NCBI GenBank assembly: GCA_964187785.1
Contig: OZ076409.1
Span: 69,504,001 to 69,568,000 of the forward strand
Origin: Amphiscolops sp. MND2022
Lineage: Eukaryota
Length of the DNA stretch: 64,000 nucleotides
Direction of reading: 5' to 3'
Below, one piece after another: positions 1 to 64,000 of this stretch. The notes below the pieces were generated by a model. It searched no databases. It was not told the DNA's origin and worked only from the letters and a program-made list of their open reading frames with translations. Both the position numbers and the translations under genes were made by a program. Positions within the stretch are counted from its first letter, which is position 1; every line of letters starts with the position of its first letter.

Positions 1-326
1 TTCAAACTAGTTTTAATCTCATTCAGTTTTCTTGACATTTGATTATAAATTTCTTCACTAATCATCCTTGTGGTTTCGATAGTTATTTCACTATTTTCTC
101 TACTGTTAGTATTGGGTATTGACCTAACGTCTTCTCCTATTACATTTGAATTTTGTTGTGGTCGACTAGACCCTGAGTCTAAATTCCTACCATTCTCACT
201 ACCATTGTTTTCCTCATCATCTCTAGAGTAACTTCCTAACATAATATCTACATTCTCCACATCGGACATCAAGTCCATTTGTCTAGATCGGCGTTCCTTA
301 GCATTTTGCTTTCTAGTTGAAGGCAT
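1..326 (-). CDS. Partial ORF running off the window (MPSTRKQNAKERRSRQMDLMSDVENVDIMLGSYSRD...), probably the first ORF of a transposable element; product unknown
   Basis: Manual translation from ATG at 326 is open to the window edge (108 codons). A TATATATA box lies about 165 bp upstream (~490-498). Absent from the ORF track because no stop falls inside the window. Confidence 0.5.
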   Translation of the reverse strand, partial: MPSTRKQNAKERRSRQMDLMSDVENVDIMLGSYSRDDEENNGSENGRNLDSGSSRPQQNSNVIGEDVRSIPNTNSRENSEITIETTRMISEEIYNQMSRKLNEIKTSL

Positions 327-1437
327 TGAAGAATCAGTTATTCCAATAGTGAATTGAAATATTTAACAAGTATTCCAGCAAACTTTAACTGGGTGAAAGT
401 TTGGACAATTCGTGTGAAATCACAGTAAGCGAAGTAATGGCTGGTATTCAGGTTATCCAAAGAATGATCCCCGGGACTTGCCGTCCCTAGTATATATACT
501 TTTCGTTGCATGACGCATCAATTTTAGGGTATCATGTTACTATAAATAAACGTTTTGCGCTTAAAATAGATCTAACAAATGACATCAATATTACGTCACT
601 AAATTGTTGTAGCCTAAAATAGCCTCAAAGCAACTTTGGGGGGGGGCAAGGCGGCATAGCCTTTAGGTCCGACGAATTGAATTGGGACTTGAATACATAT
701 ATGCGTATTCATGTAAATACATGCTCCTTCAAATATTACATGTCATTCAACCAAAAACCAAGAATATATGTTGATAACATTGTAATAGGTTCAAAAACTA
801 AATGTCTACATCGTTTCATGTACAGGCTCTTATTTGAGCTAATAACACCACAGCGGACCTTCAGTCCACTCGTCTACAGTACGGTACATGTAAGTTTTGG
901 ATTGAAAATGAATAGCACCATGGCAGACTGACGGTAGCCGCGGCTACAGCAAATGTATATCAATACTGCGCTGTTATTGGTCGTTATAATAATGGACTGC
1001 GTGTTCAGCTAGCTACAAGAAACGATCATTTGAACGTTTCCTGTATTGTGCTCACTTGTACGTTTTGATTCAAACATTTGAAACTGCATTAACACTTTCC
1101 AATTGCATCATATTGATTAACTTCGCATTATCACAGTAACCTTCTAATTGCGAGCTGTTATTACAAACACTAATAGCAACTGATGTAAATCGTACCAAAA
1201 ATAATCTATATACATGTAACTAATGAAATAAGCGTCAAAATTTATTGTAGGCAAGTCGACTCAAGGTCCCTTGTCGTTGAATTCCGTAGTGGCTAGTTAG
1301 TATATTGTATCATGTTTATCCAGCTGTTCCCATGGTCTTAGTGCTTCAAATAGGCAGTACGCCAGGTGCGGGGATAGGTGCGTTGTCTCCTGCTGGAATT
1401 TGATAGAAAATACCGTCACAGGCGGTAGCCTGTGACA
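1..1437 (-). mobile_element. Terminal part of an unidentified element (minus-strand terminus TGTCACAG with a terminal hairpin)
   Basis: Homology between the duplicated blocks (1438.. vs 5644..) stops exactly at ...TGTGACA(1437). GTCACAGGC-GGTA-GCCTGTGAC forms a 9-bp stem at that end. Same layout as the element at 61949-64000. Confidence 0.45.
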
Positions 1438-2733
1438 GCTGTCCTCCGGGATAGTGTTACTAGGATTCCAACTGCCATTGTTTCACAAGTAAAAGGTCAA
1501 TATGTCATTACTCAAATTCTTTGCGTCTCATTGTTTTTTGTTCTTTCAGTGTGCTTTTTATCATTTTGGCAAACTCCCTACTCTGACCGAGTTTGACCCA
1601 GTCGTGACGTTGACCTAGGTTTGACTGATATAACAGTTTCGTATAAATAATAACATTACTTCGGTTCATCAATTTTTTTCTACACTTTTTATCAATTTCA
1701 AATTTTTTCCAACCAAGGACCAAAATTGTTGTTTCTGAGCCTTGTGGTAGACCGGATTCAGAAAAGTTTTTAAAATAATGTTTTTGGAATTCTTCCCAGT
1801 ATTCTTGCTCCTCTTAGTTCGTCCCAAACTTCTGAACATTACAGGTGGGGAAAGGTATTGACTAAACCTCGTAACTTGAACTTCTAACGATGTGCGATGA
1901 CTAAGCTTCTGTTAAGTATAATTCAAACTTTCTCTTAGAAATATCGCAAAGCCACTCATTTTCAATATAAGAGTAGTACAGTGTAGTAAGACCAGTTGTG
2001 TTTGTACACTCCACAAACTTCATAAGAAAATCATTTAGTTTCTTAGCAAACAAAAAAAAGCATTTGGTTTTATTGATAGTCAAATTACTCCAATCAATAT
2101 TAGAATTTTTTATTTTTAGATGCTCCTCTTCTGAGCAATTTTTCGTCAAGGTTTTGTTTTGCTTTCGCGCTGGTAAAGTGAAATATTAAGTTTCACTTCA
2201 TAATTTTTCAGTTTTTAAAGATTATTTAGATATATTTTTACATCCCTGTGGTTAACCATGTAAAGGCTCACTTGGCCAGTTTTGGGGTTGGAATAGAACG
2301 ACAAACCGTGTGGGACTATGTCCTCAACAAGAAACTTGATAAGTGATTGCAGAATGCGAGTCAGTCGAATACATTATCAAGAATCATTTGATGATAATAT
2401 AAAACTATACACTAGGCAACAAATGTAACTATTTACTAGGAGCAAATTTTGAAGGCTCAATCACAGATAATCTGAATTTTGCACAATTTTATAAAAATTC
2501 TAACGTCACCTTAGAATTTTTATTGGCGTTTTTTGTTCTTAGATCCAATGATTTATTCAAAAGTTTTGAAGATCAACTTTTTGACAACTTCCGGCCATTT
2601 TTGTGGTTGAGGTGAAATTTCTCGGAAAGGTATTTAGCTATTACCATTTCAATGCCAGGTTTCTGTAGCTCTGGTTCGAACCAGGAAGAAGGTTGATTTT
2701 CAGCAAAAACGTCATTTAGATAATTGATAGAGA
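1438..2733. repeat. ~1.3-kb local duplication, copy b (copy a at 5644-6944), containing PON exon 2
   Basis: Collinear, highly similar sequence by eye, from gtcctccgg.atagtgttactagg to gataattgatagaga in both copies. Confidence 0.95.
2242..2322 (-). CDS. PON: Duplicated paraoxonase exon 2 (DIVPHGLSFYSNPKTGQVSLYMVNHRD)
   Basis: Same peptide as 6456-6536 with one synonymous change. Acceptor ttgttgag, versus ttgttaag in copy a. Contains the His115/His134 equivalents. Confidence 0.75.
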
Positions 2734-3705
2734 ACAGTGAAATTAGATGGGCTCTGCTACTTGCTCTGCTAATTAATTCTTTTTCTCATTCTGGCGTTCC
2801 ATCTATACTCAGATCCTTTTTTAATCCGTAGCTTTTGTGCTCGGAGTCTTTCTCCGCAATAGTAAATAGTTGATCCGCCGGCGTTTGCTCTTGCATGCTT
2901 TGCATCTTTTTTAACTTGCTTTTTCTGTTATAACCGAAGTGGTGATTCCTTTTTCTTCTTCAGCTTCGTTCAAGTCTGTAGCTCGGTAGATGACGGGTTT
3001 ACTTTTGATGTCACAATACTCGCATCTCATTGGTCTATGTTGTTTGCCAATGGTGCACAATCAGCTAATTCGATTGTTTTGTCCTGTTTTCTTTCACGAG
3101 CTCTATTACCACTTCTCTAAGTTAAAAAATTGAGTGGTTGGTTCTTCCTGCTGGAAAAATTGGTAATATATTGGGCGATTGCTACATGAGGGATCCCCTT
3201 TTCAGCAAAAGTTCCTGGGTTCTTTTTTTTGTCGCGCTTGAACAAGGATGGTTGAGTCTTTTCCACTTTGGAAACCCTCAATTTTTTAAAGGAATAACGT
3301 AATCTACAATACTCAATTTGGTTAAACTTCTCTTGACAGTATTTGACTCTCGACCAAGAAGAGGATGAATGGAGAGTGTCGTTTGTTCGTAGACCTCAGT
3401 CTGATAATATTTACTGATACAATCAGCTTATTCACTCTGAGTTGTTCGTTAAATGTTATGATCAACCTTTCACATAACAAATGTCATGTTCATCCCTTAT
3501 CGGACATTTAACATATCCTAAAATTTCTATTCGCACAAAACCGTTTAAAATTCCATTTTCTAATTACTGTCTCCGAAATTTTTTGTATTTAACTTGCTTT
3601 TCAAATGCTGCTGCGGACCGCAACGCATCTTTAGGATTATCCTTGGGCTCCGTACACAACCGTTCTTGTACAGTCAAGGTTTTTTGTATTCTATACGAAA
3701 GGGTC

Positions 3706-4851
3706 TGTTAGTGATCATCTCAAAATAATATTTCACGGGGCTTCAAGTCTCAAGAAAGATTCTTAAATGGCATTTCAACCCTGCTCAGGCTCCTCATTTC
3801 GGCGGTGTGTGGGAACACTTGATCCGATCATGCAAGGATGCATTTTACTCCATCCTTGGTTGCCAAACCCTGACGGACGACACCTTTACAATACTACTTT
3901 GCAAAAAAGAAGGTTTCTTGAACTGCCATCCACTCACTAGTGTTTCCACAGATGTTCGTGACATAGACGCGCTTACTCCTAGTCATTTTATCTTGGGGAG
4001 AGCTCGTGGCAAAATTCCTTTGACATTTTGCCATGACAATAGCACACCTTTGACTCGACAATGGAAATTTGCCCAACGACTGACCGACCAAGTATGGAAG
4101 CGACTGGAGAAAGAATATTACCCAACTTTAGTACCTAGAAAGAAATGGACATCTAAAACAATAGATTTGAAACCTGGTACACTAGTTTGGGTTTCAAAAG
4201 AATTCACTCCAAGAGGATTATGGCCTTTGGGTCGTGTCATAAAGGCATTGTCACAAGATTCAACCCAATTCGAGAGATATCTAATCAAAACTCAACTAGG
4301 TGAGAAGGAATATCAAGCTGTACAACTTGCACCTTGAAACCTCGTTAATCAAGATGAAACTGAAAACTAAAACTTTTTCGATTTTCACTTTGGAAGATTA
4401 TTTTGCGTTGCAAAATGAGCCGGCTGTTAGTGATCATGTCAAAATAGTATTTCACGTGGCTTCAAGTCTCGAGAAATGTTCAACTCCGAACTTCAAAAGA
4501 AACCTTTCACACTTCCGGAAAAAGCAATTGAACATTTCCGTCAACTTGGACCTTTGGAAAACTTTCTTCCACGCAAATTATCATCAACTCAAACTCTTTT
4601 GTTGAATTACCTTTATTCAATCGATGCTTACTTTACCTTATCACTGAAATCTAACTAAAAGACTCTTTCATGTAAAATATTTTTTCCTTCAAAGAAATAG
4701 ACTCCCAGATTGATCGGAACGGTCAATAAGCACTAGATATATGGTTTTGTACATTCCAAAATTCGACCCTCCAATCAAAATGGGCCACTTCAATTGAGCA
4801 TAACTGCAAAGATAAACGGACATTTATTACAATATCGAACCGGCAATTTCA
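3706..4851 (+). mobile_element. Internally deleted BEL/Pao LTR retrotransposon: 5' LTR stub 3706-3757, integrase C-terminal fragment, 427-bp 3' LTR 4425-4851
   Basis: TGTTAGTGATCAT... begins at both 3706 and 4425 (~52 bp, 4 mismatches). Element ends ...TTTCA at 4851. 5-bp TSD GGGTC at 3701-3705 and 4852-4856. Confidence 0.85.
3765..4337 (+). pseudogene. BEL/Pao integrase C-terminal fragment
   Basis: PAQAPHFGGVWEHLIRSCK, LTPSHFILG, WKRLEKEYYPTL..RKKW and WPLGRV, matching the equivalent motifs of the integrase at 26458-27726. Confidence 0.9.
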
Positions 4852-5643
4852 GGGTCAAAGTTCAGCGAATCTGTCTGATATAGTTTCTCACCCTTCCTGC
4901 TTTCGAGTAAAGAGTTTGAACCTATCTAGTATGCGGGTTCCTCTTCTCCTGAATGTTTCCTCAAAACGCTTCATTATCGTTAGTAGTTGGATATTGGATA
5001 CTTCCAATTTTGGAATTTATCCTTGAGCTTTTTTCGACCTATTGTTTCCATTGCTAAGAAGCGGCTTGTTTGTTTCCTCTCAAATTCGACTCTGCTGTTT
5101 TTCATGCATTTTGAATATTAGAGCTGCCACTCTCGTTGTCGCCTCTGTTAGTGTTCGTAGTAACTCGCCATCTGAAAATGAATATTTTGCTGCAACTTGC
5201 AGTTGGTCCAAATCCTCCAGAATTTTTTTCCTATTCTGTTTTACCAAAATTTTCTCGCATATCCCTGTACATTGCAAACTTCGCTACAGCTGAAGTCGAC
5301 AACGTTCCAACTTTCATGTTGATGTCGCATGAAGATGCTCGCAGCACCATAGAGAAGCCTGCAGTCTCAATTTGTTGAAGTGGGTATTGAAAAACAATTG
5401 TTTTGCGACAAGACCATTTGCAACAAGAGAACCCAGGTACGCTGAAGCTCAATACTGTTCCTTTTACTGTTGCTAACATTTTCTAAATTTAAGAACCGTT
5501 CTCGCTACCACACTTTTGTTATTTGCATATCCGAACTCAAAGAGTGCTCCTCGGGAGTGTTTTTTAAGAGGAGAAACGTTGCTTTTCTGTATCATATACT
5601 AGCTTAGTAGAGAAATAATCTCATACAAAATGTACATTTTTAC

Positions 5644-6944
5644 GTTGTCCTCCGGTATAGTGTTACTAGGATTCCAATTGCCATTGTTTCACAAGTAAAA
5701 GGTCAATATGTCATTACTCAAATTCTTTGCGTCTCATTGTTTCTTGTTCTTTCAGTGTGCTTTTTATTATTTTGGCAAACTCCCTACTCTGACCGAGTTT
5801 GACCCAGTCGTGACGTTGACCTAGGTTTGACTGATTTAACAGTTTCGTATAAATAATGACATTACTTCGGTTCATCAATTTTTTTCTACACTTTTTATCA
5901 ATTTCGAATTTTTTCCAACCAAGGACCCAAATTGTTGTTTCTGAGCCTTGTGGTAGACAAAACCGACCGGATTCAAAAAAGTTTTTAAAATAATGTTTTT
6001 TGGAATTCTTCCCAATATTCTTGCTCCTCTTAGTTCGGTCCAAACTTCTGAACATTGCAGGTGGGGAAAGGTATTGACTATACCTCGTAACTTGAACTTC
6101 TAACGATGTGCGATGACTAAGCTTCTATTAAGTATAATTCAAACTTTCTCTTAGAAATATCGCAAAGCCACTCATTTTCAATATAAGAGTAGTACAGTGT
6201 AGTGAGACCAGTTGTGTTTGTACACTCCTCAAACTTCATAAGAAAATCATTTGGTTTCTTAGCAAACAAAAAAAGCATTTTGTTTTATTGAGAGTCAATT
6301 TATTCCAATCAATATTAGAATTTTTATTTTTAGATGCTCCTCTTTTGAGCATTTTTTCGTCAATGTTTTGTTTTGCTTTCGCGCTGGTAAAGTGAAATAT
6401 TAAGTTTCACTTCATAATTTTTCAGTTTTTACAGATTATTTAGATATATTTTTACATCCCTGTGGTTAACCATGTAGAGGCTCACTTGGCCAGTTTTGGG
6501 GTTGGAATAGAACGACAAACCGTGTGGGACTATGTCCTTAACAAGAAACTTGATAAGCGATTGCAGAATGCGAGTCAGTCAAATACATTATCAAGAATCA
6601 TTTGATAATAATATAAAACTATACACTAGGCAACAAAAGTAACTATTTACTAGGAGCTAATTTTGAAGGGTCAATCACAGATAATCTGAATTTTGCACAA
6701 TTTTGTAAAACTAACGTCACCTTAGAATTTTTATTGGCGTTTTTTGTTCTTAGATCCAATGATTTATTCAAAAGTTATGAAGATCAACTTTTTGACAACT
6801 TCCGGCCATTTTTGTGGTTGAGGTGAAATTTCTCGGAAAGGGATTTAGCTTATACCATTTCAATGCCAGGTTTCTGTAGCTCTGGTTCGAACTAGGAAGG
6901 GAGTTGATTTTCAGCAAAAACGTCTATTAGATAATTGATAGAGA
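5644..6944. repeat. ~1.3-kb local duplication, copy a
   Basis: Matches 1438-2733. Confidence 0.95.
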
Positions 6945-8757
6945 TCTCTATCAATTTTCCAATTGACGTTTTTGCTGAAAATCAACTCCCTTAGAGAAAT
7001 CGGACAAAAAATTGAACGTGTGATTTCGCTGAGCCAGTTTCGAGAAACTATAGTGATTATTAGTAATTACCGTGAAAAAAAAACATGAGTGAGGTAATTG
7101 TCTAAACTATTTTTATGAATTTTGGACAGTCATGGTATTTGATCAAGTTTTCTTGCAATGAAAAGAAAACGTTGAAACTTTGTGCTCACCAGAAGCTTGA
7201 AAGGTGGTTTTCATGAACGAAATTAGTCTTGAGAGAATTTCGATGATGTTTTTGATTAGGCTTCCCAGTGTAAAAACTCTTGAAACTCTTGCCAAGATCT
7301 TGCATATTCTTACATATTCCCGTTTACTCTTGAAACTCTTGATAAGATCTTGTTTATTCTTGCTTCACACAAACCTCTTGAAATTCTTGATAGGAATCTT
7401 GGTAACCCTTGGTGAACTTGCTTGAATTTTTTATATGCTCTTTAAAGTTGCCAGCAACTTTTTCAATGATTTTCTAAATCTCCTACGGAAACTTTAATGC
7501 GTTATTATTTCCCTGTTGTCATCAACATTTATCAAGCTGATTCAAAGAATCATCAAAGTTTTGGCGGCAATTTCAAGCCGTGGAGTTCTGCGAGTTTTAT
7601 TATGCATCAGTTCTAATTTTAAATGCATCTGATACGTTAACAATTTTGCCGCCATTTTAATGCAAATTAATTTCATTCACAATGTAAACGGCAAACTAGC
7701 GTCATCTTCAGTGTCCTATTTGAGAAGCGGTGATTAAATCAGATGAGTAGTTGAGAAATTAATGTGTGAAAAAACGTGATCGTGTCCATAAAGAAGAGGG
7801 AAATATTTTCAAATTTAATTGCAGTAGTGGAGAATGCAGTGTAATTCTACAAGATTTACCAACGGATGCATACTGAATTTTCTAGGTTTTATAAAGAATT
7901 ACCCTGCATGCAGGCCTGCAGCATGTAAAAAGATCAAGCAGTCTCAACTAGGGAAGAGTCTTATCCAGAGTGTCAAGAGAATGAATGTAAAACAAACAGT
8001 AATTTTGTTTACAAGTACTTTGCTGTTGTTCCCACTACCAGCTGCACTATCATTCTTTGAAGTATTGGGTATAAGACAACACAAAGTAGTGAAATTCAGA
8101 ACGTGATAGCTTGGTTGGTTGCGTGAAAAGCTGTGGCATAGTAGGTACGCTGATCAAGCTGCAGTTGGCGTTGGTTTTTGTTTGTTTTCATTCACTTTTG
8201 TAAGTTCATCTCTTGAATTTCTTGGCACGATCTTGCAAGATCTTACAAATTCGTGGATTTCTTGGTAAGAATATTGGCAAGATTCTTATCAAGAAATCCA
8301 GGAAAATCCAAGATTCTTATCAAGAATTGCAAGAGTTTTTCTACTGGGTTGTACCGCATATCTGTTTTAGAATACAGACCAAACACTGAAATGCAAATAA
8401 TTAATTCCAATTCTCAGCTCTTACTTTTGAATCATAGTTGGAGCTGAATTTCAGTTTGGTGACGTTTTTTGAGGGTTCGTTGAAATCAAACATGTACAAT
8501 CCAGGGTCTTTGATAGCACTCGTGTTGTGGAAACCTTCAAGTTTATATCCTGACGTCATTATTGCGACTCCATTCGGCAGAACTACTATCTTCTCGGCTC
8601 CGAACTCAATTCCTTCAACTACTCGACAAGGACCAGGGTAGTGGTCGTATAAAACTCTTTGCAGACCCAGACGATTGTAAATGTCGAAGAAATTGTAAAC
8701 TGCTAATGAAAGAATGAGAATGAAAAGTGGCGTAAATGCTTTTCCGCAAAAAGTCAT
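6456..8757 (-). CDS. PON: Paraoxonase/arylesterase paralog B, 5' part: exon 1 8757-8425 (333 nt), exon 2 6536-~6456; later exons not in window
   Basis: Near-identical to exon 1 of the complete copy (GPCRVVEGIEFGAEKIVVLPNG..SG, compare PON1 [22 protein letters not shown]..SG). Donor GTAAGA starts at 8424; AG acceptor at 6538-6537. Confidence 0.88.
6897..6992. repeat. 96-bp spacerless palindrome centred on GAGATCTC
   Basis: aagggagttgattttcagcaaaaacgtc...gacgtttttgctgaaaatcaactccctt, few mismatches. Confidence 0.9.
7264..8348. mobile_element. Non-autonomous DNA transposon with CCC termini (EnSpm/CACTA-like) in PON-B intron 1
   Basis: TIRs CCCAGTGTAAAAACTCTTG / CAAGAGTTTTTCTACTGGG, TT on both flanks, subterminal TCTTG/CAAGA arrays. 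Its internal part recurs inverted and diverged at ~14040-14535. Confidence 0.7.
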
Positions 8758-9541
8758 TTCCTGAACGTTGCAAAGACTACGGTTAACAATGAAATGTTCT
8801 TAGAAAGCGCATTGCTGCAATTATAAAATGTTTGACACACAAATTTTGTTCATCAAGAACATCGATTTTTTGAGCGCATCATTTTTGTTTCAATTAAACC
8901 GGATATTATTCAGCAACAGGGGGCCTGTTTTCCACGTGATATCCAAAATACATCGAAGGCATAAATGCAACATCGAAGGAAAAGCAATTTGAAGCTCGTA
9001 GCTCTCCATTTTCGAAAAAAATGATAGCTTTCAAAAAGACTTCCATTTTAGTCTTCCTTACTACAAGAAGCCCTTTCGGAAAATATGCCATCACGATAAA
9101 CGAAGTCGTTCGGCGAGATATGATCTAGTGTAAAAACAGTTGGTTTTTTACCGAAAAGTCTTTTTGACAATTTTTTACTTGATGTTTTTGGCATTCCACC
9201 AATTGTCATGGTTTTTTCGCGGCCTTTATTTCAATTGCATTGTTGATCTTGCACTAGCTTTCTGCCATTCGAATCATAGAAAATAATTTATGAAATTTTT
9301 AACATTCTGTATCGTTAATATGCCACGATCAGGTCTACAACGAGAACCCAATATTCATGCATGAATTTCTTCGTTACACACTGCGCCTACCATGGCAATT
9401 TTACGCAAGTATGTCATAAATTAATTGATTCCAACAGAAACCACATGGGTGTGTTAATTTAAATTACTTTTGATGAACTCTTTTCATTAGAACGTAATGA
9501 AAGACGAAATCTGGAAAAGTTTATAATAGTAGTTGAAAACA

Positions 9542-9923
9542 GGGATTATTCAATTCGTCGAACATTCAATTCGTCGAACATGTATTAATTTAGCGAGCAT
9601 GGTATGACGTAATGTAATTAACGGTTTCGGCCAATCAAACTCGAGCATTCAAAAATACGATAAGGTATTCAGCTATGTTCACATACTCCTAGTGCCCTAA
9701 ATGCAGGAGCGAAGCGAAGCGGAGAGACGTGCCATTATGCCATGCCTCAATATTGCTACTTGGCGAAGGAAGAGAAGCGACCGAGCCATACAACAAATAT
9801 GCTAATCGCCACAAAATATAACCAAATCAAATGAAAATAATCGCTGATATGGAATTCTTTCGACGCATTGAATAGCTTTTCATTTTTCGACGATTTTAAT
9901 GTTCGACGAATTGAAGTTGCACC
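9542..9923. mobile_element. MITE with G-initiated TIRs and 9-10-bp TSD (Mutator/Merlin-like)
   Basis: TTCAATTCGTCGAACA / TGTTCGACGAATTGAA inverted repeats. GTTGAAAAC(A) flanks both sides (9532.., 9924..). Internal core shared with 29908-30746. Confidence 0.75.
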
Positions 9924-11242
9924 GTTGAAAACAACTTGTTGCATCGATTGCCTAATTTCAATGTCACATCAAACAAAATTTTATACCAATAATCAAGTTT
10001 TCTTTCTTTTTAGACGCAGAACTCTTAAATTTAGTTCATCAAAACAGGGAAAATCATCTTACCTTGTGGCTTTAAGAATGAATTGCAGTGCAGAGTCGAA
10101 TTATAAAGGATCGAAATTTTCGCAGTTATCTAGCTAGGATTAAGAGGTGTAACTTGATTTTTATATCAAATTACCAATACAAGAGCGTTATTTAAAAAAT
10201 ATAAACCACTGATGGGCTCAGTGATGTTTCTGTTTTAGGCTACAATCACCATTAAAGTCAGTGTTCGATAATGGAAACATCGGAAATGACTACTTTTGAA
10301 ATGTCCTGTCATTTCATGATATAGCGCACAATGAATCACTGTACCTGTTTACACCGCATTTGATTCTTCCTAACTATTACTGTACTAGTTTACAACGCCT
10401 TTGATTGCAAACATTAACACTAAAATGAGCAATCACTTCTTTTTTAAAATTGAAAAATGAATTTGAACAAAATTTTGAACAATTTATGTTGGACAAATCT
10501 TGGGCTATATTTAACTTGAACAAAATAAACTACAACTGCTAAGCGTATATGGCGTTCCGCAATCATCTTTGAATGCAGGCAAAGATCTCGACGTACAAAT
10601 AATTAACACTTGTTCGCATTATCTCATTACAAGAGCTGCTTCGCTGCTGTGAGAATTGACAATTGTTAACGAGATGCGAGATGGGACGGTAGAAGTGCGG
10701 AAAAAATCTACATATTGAGTTGCTATAACATTTCAGCTAACGCAGAAAAATTAATACCTTAAAGTTGAGCTCATGGGTTCCCGGGTTGGCCCTCCGTGGA
10801 TATCTTAGTATGATCCTAATAAGAATCTTTCCATGGGTTCCGTGGTTGCCAAGATGTAGTAGGAATTTGGTAAGATCTTGTCAAGACAGCCAAGATGCTA
10901 GTGAGAGGGTCAACCCGGGTTTCGATCTCTGATCGGAAATTTTCAGAAATTCGAAGTTTGAAATTGCACCAATGCTCAAATTTCTCTGTCGTGTAACGAA
11001 CACTGTAGTTAGAGAATTTGGTTGCAAATTCAGTATGTAATTAGATAGAATGCAATAACTCAGTAACATGAGACTGACTTAGCTACATGGTAAATACTAA
11101 CGCCTATCTGCAAACAAAGCGATTGAAGGCCACAAAATAAATCAAATTCGTACTTGCGAGTGTTAGTCATGAATGTGTGTGATATACAGTGATTCTGATG
11201 CATGGTAATCTTCAGTGCGCTTCAAAATTTTATAGAAGATTA

Positions 11243-11612
11243 CTAGGTGATTCAAAAAAACGGAACGCACAAAGAATTTCGCTCTTCAAAATTGTAATAT
11301 TTGTAAACAAGACACTGAAAATTGTCCAGTCAATCTTCCAAATCGTAGCTCTCATTACGTAATCAACTCTTCAACAAAAGATGATTTGAACCCTGTATGT
11401 GAAATTCTAGACATTTTTACCAGTCACTTTGTTTGCGCTTCTGATGTGTGAAAGTTCTTTGACACTCGAATGTGTGAGAGCAATGTTGTCAAATTGAATG
11501 ATTGGCAAGCTGAATTTCAGCGTTCAAAGTTGTTTTGAAACATTTTGTTGACAAATATGTGACACTTTGAGAGCACAAAAAAATTTTGCGTTCCGTTTTT
11601 TGGTTCACCTAG
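11243..11612. mobile_element. Tc1/mariner-type MITE
   Basis: TA|CTAGGTGATTCAAAAAAACGGAACGCA ... TGCGTTCCGTTTTTTGGTTCACCTAG|TA. A related right-end fragment lies near 57320-57420. Confidence 0.8.
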
Positions 11613-13087
11613 TACTAGGATAACAGCATCTGGTAAACAAATTCTTTCTTAAAGTTATAGAAAAAATAGTTCTGTGAGCTAGATAAGCTGGTGTTAATAG
11701 TGCTTTGCTTCAAAATGTTCCGCTCTCTCTCTTGAAACATGAGCAACTTGATGAACACTTGACACATCTTGAGAAAAGTTTTGTCAGAGGAGTTAGTTCA
11801 TTTGTGAAAAGAAGCCGCATTTAGTATCAGTAACTTACTTCCAATGAGCACCGGATGATGACTTCATTATGATGTCATCATCGTCAGCAACAACTGACAA
11901 TATAGACCCTTTTCCTGTCTTGGTAAAGGTCGAAATTCACTCGCACTACCTGGGAAACAGCTTTAATGGGGGCCAATTCATCTAGAAGCACGAACCGGTA
12001 AAATTTTACGTTGCTAAAACAATACATAAAATGTAATGGATAATCAAGTTAGGAGAAAAAGACCTCCAAAGGTTCTCCAGTTACACATTTTGGCCCAAAA
12101 TTAAACCTCTGGGGATGATTTTTAGTCGGTGGCGCATTTTATAATGAAATTTGCCAAACTTTTTGATCCCGACCACAAAACTTACTCTACTTTTGCAGAT
12201 TCTTTGCCCTAAGTCTACACCGTACCAAAAGGGCTCCTTTGATCATTTCACATTTTTACTTGAACTACAAAGCTGCTTAACACCACAATACTCCCTTTTT
12301 GTTTTTTTTGGTGCTGTGCAATATTTGAAAACTATTTCTACGCAGTTTCAGGTATTTCAAAAGACTTTGCTGGCGCTTTTTCTACCTTAAGTGGGACGCA
12401 TTGAGATTTTTCCGTTTTGTTGGCTTATCAAGCGTGCTCAACCTTTTTAAGCTTGTAATAATTACTGTAGTTTTGTCATGAACGAAAAACATGTGAATGT
12501 ATTACTAAATCAAAGGTTACCACTGTTGTTATCAAATCCAATACTGATAACAAGAGAATCCACTTCAATTTCGTCTGAATCCTCCAATTTTCCAACCTTA
12601 GAAACTTTAGTATTCATTTGTTACTATTTCTGTGATAGCGGGAACATTATTGAAATCTGAATTATTTGTTTTTTTTTTCAGTTCAATTTTCGTCGTGATT
12701 ACGAGTGCCTACTGAAAAATTCCGATATTTTTTCCGGCAGCGAGTATAAGCGTCAGTTTTAAATTTCTCAAGCTGCCGACGACAATTTAATTCTCGTGCG
12801 ATGAAGCGAGCGAGTGTTCATAATTATGCTTAGTACGCCGAGTCATTGAGATGGAGTGAACGAGTGGCAATTATTCGTTCGCCGAGGGCCCCTAACACTT
12901 TGGTGGCTTTATACCCGAATTATTCTTTAAATGATTTCAATGTTTTCAAAAGTTTTGCTCATTCGTTTTGTTTGAGATGAAAAAGATTAAAACGTTCTGT
13001 TTTCAGTTTCGTATGTTTCAAATCACTTTATCTTTAAACACAAAACAGTTGTAGCAACAGTTGTATTAGACTCGTAATGTCCACGTT

Positions 13088-13587
13088 TTTAGTCGGCGCT
13101 TTTCTTAAGAAAAGAGCCCGACTATTACAGTCACTCGTTTTTTTTCTTTTTTTTTATTATTTAAGACAGACTCGAAGCGACGAACGTTAAAATTAACGTT
13201 CACCTACTAAAAGTACTAAACTACTGGACCGCTAAAGGCAAACACGGAGAGCGCATTCATTTACTTTTTCAACGCTACATACAAGCCCGGACGGGACTAA
13301 AGTTTCGTACACCCACCCCCTTTCGATTTTTTTTCGGCGCTGTGAGATTTTTTTTTCGAATTTTTTTTAATGTCCCCAAAGGGTCCCCCCTTTGAGTTTT
13401 TTGTTATTTTGCTACAGAATGCGTGTTTATAAATCAAAAAGGGTCCCCCTTTTACATTTTTCGGCACTGTGCGACATTTTCCGAAAGAAACTTTTTTTCC
13501 GAAAATTTCAAGTTTTTTTCCAAAAAAAATGTTTTGCGCTTTTTGAGCCTTAGATATAGCGCCGACTTGAGGCGTTCTCGTCTTGTT
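13088..13587 (+). mobile_element. Helentron-type non-autonomous element (HINE/DINE-1-like); a second 3' end at ~13700-13965
   Basis: 5' subterminal AGTCGGCGCT that folds with a nearby GCCCGACT, 3' inverse AGCGCCGACT, 3' stem-loop AG(A/G)CG-TTCT-CGTCT, ends CTTGTT in a T context, no TSD. Same ends at 53217 and 56853. Confidence 0.65.
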
Positions 13588-16016
13588 GTTCGTTCGTTCA
13601 ACGTGAACTACGGATGACCAAAACATACTCGAAACGTTAAAACCTCGTCCAACACAAAACCGACGTCCAGAACCTCGAAAACATGATAAGGATCCCCTTT
13701 GGCTCTCTTGGTGGTTCAAAATTCTCATTCTTTTTTTCGAAAACTTTCTCTACTAGGGTCCTACTTCATTTTTTTGATATTTTGCAACAGGAAGGATCTT
13801 AAAAAATCCCAAATTTTCCGCCTTTTTAGCGTGCCAGGGCTTTTCGAAAATATTGTGAAATTATTTTCTGAGTTTTTCATAAAAAAACGTCCTGAGTATA
13901 TTTTTTAAAGTTTGCTCCTTTTGAGCCCTAGGTATAGCGCCGACTTGAGACGTTCTCGTCTTGTTAAATTGTTTCAAAAAAAATTTCGAAAGAATTAGAT
14001 TGTTTTTCATTGTTTTCCCTAATTGACTTCTAGAACTTTTTACATGCTACAGGCCTGCTTGCAGTGTAATTTTCATAAAACCTAAAAAACTCAGTAGGGC
14101 TCCGGTGTTGAACCTTCCGGATTTATTCTGCATTTACTACTACTGGAAAATATTGTGGAAAAATTCCACTCGATTACCGAAACGACCACGTTGTATTTAC
14201 ACATTGTTTTCTCAACTACTCATCTAATGTCGTCACTGCTTCTCAATTACCACAGTAAACATGACGCTTACTTGCCGTTTATTACATGACTGACTTCATT
14301 TTGCATTTAAATGGTGGCAAAACTGATAGCAATTTAGTTGCAGTTAAAATTTGAACTTGTTCCTTATGAAACCTGCAAAATTTCAAAGTGTAAAATTCTG
14401 CCAAAGAACTGATGAATCTCTCAAGCAGCTTGATAAGAATGGACTACAACCGGGAAATGTTTTCGCATGAAAGTTTCCGTAAGACTTTTAGATAGTCATA
14501 ATAAAAATTGCTGGCAACTTTAAAGTGCATGCAAAAAGATCAAGCTCTTTCAACAAGGGTTCTTTTCTTGGCCCAAATGTTCCATTAGAAAACCTTGTAC
14601 ACCTAATATCTTACCAGATATGTCAACTAACTACCCTTTAGCCAAACACAGATCTCTATTTTTTTTATCACGCAGGAAAAAAAATTGTTGAAACCCGATG
14701 TTTGTCGAGAATTTTATAGTATTATAGCTTTAAGGTTCCGATAAAAATTTTCGAGACACCTTCTGATTGATTACCACAGGTCACATGAGTTTAATAGAAA
14801 CACTTTTGGCGGTCGAAGAACTTCTCATCAGTCAAATAAAGTTTTTGGTAAGTTTTTGCGAAAATCCCCCAGCCTTACCAAATGCATTTTTCGCGAGCCT
14901 TGCGTTCCAAGAAATAGCGTCTTCAGTTTCAAGTCTCTTGGGTGGGGGAGAGGGAACGGGTATAAAATATCGAATGGTTCTGAACCCTCTTCACCCAAGT
15001 GAGAGAAAAATTATCTCCATCCAATTCCCTTACCTAATAACGAATTTTTTCGGCGATTTTTGCGTTATATCAGAAATTTCGATAAAACTAGTTCAGTTAG
15101 ACAAAATTAAAACATGGTTCTTAGAGATTTTCAAGTTTCGCATCCTAACCACTACGCTAACTGTGTAATTTATCGAACTTGAGTTGAAATTTAAAGTTCT
15201 GGCAGAAAAGATTGGAAGAGAAGAAAATAAGATAAAGGCTAAAACTAAGCTTTTCATTTTCTTCAATTTTTTAAATCAATGAAAACCACCAAAGGCCCCC
15301 GTATTCATATATAAGCTCCGATGAAAAAACTGGAAAAGTGGAAAAAAGGACTGGTAATCTCCAAATCATAAAGCAGTTTTATAGAACTCTTGTGAATGTC
15401 GAAATGAGACGAAGCTGTAAATATTTGATAACTGTAGATGCAACCTTCTCTAGGATTCGTTAGTGCCAGTTATTCAAAGAAGGATGAATGTTTTTGAGTT
15501 CCGGCTCAACTGTTTCCCGGTTTGTTCTTTAATTATTAGAGTGAGAGCCAGAAGTAGAAATTACAAGTGCAATTAACACCTAGGAAATTCTGTTCAGTCA
15601 TTGGAACAAACATGTCCGTGTACATCAAACACAACAAGAACGTGCCATTTTGGCGCCCCTGTTAAGGCACAAAAAGGACAAAGTCCCATAATTATGCTCA
15701 GGGTTGCTTCAGACGAAAAAATTTTGGCTCTGTAAGAGTCGGGCATTTTTTGTTACAAAGTGTTACTAGTGTAGTCGGGTCACATTGTGATTACGAAAAG
15801 AAGAATCCAGTTGGTTTTGGAACAGTTGTTGCAACAAATTGAAACTCATCGCAACATGAGTCACATGTGTTTATTATTTTCCTCCCATATATAATGTGGG
15901 AAGAAAATCATGATCTGTGTTGCGTTTTGTTCTAACTTCTGCCAAATCTCCACGATCTCCATCCACTGCTTAACTATTTTTTATAGTTACTTGACTGTTT
16001 TAGTTAGTAAATTCTA

Positions 16017-16136
16017 GTCACCATGGCGCAGTTGGTGGTGCGTTCGCCTGGCAGACACGAGTTCGTGGGTTCGAACCGGGGCTGATGCGTTACATTTTTA
16101 GCGGAAATTATCCCAGTGCTTAGCGGGCGTCTTGTT
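16017..16136 (+). mobile_element. tRNA-derived SINE-like repeat
   Basis: Pol III box A TGGCGCAGTTGG (16024) and box B GGTTCGAACC (16068), no proper cloverleaf. The 3' tail GCGGAAA.TA.CCCAGTGCTTAGCGGGCGTCTTGTT recurs at 49978-50040 (-). Confidence 0.7.
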
Positions 16137-17619
16137 AGATAATCTTTCAAATGCAAGATCGTTTGAATTTTCAATGCACCTTAATTTGCAATGACCGTCG
16201 TTTCTCTTTTCAGTATTCTACTTTACTCAAAATGACTTGCTTTTCGCAAGTATTTGCTTAAGAATGATTTTAATTTTCCGCCAACAAACGGAATGGGAAA
16301 ATAATTAACTGAGCCGTGTTTTTTAAAAAATTGCCAAGTTACCGAATCCGAATTGAAGTTCACATAGAAATCAACTGACAAAAATTTAGTTTCGCCCGAT
16401 ATGTAGTTGTTTAGTTTTTGGCTCAACTCGAAGCCGTTTTTCAAATCAACAAAAATTCAAAATCCAAAAAAAAACAAGTTTTCCGTTATTCAAGCTTTTT
16501 ATCCGTTTTTGTTCAATTCCACAGTTTTCAATTGTTTTCGTGGTTTAAAAACTCCAAAAGGATCCAAAACGAAAGGACCAACTACCCAAGATCCACTTCA
16601 GACGATAAGTTGAATAAATTTGGCTGAAACAATTTCTCGAAATGATCTCAAAATACGAAAAAGTCAACAAGAATTACAAACTTTTAACATGTTTTGTATT
16701 TGTTTTATTATCGAATGTCCAATGTTTTTCTATCTCCCAAAAAGTCAAGACAGAAACCCAGCTATTCATGATTTTTGTCCGAGGAGAAATTTGAAAGTAT
16801 ATGTGAAAGATTCCGTTTTTTTCAATTTTTTTTTGCAAACTTGGCAATTTTTTTTCAATTTTCTTGTTGGGTATAAAATCCAAAAAGTTCCAGGTGAAAA
16901 CAACCGGCTATCCAGGACGGTTTTTCAAGAGAAATCCGGATTGTTATGTTGAAGAAGTGGCTCAAATTAACCACAACAAACATGGTTTTTTTTAAATTCA
17001 TTCCCAGCCATTTTAGTACACATTTTTGTACACATTCTGTAAAGGTTCGTTTGGGTTTAGGAGAATTAGCTTTCGGTGATTCTTACTCAGTTGTGTTTAG
17101 GAGTTAGCTTGCGACTATGCCTTCCTAAACCTTTCCAAATGTTGTCTCTAGGTCTTCCGAGTTCGCAGGAAGGACTTTGTTTCGAGAGAAGAATTTAATT
17201 TTATGAAAAGAAATTGAATTAGTTTGAGTATTATATTCAACAATGTTCGTCTTTACACAATACGCAAGAATACAATACAAACTGAATAATATGATCATCC
17301 AAATCGATACAAATATCCAATCAATAATGTCAGAAATGTTTAACAATTACCAAATAAATACATCAATGGATTGAGGAAGCAATATTCAGGTAGGTTGTTT
17401 ATTTACTATAATACTATAAAAACTAGAATTTTGGAGTCTTCATGCGTCCAACAATTTGTTAGGACGAAGAGTTTCGAATTTTTGGTCTGTTCAGACCTTG
17501 TAATGTCTTGTTTCTCAACACAAGTGTGAGATTTGTTAAGTCTTTTGAAAACGTTGTGACAGACTTGTCAGAAGTTCTAGCTTATAAGAAGCTGAGGAGT
17601 TTAAATATTAGATTTTAGC

Positions 17620-18145
17620 TTATATGACAAGCAATAGCTAAGTCGAAGACACGTTTGTCTAACGTCAAGGCTTCGAAGAAGTCTTGCAAGTCTAAGTGAA
17701 CTAAAGGTCTTATTAACCGGCGTTTAGCTACGTTTTGTGTTTGGACAGGCTTGCCAAGGGCTCGAAGAAAAGGTTCGGTGCAGTGCTTTAAGGCTTTAAC
17801 TTATGTGAATAGCAGTGGCTAAGTCGAAAGGAGACAAGATTGTCTAACGTCAAGACTTTGAAGAAGTCTTGCGAGTCTAAGTAAAGGTCTTATTAACCAG
17901 CGTTTAGCTAGGTTTTGTGTTCGGACAGGCTCGCCAAAGGCTCGAACATAAGGTTCGGTGCAGTGCTTTAAGAGTTTAACTTACGGGACTAGCAGTAGCT
18001 AAGACGAAGGGAGACAAGATTGTCTAACGTCAAGACTTTGAAGAAGTCTTGAGAGTCTAAGTAAAGTAAAGTCTTATTCAACCAGCGGCTAGCTAGGTTG
18101 CGTTTTGGGCAGGATTGTCAGAAGGCTCGAACATAAGGTTCGCCT
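17620..18145. repeat. Tandem repeat, ~180-185-bp unit, about 3 copies
   Basis: GTCTAACGTCAAG..GAAGAAGTCTTG recurs at 17657, 17842 and 18022. Confidence 0.9.
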
Positions 18146-19338
18146 CAACAATTTAAGTGATTACATGCATTTCTGTTTTTAATTTTAATTTTAAATTAGT
18201 TGTAAGGTAACTTCGACTAGCCTTTGCTAAGTCTTGACGCGATAGCGTGTTTTAGTGATAAGATAAGTCTCAATCGAGAAGCTGGATTTTTGGAGCGTTT
18301 AGCTCAAGATAGAATTCCTATGATTGCATAGGAGAACCTTGTTGGTTAACTTTCTGTTCAGTGGATTGACTGCGAATTTGTTGTCACGAAGACAAGAATA
18401 AAGAAAAAAAGAAAGAAATTTCGACTTGTAAATTTTGTTATTTTCTTAGGTAAAGAAAATAACTTACCTGAAATGTGAAAGGAGTGAACTTTGAAGATTT
18501 GTTGATTTTTGAGTGGAAGAGAGTTACGGATTTGATTTTTGTTTAGGAGGGGGAAAACAGTGAGAAGCGTATGATCGTTATAGAAAAGTTAGCCCTTTTA
18601 TATAAATCAGAAAGCACGTGCAATCAATCACATTGATGGGTGCATTTCATTGGGCCCGAACATATAACGTCACATTCTCGGTCCTTACTTGAGAATAATT
18701 TCGGGACCAGGCACGGCCGTGTACAAGTCGGCAAAGATTGCATCAGCTAGTCATTTAACTCGGCTAGCCGAGTTGGCTGACGCAACTTTTGTTTATATCA
18801 GGGGAATTAGTCCTCTCAAGTGGGGACTTTTGGTCTCGCTTGAATAATCTTTTGTTCTCAAATTTAGAAGCTCCGATGAAATAATTTTAAATAGATGTTT
18901 TAACAAAAATAAACTGAGGAAAAAGACGTGTTAAACACAACAATTCACATCTTCGTATTTCAGAGCTCCATTGTCCAAAAAGCTGAGCAATTGTATTTCA
19001 CTAGAGAAATAAACAATTTAAACACGCAGAACAGAAATAAGTGTGACATGATGGTGTTAACATGATGGCTAATGGTTCTAGAAAAACTTACTGACATGAC
19101 CCAGCGTTTGGATAGTTTAGGCTTTTTTGATGAAAACCACTTCTCATTCCGGCAGAAGGCAAACAAAATTCTCGATTTTTCATGGAAAAATAAAGAATGC
19201 AAAAGAGCACTGTATGAAGGAAGGTATTGACTCTTACTTGGACGGCCGCTGACAGTATGTCAGCATTGGTATCGAGGAAACTTTTCAGGAACCCACTAAG
19301 AACAACTCTGCCTAATATCTTTACTCCGACCGTTTCTT

Positions 19339-20087
19339 CCCTAGTTAAAAAAACGCTTATCTTGCAAGATTCTTACATTTTTATCTTTAAAGAAAATGCA
19401 TTTTTCTTGAAGAAATCTTGCAAGAATTTTTCAAGATATACATTTTTTCAATGATAATCTTGCAAGATATACATTTTCTCAAAGAATTTTGAAAGAATAG
19501 ATTTTTCAAATAAAAAGTTTTCATGGAATTAAGGGATCCGATTTATGAAGACACTCTCCACGATAGATACAGCCAGAGTCTCACTTCTTAAATTGTGAAG
19601 GACCCAAAAATGCAAACTCTAGAAAAAATAAAACTCTAGAAGTGTGATTTTAGTAAATCGCCCTAAAAGCCTAATTTTTCCAATAAAAAACCGACATTTG
19701 AAACTCAGTTTTGATGTAGTGGTGGAGCTGTTGACTACGTTATCATAACTCATTTGTTGTCTTGCAAGATTTGCATTGTCTTGCAAGATTCTTGCAAGAC
19801 TGGCATCGAGTTGCAAGAAGCTTGCAAGAATACCATGTTTTGGCTATCCGAAAATGATGACAAGAAAAAATGATGAAATGGCCACGCCCAAACTTCGAAT
19901 TTTTCAAATTTAGATTTTTTTCATAAATCTTGCAAAAAATGTTTTTCTTTCAAGAATCTTGTAAAATTTGTATACAACTGAAAAATCTTGCAAGATTTGA
20001 ATTTAGGTCCCCAATCTTGCAAGATAGCCATCAAATGCAAGAAATTGGCAAGAATCTTTAAAGATTTGCATTTAACTTCCCCCAGGG
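19339..20087. mobile_element. CCC...GGG non-autonomous element with TCTTGCAAGA arrays (EnSpm/CACTA-like)
   Basis: TT|CCCTAG ... CCAGGG|TT and many palindromic TCTTGCAAGA units. Confidence 0.6.
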
Positions 20088-20107
20088 TTTTCTACATTCG
20101 AATGTAG

Positions 20108-20201
20108 AAAAATGAAAGTGTCTTTTGGTCAAAATAGGTGATATAGTGAATGAGCTCATTCACTATATCACCTATTTTGACCAAAAGGCACTTTCATTTT
20201 T
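20108..20201. repeat. 94-bp spacerless palindrome centred on GAGCTC
   Basis: aaaaatgaaagtgtcttttggtcaaaataggtgatatagtgaatgag|ctcattcactatatcacctattttgaccaaaaggcactttcattttt, 1 mismatch. Confidence 0.95.
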
Positions 20202-20844
20202 TGAGCTGTCAAATTGATCCTCCTCCAAGTAAGCTTCAGTAGCTTTTTTAAAAAGCCTTCTCCAGATAAGAATAATTTCAATCTGATCTGATTGAAAGTT
20301 CTTCTTTGAATTTCTGGCAAACATCGGTTTTCAAAAGGCGTGATATCTTCTGGTTTATTTTCCAAGTCTTTTGAATGTTGAATCAATCACTGTTTCAGTC
20401 GACGGCCAAAATGTTGGTTATTCAAATAACTAAGAAAACAAATTTTCTGTACATTGAAGCTTGATCCAGCATGTTTCTATGCTCGAACCCTTTGAGCATC
20501 ACGTAAGTTTTCGATATGCATAAAATAAATGACGCAGTTCAATTGCCTGACGTGTTTTCACCTCATGCTTCACATTGAACTTACTATTTCATCCATAGAG
20601 AAAGTCTTTTGTTAATATTGCATGTAAAAAGTTTTTTTCACACAGCATTGGTTCTAGAGTACAATTTCAGAGTAAATTTTGTTAGTAAAGTTCAATAGAA
20701 AATTCGAAAATCATACAAAAAAAAATTTCAATGAAAGGAGATGATTGGGTCTTAAAAGGAACTCGATTTGAATTAAGATAATCAAAGTAATATTTGTTCA
20801 CAACAAATTATGATGGAATTTGAATGTTTGAAGGAAAGGAGAGT

Positions 20845-23800
20845 TTAAATTTTCCATCTATCTTCAATATCCTTGGCTTCGTAGGGGGTGTTTATTTCGC
20901 AGTGAACAAGTCTCTCCATGACAGATCCTATCAGTAGCTGAGAGGCCCAGTGAGCAGCCGCTGATGAACACATGATAGTGTCGCCATTGTCTGCGAACAC
21001 TGATACGAGAGAAACCTTTTCTTTTTTGTCAGCGTCATATTTCAGCCTCAGCACTTGAGAAGGAGATTTAAGAGGAGATGATTTATCCAAAATTGAAACC
21101 CGGTAAGTTATTGGATGTGTTCCTGAAACATTGTTGGATGATAAACTACAGAAACACGATACTTTTGAAACTTTCGTTCATTAAAAATTTTTTAAAACAG
21201 TCTAACCAAGCCAGAAATGTCCGTCGTAGTCAATTTGGATGTTGTCAACATGGGATCCAATGTCTATTTGATCATACATACGCAAAGTGGAATCTGCCTG
21301 GACTTTGAATACCGCTATTTTTTCTTCCAGGTAGAAAGAAGTATACAAATATTTCCCTCCGTCTCTACTCAAGGCTACTCCATTCGGACCCAACACTCCC
21401 GTTACCAAAACCTGGAATCAGAATATTACAGCGTATCAAAATGTATTTGCGTATGAGCCAATATACGTAGAACGTGCCAAGAATATGGCAGAATTTTGAT
21501 GAGCGCTCATTATGATATGTATAGTGAAGAAGAAGGTACACTCAATTTTTTGTTGCTTTCAAATTGTCACACGGTGAACTTTGCAGTATCAACATGGCCG
21601 TTTCGGTCACGGTGAACTTTGCAGTATCAACATGGCCGACCGAAGTGAACTTTGCTGCATCAACATGGCCGTCATTCAAGTGGCTGATGCAATCGCCAAT
21701 GCAAAACTCGCAGTTGAAGAAATAATTAGTATAATGCATTCATGAAACTCCCTCAAACTTTGAAACTGCCTCAAATTTCACACAATCCTCTACTCTTTAA
21801 TAATCGACGCTTTGTTTTGATCCTAAACTGCTTGAGCTAACATTGTCTCATCCTATAAAGATACTTCTTGTTTTGAGTTCCTTAATATCATTATACATAA
21901 ATGTAAACTATCGTCTTTATGTCTGGAAATTGCAATGATCTCATCATCATTTTCAATTTAAACTTGCAACACGGCCTAGTTTTTCAGAGCAGAAAGCTAT
22001 GCTTCTCTGGAGCTCTTGGCTACTGCTTCCCTTCCCTAGTCGGACTCGCAATTCAAGAAAATACAGAACTTTCACTGATCTTTGATCAAAAGTGAACCTT
22101 CTGAAAGCAAATCAAGCATCGGGAATTGCTCGATTAAGACTCCTTCCCCACTCTCCCCCTTCACTTGCGATTCTAAGATAAGAGAACCTTCATTGGAAAC
22201 ATTGAGAAAACACCGTTCACTCACAGCGGGAACCCATGACTTAGTGGAAGTACTGAGTGGTTCTATTGTTTGGTTCTCTTCGAACGGCTGAGTTGATCTC
22301 ACATCAACATCGAGCGTAGCTAAGGCCTAAGTTCTAAGACCAAGTTCTTAAGCTTATCTTAGCTAGTGTGAAATCTTTGCGAGTGAAACTTCAACAAAAG
22401 GGCGGTCTCGACTCAACGAAGAATCGCGAAGCTTTCTCTTGTTTTCACGCGATTTTTTGTCTAAGATAAGACATTGCTTTACTTCTCTAACCGCAGCTCT
22501 CTTTAGGTCTTGTTTTTCTCAACACACTCGTTTCGCGAAACTCTTTGACTGCTCTTTTTTAAATATCGTTTCAACGCATGTTTTTTTCTATCTTTTTTTG
22601 CGCTCATGTTTCGCTGGTCCGCCGTCAATTTCGCTCTCTCTTTTAGTTTCTTTGCTACGAAACATCTGGTCCGCCGACACGGATTTGGAAAATGACTAAA
22701 CCTTTAAAACTTGAAACGCTTCTCAAGAAACGCTCGGTAGCCGAAATAAAAATCGAACGCGTTTGCGCTAAGATCTCAAAGTCGATAAAAGACGTAAACT
22801 TTGATCAGGCTGACGCAACGTCCTTACAAGAACGTCTTGCGCTCGCATTCGTCGAATTCGCAAACATTCAAGATGAAGTGATGACACTAGATGATGTGGA
22901 CATGGAGGAAGAATCGACTCACTACGGAAGGTTTGAAGACATGTGCGATGCCGGCAAAAAGAAAATATAAAACGCCACAGCTAAACTCGAGAAAAAAGTG
23001 GCCACTTCGGAGCCTAGTTCTTCTTTCGCGGCCTCTAGCGCTTCCGAGAAATCCGTCAAACTACCGAAACTCGATTTGCCTAGTTTTTCCGGACGCTACA
23101 CTGAATGGATGTCGTTTATTGATCTTTTTACGGCCTCAGTCGATTCAAACAGAACATTGTCCGATGCTCAAAAACTACAGTACCTAAAAACATCTGTGAA
23201 GGAAGAACCTCATCGTTTGATAAGTTCGTTGACGATCACAAATACAAATTATAGTGTCGCGTTGAACATTTTGCGAAAGCGTTACGAGAACAAAAAGGTC
23301 ATCGTTCGCGAACATATCCACTCGATTGTAGGTTTTAACGCAATCAAAAGTGAGAACGCTACGTTATTGAGGAAGTTGATCGAAACAACGGACAAGAATG
23401 TTTCTTGTCTTCAGAATCTTGGCGTCGACGCTGATTCTTGGGATCCTATCCTAATTTACTTAGTCACGGAACGCCTTGACGCAGTAACTAGAAAAGATTG
23501 GGAGCAACACGCTTCCCAGAACTCAGGCACGGATCTTCCATCCTATAGCGACTTGAAAACGTTTGTCGGAAATAGAGCAACGGCTCTTGAGGCTGCTTAT
23601 TTGAAAGTTCAGACGCCCAAAATGCAAAAATCGCTCGTTGCTCATGTAGCAGCCCATGACAAATGCCCGTTCTGTAAGGATACCCACAAAATCTACGCTT
23701 GTCAAAAATTCATTGCTTCACCAATCCCCAAAAGAAAGGAGTTCGTCAAAACAAACAATCTTTGTTTCAATTGTCTTTTGCACGTTCATCAAAGTCAAAA

Positions 23801-26800
23801 CTGCACAAGTGCTTCGACATGTCGACATTGCAAAAAACGGCATCATTCGTTGATTCATGATGAATCAACCGCTGTGATGAGCTCGGCTGATCAAACTTCT
23901 CAAAGTTTTCAGTTACGCTACTCAAATAGTCAAACTATTCTCGCTACAGCACTCGTGCCTGTCTTGAACGGTCAAAACGAACTTGTTTTTTGCCGCGCTC
24001 TTCTTGATTCTGGAGCTGAAAGTAGCTTCATCACTGAAGACTGTCTTCAGCGGTTGAATTTGAAAAGCCGAAAGCGTAACATTACGATTCAAGGCGTCGG
24101 AGGTGAAAACTTAGCACAATCAAATGGTTCAGTTGACTTGACGCTAGGTCAAGATTGTGATCTCAAGGTCAAATGCGCTGTCTTGACTAAAATACCGAAC
24201 GCCCTTCCAACCGCCTATTTTACGACGAGAAACTGGTCGAGTTTGAAAAACGTCAATTTAGCTGATCCAAATTTTAATATTCCAAGTCAAATTGACTTGC
24301 TTTTGGGCGCGGACATATACGATCACATCGTAGTTGAGGCAAAAATTCAGCAAGATAGTGTTTTTCTTCGCGAAACCATTTTCGGTTGGATAGTCTCAGG
24401 CTGCATCGCCGACTGTCAGCGTTTGAATCGGGTTCGAACTTTTCATGTTGTCGTTGATGATTTCGACTTGAGCAAATTTTGGCAATTAGAAGAAGTGCCA
24501 AAATATCAAAAACTTTCCGCAGAAGAAATTGCTTGTGAAAAGCACTTCGTTGAAACTACTAAGCGTCTTGCAAATGGCAGATTTCAAGTAGAATTGCCGT
24601 TCAAAAACGAAACACCTCCTAATCTCGACTTCACGCTTTCAACGGCGTCTCGCCGCTTCACGCTTTTGGAAAAACGTTTCCTCAAAAATGACCAACTGAA
24701 AAACGACTATTGCGCCTTCATCAAAGAATTTGTCGATCTAGGTCATCTAGAAAAAGTTCCAAAGGATGAACTTGTAAAAATTCCCTCTCATGTCGCTTAC
24801 CTTCCTCATCACGCTGTCTTCAAACAAAGCAGCACTACAACCAAAACTAGAGTTGTTTTTGACGGCTCCGCTCAAAAGCAAAACATCTCTTTGAACAATT
24901 CTCTAATGGTAGGTCCTAAAATTCAGGACGACCTTTTCAAAATTCTACTTCGCTTCAGAAAACACAAAATCGCGCTCTCAGCCGACATAACTAAAATGTA
25001 TCGGCAAATTGCATTAGAAAAATCCGCTAAAGACTTCCATCGCATTGTGTGGCGATGGAACGCAAACGATGTGTTAGAACACTTCCGCATGACGAGGGTG
25101 ACTTACGGTATCGCCTCTTCGTCTTTTCACTCTATTCGCTCACTTTTTGAAGCCGCGAGGGTTAATTTTGATGAAATTGCCTCACCAATTATAGAACGCG
25201 ACTTTTACGTAGACGACTTAGTCACTGGCGCTGACAGTGTTTCCGAAGGCATAGAAATGTTCCAAAGGATTTTCGAATGTCTTAAAAACTCATGTTTTGA
25301 AATTCGGAAGTGGTCCTCAAACTCAATGGAAGTTCTTGATTCCATTCCAGCTCCTCTTCACGAAACTGAGAATCTCCGCTTTGACAAATCTCACGCAGTA
25401 AAAGAGGTAGGCGTTCAGTGGAACCCCAGCAAAGACGTTTTGTTTTTCGAAGCATTTAGCATTCCGCAACAACCGCTAACAAAACGATTACTTTTGTCCG
25501 ACTCATCTCGCATTTTTGATCCCCTTGGGCTCCTCGCCCCAGTCGTAATTAAATTAAAATGTTTCTTTCAAGAATCTTGGCGCCTAAAACTCGATTGGGA
25601 CGATTTGCTTCCCGAATCTTTGATAAAAACGTGGCTGATTTTTCGCGAATCTCTCTGTGATTTGAATATCCTGAAAATTCCTCGTCGCATTCTTTGCGAA
25701 AACTTTGAAGCAGCAGAATTGCACATTTTTTGCGACGCTTCAGAATCCGCATATGCTAGTGTAGCATATATTGTTTCAAAAAATTCCGATGGCTTCCATT
25801 CCCACATGCTTTGCTCTAAGACACGCGTCGCTCCTATTAAAACCATTCCGGTACCGAGACTTGAACTCTGCGCGGCTCTGCTTGGCTCAACACTATGTGG
25901 AGTCATCCTCGCAACACTAAACCCTATTTTGAAAATCGACTCCGTATTTGCATGGTCCGACTCAACTGTAGCGCTAAGTTGGATCAAAAGCACTCCAAAA
26001 CGTTGGTCAAATTTTGTCGCCAATCGCGTCGCAAAAATTCAAGATGAAATTCCCAGTAAAAATTGGAACCACATTCCATCCGAGGAAAACCCCGCAGATG
26101 TTGCCACGAGAGGTCAGACCGTATCCGCTTTAGCAAAAAAATCATTGTGGTGGAAAGGACCAACATTTTTGATGAGCCGCGACTCTTGGCCCAAAACACG
26201 TCCATTTTTGAAACGGATCTAGAGCAGCGCAAAAAGAGCAGCGATTTGAAACGGATCTAGAGCAGAGAACGCTTCTCTAATTTTTCGCGGTTACAGCGAA
26301 CCTTTGCTTATGTCTATAGATTCATAGATAATCTTCGCTCGAAGACAAAAAACTTTGAGCCCTTATCGTCGTCGGAACTTAAACGCGCTTTGTTCAATTT
26401 AGCAAAAATTGCACAAAATCAAGACTTCGCTCCTGAAATTGAAACCTTCGGAACGGCATGTCACTTCCTTCAAAATCTAGACTTTTGAAACTCTCAGCTT
26501 TTCTGAATAATGAAGGTTTAGTCGCTGTTGGCGGCCGACTAAACTATTCAGAGCTACCCGACACCACAAAGAATCCTATACTTTTGAGTAATGATTCTCA
26601 TCTTTCATATTTACTTGTGAAAAACGCTCATCATAAAACACTACACGGTTCGATGGACCTAACAATTGCCCATCTTCGTCAGTTTTTCTGGATTTTGAAC
26701 GTCCGTGACCTAGTTCGAAAGGTCTTACACAATTGCGTGGTCTGTATTCGATATGCGCGATCGAAAAAACCACCCATAATGGGCGATTTACCCTTAGAAC

Positions 26801-29800
26801 GTGTTAAACCCAGCAAACCGTTCACTCATGTTGGTGTTGATTTTGCGGGTCCTTTTGAACTTAGAAAATCAAAACGCGCAAACAAATCCGAGAAAGTTTA
26901 TCTTTGCTTATTCGTTTGCTTCGCCACAAAAGCAATTCACCTCGAAATTGTCACTTCGCTCTCAACGCCTGATTTTATTGCTTGTCTTCGACGCTTCATT
27001 GCTCGACGCGGCCTACCGTCCGACTTTTTCTCCGACAACGGAACGAACTTCGTAGGTGCTTCTAACGAACTTCGTAAGCTTCTAGAACTTGTGAAAACAG
27101 AAAATGTGAAAAATTTCATCGCCGAAAACAAGTGTAAGTGGAATTTCATTCCACCGTCTTCGCCGCACTTCGGTGGCTTGTGGGAAGCTGGCGTCAAATC
27201 AGCTAAATCACACTTGCGTAAGATCGTTGGTAGCACGCCACTCAGTCTAGAGGAATTAAACACTGTTTTTTGCCAAATAGAAGCTTGTCTTAACTCGCGT
27301 CCCCTCTGTCAGCTCTCAACAGATCCCAGAGACTCAAACACGTTGACGCCAGGCCATTTCTTGACTGGAGCACCACTTCTGGCTTTTCCAGACGACTGCA
27401 CAAACAACATGCTGGGCCACACAAAACGCTGGGAACTTATTCAGAAGCTCGTACACACCTTCTGGCGACGTTGGCAAACAGAATACATTGCAAATCTCCA
27501 ACCTCGAACAAAATGGTTCAACAACAGTTCAGAGATCTTCAAGGTCAACGACGTGGTCCTGGTCACAGAACACTGTAACCCAGCCAACTGGCCCATAGCA
27601 AAAATTGTCAAGTTACACGCAGGCAACGATAATGTGGTCAGAGTGGTGTCAACACTTCGGAATGGCAAAACTTTTCTTCGACCTGTGGTGAAATTGCGAC
27701 GCCTTCCTACACGGGACGAAAATTGAACAAGCAGGCTCGTTCTAGGCGGCCGGGATGTCACACGGTGAACTTTGCAGTATCAACATGGCCGTTTCGGTCA
27801 CGTTGAACTTTGCAGTATCAACATGGCCGACCGAAGTGAACTTTGCTGCATAAACATGGCCGTCATTCAAGTGGCTGATGCAATCGCCAATGCAAAACTC
27901 GCAGTTGAAGAAATAATTAGTATAATGCATTCATGAAACTCCCTCAAACTTTGAAACTGCCTCAAATTTCACACAATCCTCTACTCTTTAATAATCGACG
28001 CTTTGTTTTGATCCTAAACTGCTTGAGCTAACATTGTCTCATCCTATAAAGATACTTTTTGTTTTGAGTTCCTTAATATCATTATACATAAGTGTAAACT
28101 ATCGTCTTTATGTCTGGAAATTGCAATGATCTCATCATCATTTTCAATTTAAACTTGCCACACGGTCTAGTTTTTCAGAGCAGAAAGCTATGCTTCTCTG
28201 GAGCTCTTGGCTACTGCTTCCCTTCCCTAGTCGGACTCGCAATTCAAGAAAATACAGAACTTTCACTGATCTTTGATCAAAAGTGAACCTTCTGAAAGCA
28301 AATCAAGCATCGGGATTTGCTCGATTAAGACTCCTTCCCCACTCTCCCCCTTCGCTTGCGATTCTAAGATAAGAGAACCTTCATTGGAAACATTGAGAAA
28401 ACACCGTTCACTCACAGCGGGAACCCATGACTTAGTGGAAGTACTGAGTGGTTCTATTGTTTGGTTCTCTTCGAACGGCTGAGTTGATCTCACATCAACA
28501 TCGAGCGTAGCTAAGGCCTAAGTTCTAAGACCAAGTTCTTAAGCTTATCTTAGCTAGTGTGAAATCTTTGCGAGTGAAACTTCAACAAAAGGGCGGTCTC
28601 GACTCAACGAAGAATCGCGAAGCTTTCTCTTGTTTTCACGCGATTTTTTGTCTAAGATAAGACATTGCTTTACTTCTCTAACCGCAGCTCTCTTTAGGTC
28701 TTGTTTTTCTCAACACACTCGTTTCGCGAAACTCTTTGACTGCTCTTTTTTAAACATCGTTTCAACGCGTGTTTTTTTCTATCTTTTTTGCGCTCATCTT
28801 TCGCTGGTCCGCCGTCCCTTTTCGCTCTCTCTTTTAGTTTCTTTGCTACGAAACACAAATCCTTTTCCACTATGCCACCCTTCTCCACTTTTGGTTCCCC
28901 CAGAGCTACTCTATCTTACAGTGATCAAAAGAAAACAGCAAAATATTCAAAATGTGACAGTCTTTAGGAATCTGTATAACAACTTTGGTCATCTATCGGT
29001 CAAACTTTTAAAATCTATTTCTTTGAAAATGATGTAATATTGGGTTTCGGCTGAAACAAATTACTATAAAGATAAAGTTAGACTAATAGTCTTTACTTGA
29101 ATTAATAATGAAAATAATGCTGCGATTCTCTTTTCCACTGTCTTTTAATCAAAATTGAAATTCTCTTCTGGTATTTCATCAAAGCTGGTTTTTTACTTTT
29201 GGTATTTTTACCTTGCGGCATTGATATTTCTCGGAATTACATGAAAAGTTAATGATGCTTCATTAGAGTTGTAATTGAGGATGTTTCTTATGGAATTGTA
29301 GCCCATCGATCCGACGACAGTTGGATTTATAAGAACTTACCTCAACTTTATCATTATCCACAAGCAAAATTCGTCCCCATCTGCGAGAAGTTGCGTATTC
29401 TAGTGCTTTTGTATACCAATGAAGGGTGTAACCATCGCTGGAAGCATAGAATTTGTTCTCAGCTACAACTGCAACGTCGTTGATGTTGAAAAGCAGGTCG
29501 TGCTTGAAGGATTTTCTGAAAATGACTTCTGCTTTCTCCACATTGAGATCAAACAGCTCAATTGCATCTCCTGTAGGTCTATTATGTAACCAAGGGTGTA
29601 AAATTATGTAACTACTCGAACAATTTGCATTTTTTCAAAAGTTTGAAAAGGTTTCGAGGGTACTTTCCAGAATAAACCAAATCTGACGTTTAAGTTGCAG
29701 ACTTGTTTTTGATATTTGCAGTAAATATTATCTTGTGGGAGTGTTTTAGATGACATGATTTGTTCGCTTTGGACTGAACTCCATTTGTTTGCTTAGGCTT

Positions 29801-31721
29801 CTCTAGCTTAAAGTGTTGATTTTACTCCAAACACCTACTGAAAAACTTATGACGTAGCAATACAATCGAGAATTGTTCAAGACTTAAGTTAGAGCACTTT
29901 TTCTCATGGGAGCGGCTCACTATGCAGACGGTTGGGGGCGGTGCACTAAGCCGACGGTTCACTGAGCCGACGGTTAACTAAGCCGACCGTTCACAAAGTC
30001 GACCAAGTAAATTCGTTACATAAATTTTAATTCTTTAAAGAGGTTAGCATATCTGTTGTATGACTCGGTCGCCTCGCTCTCTTCGCCAAGTAGCAGCATT
30101 GAGGCATGGCATATTGGTAGGTCGCTTCACTCCTGCATTTAGGGCACTAGAGGTATGTGGCCATAGCTGACTACGTTATCGTAATGTTCGATTGACGCTA
30201 TTCGGTTTACATGTACACGCATTTGGAATGTGTATTTGTCCAATCAAATTTGAGAATGAATTTAATCGCGCGTTCAGAATGATATTTATCACGCGCTGAG
30301 AATGAATTTTATTGGTCGGCTTAGTGAACCGTCTACATAGTGAGCCGCTCCCAGACGGTTCACTGAGCGGACCAAATAAATTCATTCTCAGCGCGTAATT
30401 AAATTCATTTTGAACGCGCGATTAAATTCATTCACAAATTTGACTGGACAAATACGCAATCCAAATAATAGTATATGTAAACAAAACAGCGTCAATCGAA
30501 CATTACGATAACGTAATCAGCTATAGTCACATACCTCTAGTGCCCTAAATGCAGGAGCGAAGCGAAGCGGAGCGACGTGCTATATGGCCATGCCTCAATG
30601 CTGCTACTTGGCGAAGAGAGCGAAGTGACCGAGCCATACAACAGATTTGCTATCCTCTTTAGAGAAATAAGTTTATTTATTGAATTTACTTGGTCGGCTT
30701 TGTCAATCGTCGGCTTAGTGAACCGTTGGCTTAGTGCACCACCCCCTTTCTCATTGATTCATTTAGTTTTTGGGTTGTTACATTTTTTCTTCCCTAATTT
30801 TTGTTTTAAAAATTACACCCCTGTGATTAACCATGTAGAGAGTCACTTTGTCAGTTATGGGGTTTAAATGAAACGACAAGCCATGTGGAACAATGTCCTA
30901 AACAAGAAACTTGATGAATGATTGAAGGATGCTTGTCAGTGTGAATATCTCAACAACTATTTGGGATTATTAGAAAATTAAACGCTACTTCCGTTTTTTG
31001 ATGACCGTAATGCTTCGAGATCAAACTTGATTGAGTTAACTGTTTGAACTTTAGTTATACATGATTTATATATGTGGTCATCCATGATCATCCATGGCAT
31101 CATGGCTTCTCACCCACTGTCATCCATGCATCGTGGATATCTTTCGATGATCATGGAATAATCCTCAGCATGGCAAACCAATGGAAGGAATACCAAAGCC
31201 TGTAAACCTGGATGGTTACAAAAAAATGAACTCATACTCTTCAGCGAAAGGAGCCAAATTAATGTTTCTTCGATTGCATCGTTGATGAATTTTCTCATTC
31301 AAGCATCGCTGAAGTAATTCGATAGTTTTTTGTATTGAAAACTACGAAATGCAAACGCCAAAACACCTGATTCGTGTCTGTCTCTCACTTTTAAATCATA
31401 GTTGGAGCTGAATTTCAGTCTTGTGACGTTTTTCGATGGTTGGTTGAAATCAAACATGTACAATCCAGGGTCTTTGATAGCACTCGTGTTGTGGAAACCT
31501 TCAAGCTTATATCCTGACGTCATTATTGCGACTCCATTCGGCAGAACTACTATCTTTTCGGCTCCGAACTCAATTCCTTCAACTACTCGACAAGGACCAG
31601 GGTAGTGGTTGTATAAAACTCTTTGCAGACCCAGACTATTGTAAATGTCGAAGAAATTGTAAACTGCTAAGGAAAGAATGAGAATAAAAAGCGGAGTAAC
31701 TGCTTTTCCGCAAAACGTCAT
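20845..31721 (-). CDS. PON: Paraoxonase/arylesterase (Ca-dependent six-bladed beta-propeller lactonase), complete, ~374-376 aa. Exons 31721-31389, 30897-~30820, ~29575-29341, 21411-21207, 21122-20845
   Basis: Spliced translation is collinear with PON1 as recalled: N-terminal hydrophobic helix, C42, E53 (GAE), H115 (PHG), H134 (VNH), N168/D169 (INDV), N224 (PNG), D269/N270 (VDNI), H285 (THP), SQVLRL, LLIGSV, C353 (VHCE). Introns 1, 3 and 4 are GT-AG with consistent phases (0, 0, 1). The intron 2 junction is ambiguous (see findings). Confidence 0.93.
21565..22664 (+). repeat. BEL/Pao 5' LTR
   Basis: Direct repeat of 27756-28855 with roughly 15 differences by eye. Three short GTGAACTTTGC..ATCAACATGGCCG units at its start. 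Confidence 0.97.
22692..27726 (+). pseudogene. gag-pol: BEL/Pao gag-pol polyprotein (Gag, 3 Zn knuckles, PR, RT, RNase H, IN), disrupted
   Basis: KLPKLDLPSFSG; CPFC..H..C, CFNC..H..C, CRHC..HH..H; LLDSGA; FYVDD; FCDAS/ELCAA/WSDS/NPAD; IN HH-CC, DFAGP, SDNGTNF, GLWEAG. Frameshift near 22960 and a rearranged/deleted segment at ~26200-26457. Confidence 0.95.
27756..28855 (+). repeat. BEL/Pao 3' LTR
   Basis: Direct repeat of 21565-22664. Confidence 0.97.
29908..30746. mobile_element. MITE (GGG-initiated TIRs, 8-bp TSD TTTCTCAT) with a second, inverted copy of the same family nested inside (29934-30352, TSD AGACGGTT)
   Basis: TSDs read directly: 29900-07 = 30747-54 and 29926-33 = 30353-60. Termini GGGAGCGGCTCACTA and GGGGG(C/T)GGTGCACTA. 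Confidence 0.9.
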
Positions 31722-31951
31722 TTCCTGAACGTTGCAAAGACACCGGTTAACAATGAAATGTTCTTAGAAAGCGAATTGCTGCAATTACATCGTTTGATAC
31801 ACAAATTTTATTCATCAAGAACAGCGATTTTTTGAGCGGTTGATTTGTTTCAACAAGATCGGATACTTCTCAACCCCAGGGAGCCGGGCCCGTTTTCCAA
31901 GTGATTTCCAAATTCTATCGAATGCAGCAAATCTACAAGTAACTTGGAACC

Positions 31952-32219
31952 TGTACTGATCTACATTAATAACCAATAGTATTTAGATGTTTATAGAATG
32001 TTCTAGAATGTACATTTATTTGTTATTGAATGATTGTAAATCTCTACTCCTTCAGAGAGAGAAAACTAATAATCAGTATTCAGTTGACTTCCTTTTTGTT
32101 CTACTCCTAACACCTCGGAATAGTTGTAATAAAGTAAGCTAGCTAGCCTGTCTCTCAGCCGCTTTTAGTAGTTGCGTATAAGACCATAAAAACAATAACC
32201 AACCATTAAAAGCAGCACA
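31952..32219 (+). repeat. Gypsy 5' LTR
   Basis: Identical to 49615-49882; TG...CA termini; contains AATAAA. Confidence 0.97.
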
Positions 32220-32460
32220 ATTTGGTGCGACTTGTAAAATTTTTCTCTTGTCCTTTCTCCTGGATGATTTCTCTTCTCTCAACAATCATACAAATACCAC
32301 TCTCCATATTTGAAATTCTCTGGAATTGCAGTGAAATCTTTCTAGAATTTCTTGAAAGTTTGGTCTGTGACTTTCTAAATTTCATTAACAAATACATCAT
32401 CGTTCGAAACACAATTTCTCCACTACAACAATCAATTTTAATATAACAAAATTTCTTCAA

Positions 32461-32790
32461 TACCGGTTTATCACGTTCTCTAACACGTTGACACGGTTCT
32501 TTTTCCTGTTCTTCTAGCCATACCGGTTTATCACGTTTTCTAATACGTTGAAACGGTTTCATTTCAGACTGATTTATCCATTGTGACACAGTTCTGTTTT
32601 TCTTCTTTTTCCAGACTGATTTATCCAAAGTGACACAGTTCTGTTCTCCATACTGATTTATCACAGCTAATCCGGAAGCTTGTTGAAACAGTTCCTTGAT
32701 GCTTGTCTGGTTTATCAAGGTTTTCTAACATCTTTGACACAGCAACATTTGTCTGGTTTATCAAGGTTTTCTAACACCTTTGACACCGCA
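32461..32790. repeat. Short tandem duplications (60-, 47- and 47-bp periods) in the provirus leader
   Basis: TACCGGTTTATCACGTT x2; CAGACTGATTTATCCA..GTGACACAGTTCTGTT x2; TGTCTGGTTTATCAAGGTTTTCTAACA.CTTTGACAC x2. Confidence 0.85.
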
Positions 32791-34151
32791 CCTTTCTTCA
32801 ATCCTGCTATCTTGAACGTCAGGTGGACTCCTGGTGTAATAGTTGACTGAGTGCATGTCTAACTCCGTTCACCTATAAGCACATACGTCTCAAGATCAAC
32901 TTCGTGTTGGCAGAAAACCTGGATTTTCTACTTTTACATTTCGGATCCCATTTCTACAAAATTTCCTATAAAAAAATTTCAGAAATAGACTCTGAAAACA
33001 AAAACAGGCAACCAAGACTAACTACCGAAAACAACCACGCACTATTCCCTTTCTTTCCCTATTGTCGACAAACAATACAAATAAATTCACAAAACTTAAA
33101 TAATACACATAACTCCAAAAAAATGTTTTCACCAATCAACAAAAATAACAATAACAAATAAACTCAAACTTCCCTTAAGTACTTCTAATAATAATAATAA
33201 TTTTAACATAAACCTATAAAACCATTCTTTTAACAAAATACAACATACAATTTTCACAACTCTTTTGCTTTAAAACTTAAAATAAGGCAGCTAAATAAAA
33301 CAAAGAAAGTAAAGTTAGTTTTCTACTTTCAGGCACCCACAATTCCTATTCCCTCCCGTAAGACTTAGCCAATCAGATAGCCTCACCAGCGTACTCTGAT
33401 TCTAAGACTGACTAAAAACCTTAGTTAAGTGTAAACGTCTTTAAGGAGAATCGAGAGGACACCGAACTACGTTCGAATCTTCAAAATTCTCAGGAAGTAA
33501 AAGTAAAAGTAAAAGAAACAAAGATCAAATTTTGATCTTGATCAGTATTGATCAGACTTTAGATAGTGGACGTTGATTGTTCAGAGTTCCACTCCTTTAG
33601 TCTTAAAACACACAACCCACTTAAAATTAAAACAATCTTAGTTTTTCTGGACGTGTCAGTAACCTTATGTTAGACACCTTAAAGAGATCCAGACTTAAAA
33701 TAACATTTAGTTTCTGTTAGCAATCCTTTGAGGTTGAATACAGATCCTATTGCAACCGCTTATTTCTTCTCTATCCCAAAATATTAACTTCTCAAATAAC
33801 TTCAAATTACAATACAACTTTTATGAACCCAAACCAAGAAATTTATCCTTTCAACTTTTACATTCCACCAATTAGCTCTCTTCAAAACCCTACACCAGAC
33901 GATTTTGAAAGATTAATTGAACGATATCAACGATATTTCTTCTATATCATAAATCAACAAAGAAATTACCCAAGAGCTCGAACTTAGAAAATCTTTATAT
34001 AAAACATTCTAACGTTATAACTTTCACATTACAACATGTGGGAAAAGGTTACAACAGTAGTACTCATTACAACATACAAGTTTTGTGTCTTATTTATAGT
34101 TTGTGTTCTTCTTGAAAAAATACTTACAGTGATAAGAGATAAACTTTAAAA

Positions 34152-37100
34152 ATGTCTTCAACGACAACCCCTCTACCTTTCCAAATTCCCACCATTAAAA
34201 ATGCAAAAGTTGTAAAATTAGAACTAAACCCATTTCTACAAAACATTCTTTCACATTATACACAACCACTCCCATTTGAAAATGAACCACACACAATTGA
34301 AACAATCCCTCTTATTAGAGAACATTTGGACACATACCTTTTCTATATTAGATATAAAGTTTTAACAATCACCGAAGAATACCCAACTTTTCAAATATCT
34401 TTTCCTCAACAAAAATTTAACTCATCTCATATATACAGAAGAACAATAAACCCAATAAACCTTCAAGTTCCTATTAAACAAGTCTTTCATGCTTTTCTAA
34501 ATAATGTAAAAGACCACAATTTAGCACACGAAATTCCAAAATATAGTCCAAATGCACTCGACGATCTTCAAAGATACATAGACAATTTCGACGTAGAAAC
34601 TATTGAAACATTGGTTAATCCTGAAAACAATCCTCATCATTGGTTACAAACTGATATATTACGAATTCAAAATTTCATCTACCACTACTTCAAAGACCTA
34701 ACATTAAATAACCAAACAATTCCTCAGATCAAAGTAATATCTTTATTTCTTAGAAAATATTTCAGATTTGATTACCAATTATTATGGTCTCAACAAGATC
34801 AACCTGCTTTTACAGAATTCCCAGATCATTTTACATCAGAAGAATGTTTACCATTCATTATCAGCGAACAAAATGAACACCCTTATTTTCATAAACCACA
34901 ATTAATTACAAAACAAACCTTAGATTACATACGTTTCGATCCTCTATTAATTACAGAAAATGATCTATTCCCAGATAATAGACCTTACCACTATCAACAA
35001 AATTCTCAAGATCAACAAAATTTACATTTTAACACCAACAATTCTACTGAAGACGATAACACCGATCAAGAAAATACAACCCAACAACAAAATCAACCTG
35101 AAAACTATAACGATAATGAGTTTACTACCCAAGAATCTACAATTTCAACACATAATCCATCTTAAACAGGGACATCAACATCAGTACGTACTTACTCCTT
35201 TAGAGTTCCAACTAGAGTTATAAATCAAGGACAAAATATTCATAGTCCTCAATCTCATTTAGATACATCTCCAAACCGTAATATAACTTTTAACCTTCCA
35301 CATACAGATAACATAAACGATGAAACCCATGATATATTACAATATGATACTATGACTACATCTAGTGCTCACAATACTTCTGTTAATGTTGCATCCCCAA
35401 CAAGAACTACCTCTGATTCTACAAGATACATTACTCGACCTAGATATGATCCTCCATCAATTCCCTCCGCCTTTCGCTCAAACAGATCGACCACTTCTAG
35501 CAACAATTTTAATGATAATCCTCAAACTTCCAACCGATATTACGATCCATTTATTCATAACTTTTATCCTCCATCAAACACAACTACCAATACGAATATA
35601 AGCCAAAACCACTCTCAAATTAATACAATTTCAACAACACAAAATCCCTTCATACAATTATCAAATACCAATACGTCCCAGAATATACATTCTCAAACTC
35701 GAGGAACCTCGTGTACTTCCATTTCTTATTCTAATATTACACAGAATTCTCAAAGAAGACTTCATAATCCTCCACTCACACATATACCAACTGATCCTCT
35801 GTATCAAACGCATTCAAATCCAAATCTTAACCCTAATCCTAACCCATTACCATCAAATACAATCCAACATATACCTCCACCACTCACACAACAATTAGCT
35901 CCGCCACCCTAATATTTCCCAATGCCGCAAGATACCTTTATAAACATGTCCGCTTCAATACCAGAACCTATGAAACCTTTTGATGGTTTGGACCTTTCTT
36001 ACACCCCTGAAGAATATCTACAACAAGTCGAAGCAAGATTAATTTTCGCCATAGGTGAAGAACCTCAAAATAATCCTATAAAATACAAATCTTGGCATAA
36101 TAGACGCATGGCTTACATACAATGTTCATTAATAGGAACAGCTCTCGATTGGTACACTAACCTCCATATATCATATAAACAACAATGGAATTCCTTTGTA
36201 CAACTATTTAAAAAACAATTCTCATCTCAAAAAACTGCTTACTACGCTCAAGTAGAAGCTATGTCACTCATGAAAAAGGATAATGAAACAGTTCGCCACT
36301 TCGCCCTTAGAGTACAACAATTAGTTAAAAAGGGATGGTGTAATGAAAATGCAGCTACCATAAATCTCAAAAATAACGAAATCTTTACAAAAGGGTTACC
36401 AAAGAAATTAAAAGATTTTGCCCATAAACGACAAGTTAAACATGTATCAACATTACTTGAACCTTCAATACCATTTCATACACTTGTTAGACATGTCGAT
36501 TCAGAAGATATTGCTAATGAAAAAATCAGAACTAACGACTTAGCCTTAGAAATAAACAAAGTATCGCTTGAAGAAGATACTAACAAAAAAAAAGTTGAAT
36601 ACGAAGATCAGATAATGGTTACTCAAACTGGAGACCCAAATAACAAAAGCAAACCAGCGTATAGAAAATATTGTTCATATTGTCATAAAAATAATCATAG
36701 TATTTCAAATTGTTATCAAAAACAACGTGATGACGAATACCAGAATTACAATAACCAAAGATCACGAACTCCTCAACAATCCTTTGTACAATATTTCCGT
36801 AGTAAACCTAATAATCCTCAGGAAAATCGGAATGAAAATACAACTCTTATTCCTCAGATAATGATCGTAATAATAACAATCAAAACTACTATAATGATAG
36901 ATACAAAAACAATGATAGATATCGTAGCAATAGTAGAGAATATTCGCAAAACAACTATAGATCAAACTCTCGACAAAGATATCATAATCGATCCCGAAGT
37001 CCGTATAGATCTCGATTTGATAATTATTATCAAAGAAGAACTCCATCTAGATCTCCATATAGATCTCCATACAGAAATAACTCAAACTACAGATATAATT

Positions 37101-40100
37101 CTCGCTCAAGATACAGATCTCGTTCTCAATCACAAGGAAACTCCTTTAAACGATATAATTACCCATATAGATCTCCATCAAGACCTAGAGATTTTAGATC
37201 AAGATCTAGAACACCCTCAAGAAACAGACAACAAAACAGAATAAATCAAGTAGACGTTAAAACACCAAAAGAAATTGATAGTACAAAATTTGAAATCCAC
37301 ACCTGTCAAATGACTGAAATAGCTAATACAATCACCCCTTATAGTTGGTTTTATCCACTATATATTCACGCCTCTGAAACAAATGACAACATATTACCTT
37401 CAAAATTAGAAATCTTATTCCTTTTAGATACTGGAGCTTCCATATCTGTTTTGAATTTACCAACATTTCATGTAATTTCCAAACAATTAAACATCAATGT
37501 TCCAACTAACATCCAAAACAAAAGAGCCAAAACTCTTACAGTTGCAAACCAAACTGAAGTACCAATAAAACATTATATTTCGATGACTTGTTTCACTGAA
37601 GTAAATCACAAAACACGATCCTTCAATATCGATTTTGCCGTAGCAAATATCAAATACAACATTCTTGGAACACCCTTTTTCAAAAAGCACATCCAAAATA
37701 TTGATTTTCAACAAAACATTATGACATATACAGAACAACATCCAAAGCTTTCAACAAAAACTACATTTTCTACATTTACAGAAAAAGATTATCCATATAT
37801 TTCTTACATTTATACTATTAAATGTAAGGAACCAAGTCACTTTAAACCAAGGTCAGGAAAAACCATACATTTCCCAATTAAAAACTATTCAAATCTACAT
37901 TTTGAACTCGAAGATAACACGAAGTTCTACCCAACAAACCCATATACATATTTCTTACAAAAATTTAAAAATATCTTTCATTTCTTAGACATGATAGTCA
38001 ATGAAAAAAGCAAAGACTCATGTGCAACTATAATTCAAAACTGTACATCTTACCCAGCTACATTACCACAAGGAATTATTGGATATATAGAAATACCAAT
38101 TACGCAAACAACTCCTCCTCACTACAGAGTTAACGATGTAAATTCACTCATTCACTCTGTAATACATGCATATCACCCTGATACGACAACCCCGAATAAA
38201 CAAAATCCATATACAGAAGATTCTAACCAAGAACTTGAATCTTGGCCTATTGAACCTTTAGCTCCTCAATTAGCTAGAGCAAATAAAAAATACAAATCAA
38301 CTATTGATCTAATGTATGCATATGCTCATACACCATTAGATGAAGAAACAATTAAACTTACAGGGTTTTCATCCGGTGACAAATTATACGCCTTTATCCG
38401 TGGATTTTACGGATTAAAAGGACTTCCAAACTTTTTCACAAAACAAATGTCAACTTTCTTTAGATCACTTATAGACAAACGTTCTGCGTTAGTTTATATA
38501 GATGATATTCTATTACTCGCAAATGAAAAACAAGAAATGTTTGAACTTATAAAAGAATTACATACAATAGCATCTCGAGAAAATCTCAAACTTGCACCTG
38601 AAAAATCGTTCTACATGCTACTCAAAGTAAAATTCCTCGGACATGAAATTGGTAACAACACAATTAAGTCAATTCCATCCAAAATTGAAGCTATTAAAAG
38701 AATCCCATCACCAAAAGAAAAGAAAGATGTTATGCAATTTCTTGGCAGTGTTAACTTTTATTCAAAATTCATTGAAAAACTTCATATAAACCTTAAACCA
38801 TTGTATACATTACTACATGATGATGTTTAATTTCAATGGACACCTGAATTAGAAAAACTATTTCAAAATGTTAAAAACGCAATGACAGCAGATACTGAAT
38901 TAACAATACCCAACACTACGCATCCATTTTTTATAACAGTAGATGCTTCGTTAGTAGGTTTAGGCGCAGTCTTATTCCAAATGAACGAAGAAAATAAGAT
39001 GAAAGTAATCTCTTATAACTCCAGAATTCTCAATACACAAGAACAAAAACTTTCAACTTTAGACAGAGAACTTCTTGCAATAGTTTACGCATTACAAATA
39101 TATGAATTTTTGATCATTGGATCTCCTCATCCTATATATCTCTTCACAGATCACAAGCCTTTATTACATTGCTTCGCAAAGAAAAGAAATCTTAGTCCTA
39201 GATTCTACAGAGCACAAATGCAGTTAACCAAATTCTCCAAATTAAAAATCATTCATACCCCTGGAAAAAATTTAACTGTAGCAGATATGCTTTCAAGAAC
39301 CTTTACAAAAGAACAGCTACAAGTACACCAATTACGACACAAACAATTAACACCTCAAATAGATTTCTCTATCATGAAAGATAATCAACTCAAACCACTA
39401 CATTATTTATTAAAACATGAAGAAATAAAATATAATCAAAAAAAGTGATTGTCATCCTATCCTTGCTGATTACGGAGACGATCAATTCTCCATCCGTATA
39501 AATAACAAAGGAGAAGATATACATATAAAGCCTTTAGATTCCTTCTCTTTTCAATCTATTGTTCCATTCGAATCAAAATATAAAAGACCTACAAAAAAAA
39601 CAAGCAAAATCTCTTTTACAACAATCGGCAATTCTTAATGATACTGACATTTTTAGTGATGAAGATGAAATAACACCACCAAATAATATCCAACAACAAA
39701 ACTCGAACATAGTAAAAGAACATACCCTTGCTATACAATATCCTACCAAATCTGACTATTGTACACAACAAGTTCCATTTTTTGATCCGTCTTTTTTCAA
39801 ATACAAAAAGTATTTTAATTACTTCTTCCTACCAGAAGATACACAAATTACTATTGAAACAATAAAAACTCAACAAAATCAAGATACTGTTTTACAAAAG
39901 GTTTACCAATGGATACTTAATAATGAAAGACCCTTACAAATAGACCCAACAATTGCAGCTAACTCTTTCCTATTAGTATATTACAAACTCTTCAACCAAT
40001 TGTATATTAATCATGATACAAAAATTATTCACATAGATTATCCTAATCTTCACGATTCCAACCCGAATCAAAGAGACAAAATATGTTTACCATTTAAACT

Positions 40101-41643
40101 TTTCCACACAGCTTTTAACAAACTCCATGCTCATGGACATTCAGGAATAAAAATATCCATCAAAGCTTTCAACCAATTTTACTTCATACAGTACCTAAAT
40201 AAATGGATGTCAATATTCATCCATGATTGCATTGAATGTCAACAAAATAAACATATTAACCAAAAATTACAAACTGCATCTATACAAACCTTCTCAGAAA
40301 ATGCTTCATATTTTAATTACAGAATATCAATGGATACAAAAGGACCTATAAACCCACCATCAAATCAAAATTCATACATTCACGTTATAGTAGACGCTTT
40401 TAGTCACTTTGTAGTAACAGTACCCATAAAACAAAATAATGCTCAAAACGCTGTTAACTCATTACTACATCATTGGATAACAAAATTTGGACCTCCTGTA
40501 TACCTAGTTACCGACCGTGGAACAGAATACATTAATTCAGAATTTGCAAATCTTTGTACTACAATGGGAATTAGACATTCACCAAGAACTCCTTATGCAC
40601 CATGGACAAATGGTTTAGTTGGAAATCAAAACAGAAATCTTGGAACTCATCTTAGACTTTTTTTACATAACACTCCAGAAAATTGGTCAACTCAAGTCCA
40701 TATGTATGCTTATGCACATAATTCACAACCACTTTCTGAATTAAACTTATCTCCATATGAAATAGTATTCCATACTATACCCAGAATTCCCATCAACTTT
40801 GAACTCAATCTCCAAAGAGATACATATAGAAATTGTACGTCTCAATATTGTCAAGAGCTACCACTTCATACACACTATGACAAATCAAATCTAAACCCTT
40901 TCTTTCATAAAATTTTATCTAAACCAATTCCACAATGGATCTTAGCTACTGAAACTGCCATGATACAGATATACCACACGGTATATGAAAACACAAAAAG
41001 AAAGATTAATTCCTACGCTTATTTTAACAAAACATATCATAATCCAAGTCCCTTAGATATTGGTACATTTGTACTAAAAAGAAATTTTCTCCATGTTCAT
41101 TTTTCCGATAAATTAAAACCTCTCAGAATTGGCCCATTCAAAATTTTTAACAAACTCTCCGATATAACATACGAAATTGTTAATCAAGATTGTTATACAT
41201 CGCACATACATAGAAATCATTTAATTCCTTATTATCCAAAAGAACCAGTTATTATCCCTTTCATACAACAATATAACCCTCATTTATTTAATGACTGTCA
41301 TTCAAATACAAATGATCAAATAATTAACTCTGATAAAGACAAATTTACAGACGAAGAACAATTTCCTTCCACAACATTTAATAAAGAAACGGATGTACCA
41401 TCCACGATTGATTTACAATCAGAACCATTTAACCAATATTCTTCATTTCCATATAAACAAAAAGAACAAATTCCTCAAAATACCTCCCTGGATAACCAAT
41501 CAGATATTCATGATTATGACAATTTTATTAATCCCCGAAGACACTCCTATATTAGATACAATTTCCGCCCACAACCAAGAAAAGACTACCGACTCTTCCT
41601 TGGTGAAAAGGATATAATTTCACTTTCTCAAAAATCCTGCTGA
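34152..41643 (+). pseudogene. gag-pol: Gypsy gag-pol polyprotein, disrupted
   Basis: ORFs 34152, 35352 and 35922 share one frame, split by single TAA codons. Capsid-like region (MKPFDG...ALDWY..MKKDNETVRHF), CSYCHKNNHSISNC knuckle, RS/Y-rich stretch, LLDTGAS protease, YIDD RT, VDAS/ELLAI/TDHKPL/ADMLSR RNase H, HAHGH..CIEC, SMDTKGP, TDRGTEY, GPF. Lesions at ~35163, 35910, 36840, 38200 (deletion), 38828, 39445 and 39595. Confidence 0.93.
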
Positions 41644-41811
41644 AATACGGAATACAGAAAGAAATACACACAAAGAAAGTTTGAAAGAAAGAAAAAGTTT
41701 GAAACTTAGAACGAAAATAAATGAAATTCATTTTACGAATGAGAATAAAAGAAAGAAATCCTAATTGATATAAAACTATAACTATTTTACAAGCTGAAAC
41801 TAACTATCATA

Positions 41812-43282
41812 ACACAACGATTTCAAAATTGATAGACATATTCACTCACCATCATCAACTACAAATAACTCTTCTTCTAGTTCAACACATTCACTCCAAA
41901 GATTACCTGAATATACAGCATATTTAAACACAGATACAGACATACTGGATTCCTCATCCTCAAATCCCAGTCCATCCGCTCCATATACTCCTGATAGAGT
42001 ACCAACAACACCCACTAATACACCTATATCCCAAACTCAACCACAAATATTAACAACTCAATCACAACCTAGTTCACGAAATCTAACATTTTTAGAAACA
42101 AATTCACCACTTTCTGACTCTAATGATGAAACACCTACAATACCAAATACACAAGATACTTCAGATATTTTGAATAGACCTCCTCTTCTACCGATTACTA
42201 CCACTCGTTCTATTCATATCCCTGATCCTAACTCAGTATTACAATACATAAATTCTTGTCCACACAAAGTACCAACTGCAACGAAAACAAAAAGAAAAAC
42301 TCCTTTACCAACATTACCACAAAATCTTGATTTACCATCATCAAGTAATATCCCAATAACTTTTTTACCAGAACCTTCATTAAAATCACCAACGAAAAAA
42401 TCACAACAATACCCAACTCCTTCACCATCGGAACTAAGTTCCTTCACATTTTCTCAAATATATCCCAAGCTTGAATTACAACGTGTACATTCAACAACTA
42501 CATCTTCATTAACAGACTTATATCATAAAGATAAAGACTCTGACTCAACTGCTAGTACTAGAGTACCAAGACATAATTATAACCTTCGATCTCAACAACA
42601 AAGAATTTCTCAAGAATTACAATCTTTAACTAGCTCAAGTACAAATTCAAGACTACTTCGACAACACGCTCAACCCAGATTGGACACTTCTTCTTTTTCC
42701 TCATCTCAGCCCACTATACCATCTTCTCTATCACTACCATTTCAAATCACTTCAGGATTTGAAACAGCCTCTCTTATTTCTGAAGAGCCAGCAACTATAT
42801 CAGATAGCGCAGCTAATTTTTCACGAGTTTACTCACCTAGTTCAATAGCCTCAAACTCCTCTATACAATTACCTGAATATTTTTTAGAAGACTTCTCAAG
42901 ACCTCCATCGCCAAATCCTCACGAATATCCTATTCGTGTTAACTCAAAAATTGTTCGCACGCTTAACGAAGATCCTCGATACACGGTATTACCTGCAAGA
43001 TTTATAAACAATAGTTCACTCTCAACTCAAAGAAAACAAAGAGAACTACGAAGATTACAAGAACAACAACTCACATTAAAATTTGAAGTAGAAGTCACCT
43101 TCAACTCGTTAGGACCTCATCCATTCCCTCTTTCAACAAGAGCAGCACATAAAACAACCCCATCACCATTCATTGTTACCTCCATTTCCTACCTTTGTGA
43201 CGCCGATTTACCTGAGATTAGAACAGGACATATAAACTTTTTTAATCCCTACTCAGGACTCAATTATAGATCAATATTTTAA
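41812..43282 (+). CDS. Accessory Ser/Pro/Thr-rich open frame (~490 codons, no ATG) between pol and env; function unknown
   Basis: The frame of ORF 42170-43282 stays open upstream to ~41812. Contains RHNYNLRS, resembling RYNFRP at the Pol C-terminus. Confidence 0.6.
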
Positions 43283-43284
43283 CC

Positions 43285-45860
43285 ATGAACCAAATCACCT
43301 TTACCTTTCATTTAATATATATAATACAAGTTGTTAAATACACGTATATAATAAATATAGTTCACTCTTAGTTCATCCTTCAACTGTTCCCAAAGTTGAC
43401 ACCATCAATTCCGAAAATCATATTTCAGACCAAGATCCTAACATTTTAAACTTAATGGTATCTCATTATGATTGTGCAAAACAAAACAACCTAAGACAAT
43501 TCAGTTTATTAAACGTAGAACCATGTAAACAATCACCCTCAGATATACAACACACAAAAACCCAAGCAACAATTTACGTTAGAGCAAAAGCCAAAAGAAT
43601 AAAAGCCTTTAAATGTGAAGCATATATAAAGACTGAGAAAGTCTGGTGTTCACAAACATTCACATCTAGTAGACGATATGATCGTTTACAATGGGGACAA
43701 AACACATTAGAACTTCCAAAAATATTGGACCCTATTGAATGCAAAAATATGATCAGATATTTAAACGCGACTGATAGCGAAGAATTAAACAACTACAATA
43801 TACAAAGCTCTTTCTCATTGTTCGATGATAGTAATTATCAAAACACAATTGAACGAATTCAGACACCATTTAGAGTAAAAAAATTAAATACATGGCATAT
43901 TGGAACCTTCGTATTTGACGAAAATTATCCTGATTGGATAGTTAACGTTACACAAAATACATACTCTAGATGTCGATCAGACCGCGAACATTTAATCACC
44001 CGACAAAGTTGGAAACTTAGAATTGTTAACACCGCAATAGATTATGACGATAAAAACAATCAATTAATACATGACGGACACATATTACCATGTTATCATT
44101 CAGATGGATTTTGTAAACCAACGACCAAAACTCCATATACATTAACATTGTTTGATGAAAAATTTTGCCTCATATTTCAACTTCAAGAATTCATTGGTAG
44201 AATGACACGAATCAAAGATAGATATTGGATAGAAACCGATACCTTTATTGAAACTTCAAACATCACACAAAAACTTCAAACTGAAGGAATACAAGGAACA
44301 AAATACCCTAATATAAAAACAACAAAATCAAAAGTAAGCAATCCAAGCCTTTCCTGATTTGAAATATACCCAATTGCACAAACTTTCTGTGGAAAACCTG
44401 AACCATTATTTTCAACACAATATGATGAAATCTTTGTTACATACTTAGATGGTTTTGATATGAATACAGGATTACCAAAACCACACTCAATAATTGACCA
44501 AACAATTAGTGGAAATATAAAATATGATGATTCAAACAAAAGGTATATATTCCCTGCATTGAATATATCAAACAATTTCGCCACTTTAGACTATGATGCC
44601 CACATTAATACAAAAATTGATTTCACAATAAATCATGTATTTAAATCCATGACAGTACAAGAATTAAACACTCTACATAAAATATGTGAACTAGAAAGAA
44701 CTCAACTGTTAACAATACTAGCAATGTCAGTTAAAAATCCTCAATTAGCCGGTTTTCTTTTAACTGGAAATCGTAGTAACTTTCTCTACGTTGAAGGATC
44801 TACAGCATGGCTGTATGATTGCCCTCATTTTATATCACCACTATACAAGGCAGATAAATGCTTTGATAGAATTCCTATACACTACAGAGAAACGATAAAG
44901 TATGTTGACCCAATAACAAGACAAACTTTTAACTACGCAACTCCAATTGAATGTGGAAATAACCCACAAAATATAATAGAATTAGATCCAGATTCTAACG
45001 ACGGAGATTTTTATGTGTTAACACCAGAACCACTCAAACGAGAAGCACCACAAATGTTTAAACCTACCCAAATTAAAACGACAATCACTCCTAATACATT
45101 TACCGCCCAAGATGCCGGTATAAACTCAAATGCAGAATTAGATCAATTCTGGAATAGAGTATTATTTGCTAAACATTCAGATACAACTCTTCAATTACTT
45201 GGAAAATCATTAAGCTATGATTTCATTTCAATGCATAACGAAAAACACTCATACTCACAACATAATCCCTACAATCATTTAAGGATTGGAGTACATGACC
45301 ACTTGTTAAATCTTTTACCACTTTTTAACCCTGACTGGTTCAGTCAAGCATTCATTAAATTCTTTGGATATCCATGTTATGTTTTAACCCAATGTGGAAT
45401 TTATTTCTCAACATTCCTTTTCATTAGAGAAGTTTTAACATTTTTACTCAAATTCTACAGAACAATTAGCATAAAATATAATCTCCAAAGCAATATTTCC
45501 ATTTTGAGTTCAATAGCCCATGGATTTTTTAATATAGTTACATCGGAAATGGTAACCGATTTAAATAATACAGGAAAACGAAAACGGATATATACTAAAC
45601 ACAAAATTACAACAAGTGAAAATGATAATATCCTATTGCCGGAAAAAGAATTGAACAATAAACGAAGACACTCTGATACTGACTCCCCTTATTTACCTCC
45701 TAAATATTCCAGTAAGAATTCAACATTTCAATCACCGCAAAAGACACACCCAACTAATGTAAACGATATTAATTCTCAGGACTATGACCCAATTATGTCA
45801 AATGTAATAGCTGTACCGGAAAGTCCTGCTAAAGTCTTTATAAAATTCAATCCCTCCTAA
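43285..45860 (+). pseudogene. env: Envelope glycoprotein, class III fusogen-like (chuvirus G / herpesvirus gB family), with one frameshift and one premature stop
   Basis: Hydrophobic leader from ATG 43285 (frameshift ~43345). HYDC..FSLLNVEPC..KCE..WCS; ICELERTQLLTILAMSVKNPQLAGFLLTG..EGSTAWLYDCP..CFDRIPI..YVDPITR..IEC. C-terminal hydrophobic segments and tail; N-glycosylation sequons. ORFs 43455 and 44460 share a frame, split by TGA at 44355. Confidence 0.85.
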
Positions 45861-46281
45861 CTGAAAAGCAATAATGTAAAAAACAAATTAACCTCAAGAA
45901 AAGTTCACAAAATTATCAACCAAATTCTTCTCAGTTTCAACTTTCATTCACATCCAAATTCTCACTCGGACCGGTCTCTCCTTTTCAACTCAACTCAACT
46001 CAACTCTCAACCAGAAGACATCAACTGGATTTTCAGTCCATCTAAACGACCGAAATCACAGAAGTTTCTATTCCTGGAATAGATGCCACTGTGATTGTTG
46101 ATGTGTTCAACCGATCATTGACCCAGTATTCCCATACTGTAAGTACAATTTAAACTTTAATTTTAACAAACAATTTAATGGATAGAAAAGACATAACAAA
46201 AATTTTCCTTAGTATTAGAAAAAATGTAACCAAATGTTATAATTATTATTTTAGCTCTACAAAAACACGCAAGTTTAAATA

Positions 46282-47576
46282 ATGGAATCCTTGCCCGAAA
46301 TTGATGTAGTTAATTCTAATCCCTCTGAATTGCTTGCAACCCCTTTTAAAATATAACTATTCAACAAAATGTTAACGAAGATAATAACTCTTCCTCCAAC
46401 TCTCAAGATCCTATAGAGAATATCCCTATTGAACAAGTAGATCATGTCAACACAAGATCTCAAAAAAGAAAGTACCCAGATATAACTGCAGATAAACCTT
46501 TTATGGAATCTGGCGCTTGCCCTCCTTCCACAAAACCAATTAAACAAGATGAAGATAGAGATTGTGAATTAGTTCCTATTCTCTCGTCAAAACAATTCAC
46601 ATTTCAATCTCAGTTAACTTCGTTATACATGATCCCAACAAAATACAAATTCATCATCAGAGAATTTAAAAATGATTATCATACATCAATTGCTTCAAAA
46701 CTGATTACCCCATATGATTGGTGGTTAAACAATAAAGTGAAAATTTTCTCACTTCAATACAACTTCCTCAGACCATCTCCATATGATCTCCGAACAGAAG
46801 AAAATGATGCAAATTTTTTGCCATATCAAATCAAAAAGGCCCACCATATGACTTATCAAAAGTTCCTTCAATATAAAGAGCCCGATAATTATATATTCTT
46901 CAACTCAAAATATACATCGCCATTCACTTTCAACTCAGAATATTTAACAGATCATACCAAAACAAAAGGAAAACTTAGAAATTATGACCCACTGAAACAA
47001 AGTTTTCTCTTCCTTCCAAATGATAACCCAAAAAGACCAATCATTGTTCCACAAGAATACCTCATTCTAAACGACGATTCGTTACTACAAGAAGATATAC
47101 CTCAACATATATCTGATCCTCTTCCTCCACTTCAACAAATAGCCTCTCAACCATTGGGAGACTGTGAAAAGTCTTATTTTCACGCAATGATCAAACAGGG
47201 ATATTCAAACAATGAATTAATTTTCATTATTTCCCACTTGCTTTCACTTCTTACAAATGGAAATCACAAAGAATATAAAAAGGCAAAACAAGAATCGCCT
47301 AAGAAAACCAAAAATGATATTCCTCAACCACAAAGCTTTCGCCCAACAGATGAATTACAGAAATATACAGAAATTCTGAATATCATAAAACCGTATCATC
47401 ATCCAAACCGAGATATTCTTATAACAATCGCTGAAATCGTAAATACCCTTGAACAAGCTCGAAGCATAATACAAAATATCGTATTTGATACGACAAGAAT
47501 TAGCCAATCAGCTTTGTGCATTCGCACATCTTTAGACGAATTCAACTACACTATTGAAAAAATGCATCGATCTTAA
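46282..47576 (+). CDS. Accessory ORF downstream of env (357 aa intact part 46503-47576, probably ~430 aa originally); unknown function
   Basis: Long sense-strand ORF inside the LTRs. The frame is open upstream of 46503 and reaches ATG 46282 through a 1-nt shift in an A run near 46350. Confidence 0.65.
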
Positions 47577-47982
47577 CTGGTAATTATGGGATAAAAGCTT
47601 TAAAGTTATTAACACTTATCACTTAATCTTTTAACAACCTGTCAAAAATAATTGAATCTACACGCATATGCCTGCTATGCATGAATTTAATATTTACTTG
47701 ATGTTAAAATACATTTTTAAAATGAAATAACAAAAAAATTTCAATCACGACATAAAAATTTTCAACGAAATTCTTCAATTGCTCCTCCTTTTAATGGACC
47801 GATTTCAACAAATAAGTACTTATATGAAAGATATTTAAATACCCTTCAAAAGACTTCCAAAATACAACAACTTAATACTTAAAATTAAAAAGTTATAACA
47901 TCACAAAATTCAATAAAAAAATGTCAACTACGAAATTCTATTTTCAAAGGAACTTTATTGTAAACAAACTAATCTATTTTAG

Positions 47983-48574
47983 GAGAATATCGTCACAACT
48001 GCTTCTTCCGCATTTCTTCCTTCTCTCAGGTCACCCATTCAAGAAGAATTCCGAAGTATCCTCTACAGCTTTCAACGAAATTTTCTCATTCTTCAATATG
48101 ACAACTATCCACTCTGGCGACATTGACTGCCCGATAGCTCCTTTCCTTTAAATCTCTTCAGCTCGATTGCGATCCTTGATCCTGAAAAAGCATTTAACGA
48201 CATTAAATGCGCAGCTTCGAACAGAAAAAAAGGCTGACCCACATCTCACAAGGATGATATTGCTTAATATGTTCCAAATATTCCAAATAACAAGAATAAA
48301 TTTCGACCAATATCTCCATATTCATAAACATCCTGACACTTATTCAACTCAAAAGGATGCCACTACACAAACGGAACATACTACAATCAAACCCAAGCGT
48401 TTACTACGAACCCTATCCAATAGAATGCGTTACGAAATGGAAAAACAACGTCTAAATTCATATTGGCCCTCAGATGACAATGATGACACTGACGAAGACC
48501 TTCAAAAAGATCACCCAGAAGCACTTTTAGACGATAACTATCCACATAAAACATATACTTACGTTTCCTTCTAA
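47983..48574 (+). pseudogene. Further degenerate accessory ORF/exon; unknown function
   Basis: Follows an acceptor-like ctattttag. Protein-like reading (ENIVTTASSAFLPSLRSPIQEEFRSILYSFQRNF...) with a stop and a shift into ORF 48167-48574. Confidence 0.4.
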
Positions 48575-49614
48575 CATCATCAGACGCCACCAACAGCACC
48601 CGTCAACTCTCATCTTCGAATTCCACATCTTCTACGAGCAACAGATCAGCACCCATCTTCAATTTCATCGCTGCCCAACAGTTGCCCACCTTCATTCATC
48701 TGCTGACCCTTCTTCTTCCATCTTCCCATCGTCCATCATCACCCACATGCTCAGCCGAAGATGATCGATAATTAATAATAAAGAAAACTCAAAGAAAAAA
48801 CACTGTGCATGATAACATTTCGAAAACTTTCAAACTCATCTAATATTTAAAGAATTCAAACTTTTACCGAAATTATTAATTATGTAGTTACTATTTCAAA
48901 TTTCATCCCCACCCATATTTATTTGCCCAAAAATCTTTTATTCATACCCATACCGATATTTATTTGCTTTACTTTTAAAGAATAATTAGTAATAATCATT
49001 ATTTTTCGGTGCTATCCTATCCAAAAAATTCACAAATATTATCAACAAATGTTTTCAAATTTCAACAAAACCAACTCAAAATCAGATCAAGCACATTGTT
49101 CAGATTAAATTTGAATAATGACAGACCCAAATTCTCAAAGTTTTCAACATTTGTTACATAACAAACCCGCCAAAGTTAATCACAACCTGAAATTTTTTCA
49201 AACGTATTTCACGTTCAAAAATTTTTCTTTCTCAACAATATTATTTCCTTGACTCTTTGACCTTTAACTCGTATGATGTTTGCTCACGTTTGTTCAATGC
49301 GAAGTTCATTCAAAACTTCAACAGAAGCATAAAATTGAGCATCTACCAGTTCAAAAAACAAGCCGACGAAAGCATAGTGAAAAAGAACACTTTGACGCTT
49401 TTTGAACTGTAGTCGCACCTACGAGGTGTCAATCAAAATTTTGACAATTCGAGGTACACCAATGAGTCGAACTACACCACTTTTAATGAGACTTATGCCA
49501 ATCATACATCAAATGAAAAATGTAAACTAGCTGAAACGCTAAGAACATTTAAACAAAAAATTTTTCTTCATTTCATGATGCTACTTTGGATTTTTATTTA
49601 AAAACCGGGATGGA

Positions 49615-49882
49615 TGTACTGATCTACATTAATAACCAATAGTATTTAGATGTTTATAGAATGTTCTAGAATGTACATTTATTTGTTATTGAATGATTGT
49701 AAATCTCTACTCCTTCAGAGAGAGAAAACTAATAATCAGTATTCAGTTGACTTCCTTTTTGTTCTACTCCTAACACCTCGGAATAGTTGTAATAAAGTAA
49801 GCTAGCTAGCCTGTCTCTCAGCCGCTTTTAGTAGTTGCGTATAAGACCATAAAAACAATAACCAACCATTAAAAGCAGCACA
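49615..49882 (+). repeat. Gypsy 3' LTR
   Basis: Identical to 31952-32219. Confidence 0.97.
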
Positions 49883-49977
49883 AACCCATGATGAAAAACA
49901 AGTTTGGAAAACGTTCAAATAGTATTTGAAAATACCTCCTTGGGAGCTTTTCATATTCATAGCGTTCTGAAATATTG

Positions 49978-50040
49978 AACAAGACGCCCGCTAAGCACTG
50001 GGTTACTTTCCGCCTTCTTCGCCTTCACCAACTGAGCCAA
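49978..50040 (-). mobile_element. Internally deleted copy of the tRNA-derived SINE-like repeat
   Basis: Reverse strand reads TGGCTCAGTTGGT...GCGGAAAGTAACCCAGTGCTTAGCGGGCGTCTTGTT. Confidence 0.6.
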
Positions 50041-50454
50041 GTTTGAAGAAACTGGGAGATAGAAAAATACGATGGGTTTAGAAAAAAAGCAACACAGATT
50101 ATGATTTTCATCCCCCATTATATGTGGGCGGAAAATAACAATACTTTCATTCATTAACTTACGAAAAATTATCATTTTTATCGCAGTGGTTTTTAACAAC
50201 ATCACTATTATTTACCAGATTCAATGAAACACTAGACAGATCTTTTCAGTTGCCCTATTTGATAGAACATTTAAAACGTTACGCTGAACGCATGGTTTTT
50301 CGACCATGATCATCCATGAAAACAGTTCCGTAGTCATAGAATTCTTGACGGAAACAGATTGAACTGTTTCACAACGTTTTGTGTTTCCAACTAATTTTAT
50401 CATGTTGCAGAATCCTCGCGTGAACTTTCATGAATCAAAGTTTTTGTTAGTAAA

Positions 50455-51516
50455 TTGAAATTAGCGGTTTGGATACAATTGGGAAGCGAAAATATTGGAT
50501 TCCCGACGTTTCGGCAAAAGACGTTTCGGCAAAAGACGTTTCGGCAAAAGACGTTTCGGCAAAAACATGGCGGCGGACGTTTCGGCAAAAAAAAATATGC
50601 CGAAACGTCTCAGGCTAAAAACATTTGCCGAAACGTTTCGTATGATATGTTGGGCATATCCGGTGTATGCACGCTCGCCCTCATCGTCGCAAAGACCAGC
50701 TCCCACTACGATCGCTTCGCGATCTCCGTTCCCGCTAAGTCTTTGCTCCTGTTCGACCTCGCTTAGCAAAATGGGAATATAAGCGGCCCCAAGGAGCCGC
50801 GGGGCACTAGAGGAAATGGGGACATATCCGAGGCACGTTTTATGCTTTCCATCATTCCTACATTAATGGTCTTATCGTTTTTCTACAATTCCAGAATTCT
50901 ACAAACCTAACCAGTTTGCAAAAAACCAAAAACAAAACCAAGATAATACGGGACGTTTCGGCATGAAAAATTTGCCGAAACGTCCCGAGTTTTTTTGCCG
51001 AAACGTCTTTGCCGAAACGTCATGTTCCCAAAATATTTACTAATGTCAAAATCCTGATTTGGCGGTAAACTTGACAGTCTCAGCTGTATTTAAATTAGAA
51101 CTATTGCAACTTTGAGAACTTGCAAGGCTTCGTGGCTCCTAATTGCGGGCTAATAAAGAATGCACTGTTTAGGCAGCTGGATAAAATTCAATTAACAAAA
51201 TATTAATTAACAATTGTTAATTGTTATTGTTAATTGAATTTTGTCAAGCTGCCTAAACGATATATTCTATATTTGGCCGCAAGTAGGAGCCACGAAGCCT
51301 TGCAACTTATCAAAGTTTAAATGGAACATCGCATCCGCTCGTAGAAAAAAAGAATGTTATCCTATTCTATCCTTGCAAATTGATATTTCTTCAGACAGTA
51401 TAACTGCGTAGTTCTAACTTGAATACAGCTGAGATTGTCAAATTTACCGCCAAATCATGGTTTTGACTTTGGGAATTATTTTCGCTTACCAATTGTAGCC
51501 AAACCGCTAATTTCAA
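50455..51516. repeat. Old foldback/inverted repeat with a MITE in its left arm
   Basis: 50455-50496 plus 51030-51102 is the inverse of 51410-51516. 51109-51200 is the inverse of 51230-51318. Confidence 0.75.
50497..51029. mobile_element. MITE with GG termini, 15-bp GACGTTTCGGCAAAA subterminal repeats and 8-bp TSD
   Basis: AAAATATT at 50489-96 and 51030-37. The repeats are inverted at the right end (TTTGCCGAAACGTC). Confidence 0.88.
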
Positions 51517-51947
51517 TATCTCTATTTCGCTGAAAACAATTTGTTTGAAATGTTTGACTTTAAGGGTTTTGAAATAAACGGTAACCTTCTTGTTTTTGCA
51601 TGACTGCAATTTTTCATACTGTGTGTTTAACCAGAATTTTTGATAATCAATCTGAAACACACCGTGTACTCTGAGGTAATTTCGAAATGGGATATTTTTA
51701 GTTACTTCTAATTTGAATCGCTAATGAAACCGCTTAAAAGATCCTGCGCAGCCGCTAATTCTCTAAATCGGTGTCATAACTCTGATGCAAACTATATTCT
51801 CAGTCACTTCAATAGAATTCCAAGTACCGTCATATTCAACTGGCAAAAAACCAATACGGAAGTTGAATATTTTAGAAACTGAAGTGTGAAAACAAAGTGA
51901 TCGAAAGGGTATCAAGATACAATTATGTACAGTTTCGATTGATATAG

Positions 51948-53003
51948 CCCTAGGTTGAAAAAATATAAAACTTGAAAAAATCTTGCGAGATGTCTTGCAA
52001 GATCTTGCAAGTCAATGCATTTTTCTCGCAAACTGTCTTGCAAGAATCTTGCAAGCAATGGACTGCACTTGCAAGATTCTTGCAAGGTAAACTATGGAAC
52101 TTGCAACAATCTTGCAAGCTTCCACTGAGAATTCGAGATGTAAAAAACTTTTCTGTTTTCTCTACAGAACATCACCTCATGATCATTTCCAGTAACTCGA
52201 GAGGTCGATATCAGACTGAAAGTTTGAGTATATAAGAGGAGACTGTGCGACTACTCCCGTCCCTAGAAATGGATTCTACCTGAAGCAAGGATTTCGCCCT
52301 GTTGAGCGCCTTCAACAGGTTTTGGTTGTTGTATAACTAGATACAATTACCTTTTTGAATTGAACCTTTTCACTACAACAAAAAACCAACTCACGGGCAA
52401 AATTATACCTTTTTTGCAAATTGAATCAATCGTTTGCGTTTCCTAAGCTGTCATACTAGCAGCTCGGAAATTGATAAACAACCTTTTATGTTTGATTTTA
52501 TATAATTCTCAAAATCGGATATATCGCTTTCAAAGTTCCGATGTAACATTTTCGATGTTCGGATACAACGATTTCAAAATTCCGATGTAACCTTTTCGAA
52601 GTTCGGATTTAACGTTTTCAACATCCCCAATTAGCGAATTAGCGGCGGCGCAGATTGTTTCGGCGATTTTATTACTCATTCAACTTATTTTCAATTCAAA
52701 TTATTAGCGATGTTAATTGTTCTCTGTGAATCAAATTGAATGAATTGTTTCGCTACACTATGTGCGACACTATATTGCATGGACCGGACCTTCTTTCGCG
52801 AGTTGTATGTCGTTGGAGGTATGAAAGTTCAAAATTGCAAGTTTCTTGCAAGAATCAGTGATTTCTTGCAAGATTCTTGTTCATCGTCTTGCAAGATTTT
52901 CATTGTCTTGCAAGATTCTTGCAAGACTGGCATCATCTTGCAAGAATAACAGAATAAGAAACTTGCAAGATAAGTGAAGATTTCAATTTTTCTCAGACTA
53001 GGG
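51948..53003. mobile_element. CCC...GGG non-autonomous element with TCTTGCAAGA arrays (EnSpm/CACTA-like)
   Basis: AG|CCCTAG ... CTAGGG|AG (2-bp TSD) with subterminal TCTTGCAAGA clusters at both ends. Confidence 0.72.
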
Positions 53004-53384
53004 AGTGAAAGTTGCATTGTAATCCAAAATTTTTCCATGCTGGTCGCCGGAATTCCGATGTTTTGTATAATTAGCCGTGCATGCACGAAAACAGCATGGA
53101 CAACTTCCCAGCATATGCAACTAGGAGTAATCCTCGGCATGATTAATCCATGAAAGAGGAAGGAAAAACCATGACACTTGAATTTGGGTTATTACAATGC
53201 TATTTCATTTCATACGTTTTTAGTCGGCGCTTTATCCTTTCAAGGAAAAATGCCCAACTATAGCAGTGACCTTTTTTTTCTTCAGACTACACTCCTCACA
53301 CTGATCGGTCCACTTTTTAGAAACAATCCTGAAACCAACTAAGGCGCCAAGTCCGGCCAAGATGGGAAGCACGGCTGGTCATCA

Positions 53385-53603
53385 TGGGAAGCACGGCTGG
53401 TCATTGCCAAAGCGATTGAAAATAACCTCTTCCAGGAACACAAAGTACTGATTACTCCTGGGCTTTCCAAAGAAGACGCATTGCGCGAGAAAACGCTCCT
53501 GCAAAAGAGATATGATATGATACAGAATGGCACTGATTCAAAAACTTTGAAAATTAGAAAACTTAAACTCTACCAAAATGGCAAGGAGGTTCAAATTGAA
53601 TGA
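53385..53603 (+). pseudogene. LINE ORF1 C-terminal remnant (WEARLVIAKAIENNLFQEHKVLITPGLSKEDALREKTLLQKRYDMIQNG...KIRKLKLYQNGKEVQIE*)
   Basis: Manual translation; resembles C-termini of invertebrate CR1 ORF1 proteins; in frame with ORF2. Confidence 0.7.
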
Positions 53604-56423
53604 CTCACAAAGTTGGAAGAAAAAGTTTCTAAAATTCTCTACTTGAATGTGCAAGGTCTCTTATCGTTCCAAAAATGTATTGATTTACAAAAGCTTTATC
53701 TGACTGGTTCATACGATTTGATGCTGTTATGCGAAACCTGGTTTGACGAAAATGTTGAATCGATTATATTTCCTAATGACATCCCAACAGTCCTGAATCG
53801 AGCGGATCGGAAGGATGGTTCACATGGTGGTGTGGTGATATGTTCGAATACTTTGGATACATCTCCGGTCAAAACAAATTTCGACTTCGGTTGCGCTGTT
53901 ATTTTCCAGAACTGCTTGGTGATAGTTATTTATAATCCTCCCCTGACCAGCAAATACCGGATAATGGATAAACATCTCCTCAATTTTATTAAATCGGTTA
54001 TTTGCAAAGCTTTTTGGTCGGTCGAGAAAAATATCTTAGTGTTAGGCGATTTCAATATCCCTTCGATTAATTGGGCACTCTTTCCCGCTCAAATTCCCGA
54101 GGAGTACTCCGAAGTTTTCAATTTCTTCATTCACAATGGCTTTGATCAATTAATTCATCAAACGACCCATGACGGAGGCAATATTCTAGACCTTTGTTTT
54201 GCAAACTTTGACATTCAATCAATCTCTGTGTCGGGAAAAAATTTCCAGTCTGACCACTTCGGAATAACTATTATTTTAGAAACTTTTCATCTTAAAAAGT
54301 GGGAAATGCCTCAATCCAACTCAACCTTCTCCCTTACTCCAGATGCGGTGGAAAACATAAAGCTTGACCTATCTGACAATATATTTTCAATGGTACAGCC
54401 AAATTCCGAATCTACTTATAGCCAGAATTGGTTCGATAATTTCGACGAAATTCTGAAGAAACACATGAGAAAGAAACGTCAAAAGCGTTTGAATCTACCG
54501 TTCTATTACACTTCGCATTCGATTCACCTTTATAATCAATTGAAAACCCTTGCGTCTTCAACGAAAAATTACAACATATCAAAATTTATGTCAGTGAAAA
54601 AAGGCCTCTTGGAGTCTATTGAGTTGGATATCCATTGTTTTGTTAACCATTTTGTTAGTAACAACACGAGAATGCATGACTGTTATAATCTAGTCAGATC
54701 TTTCAAAAATTCTTCGTCCTATCCCTCAAAAATGACATGGGAGAAAAAGAATTTCTCTGGTAAACCTGATATTGCCAATGCTTTCAACGACTTTTTCTTT
54801 TGCCAATATCAAGAATGTTCAACTATCAAAAATTTCAACAACTTCGATGAATTAGAATTGAATGATGTTGAAATCACTCTAGATGAAGTGTACTCAGTTC
54901 TAAACTGTTGCACGAATGGAACTGGACCGGATGGTCTTTCTGGGTTTCTACTGCGACAGATTTCCAACGAATTTAGCATTCATTTTCTTAAATTGGCAGA
55001 ACACATTCTCAGTACATCAATTTTCCCTGCAAACTGGAAAACAACTTTCATTAGACCAATGCACAAAAAGAAATGTAAAACGGTAATCGAAAATTACAGA
55101 CCTGTAGCATCTTTATCCCGTCTTTCAATTTGTTTTGAACGGCTCCTTTTTAAAAAACTTTATCCCCACTGCTCAAAAAAGATATCCCATTTACAGCATG
55201 GGTTCATGAAAAGCAAATCGATACAATCCCAATTGTTAATTCACTTAGATTACATATACAACAACCTCGACAGAGGAGATGAAGTTTTCACAGTTTATCT
55301 TGATTTCAGCAAAGCGTTTGATCGTGTTGATCATGAGATTTTATTGAAAAAGGTTGCCAGTTTTGGGATTGGTGGCAATATACTCAAACTCTTGAAAAGT
55401 TATCTCGAAGATCGTGAACAACGAGTTAAAATTGACGACTGTCTCTCAACTGCCCTTCCAATCAAAAGTGGTGTCCCCCAGGGCTCGGTTATTGGACCTT
55501 TATTATTTTTAATCTTCATTAATGATTTGCCTGGTGTTTGTGTCGACTCAATAATGTTACTCTTTGCAGACGATTCGAAAATCTCAAATGCTGATCCCAT
55601 TGAACTCCAGAATGATCTTATAAGGATTTATAACTGGGCGAAAGCAAATAAAATGGAATTCAATAACACGAAAACTGAACTACTATGGTTTACTCTTCAT
55701 CGCTATAAAATTTCTGATAGACGTGTATTGGTCTTTGATTCTAAAGATATTGAGTTTTCTACGGTCCCTATTAAAGATTTGGGTATCAATTTTACGTCTG
55801 ATTTGAAATGGTCAGCCCACATCGATGTTCGTATTAGAAAAGCTTTTTCACGATTCATGATGTTAAAGCGGTCCTTACCGACTACCTTACCGGCTAATGT
55901 AAAATCACAAGTTTACAAACTTTATATCCTACCAATAATCACCTATGGATCAGTCCTATGGTTTCCCAACAAGACTGATTTATCGAAATTAGAAGTCTTT
56001 CAAAATAAAGTTATTCGTTGGTTTGGACTTATAGATGATTATAAGGATCGGTTATTAGCCCTAAATTTGCTTCCCTTTTCTCTGCTGTTTCAGTTGAACG
56101 ACCTCCTATTCCTACATCAATGTATTGTGAACGATTCTCCGATATGTTCAGGACTGCTCTACAAAGAATCTCTCCGCCATTATGACACCCGATTTTCATC
56201 ACGAAAACTTCTCTTTAAAAAGAAAACAAGACTGAAGTCCACTGACAGCTTTTTCATAAACAGAGTTGTTAATCTAGCTAATTTCGTATCATCGAAATTC
56301 GAGATTGACTTCTTTGACACGACCTCATTTAAGCCTAAACTGAAAAATATTTTCCGAAACTACCTTAAATATGGCTATGATAAATCGGATTGTAGAAGGT
56401 TTTTGAAGTGCTATTGCTGTTGA
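53604..56423 (+). CDS. LINE ORF2: AP endonuclease + reverse transcriptase, uninterrupted (~940 codons)
   Basis: YLNVQG, CETWF, GGV, YNPP, GDFN, LDL, SDH; NYRPVA, QHGF, DFSKAFD, GVPQGSVIGPLLF, FADD, KDLG. Confidence 0.95.
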   Translation, partial: LTKLEEKVSKILYLNVQGLLSFQKCIDLQKLYLTGSYDLMLLCETWFDENVESIIFPNDIPTVLNRADRKDGSHGGVVICSNTLDTSPVKTNFDFGCAVIFQNCLVIVIYNPPLTSKYRIMDKHLLNFIKSVICKAFWSVEKNILVLGDFNIPSINWALFPAQIPEEYSEVFNFFIHNGFDQLIHQTTHDGGNILDLCFANFDIQSISVSGKNFQSDHFGITIILETFHLKKWEMPQSNSTFSLTPDAVENIKLDLSDNIFSMVQPNSESTYSQNWFDNFDEILKKHMRKKRQKRLNLPFYYTSHSIHLYNQLKTLASSTKNYNISKFMSVKKGLLESIELDIHCFVNHFVSNNTRMHDCYNLVRSFKNSSSYPSKMTWEKKNFSGKPDIANAFNDFFFCQYQECSTIKNFNNFDELELNDVEITLDEVYSVLNCCTNGTGPDGLSGFLLRQISNEFSIHFLKLAEHILSTSIFPANWKTTFIRPMHKKKCKTVIENYRPVASLSRLSICFERLLFKKLYPHCSKKISHLQHGFMKSKSIQSQLLIHLDYIYNNLDRGDEVFTVYLDFSKAFDRVDHEILLKKVASFGIGGNILKLLKSYLEDREQRVKIDDCLSTALPIKSGVPQGSVIGPLLFLIFINDLPGVCVDSIMLLFADDSKISNADPIELQNDLIRIYNWAKANKMEFNNTKTELLWFTLHRYKISDRRVLVFDSKDIEFSTVPIKDLGINFTSDLKWSAHIDVRIRKAFSRFMMLKRSLPTTLPANVKSQVYKLYILPIITYGSVLWFPNKTDLSKLEVFQNKVIRWFGLIDDYKDRLLALNLLPFSLLFQLNDLLFLHQCIVNDSPICSGLLYKESLRHYDTRFSSRKLLFKKKTRLKSTDSFFINRVVNLANFVSSKFEIDFFDTTSFKPKLKNIFRNYLKYGYDKSDCRRFLKCYCC

Positions 56424-57710
56424 TTTTTGTTTCTTATATTTTCAATCATAAATAATCAGGCTGTTTAATATCTACAGAAAAGTAGAATTTAAGTCTTTTA
56501 CTACTACTACAAGGGGCCAAGGCAAACTTAGTGCAAAGGGTCCCCCTTTCGTTTTTCATTTTTCCAAGGTAACCTACAAAACCGGACGGGACTAAAGAGT
56601 CCCCCCTTTGATTTTTTTTCGGCACTGTGCGACTTTTTCGAATGTCCCAAAGGGTCCCGCCTTTGAGTTTTTTGTTATTTTGCAACAGAATGCATGTTTA
56701 TAAATCAAAAAGGGCCCCCTTTTACATTACACTGTGCGACATTTTCCGAAAGAGAAAAATTTTTTTCGAAATTTTTAAGTTTTTTTCCAAAAAAATGTTT
56801 TGCGCTTTTTGAGTCTTAGATATAGCGCCGACTTTAGACGTTCTCGTCTTGTTTAAATTAGGGGATAGAATTAGGAATACAAACCGTTCAAATCGTTTCT
56901 TTTTTACTCAAGAACCATTAAGTAGATGCTATGACTAAGCGTTTCCCTTATTTCAAAACAAAATCTTGTCTAGTTTTTGGAAAATTTCTAAAAACACAGC
57001 AGAAGTGTTTCGGTATTTCGAAGTTTGTAATTGCAATAATGCTCAATATTCACTGTGGTGTAACCAACACTATAGGTCAATGATTTGTTTGCAAATTTTG
57101 TCATGTAATTAAGTACAGTAGAGTGGATTAAACAATCGTATGAGAGTGACTTGAGCTTTGTGGTAAACACTGCGCTTATCTTCAAGCAAATCTACTGCAT
57201 GTCATTGCATTGGTCAAATTTGCACTTAGGAGTGTTAGTCATGTAATGTGATTGTTTGATTGCATGTGAAATATCTTTCACTTGGAAGACGTCCCTTGTT
57301 AAATGAGTGACGAGCTGACTTCGGAGCTCGAAGTTGTTTTGAAACGTTTGTTAACAAATATTTGGAATTTCAAGAGCTCGAAAAAATTTTATGCGTTCCG
57401 CTTTTTTGATTCAACAGTAAACTATGCAACAAAAGTAGCTGTTGGCGCTATTTTATTAAACGCTGATTCTGAAGGCTGAAAATCACAGTTAATGTTTCAA
57501 TTTTTGCGCAATTAAGAAGAAAATAAGTCACCATAAAAGTTGAAGCGGTTTTTTTGACCTTTTTGCCATTAGATTCATTGAGATAAAACGAGCAAATGTT
57601 CGTAATTATGCTTTCGTACGCCGAGTTATTGAAATGAAGCGAACGAGTGTTAATTACTCGTTCGCCGAGAGCTTCGCCTGCATTCAAATGCGAATGCGAA
57701 ACTTCGTTTA

Positions 57711-57826
57711 CGCTTAGTAAATTTATTTTTTTAATCCGAGAACAATTAAAGGCAGTGTAAACTGGTAGCTACCAGTTTACACTGCCTTTAATAGTTCTCG
57801 GATTAAAAAAATAAATTTACTAAGCG
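57711..57826. repeat. 116-bp spacerless palindrome centred on TAGCTA
   Basis: cgcttagtaaattt...actggtag|ctaccagt...aaatttactaagcg, 1 mismatch. Confidence 0.95.
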
Positions 57827-59371
57827 CTCTAGAGTGATTAATTGTGCGCTATATAAATTATTAGGATATGCTTCTATTACTGAACTTGAAAGCCTAAAAA
57901 CAGAAAAAATACTGTGCCCCCGCATACTTTATATACAGTATATACATACATTTATATAAAAAATAGGTTGATTTAAAGTTTCATGCTCCACGTTACTGAC
58001 ATTCATTGAAGAACTGTAAGATTAGTAGGAGAAATTTGAGCGAGATTAATCTTTTGAATGAGAATATTTTCGTGTTGATTGAAAACGTGGGTTTAGAGGA
58101 AAAGGGGGTACTAAATTCCATAAAATGGAAGGGTGCGCATCTTCCAAAACTTTGGTTTTTTCCGCCCATAATTCTATGTCAAACAAAATTTATTGAGCTG
58201 CGTCTTTCTTCCAAAAATTGTCCTTTTTAATATTTTCTACCGCGTTTCTTCCACAAAATACAGGTTAGACAAGAAGTTAGGTTCGTAGCATTGGTATTTC
58301 CAATATTTCCAAAGATTTCCGAAGTTTAATAAAAATGATGAGAACAAAACGACACCAGAATAGTCAAATTTTCCAATTTTTAATCTTTTTTAATCAAAGG
58401 TTCTGTGAAAAGTGTCTCAAAATACCCCAAATTAAACCAAAAACCCAAAAACGTTCAATTTATGATCAGTTTCACCAATTAATAGCAATTTCTGTACAGT
58501 TTCCGAATTTTCAAGGAGTAAAACTTCCATAGAGTTCCACGATGCAAGAATTGGCTATTCATAATGTTTCTTCGAAAAAATCGAATGCTTCTTATTTAAA
58601 AAATGCAGCTATGCTACAAAAAATGAAAACTTTCCTTCGATTTCGATTGTTACATTGGTTTTCCGAAGAATTTCAAATGTTTTTATGAGAATGAACATCT
58701 ACAAACAAACGTAACATTGAATACAACACTTTCACATCCTAGGCATTGTTTTTGGGGAGACGTTTGGAGTTTGAAAATCATCAAAAAATTGCCAAAAAGG
58801 CAAATTTCATGGTGAACTTTCGAGAAAGTGAAATTTATGTAGTTTTTCTGGATGTGTTAGTAGGCCACACTATGAACAAAGTTGGACGACAAAATGAAAA
58901 TCTGCTTAGCAGACTTTGAGAAGGCAAAAATGAAGGTTTTTATATAACGAAGCCTCGAAGAAGTATTCCAGAAGCAAAAATGGCATTAATTTAAGATTTT
59001 GTGACTATTACCATGCATAGCGTTCAAACACAAAACTTTGTATCATACTTTCAGTTTGTGTTGAACATTGAGCATCCACAAACTTTAGAAGAATAAACTA
59101 AAATGCTTTTCGTTTTGGCGGAATTTTCCGCTTTTTTTCCATCGACGATGTGTGTGAACTGAACCAAACTGCTTGAAATTTTCATCTAAATGTTTGATGT
59201 TTTGTTGGTTATTCACAAAGGTGGGAACTGAAAATTTGCCTTTTAAAAATTAATTGAAAATTTTTTCTCGAAAAGAAATCCCATACTGACCTTGGCACAA
59301 ATTGAAAAGAGAACGTCTAGCTTTTAAAAGCTAGACGTTTTCTTTATAAAAGAAATAACGTTTTCTTTATA

Positions 59372-60109
59372 ACAAACTAGAATAATTATACATTTTCTCT
59401 AAAATTGATCTGAAAAGAAGCGTTTTGTAACAAGATTTCTCGAAAAAAAGACATGAAATCAACAAAACTACAGTACGATTCATAGGTATTAGACCATATA
59501 GATGCAGAATTGAGTTCGAAATCGGACGACGCATTGATCTAGATACAAACTAGAATAATTATATATTTTCTCTAAAATTGATCTGAAAAGAAGCGTTTTG
59601 TAACACGATTTCTCGAAAAAAAGACATGAAATCAACAAAACTACAGTACGATTCATAAGTATTAGACCATATAGATGCAGAATTCAGTTCGAAATCGGAC
59701 GACGCATTGATCTAGATACAAACTAAAATAATTATACATTTTCTCTAAAATTGATCTGAAAAGAAGCGTTTTGTAACAAGATTTCTCGAAAAAAAAGACA
59801 TGAAGACAGCAAAACTACAGTACGATTCATAAGTATTAGATAATATAGATGCAGAGTTCAGTTCGAAATCGGACGACGCATTGATCTAGATACAAACTAG
59901 AATAATTCTACATTTTCTCTAAAATTGATCTGAAAAGAAGCGTTTTGTAACAAGATTTTTCGAAAAAAAGACATGAAATCAACAAAACTACAGTACGATT
60001 CATAGATATTAGACCATATAGCTGCAGAATTGAGTTCGAAATCGGACGAGGCATTGATCTAGATACAAACTAGGATAATTTTACATTTTCTCTAAAATTG
60101 ATCTGAAAA
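59372..60109. repeat. Tandem repeat, 173-174-bp unit, ~4.25 copies
   Basis: ACAAACTA.(A/G)ATAATT starts at 59372, 59545, 59718, 59892 and 60065. Confidence 0.95.
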
Positions 60110-60245
60110 TACGCATTTTCATCAGAAACCATCCCCAAAACCATCAAAAACCCACCTAATGCTAACGAAACTCTTACCTATCTCGCGGCTTCAGGATACG
60201 CGGTGCCGAAAAGCGTCCTTAATGCTACCCGGGCCATTAAGGTAA

Positions 60246-60501
60246 CCCTCAGACTCTGAGGCTCAGAAAAAAGACAGAAGAGACAAAAACTGACTCGATA
60301 AGAGAAAATTTTCGACTTTGAATGAAATTTTCAACATGGCTCATCATGGATGAATCATGGGTCAAAATCATGGATGATGATCCATGGGGCCATGCCCTGC
60401 CATGGGCCATCCATGATTTTCCATGAAAGTCGAAGTAATGTGTCGAAAAACCCATGATCATGGATGATTTTCCATGAACGAGCCATGACAGACAACCTGG
60501 G
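60246..60501. mobile_element. Short CCC...GGG element with CATGG/ATCATG arrays; related fragment at ~31075-31212
   Basis: Repeated CATGG units ending CAACCTGGG; flanks do not give a clean TSD. Confidence 0.45.
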
Positions 60502-61314
60502 TTTAGACTAATGAGCAAATATTGAGAAAGATATTCTGACTTTTCGTTGAAAAAAAGGTAAATTGAAACGATAACATTTTAGTTTCTGGGGATCCTTCTG
60601 ATTATTATAGCATTACGCCTGTGTTGGAATGAACTTGGAAGATTCCTCAACTCAAATTGTTTCGGTTTTGAGTAATTTCGTTGCCCTCAGCTTAGTGACA
60701 GGATTATGGGGAAACTCATTTGACGAAGAAAACAAAACTCCAAAAAGCAACAGCGTGCAGTCAGACATTTGTGACTCCGAGTAAATCACAGCTTGAAGCT
60801 GACCAGTTTGTATCCCGTACTGAGATCCCATTGCAGGTCATCGATGGCCATCGCAGTCCATCGATGGTCCATCGATGGGCATCGATGAGGTTTTCTAAAA
60901 ATTCGTTCGACTTGGCCATGTTCAAAATTTCAACAAAACTCTCGCCATTTAAGGTTTTCAGTCTATTTAAGCTTTGTTTGGGATTTCGAGGATGCCCAAA
61001 TATTTTATTCGGAAATGAAGTTATACATAGTTATCCGTATTATTTATCTTTGTGAAAAACCGGATTCTGTTGGTTTTCCAAGGAAAAACCACCAAATTTT
61101 TTGATACAAAAACGTATTTTAAGAGTCAAATTTCTGCATACTTCAGATACTTTATTTCTTACAAGCAGATGGTTTTCTCAGCAATAGAAGCTCGATTCCG
61201 TCGCACTTTCATGCGAATAATTGCAATTTTGCCAGGTTTTTCCATTTTTTCTTCAAACAATTCAAGGGCAAGGCTCCGAAATAAGTGATTTTCAGGCTGT
61301 TAAAATGTTAAAAT

Positions 61315-61556
61315 GTTGGCGCAAGATTTAAAGAAAATCGACTTAGAATTATTCAAGGAAGAATCTGGAGTTTAATTTTGACAAAAACTTCAAACTCAAC
61401 AAAGTTCACGAAAATGTGTAGGTTGGAATCAAATGCATTTGACTCCAACCTACACATGTTCGTGAACTTTGTTGAGTTTGAAGTTTTTGTCAAAATTAAA
61501 CTCCAGATTCTTCCTTGAATAATTCTAAGTCGATTTTCTTTAAATCTTGCGCCAAC
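61315..61556. repeat. 242-bp spacerless palindrome centred on ATGCAT
   Basis: gttggcgcaagattt...atcaaatg|catttgac...aaatcttgcgccaac, 2 mismatches. Confidence 0.96.
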
Positions 61557-61948
61557 GGTTTTTAACATGTTTAATTAATCATTTATGGTGCTTAGATTGA
61601 TGAGGTTATCTGAAGTTTGTTTGAAATTTACCTGACCGAGATACAAAACTTATGGAAATTTATTTCCATGCAGAAAGTACCGAGAAAGAAAACTGAGAAA
61701 TCCGAAGATTTAATTGCATGTCAGATGTGTCTCACCAATCTCATGAGCATATCCTGCTGTTGTAAAGGTTGCTGTTTGGATAACCGCTGTCTGGTTTACA
61801 AATTCAATCAATTTTGATATCAAATCCGAACATCACTAAAAAATATCATCGATCTCAATAACAGCTAGGAGTAGTTAACCCGGTTCCAGTCTAGACAGAG
61901 GTGACTGGCAAATTAGAATAGTCACGCTCAACATCAAATTGTTGCATG

Positions 61949-64000
61949 TGTCACAGCCCGCTCCCGGTCTGGCCTGTGGTTGCCGACGATTGAAAATCGG
62001 AAGAGGACATGGAGGTAATTTAAGATTCCCAAAATTTTATTTTAACTGGTAACTCTAAAACTAACTTGAGATAAACTGTGACTAAAAGTGAAAAGATATG
62101 TCTACTCTATACAAGTCTCAATTGAAAATGAAAATAGGGAAATAGTTTAGCCAAAATGATTTTTACGCATTTCCGGTAAGACGCTTCAGCCACGTCAAAT
62201 TAGTAACATTCGCCACCTGAAAACTAAATTAAGACACGTTTTAAAACAAAGAAAGCATAAGCCAATCTAAATGAAAACATATCCAAAATCATCTCCAAAA
62301 GGAACATCAATCAGATCTAAAATAGAAAATACATTGAGATGGCACGCCGAAGAAACTAAGCTTTCCTGAGAAAGGCAGTTTTATTACTCTTTTAACAGCA
62401 GTTAGTGTAGTTTAGGACGTCAATTTTGCGTTGTGCAAACAAAGCGGCGGAGGAAATAAGAATACATGTCGCTAGTAAGACGCAGACAAGTTTGGAGGTA
62501 TACCAATTGACGTCACTGCCTCGCCTATACGTACTAGAAAATCATACCGATTATCCGCCTATATTAATAACCTTGCTAGAAATCATTCCAATTTACCGCC
62601 GATATGACGTCACAAACTTGGCAGCTAGTGAGAATATACTCTAAAATCTTGGTCAATACTACGTCAACGCTACGCCAGCTAGCTAGTACCTGTTCTAAAA
62701 TCTTGGTCAATACTACGTCAACGCTACGCCAGCTAGCTAGTACATGTTCTAAAATCTTGGTCAATACTACGTCAACACCACGTCAGTTAGACAGAATTTT
62801 ATCTAAAATCTTGAAATAACATGTCACGAACTAACCAGGATAACCGTTTTAGCTCATCCGAAACGTTAAAAAGTATAAAGTTTAATAACTTCAACAAAGA
62901 AGTGCCAATTAAAATATACTTAGCAAATAAGATGAAGACAAAAGATTTTGAGTTGTGATTTACTGTCGTTGTCGGAACGTCGACTAAAATGTTGTTCACC
63001 TAAAACTACAATAAAAAACGATTTTTAAGTGTGTTCCCTGGTATTCTTTAGACATAAGAGTCACAGTTTATATTCATTACTGGAGCGCATTGAGATTACT
63101 TTGTACAAGAAATGTATTTTTTTAATGGTTGCATCTTTATATCTAACTTGTTAAATTTACGTAAATTGGTTGTGTTTGTAATCACAATTCTAGCGTTAAT
63201 TTTCCGTTAAAACTGTAGTCACTAAACCTGTTTTGGGATTATTATTATACAATCATTATATGTGTTGGTGTGTTCACTAAAAGATATAATTTTGACGCAA
63301 TTGTCACGTCAGACTTGTACGGTGTCAGACTATTGATCTATACATATATGCTTGTGAATGTTAAACTTTGTGTTTAATTTGATATTCATCATCTCCAGTC
63401 TGTCGGAATATTCTCTTAGCTTCGCTCAAATATTCATAACTTGAAATTAGTCATCAAATTTGATCAAGTCGAAGTCCCAGATCAAGCATTAGTTGTTCAC
63501 GTCAGCGTCATCTCAGCGTCAATTTCCCGCGAACCAAAGCAGTAAAACAGGGAATCGTTTCCGGTTCGACAGACTGAAGTAATATCTACTTCCTGCTTGG
63601 GAGGAATTAAAAGGACGCCGGAATGAAATAATATGCTCGTGATAGATGACTAATAGAGGAAAACTATCGCTGTGTCTCGAAATTTGACGAAATGTCGACG
63701 TAAATTTGGGATCTTGATAATTTTTTCACTGAAAAAACAGGAAATGACTAATTGTTCGGAGGAATTTAGGAATATGTACGTGATCAATGGATGCTAGAAG
63801 GGTATATATATGATGTTTATTTTTGTTCAAGGGACTCAGTCCTTTTCAAGCTATAAAACTCAGTTGTTCTCAACCTTTGCTTTAATCTTGTTCCAATCTC
63901 AACTTTATTGAAAACCAGAAAGATAAAATTGAATTCTTTGGAAATCAAACTTTCTTCATCAACATGTCAACAACAAGAAGCCAAAAGAAGAAAAACACTC
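61949..64000 (+). mobile_element. Terminal part of an unidentified element resembling the one at 1-1437
   Basis: Starts TGTCACAG.C with a nearby GCCTGTG. TATATATA at ~63804. ATG at 63964 reads MSTTRSQKKKNT (compare MPSTRKQNAKE). Confidence 0.4.
62640..62813. repeat. Tandem repeat, 54-bp unit, about 3 copies
   Basis: CTAAAATCTTG at 62641, 62695, 62749 and 62803. Confidence 0.92.

Follow-up and report, generated by a model that had tools for sequence, protein, structure and literature searches.

The element at positions 31,948 to 49,886 of the window, the stretch of 64,000 nucleotides from Amphiscolops sp. that was analyzed, is a defective and recent copy of a clade of env-bearing Ty3/gypsy elements of about 18 kb that probably became polycistronic in an acoel host. 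Among named sequences, the closest to the COX1 of this host is from Symsagittifera (75%). The clade displays a Ty3/gypsy anatomy, a fixed gene order, protein-level selection on its accessory ORFs, a conserved CTG codon, and a depletion of AUG codons. Its sequence supports placement with the “ancient errantivirus” type carrying a gB/chuvirus-like env, as a giant and complex form.

Anatomy of the element and its sister families

The features of the window copy are as follows.

31948..31951, no strand, left target-site duplication AACC, matched by the right copy
31952..32219, + strand, 5' LTR, 268 nt
32223..32231, + strand, core of the primer-binding site (PBS), TGGTGCGAC
33823..33987, + strand, small ORF-a, soluble product of 54 aa, found in families A and A2 only
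34036..34149, + strand, single-pass membrane micro-ORF, 37 aa, stop 2 nt before the gag ATG
34152..41643, + strand, gag-pol, a single frame in the family, broken in the window copy
41945..43282, + strand, ORF3, S/P/T-rich, no Met, 445 codons from the conserved CTG in the context A-nn-CTG-GAT
42578..42589, + strand, YNLR motif within ORF3
43285..45860, + strand, env, chuvirus-like fusion glycoprotein (PF24664), about 858 aa in the family, broken in the window copy
46282..47576, + strand, ORF4, about 430 aa, without known family, broken near its start in the window copy
48098..48574, + strand, ORF5, about 158 aa, without known family, one internal stop in the window copy
49600..49614, + strand, position of the polypurine tract (PPT)
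49615..49882, + strand, 3' LTR, 268 nt
49883..49886, no strand, right target-site duplication AACC

An initial annotation of the region had described 268-bp LTRs with a 4-bp target-site duplication, a leader of about 1.9 kb, a sense-strand order of gag, PR-RT-RH-IN, and env, an S/P/T-rich frame, and at least two more ORFs. All of this was recovered. Both LTRs have 268 nt and TG...CA ends, are 100% identical to each other in this copy, and are flanked by AACC; the 4-bp duplications of further copies agreed in 15 of 17 cases. Pfam domains on the + strand appeared in the order Retrotrans_gag, RVT_1, RT_RNaseH, Integrase_H2C2, rve, and Monjiviricetes_fusion, the S/P/T-rich frame extends over 41813-43282, and the two further ORFs are ORF4 and ORF5. 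The leader spans 32220-34151 (1.93 kb) but holds two small ORFs. LTRs with TG...CA ends, PBS, PPT, and short target-site duplication are the terminal features of Ty3/gypsy elements (Metaviridae), and the domain order CA-NC-PR-RT-RH-IN, a GPY/F-type IN tail, and the absence of BEL/Pao marker domains agree with this assignment. The Ty3-type RH and IN and the Monjiviricetes-type env set the element apart from the Retroviridae, with their retroviral RT and SU/TM env of class I. An Rfam search of the element gave no match.

Six sister families, A, A2, B, C, C2, and D, are present in the genome, with gag-pol sequences 53 to 89% identical. They group together on RT-RH (SH-aLRT of 99 in a quick tree); the relatives in this tree carry no Ty3/gypsy clade names, and the nearest of those outside the clade are at 39 to 42%. 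The order of membrane micro-ORFs, gag-pol, S/P/T-rich ORF3, env, ORF4, and ORF5 is kept across all six. These are not six independent tests because the families form three sister pairs. The PBS core is common to families A, B, C, C2, and D. The primer tRNA candidates, Val-TAC and Leu-TAA, fit families B and D best, and the match in family A comprises only 9 nt.

Gag and pol form one reading frame in the family; 2 of the 7 copies keep it open throughout the 5' stretch that was retrieved. It encodes an N-terminal domain of about 300 aa without known family, a low-complexity linker, CA, a CCHC knuckle, PR, RT, RH, and IN with a GPF motif. Membrane micro-ORFs of 37 to 48 aa without Gly2 precede it in all six families. 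Selection was not significant for small ORF-a (dN/dS 0.46, confidence interval 0.15 to 1.55) or for the micro-ORF in the comparison of B with D (0.49, interval reaching 1.05). The full-length RNA would yield the micro-proteins and Gag-Pol, and the short stop-to-start spacing suggests reinitiation.

ORF3 and its proposed CUG start

Homology of ORF3 across families starts at A-nn-CTG-GAT in 19 of the 20 copies read. CTG accounts for only 0.3 to 2.4% of the Leu codons in gag-pol, env, and ORF4 and for none of the 108 Leu codons before Asp in these genes, and A..CTGGAT occurs only once or twice per approximately 18 kb. A GAU second codon promotes non-AUG initiation (PMC5074520). From this CTG to env, whose ATG lies 2 nt downstream of the ORF3 stop, the stretch lacks Met in 6/6 families, with an in-frame Met in one A copy. 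Out-of-frame ATGs in the stretch numbered 9 compared to 27 expected, and 8 control stretches showed no depletion; families D (P = 0.066) and C (P = 0.29), however, did not reach significance, and the 9 AUGs out of frame do persist. A conserved hairpin after the CTG was not found (z of +1.1 to −1.9).

The best reading of these sequences is that ORF3 may initiate at the CUG and that ribosomes may arrive at env through leaky scanning of a subgenomic RNA. Probably, an RNA starting in the pol-ORF3 spacer would be scanned such that a minority of ribosomes starts ORF3 at the CUG and the rest crosses the AUG-poor 1.2 to 1.3 kb to the env AUG. A non-AUG start combined with leaky scanning has a precedent in RTBV (PMC5902531); RTBV/badnavirus, with AUG-free scanning after the non-AUG start, belongs to a different virus family and is an analogy in mechanism only. 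The start of ORF3 may differ in A and A2 because the frame there is open and conserved for about 40 codons upstream of the CTG; it opens at 41813, and ATT-GAT at 41828 provides another near-cognate codon. Different frames and stops in the spacer ruled out that ORF3 is translated by readthrough from pol, and ORF3 as a detached env leader was rejected because it does not resemble the long leader of P0069.

Alternatively, cis-splicing may join ORF3, as a 3' coding exon, to an AUG exon farther upstream, in the gag N-terminal domain or a micro-ORF, with CTGGAT as a cis signal or a coincidence. Splicing produces the accessory protein CERV from Cer1 RNA (PMC10309623), and the AGs and the open conserved frame upstream of the CTG in A and A2, together with an AG shortly downstream in B, would be compatible with this. 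In families B, D, and C2, however, an in-frame stop precedes the CTG by 5 to 8 codons and no AG lies in the interval, and a scan with a generic matrix revealed no strong splice donor in the leaders of B, C, or D. Cis-splicing also leaves the rare codon in an optimal context and the loss of out-of-frame AUGs unexplained, and is unlikely.

The YNLR motif of ORF3 is present in all six families. In lamin A and PFV Gag, YNLR binds the nucleosome acidic patch; the foamy virus Gag chromatin-binding site has this motif in common with ORF3, again as an analogy in mechanism from a different virus family. The C-domain model was weak (pLDDT of 53; best Z of 5.2, to generic beta-sandwiches), and the 120 sequence matches listed out of 262 all belonged to this clade, as ENA or JGI proteins without a name. 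The ORF3 product may well be a nuclear factor, scarce and largely disordered, with YNLR as its dock on the acidic patch. Its most likely role would be control of the element's own transcription or a shield against silencing, and less likely a tether for the preintegration complex. ORF3 is not needed for tethering because the Pol tail likewise contains YNLR-like motifs in 4 of the 5 families checked. The initial annotation had not mentioned the YNLR motif, the membrane micro-ORFs, or the conserved candidate CUG start.

env, ORF4, and ORF5

The env product matched PF24664 with 85.7 bits (cut-off 27), and is thus homologous to the chuvirus/gB-like glycoproteins of the HSV/gB-type ancient errantiviruses. 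It has 16 Cys residues, and its hydrophobic N terminus and segment near residue 704 agree with a signal peptide and a C-terminal anchor. Its predicted class III fold rests on Pfam homology plus literature. A search of PDB sequences gave no match, and neither IMG/VR nor JGI contigs yielded env relatives.

In sister families, ORF4 or ORF5 is preceded at equal distance by acceptor-like TTTTAG/TTTCAG sites, past the last upstream ATG, for instance TTTTAG 27 nt upstream of ORF4 in A and A2; such sites are common in U-rich spacers of this kind. No site passed the filter of the acceptor scan before ORF3 of B or ORF4 of C2. The chances are about even that ORF4 and ORF5 would be expressed from their own RNAs, using acceptors in the U/A-rich spacers in cis- or spliced-leader (SL) trans-splicing; in a related acoel, 30% of the genes are SL-trans-spliced (PMC9911081). 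ORF5 of A and B are weakly alike and C carries a different protein; comparison of ORF4 with PDB sequences yielded nothing above the cut-off.

It is likewise about evenly balanced whether env and the membrane micro-proteins would carry particles between worm cells, for example, to germline or stem cells. The family may be expressed and infectious. Another possibility, improbable on present evidence, is that the genes are real but the downstream ORFs are reached by internal promoters or IRES-like entry without splicing, and that env mediates local cell fusion only, with no free particle. Most leaders are without a strong donor, the spacers are long and structured-looking, no furin site was found in env, and spliced retrocopies at one candidate acceptor were not seen, with the junction in 0/256 copies. 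The equal spacing of the acceptor-like sites argues against this explanation, and gB-type env does not always retain a furin site (PMC13524379).

Selection on the accessory ORFs and condition of the copies

Between sister families, dN/dS was 0.07 to 0.12 for env and 0.06 to 0.27 for the accessory ORFs (ORF3, 0.10 to 0.18; ORF4, 0.06 to 0.14; ORF5, 0.09 and 0.27), with confidence intervals for ORF3 to ORF5 far below 1, indicating purifying selection. The control, an overlapping non-gene frame, gave 2.2, which ruled out the 209-aa overlapping frame in NC as a gene. ORF3 and ORF4 retain 32 to 44% identity between the most distant families. The extra ORFs are therefore not copy-specific insertions; they are common to six families and selected as proteins. 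The search of Pfam and Atlas with ORF3, ORF4, ORF5, the micro-ORFs, and the Gag N-terminal domain yielded nothing above cut-off, and the accessory gene set appears to be undescribed.

In the window copy, gag, pol, env, ORF4, and ORF5 are all interrupted by in-frame stops and frame changes, and its RT has a gap of about 550 nt compared to all seven other copies. This copy cannot be infectious on its own. Among 8 A copies, env was full length in 2, and ORF4 likewise in 2. The LTR pairs of 17 of the 20 copies picked by an internal marker differed by 0.92% (42 differences in 4,563 sites), which largely fits decay after insertion as the main cause of ORF breakage. A set of 8 copies with only 2 differences in 2,144 LTR-pair sites had pointed to spread of defective copies in trans; this was rejected because these copies were chosen by LTR match and the internal-marker set gave 0.92%.

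That the element is an ordinary gB-env errantivirus with passenger DNA, its extra frames being by-products of a C/A-rich composition or captured cargo, might be proposed from its strong C-skew, the persistence of the 209-aa non-gene frame, and the breakage of most copies, but is very improbable and largely refuted by the dN/dS values, the identity retained across families, and the fit of the breakage to postinsertion decay.

Comparison with known elements

Complexity by accessory genes is mostly linked to vertebrate retroviruses. Here, selection maintains at least four extra genes in a Ty3/gypsy lineage whose families are only 53% alike, including three or four protein families without a database name. 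The lineage also offers a precise and testable example of a candidate CUG start that is deeply conserved and would be coupled to the expression of env. The clade occupies about 8% of the chromosomes and is a candidate contributor to LTR-rich acoel genomes.

The initial reading as a giant complex Ty3/gypsy element with chuvirus-like env and extra ORFs stands, except that the pairing of Gypsy with a class III env is not new, because HSV/gB-type env has been published in Ty3/gypsy elements of many invertebrate phyla (Chary and Hayashi 2026, PMC13524379). These ancient errantiviruses share the Ty3/gypsy gag-pol followed by a chuvirus/gB-like env, the multicopy state, and marine invertebrate hosts. 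The acoel phylum, Xenacoelomorpha, is not in the taxon list of that survey (0 of 11 acoel-related names in 7 supplements), and the architecture is outside its prefilter of a pol-env gap of up to 1 kb and a total of 10 kb, the gap here being 1.3 to 1.7 kb. A search of its main text found no accessory ORFs, which are present here. A reading as an undescribed, complex, probably infectious acoel metavirus with independent retrovirus-like complexity, a conserved CUG-initiated nucleosome-docking regulator bicistronic with env, membrane micro-proteins, and operon-like SL trans-splicing of the 3' genes would go further and is doubtful as a whole.

Burro, the giant planarian Gypsy element (PMC6431247), is similar in size class, thousands of copies, env homology, and extra coding capacity, but encodes one polyprotein of about 4,900 aa with env between gag and pol in more than 30 kb, whereas env is a separate downstream ORF here; the BIR, MATH, ankyrin, and dUTPase domains of Burro had no Pfam matches. 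MDG1-group elements (PMC11952523) likewise possess small ORFs before gag, sORF1 and sORF2, one of them transmembrane. They lack env, and their sORF2 is about 70 aa, polybasic, and often myristoylated, in contrast to the 37 to 48 aa without Gly2 next to an env; the features of sORF2/FAST-like fusogens (about 70 to 115 aa, N-myristoylation, polybasic tail, env-less host) are thus missing. Cer1 of C. elegans with CERV and elements with bdelloid ORF3s (PMC5408684) are also Ty3/gypsy with accessory genes, but with one each, expressed by splicing and without sequence likeness in Pfam. The mosquito elements with chuvirus glycoproteins (PMC7642597), as described in PMC13524379, use the same env family on a different, BEL/Pao backbone. 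BEL/Pao marker domains do match an element neighboring the Ty3/gypsy element described here.

The element and its copy in the window

The element is a real feature of the window. An initial annotation had proposed a giant LTR element from the sequence alone, and this was borne out: two identical 268-nt LTRs bound it, with an AACC duplication at both sides. The features of the window are as follows.

31952-49882, Ty3/gypsy element, family A
21565-28055, BEL/Pao LTR element, ends 99% identical
53604-56423, LINE ORF2 with endonuclease and RT, 939 aa
59270-60262, 29934-30746, 51030-51482 and 61310-61561, 173-bp tandem repeat and several long palindromic MITE-like repeats

The plus strand of the Ty3/gypsy element is C-skewed along its whole length, and the Pfam order is capsid, RT, RNase H, integrase and the Monjiviricetes fusion glycoprotein PF24664. 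Pfam matches to BEL/Pao marker domains occurred in the neighboring element alone and not in the Gypsy element; the BEL/Pao neighbor (21565-28055) gave no env match. The window copy is defective: gag, pol, env, ORF4 and ORF5 are disrupted by stops and frame changes, and its RT lacks about 550 nt that all 7 other copies compared have. In family A, gag and pol form a single frame, which was open over the entire fetched 5' stretch in two of seven copies, and the catalytic motifs of PR, RT, RH and IN were found in the family.

A conserved set of accessory genes in six families

The env search returned 69 relatives, all ENA proteins without a name. Three divergent env relatives led to separate families in the host genome and a fourth search to a close sister family. 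Gag-pol identity to family A across A2, B, D, C and C2 was 53 to 89%, and the elements of families B and D are 17.7 to 18.1 kb long. The extra ORFs are not confined to one copy: the order micro-ORFs (small membrane-protein ORFs in the leader), gag-pol, ORF3 (the Ser/Pro/Thr-rich frame), env, ORF4 and ORF5 is kept in all six families. In a quick RT-RH tree of 46 of 156 candidate rows, with named references absent, the six families formed a single group with a long stem (SH-aLRT 99), beside unnamed proteins of 31 to 42% identity.

The selection on env and the accessory ORFs that the initial annotation had asked about was found in pairwise dN/dS values within the three pairs of sister families: 0.09, 0.12 and 0.07 for env, 0.13, 0.18 and 0.10 for ORF3, 0.09, 0.14 and 0.06 for ORF4, and 0.09, saturated and 0.27 for ORF5. 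The Gag N-domain gave 0.11 to 0.18, and an overlapping non-gene frame, as a control, 2.2. For the membrane micro-ORFs, values were 0.10 and 0.02 in C-C2 and 0.49 (CI to 1.05) in B-D, and none of three changes in A-A2 was non-synonymous; small ORF-a (a 54-aa soluble leader ORF) showed no significant selection by dN/dS. ORF5 of A and B have a weak motif alone in common (E 0.02), and family C has a different protein there.

An ORF3 relative from a JGI contig (P0501) is 86% alike in the C-domain, so that at least one further dataset contains close relatives. A distant env (P0069, 23%) has a leader of about 270 aa ahead of the hydrophobic segment. Among Pol proteins outside the clade, the nearest (P0130, P0139) finish with extended low-complexity tails, of which one contains YNLR; this hints at a possible origin of ORF3 from a Pol tail.

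Predicted CUG start of ORF3 and coupling to env

We infer that ORF3 is probably initiated at a CUG. Met is absent from ORF3 in all six families, which represent three sister pairs, except for a private Met in one A copy. Cross-family homology starts at a Leu-Asp pair. In 19 of 20 copies read, CTG encodes this Leu, position -3 is A and the next codon is GAT; in the 20th the frame opens later and the CTG site lies outside what was read. CTG makes up 0.3 to 2.4% of Leu codons in the other genes and none of 108 Leu-before-Asp codons, and a whole element contains just one or two A-nn-CTG-GAT motifs. Families B, D and C2 have a stop 5 to 8 codons before the CTG and no AG in the interval, which excludes joining of an upstream exon there. 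A GAU second codon is reported to favor non-AUG initiation (PMC5074520). In A and A2, nevertheless, about 40 codons ahead of the CTG are also open and conserved, and an ATT-GAT in the same context there could be a second start.

Between the CTG and the env AUG, 9 out-of-frame ATGs were observed vs 27 expected by codon resampling (p 0.003 to 0.034 for four families, but 0.066 for D and 0.29 for C); eight control stretches showed no depletion. The env AUG comes shortly after the ORF3 stop in A, C and C2 and 30 nt after it in A2, whereas in B and D it overlaps the end of ORF3. Depletion and spacing fit leaky scanning on a bicistronic RNA, on which the CUG would serve ORF3 and onward scanning would reach the env AUG. 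RTBV provides a precedent (PMC5902531).

Candidate roles and expression

ORF3 contains 36 to 40% Ser/Pro/Thr, and its C-terminal domain of about 125 aa (dN/dS 0.06 to 0.09) gave a weak model that suggests a beta-rich fold. YNLR is present in ORF3 of all six families; the same motif of lamin A and of foamy virus Gag is reported to bind the H2A-H2B acidic patch (PMC12527912, PMC6021111, PMC12125541). The most economical reading would be a scarce chromatin-bound regulator, but YNLR-like motifs also stand at the Pol end in four of five families checked.

The A micro-ORF resembles one of the C micro-ORFs (E 3e-06). The micro-proteins occupy the place of MDG1 sORF2, but they are smaller than sORF2 and show none of its hallmarks. 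By analogy, they may have a viroporin- or Vpu-like role. An extra hydrophobic ORF of 78 to 79 aa directly precedes gag in B, D, C and C2 (loci L016, L026, L028, L030). In C and C2 the sequence TAATG combines the stop of this ORF with the gag ATG, and its C-C2 dN/dS is 0.22.

U/A-rich spacers precede ORF4 and ORF5, and the acceptor-like sites in them stand at corresponding distances within each sister pair (A/A2, -27 and -115/-116; B/D, -87; C/C2, -2). Little turned up when the leaders were scanned with a generic donor matrix. Since trans-splicing affects 30% of the genes of another acoel, S. roscoffensis (PMC9911081), SL addition could conceivably release the ORF4 and ORF5 cistrons.

Relation to known systems

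The initial annotation put forward this Gypsy element with a class III env and accessory genes as the best candidate for an undescribed system. The pairing of Gypsy and env is already known, since Chary & Hayashi describe Ty3/gypsy elements with a gB-type env from many invertebrates and tie that env to chuvirus glycoproteins (PMC13524379). Their sampling was without Xenacoelomorpha and their prefilter required a pol-env gap of ≤1 kb and a region of ≤10 kb, which the acoel element exceeds; env further downstream was also annotated by hand in some phyla. Burro is a precedent for giant Gypsy elements with env, as are Cer1 and bdelloid ORF3s for single accessory genes. In the part of the literature that was searched, neither the architecture nor a CUG-initiated accessory gene in a retrotransposon was found described. 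The conserved accessory set, the predicted CUG start and its putative coupling to env appear to be unpublished.

Host, abundance and age

Host mitochondrial COX1 was 75% identical to Symsagittifera roscoffensis and 73% to Baltalimania ylvae, both acoels, and ≤65% to the other named matches, which makes the host an acoel other than S. roscoffensis. A 27-nt marker of family A had 256 exact matches in the genome. The clade covers 7.6% of bases (bootstrap 2 to 14%; 6 of 60 evenly spaced 5-kb samples positive), a lower bound because the search library held six families.

Family copies are recent yet decaying. Both LTRs were at the expected place in 17 of 20 copies chosen by internal marker; LTR pairs of these differ at 42 of 4,563 sites (0.92%), and 15 have a perfect 4-bp TSD. 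The internal parts of eight copies differ pairwise by a mean of 1.48%, mostly through private changes. Clade elements lie inside or adjoin other clade copies (flanks of L022, L034, L038). Three family-B env genes at C9:7.86-7.90 Mb are spaced by exactly 18,204 nt, which suggests a head-to-tail array with common LTRs.

A tandem tRNA-Met(CAT) array (C12, about 35.59-35.66 Mb and beyond, L148; period about 220 bp, 12 genes within 3.5 kb) accounts for the majority of the places listed from 500 reverse-strand pattern matches. Five tandem tRNA-Leu(TAA) genes lie within 1.5 kb at L149 (C11:22.446 Mb) and five tRNA-Val genes within 3 kb at L143 (C2:56.57 Mb); the 3' end GTCGCA is common to the tRNA-Met, -Leu and -Val of the host.

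Follow-up and report, generated by a model that had tools for sequence, protein, structure and literature searches.

The window, the whole 64,000-nt stretch of contig OZ076409.1 from Amphiscolops sp. MND2022 that was analysed, contains a Ty3/Gypsy element of 17,931 nt (~17.9 kb; Table 1). Self-comparison of the window reveals a single LTR pair around the env region, and the two LTRs are identical. The order of the genes between them, gag-pol, ORF3, env, ORF5 and ORF6, is common to subfamilies a–f of the family to which the element belongs. A 4-bp TSD is found in all five copies of which both ends were read, namely the window copy and copies of subfamilies b, d, e and f. Across its full length the element shows a strong skew of C over G. 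The position of the polypurine tract, inspected also in loci L070, L074 and L083, is not purine-only and keeps its CCGG core across subfamilies; plus-strand priming of the family may be unusual. Like ORF3 (see below), the 1.9-kb 5' leader (32220–34150) is poor in ATG, with about ten in 2 kb.

Table 1 Features of the Gypsy element, in positions of the window
Feature	Position	Strand	Remarks
TSD AACC, left	31948..31951		4 bp
5' LTR	31952..32219	+	268 nt, TG...CA, identical to 3' LTR
PBS-like TGGTGCGAC	32223..32231	+	Present too in subfamilies b, d, e, f
gag-pol	34152..41643	+	Retrotrans_gag, PR, RT, RNase H, IN; broken in window copy
ORF3	41813..43282	+	Met-less, S/T/P-rich, conserved ~140-aa C-terminal domain; open in window copy
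Candidate ORF3 start CTG	41945..41947	+	Conserved; A at -3, G at +4
PSAP motif, ORF3	41972..41983	+	5/6 subfamilies
YPxL motif, ORF3	42461..42472	+	6/6 subfamilies
YNLR motif, ORF3	42578..42589	+	6/6 subfamilies; like foamy-virus Gag chromatin-binding peptide
env, predicted class III fusogen, gB/chuvirus-G type	43285..45860	+	Membrane anchor from ~45370
PPxY, env cytoplasmic tail	45696..45707	+	6/6 subfamilies
ORF5	46282..47576	+	~430 aa, no family; frameshift near 5' end in window copy
ORF6	47876..48574	+	~150-200 aa, no family; internal stop in window copy
Polypurine-tract position	49600..49614	+	Atypical, contains CCGG
3' LTR	49615..49882	+	268 nt, identical to 5' LTR
TSD AACC, right	49883..49886		4 bp

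By its domain order and set of Pfam domains, the backbone of the element is Ty3/Gypsy and not BEL/Pao. The pol shows the domain order PR-RT-RH-IN together with the ADMLSR and GPF motifs, and the Pfam matches of gag-pol follow the Gypsy order Retrotrans_gag, RVT_1, RT_RNaseH, Integrase_H2C2 and rve. Retrotrans_gag, RT_RNaseH and Integrase_H2C2 score above the Pfam cut-off; the matches to SH3_Tf2-1 and Integrase_p58_C are weaker and fall below it. In addition, the BEL/Pao families Peptidase_A17, DUF1759 and DUF5641 are absent from the Pfam matches of the pol, and all three appear in the true BEL element of the window, which served as control. The initial annotation had called the pol Gypsy-type from ADMLSR, GPF and a 4-bp TSD, and this assignment is borne out. 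A Troyka element, for which CG...CG ends and a 3-bp TSD are expected according to the accessible part of PMC12440569, was rejected, since the element instead has TG...CA ends and a 4-bp TSD. The BEL/Pao element itself is located at 21565–28855; it has ~1.1-kb LTRs that are 98.6% identical and long open pieces of pol, and no env-sized ORF was seen in it.

Of the genes in the window copy, only ORF3 is open; gag-pol, env, ORF5 and ORF6 are all broken. Its gag-pol contains stops, frameshifts and a deletion of ~550 nt in RT at ~38220. Among copies chosen because their env frame is open or long, and thus not a random sample, gag-pol is a single open ORF of 2653 aa in four of five from subfamily b and is broken in all five others from subfamily a. 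The C-terminal half of env has 108 scored matches in the genome, all 97–100% identical, 52 of which carry a full-length open env frame by hand count, and a search with the LTR gave 1,631 first-look candidates, 40 of them scored and all at least 99% identical; these totals are not copy numbers. Comparison of 30 close copies yielded 611 private and 135 shared variants, a predominance of private changes that fits a burst followed by decay. The window copy is coding-dead, having decayed after a recent burst. Four further diverged subfamilies, with env 54–64% identical, are also multi-copy. Altogether the genome contains six or more subfamilies of this family, and in many of them env frames are open. 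The family as a whole shows the features by which an HSV/gB-type errantivirus has been defined operationally in print, namely LTRs that enclose a Gypsy gag-pol and a gB-type env, in intact elements present in multiple copies, the window copy itself being broken.

Several minor features of gag-pol were also recorded. Ahead of the capsid domain, gag (34152–35900) possesses an N-terminal extension of ~580 aa, whose first 350 codons have a dN/dS of 0.18 and no Pfam match. A low-complexity stretch rich in Arg, Ser and Tyr (36840–37250) separates the zinc knuckle of gag from the protease. One subfamily-a copy (L043, G000:C3) has a 1.5-kb segment of gag tandemly repeated threefold, with long reading frames kept. 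A 209-aa ORF in an alternative frame within gag was discounted as a shadow of the main reading frame (dN/dS 2.25).

The ATG of env at 43285 opens a signal-like peptide whose frame differs from that of the remainder, the frameshift lying near 43370; further on, a TGA at 44355–44357 interrupts the reading frame. With this stop rendered as X, the product has 840 residues. The motifs reported in the initial annotation are largely as described: CELER-x12-NP-x2-A, CFDRIP and P-x-T (as DPIT) are exact, and the spacers in YDC...SLLNVEPC and G...CP are 9 and 7 residues rather than 8 and 6. The Cys scaffold, membrane anchor and cytoplasmic tail noted there are also found: 14 ectodomain Cys columns are shared by at least six of the seven envs in the alignment, and behind the ectodomain come a membrane segment, another hydrophobic stretch and a tail of ~136 aa. 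No furin motif (RxK/RR) occurs in any of the seven envs checked. Env matches the Pfam family PF24664 (Monjiviricetes_fusion) with an E value of 1.2e-23 and 83 bits against a cut-off of 27, which indicates that the motif pattern did not arise by chance.

The AlphaFold2 model of env, built from 52 sequences, contains a central helix of 45 residues (mean pLDDT 70.5, pTM 0.45). In a Foldseek search of the PDB with this model, all matches listed are herpesvirus gB (best E 1.9e-10, 9–10% identity). In BFVD, the best named matches are the G proteins of chu-like, xinmo- and related negative-strand viruses (E 1e-25 to 1e-22, 12–14% identity), and herpes gB first appears at rank 44 (E 6e-10). An independent aligner, VIA, found nine of 48,161 chains at Z≥5, all of them gB or rhabdovirus G; the Z values are modest (≤8.9), with domain IV of PRV gB at Z 8.8 (rmsd 3.4, 156 aligned). 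The putative fusion loops at the tip of domain I have a pLDDT below 50, contain aromatic residues and are weakly conserved. Sequence searches of the PDB with env and two env profiles gave nothing significant, tblastn against phages gave no match, and the leads from an Atlas search with env were all below 0.9 and mostly clusters of viral glycoproteins; cluster look-ups yielded no names. From the Pfam match, the AlphaFold2 model, Foldseek, BFVD and VIA, the env product is predicted, with little room for doubt, to adopt a class III fusogen fold of the gB/chuvirus-G type. This proposal of the initial annotation stands because the predicted fold is class III and the best matches are viral, not cellular.

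Between subfamilies a and b, dN/dS is 0.09 for env, 0.12 for ORF3, 0.10 for ORF5 and 0.15 for ORF6, the last with dS near saturation, and these values indicate purifying selection on all four genes. The last 190 codons of ORF3 are particularly constrained (0.04).

ORF3 spans 418–490 codons from stop to stop and is devoid of Met in all six subfamily representatives. Each of the six contains a CTG with A at -3 and G at +4, a strong context, and homology between subfamilies begins at this codon; in pol, CTG is scarce, accounting for 2/198 and 1/232 Leu codons (~1%). Subfamilies a and b have a further in-frame ATT upstream, also in strong context. No hairpin was detected downstream of the CTG in the five cases tested (z -1.5 to +0.5). 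Moreover, ORF3 contains only 1–4 ATG in all frames per 1.2–1.3 kb, compared with eight or more in each of the 1300-nt windows examined across three gag-pol ORFs. At synonymous sites of ORF3, the ratio of NAT to NAC is 8:20 before G and 167:96 before other bases (four subfamilies pooled; p 5e-4, an optimistic value because the six subfamilies are not independent, a being close to b and d to f), and the opposite lean before G, 451:109, is seen in 11 control ORFs. A few out-of-frame ATGs remain in ORF3, which, like the missing hairpin and the upstream ATT of subfamilies a and b, counts against leaky scanning. The combination of the CTG and the avoidance of ATG is the signature described in the accessible text of PMC3542737, in which viral non-AUG initiation with leaky scanning leaves an AUG-poor first ORF, and points to leaky scanning here. 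The cases in that part of the review, rice tungro bacilliform virus, aquareovirus FAST and MLV glyco-Gag, likewise have a non-AUG, AUG-poor first ORF and leaky scanning to the downstream gene; they belong to other virus groups, whereas the leaky scanning of the element is read from sequence alone. ORF3 probably starts at the CUG, with scanning continuing to the AUG of env. In such a mechanism, a bicistronic message would carry ORF3 and env; some ribosomes would initiate at the conserved CUG and produce ORF3, and others would scan past it to the env AUG. Splicing and an internal promoter, which both occur in Tor elements according to the available sections of PMC4402516, are two ways in which the message could arise.

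Three short motifs of ORF3, PSAP (missing in subfamily c), YPxL and YNLR, are kept in a region that is otherwise 32–44% identical between distant subfamilies. Short Pro-rich motifs arise randomly in such sequence, and shuffles give a chance rate per sequence of 0.03–0.06 for PSAP and 0.13–0.18 for YPxL. According to the accessible parts of the respective papers, P(S/T)AP binds TSG101 and YPxL binds ALIX (PMC6874086), and GGYNLRPR is the chromatin-binding peptide of foamy-virus Gag (PMC6021111). In env, the PPxY of the cytoplasmic tail is likewise present in every subfamily, and among 21 distant env relatives a late-domain-type motif occurs in the short tail of 12 and in the much longer ectodomain of two; composition accounts for part of this excess because the tails are rich in Pro. 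ORF3 may be a particle-associated helper that recruits ESCRT and perhaps binds nucleosomes too. It is conceivable, at somewhat under even odds, that PSAP and YPxL in ORF3 and PPxY in the env tail bring in ESCRT, and that enveloped particles would then bud and move between cells, probably into the germ line. The order of ORF3 before env may resemble that of negative-strand viruses, in which the matrix gene precedes the glycoprotein gene.

ORF3 might alternatively be a spliced exon or a readthrough tail of pol, in which case the CTG and the lack of Met would have another cause, for example a DNA or RNA signal around CTGGAT. Spliced env messages are common in Gypsy elements, such as Tor3a (PMC4402516, in part), pyrimidine-rich tracts with AG lie near the ORF3 start in some subfamilies, and Met is scarce in the elements of this family generally (~1%). 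However, no AG is present from the upstream in-frame stop to the CTG in subfamilies c, d, e and f, the stop lying only 6–8 codons upstream in the latter three, and the AG sites downstream of the CTG differ between subfamilies in place and phase, which argues against an upstream exon. Splicing into ORF3 would also leave the avoidance of out-of-frame ATG unexplained, and we regard this explanation as improbable. The YNLR motif raises a different possibility, namely that ORF3 is mainly a nuclear factor that binds nucleosomes, to target integration or counteract silencing, rather than a budding factor: flanked by Arg/His in all six subfamilies, it matches the foamy-virus peptide GGYNLRPR in the portion of PMC6021111 available, and a similar motif is found at the end of pol. 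Against a mainly nuclear role, PSAP and YPxL are kept in ORF3 as PPxY is in the env tail, and the coupling of ORF3 to env translation suits a particle protein; such a role is doubtful rather than improbable, and nuclear and budding functions are compatible, as in MLV p12 in the literature covered. We favour, with a probability of about 0.7, the reading that the region is the broken env of a 17.9-kb Gypsy element and that its predicted gB/chuvirus-type fusogen would be translated from a message shared with ORF3, some ribosomes initiating at the CUG and others scanning to the env AUG.

The initial annotation had further suggested that the env was captured independently, and such a capture of a chuvirus glycoprotein by the element or its immediate lineage would be in line with the BFVD search, in which chu- and xinmovirus G proteins are far ahead of herpes gB (E 1e-25 versus 6e-10). 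In addition, the env family has no obvious match, as compared by eye, to the host-group alignments in the part of the PMC13524379 supplement covered, and the accessible text of PMC4402516 leaves room for separate gains of env by tunicate Tor elements. The sequence relationships speak otherwise. A profile search recovered full-length env relatives at 23–33% identity, and identity to viral G is 12–14%, as against 23–30% to full-length unnamed proteins, one of which lies in a Gypsy element with a related pol. This element, L093 (13 kb), is the only one of 11 metagenome loci recovered that is long enough to show its context, the other ten showing no pol; it consists of gag, a Gypsy pol 36% identical to that of the family, an env of the same family (~28%) and two accessory ORFs. 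The finding of one env family both here and with the related Gypsy pol of L093 leaves a capture special to the window element unsupported. The integrase and env trees of the six subfamilies contain identical unrooted groups, (a,b), c and (e,(d,f)), and the placement of L093 is unsure because of its long branch. Together with the pairing of pol and env in L093, the congruent trees indicate that env has long been associated with the pol lineage. Moreover, no relative was confirmed in scans of viral_contigs, and PMC13524379 argues for an ancient association of env with Gypsy elements. As judged from these comparisons, env has very probably descended with the pol lineage for a long time instead of having been taken recently from a chuvirus. 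A recent capture is thus unlikely, and independent capture by the element or its immediate lineage is given low odds; in the deeper lineage, an ancient capture separate from that of other errantiviruses may have occurred.

In L093, the two accessory ORFs after env (9651–12095) are paralogous (35% identical), end in C-terminal coiled coils and are unrelated to ORF5 by profile, and L093 contains no homologue of ORF3 or ORF5. Profiles of ORF3 and of ORF5 found no homologue in any of the metagenome loci (L093–L103). PDB sequence searches with ORF5 and with the C-terminal domain of ORF3 gave nothing significant, nor did an Atlas search with the latter; Pfam has no family for ORF5 or ORF6, and the predicted model of ORF5 (pLDDT 40) is unusable. 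The 120 ORF5 relatives listed of 294 are all unnamed ENA proteins without Pfam match, except one fusion of env and ORF5. A candidate new subfamily, P0066, was rejected as an env-ORF5 deletion fusion.

Gypsy elements with this type of env have been described before. The survey of Chary and Hayashi (eLife 2026; PMC13524379) documents gB/chuvirus-type env on Gypsy elements, with 221 ENV_HSV entries and 114 arthropod gypsy elements carrying a Chuviridae-like glycoprotein, so that the combination is already published. The initial annotation took BEL/Pao elements to be the main known carriers of such envs, a view not supported by this survey, in which gB-type env is found on Ty3/gypsy across many phyla; the accessible part of PMC10084718 had recorded only fragmentary Gypsy associations. 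Like these HSV/gB-type errantiviruses, the element has a Gypsy pol, LTRs, the order gag-pol-env, multiple copies and a class III gB-like env with conserved Cys. It differs from them in its length of 18 kb, in ORF3 within a pol-env gap of 1.3–1.7 kb, in two ORFs after env and in the likely CUG start. This gap exceeds the 1000-nt prefilter of the survey, whose later manual steps reached 3–5 kb. In the parts of PMC13524379 covered, the list of host groups does not include Xenacoelomorpha, and acoel-related terms occur zero times in its seven supplements.

Mosquito BEL/Pao elements such as Anakin carry the same Pfam glycoprotein type in an LTR element (accessible parts of PMC7642597 and PMC10084718), whereas the pol of the present element lacks the three BEL/Pao families. 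Chuvirus and xinmovirus G and herpesvirus gB share with env the predicted fold, the central helix, the Cys scaffold and the C-terminal anchor; env differs from them in its low identity (9–14%), in the missing furin motif and in being borne by a retroelement. Oikopleura Tor3b and Tor4b have a furin-cleaved env, and the text available from PMC4402516 mentions no ORF in the space that corresponds to ORF3. That additional ORFs can lie between pol and env, or behind env, is known in general (PMC6431247, in part). The literature covered, which excludes subscription journals and Repbase, yielded no CUG-initiated or leaky-scanned ORF and no ESCRT late domains in gypsy env regions. The layout gag-pol/ORF3/env/ORF5/ORF6, with its genes under purifying selection, was not found in print and appears new; its new part is likely the conserved accessory gene just ahead of env, with its candidate CUG start and putative scanning on to env.

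Particle production and release by gB-type Gypsy elements are an open point in PMC13524379, and several components of the family lend themselves to testing: a candidate budding protein, a putative inbuilt control of the ORF3:env ratio, and many young copies in one genome. More speculatively, the family may represent a complex retrovirus-like Gypsy lineage in an acoel, in which a CUG-initiated, matrix-like protein with late domains and a class III glycoprotein would share one leaky-scanned message, two further conserved accessory genes would follow, and infectious particles would still be made; we hold this only tentatively. If the host is an acoel, the family would also bring in a further phylum, one relevant to the question of whether Gypsy elements with an env are older than the bilaterian split.

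The remainder of the window contains host and repeat sequences. Exons of a paraoxonase/arylesterase-like host gene are located at 31299–31763, 29263–29634 and 8401–8799, all on the minus strand, the first exon being duplicated at 8.4–8.9 kb; the single database relative of the neighbouring host exon is an acoel paraoxonase-like protein (47% identity), and on this one match the host would likely belong to Xenacoelomorpha. The Gypsy element lies ~230 nt upstream of the likely start of one paraoxonase-like copy, head to head with it. A LINE-type ORF of 939 aa (53604–56423) shows endonuclease-like and RT-like motifs by eye, and 1.3-kb direct repeats, 95% identical, surround a BEL-like integrase remnant (3729–4337) at 1440–6944. 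A tandem array of a 173-nt repeat occupies 59270–60260, and several perfect palindromic inverted repeats are present elsewhere in the window, for example at 61310–61561.
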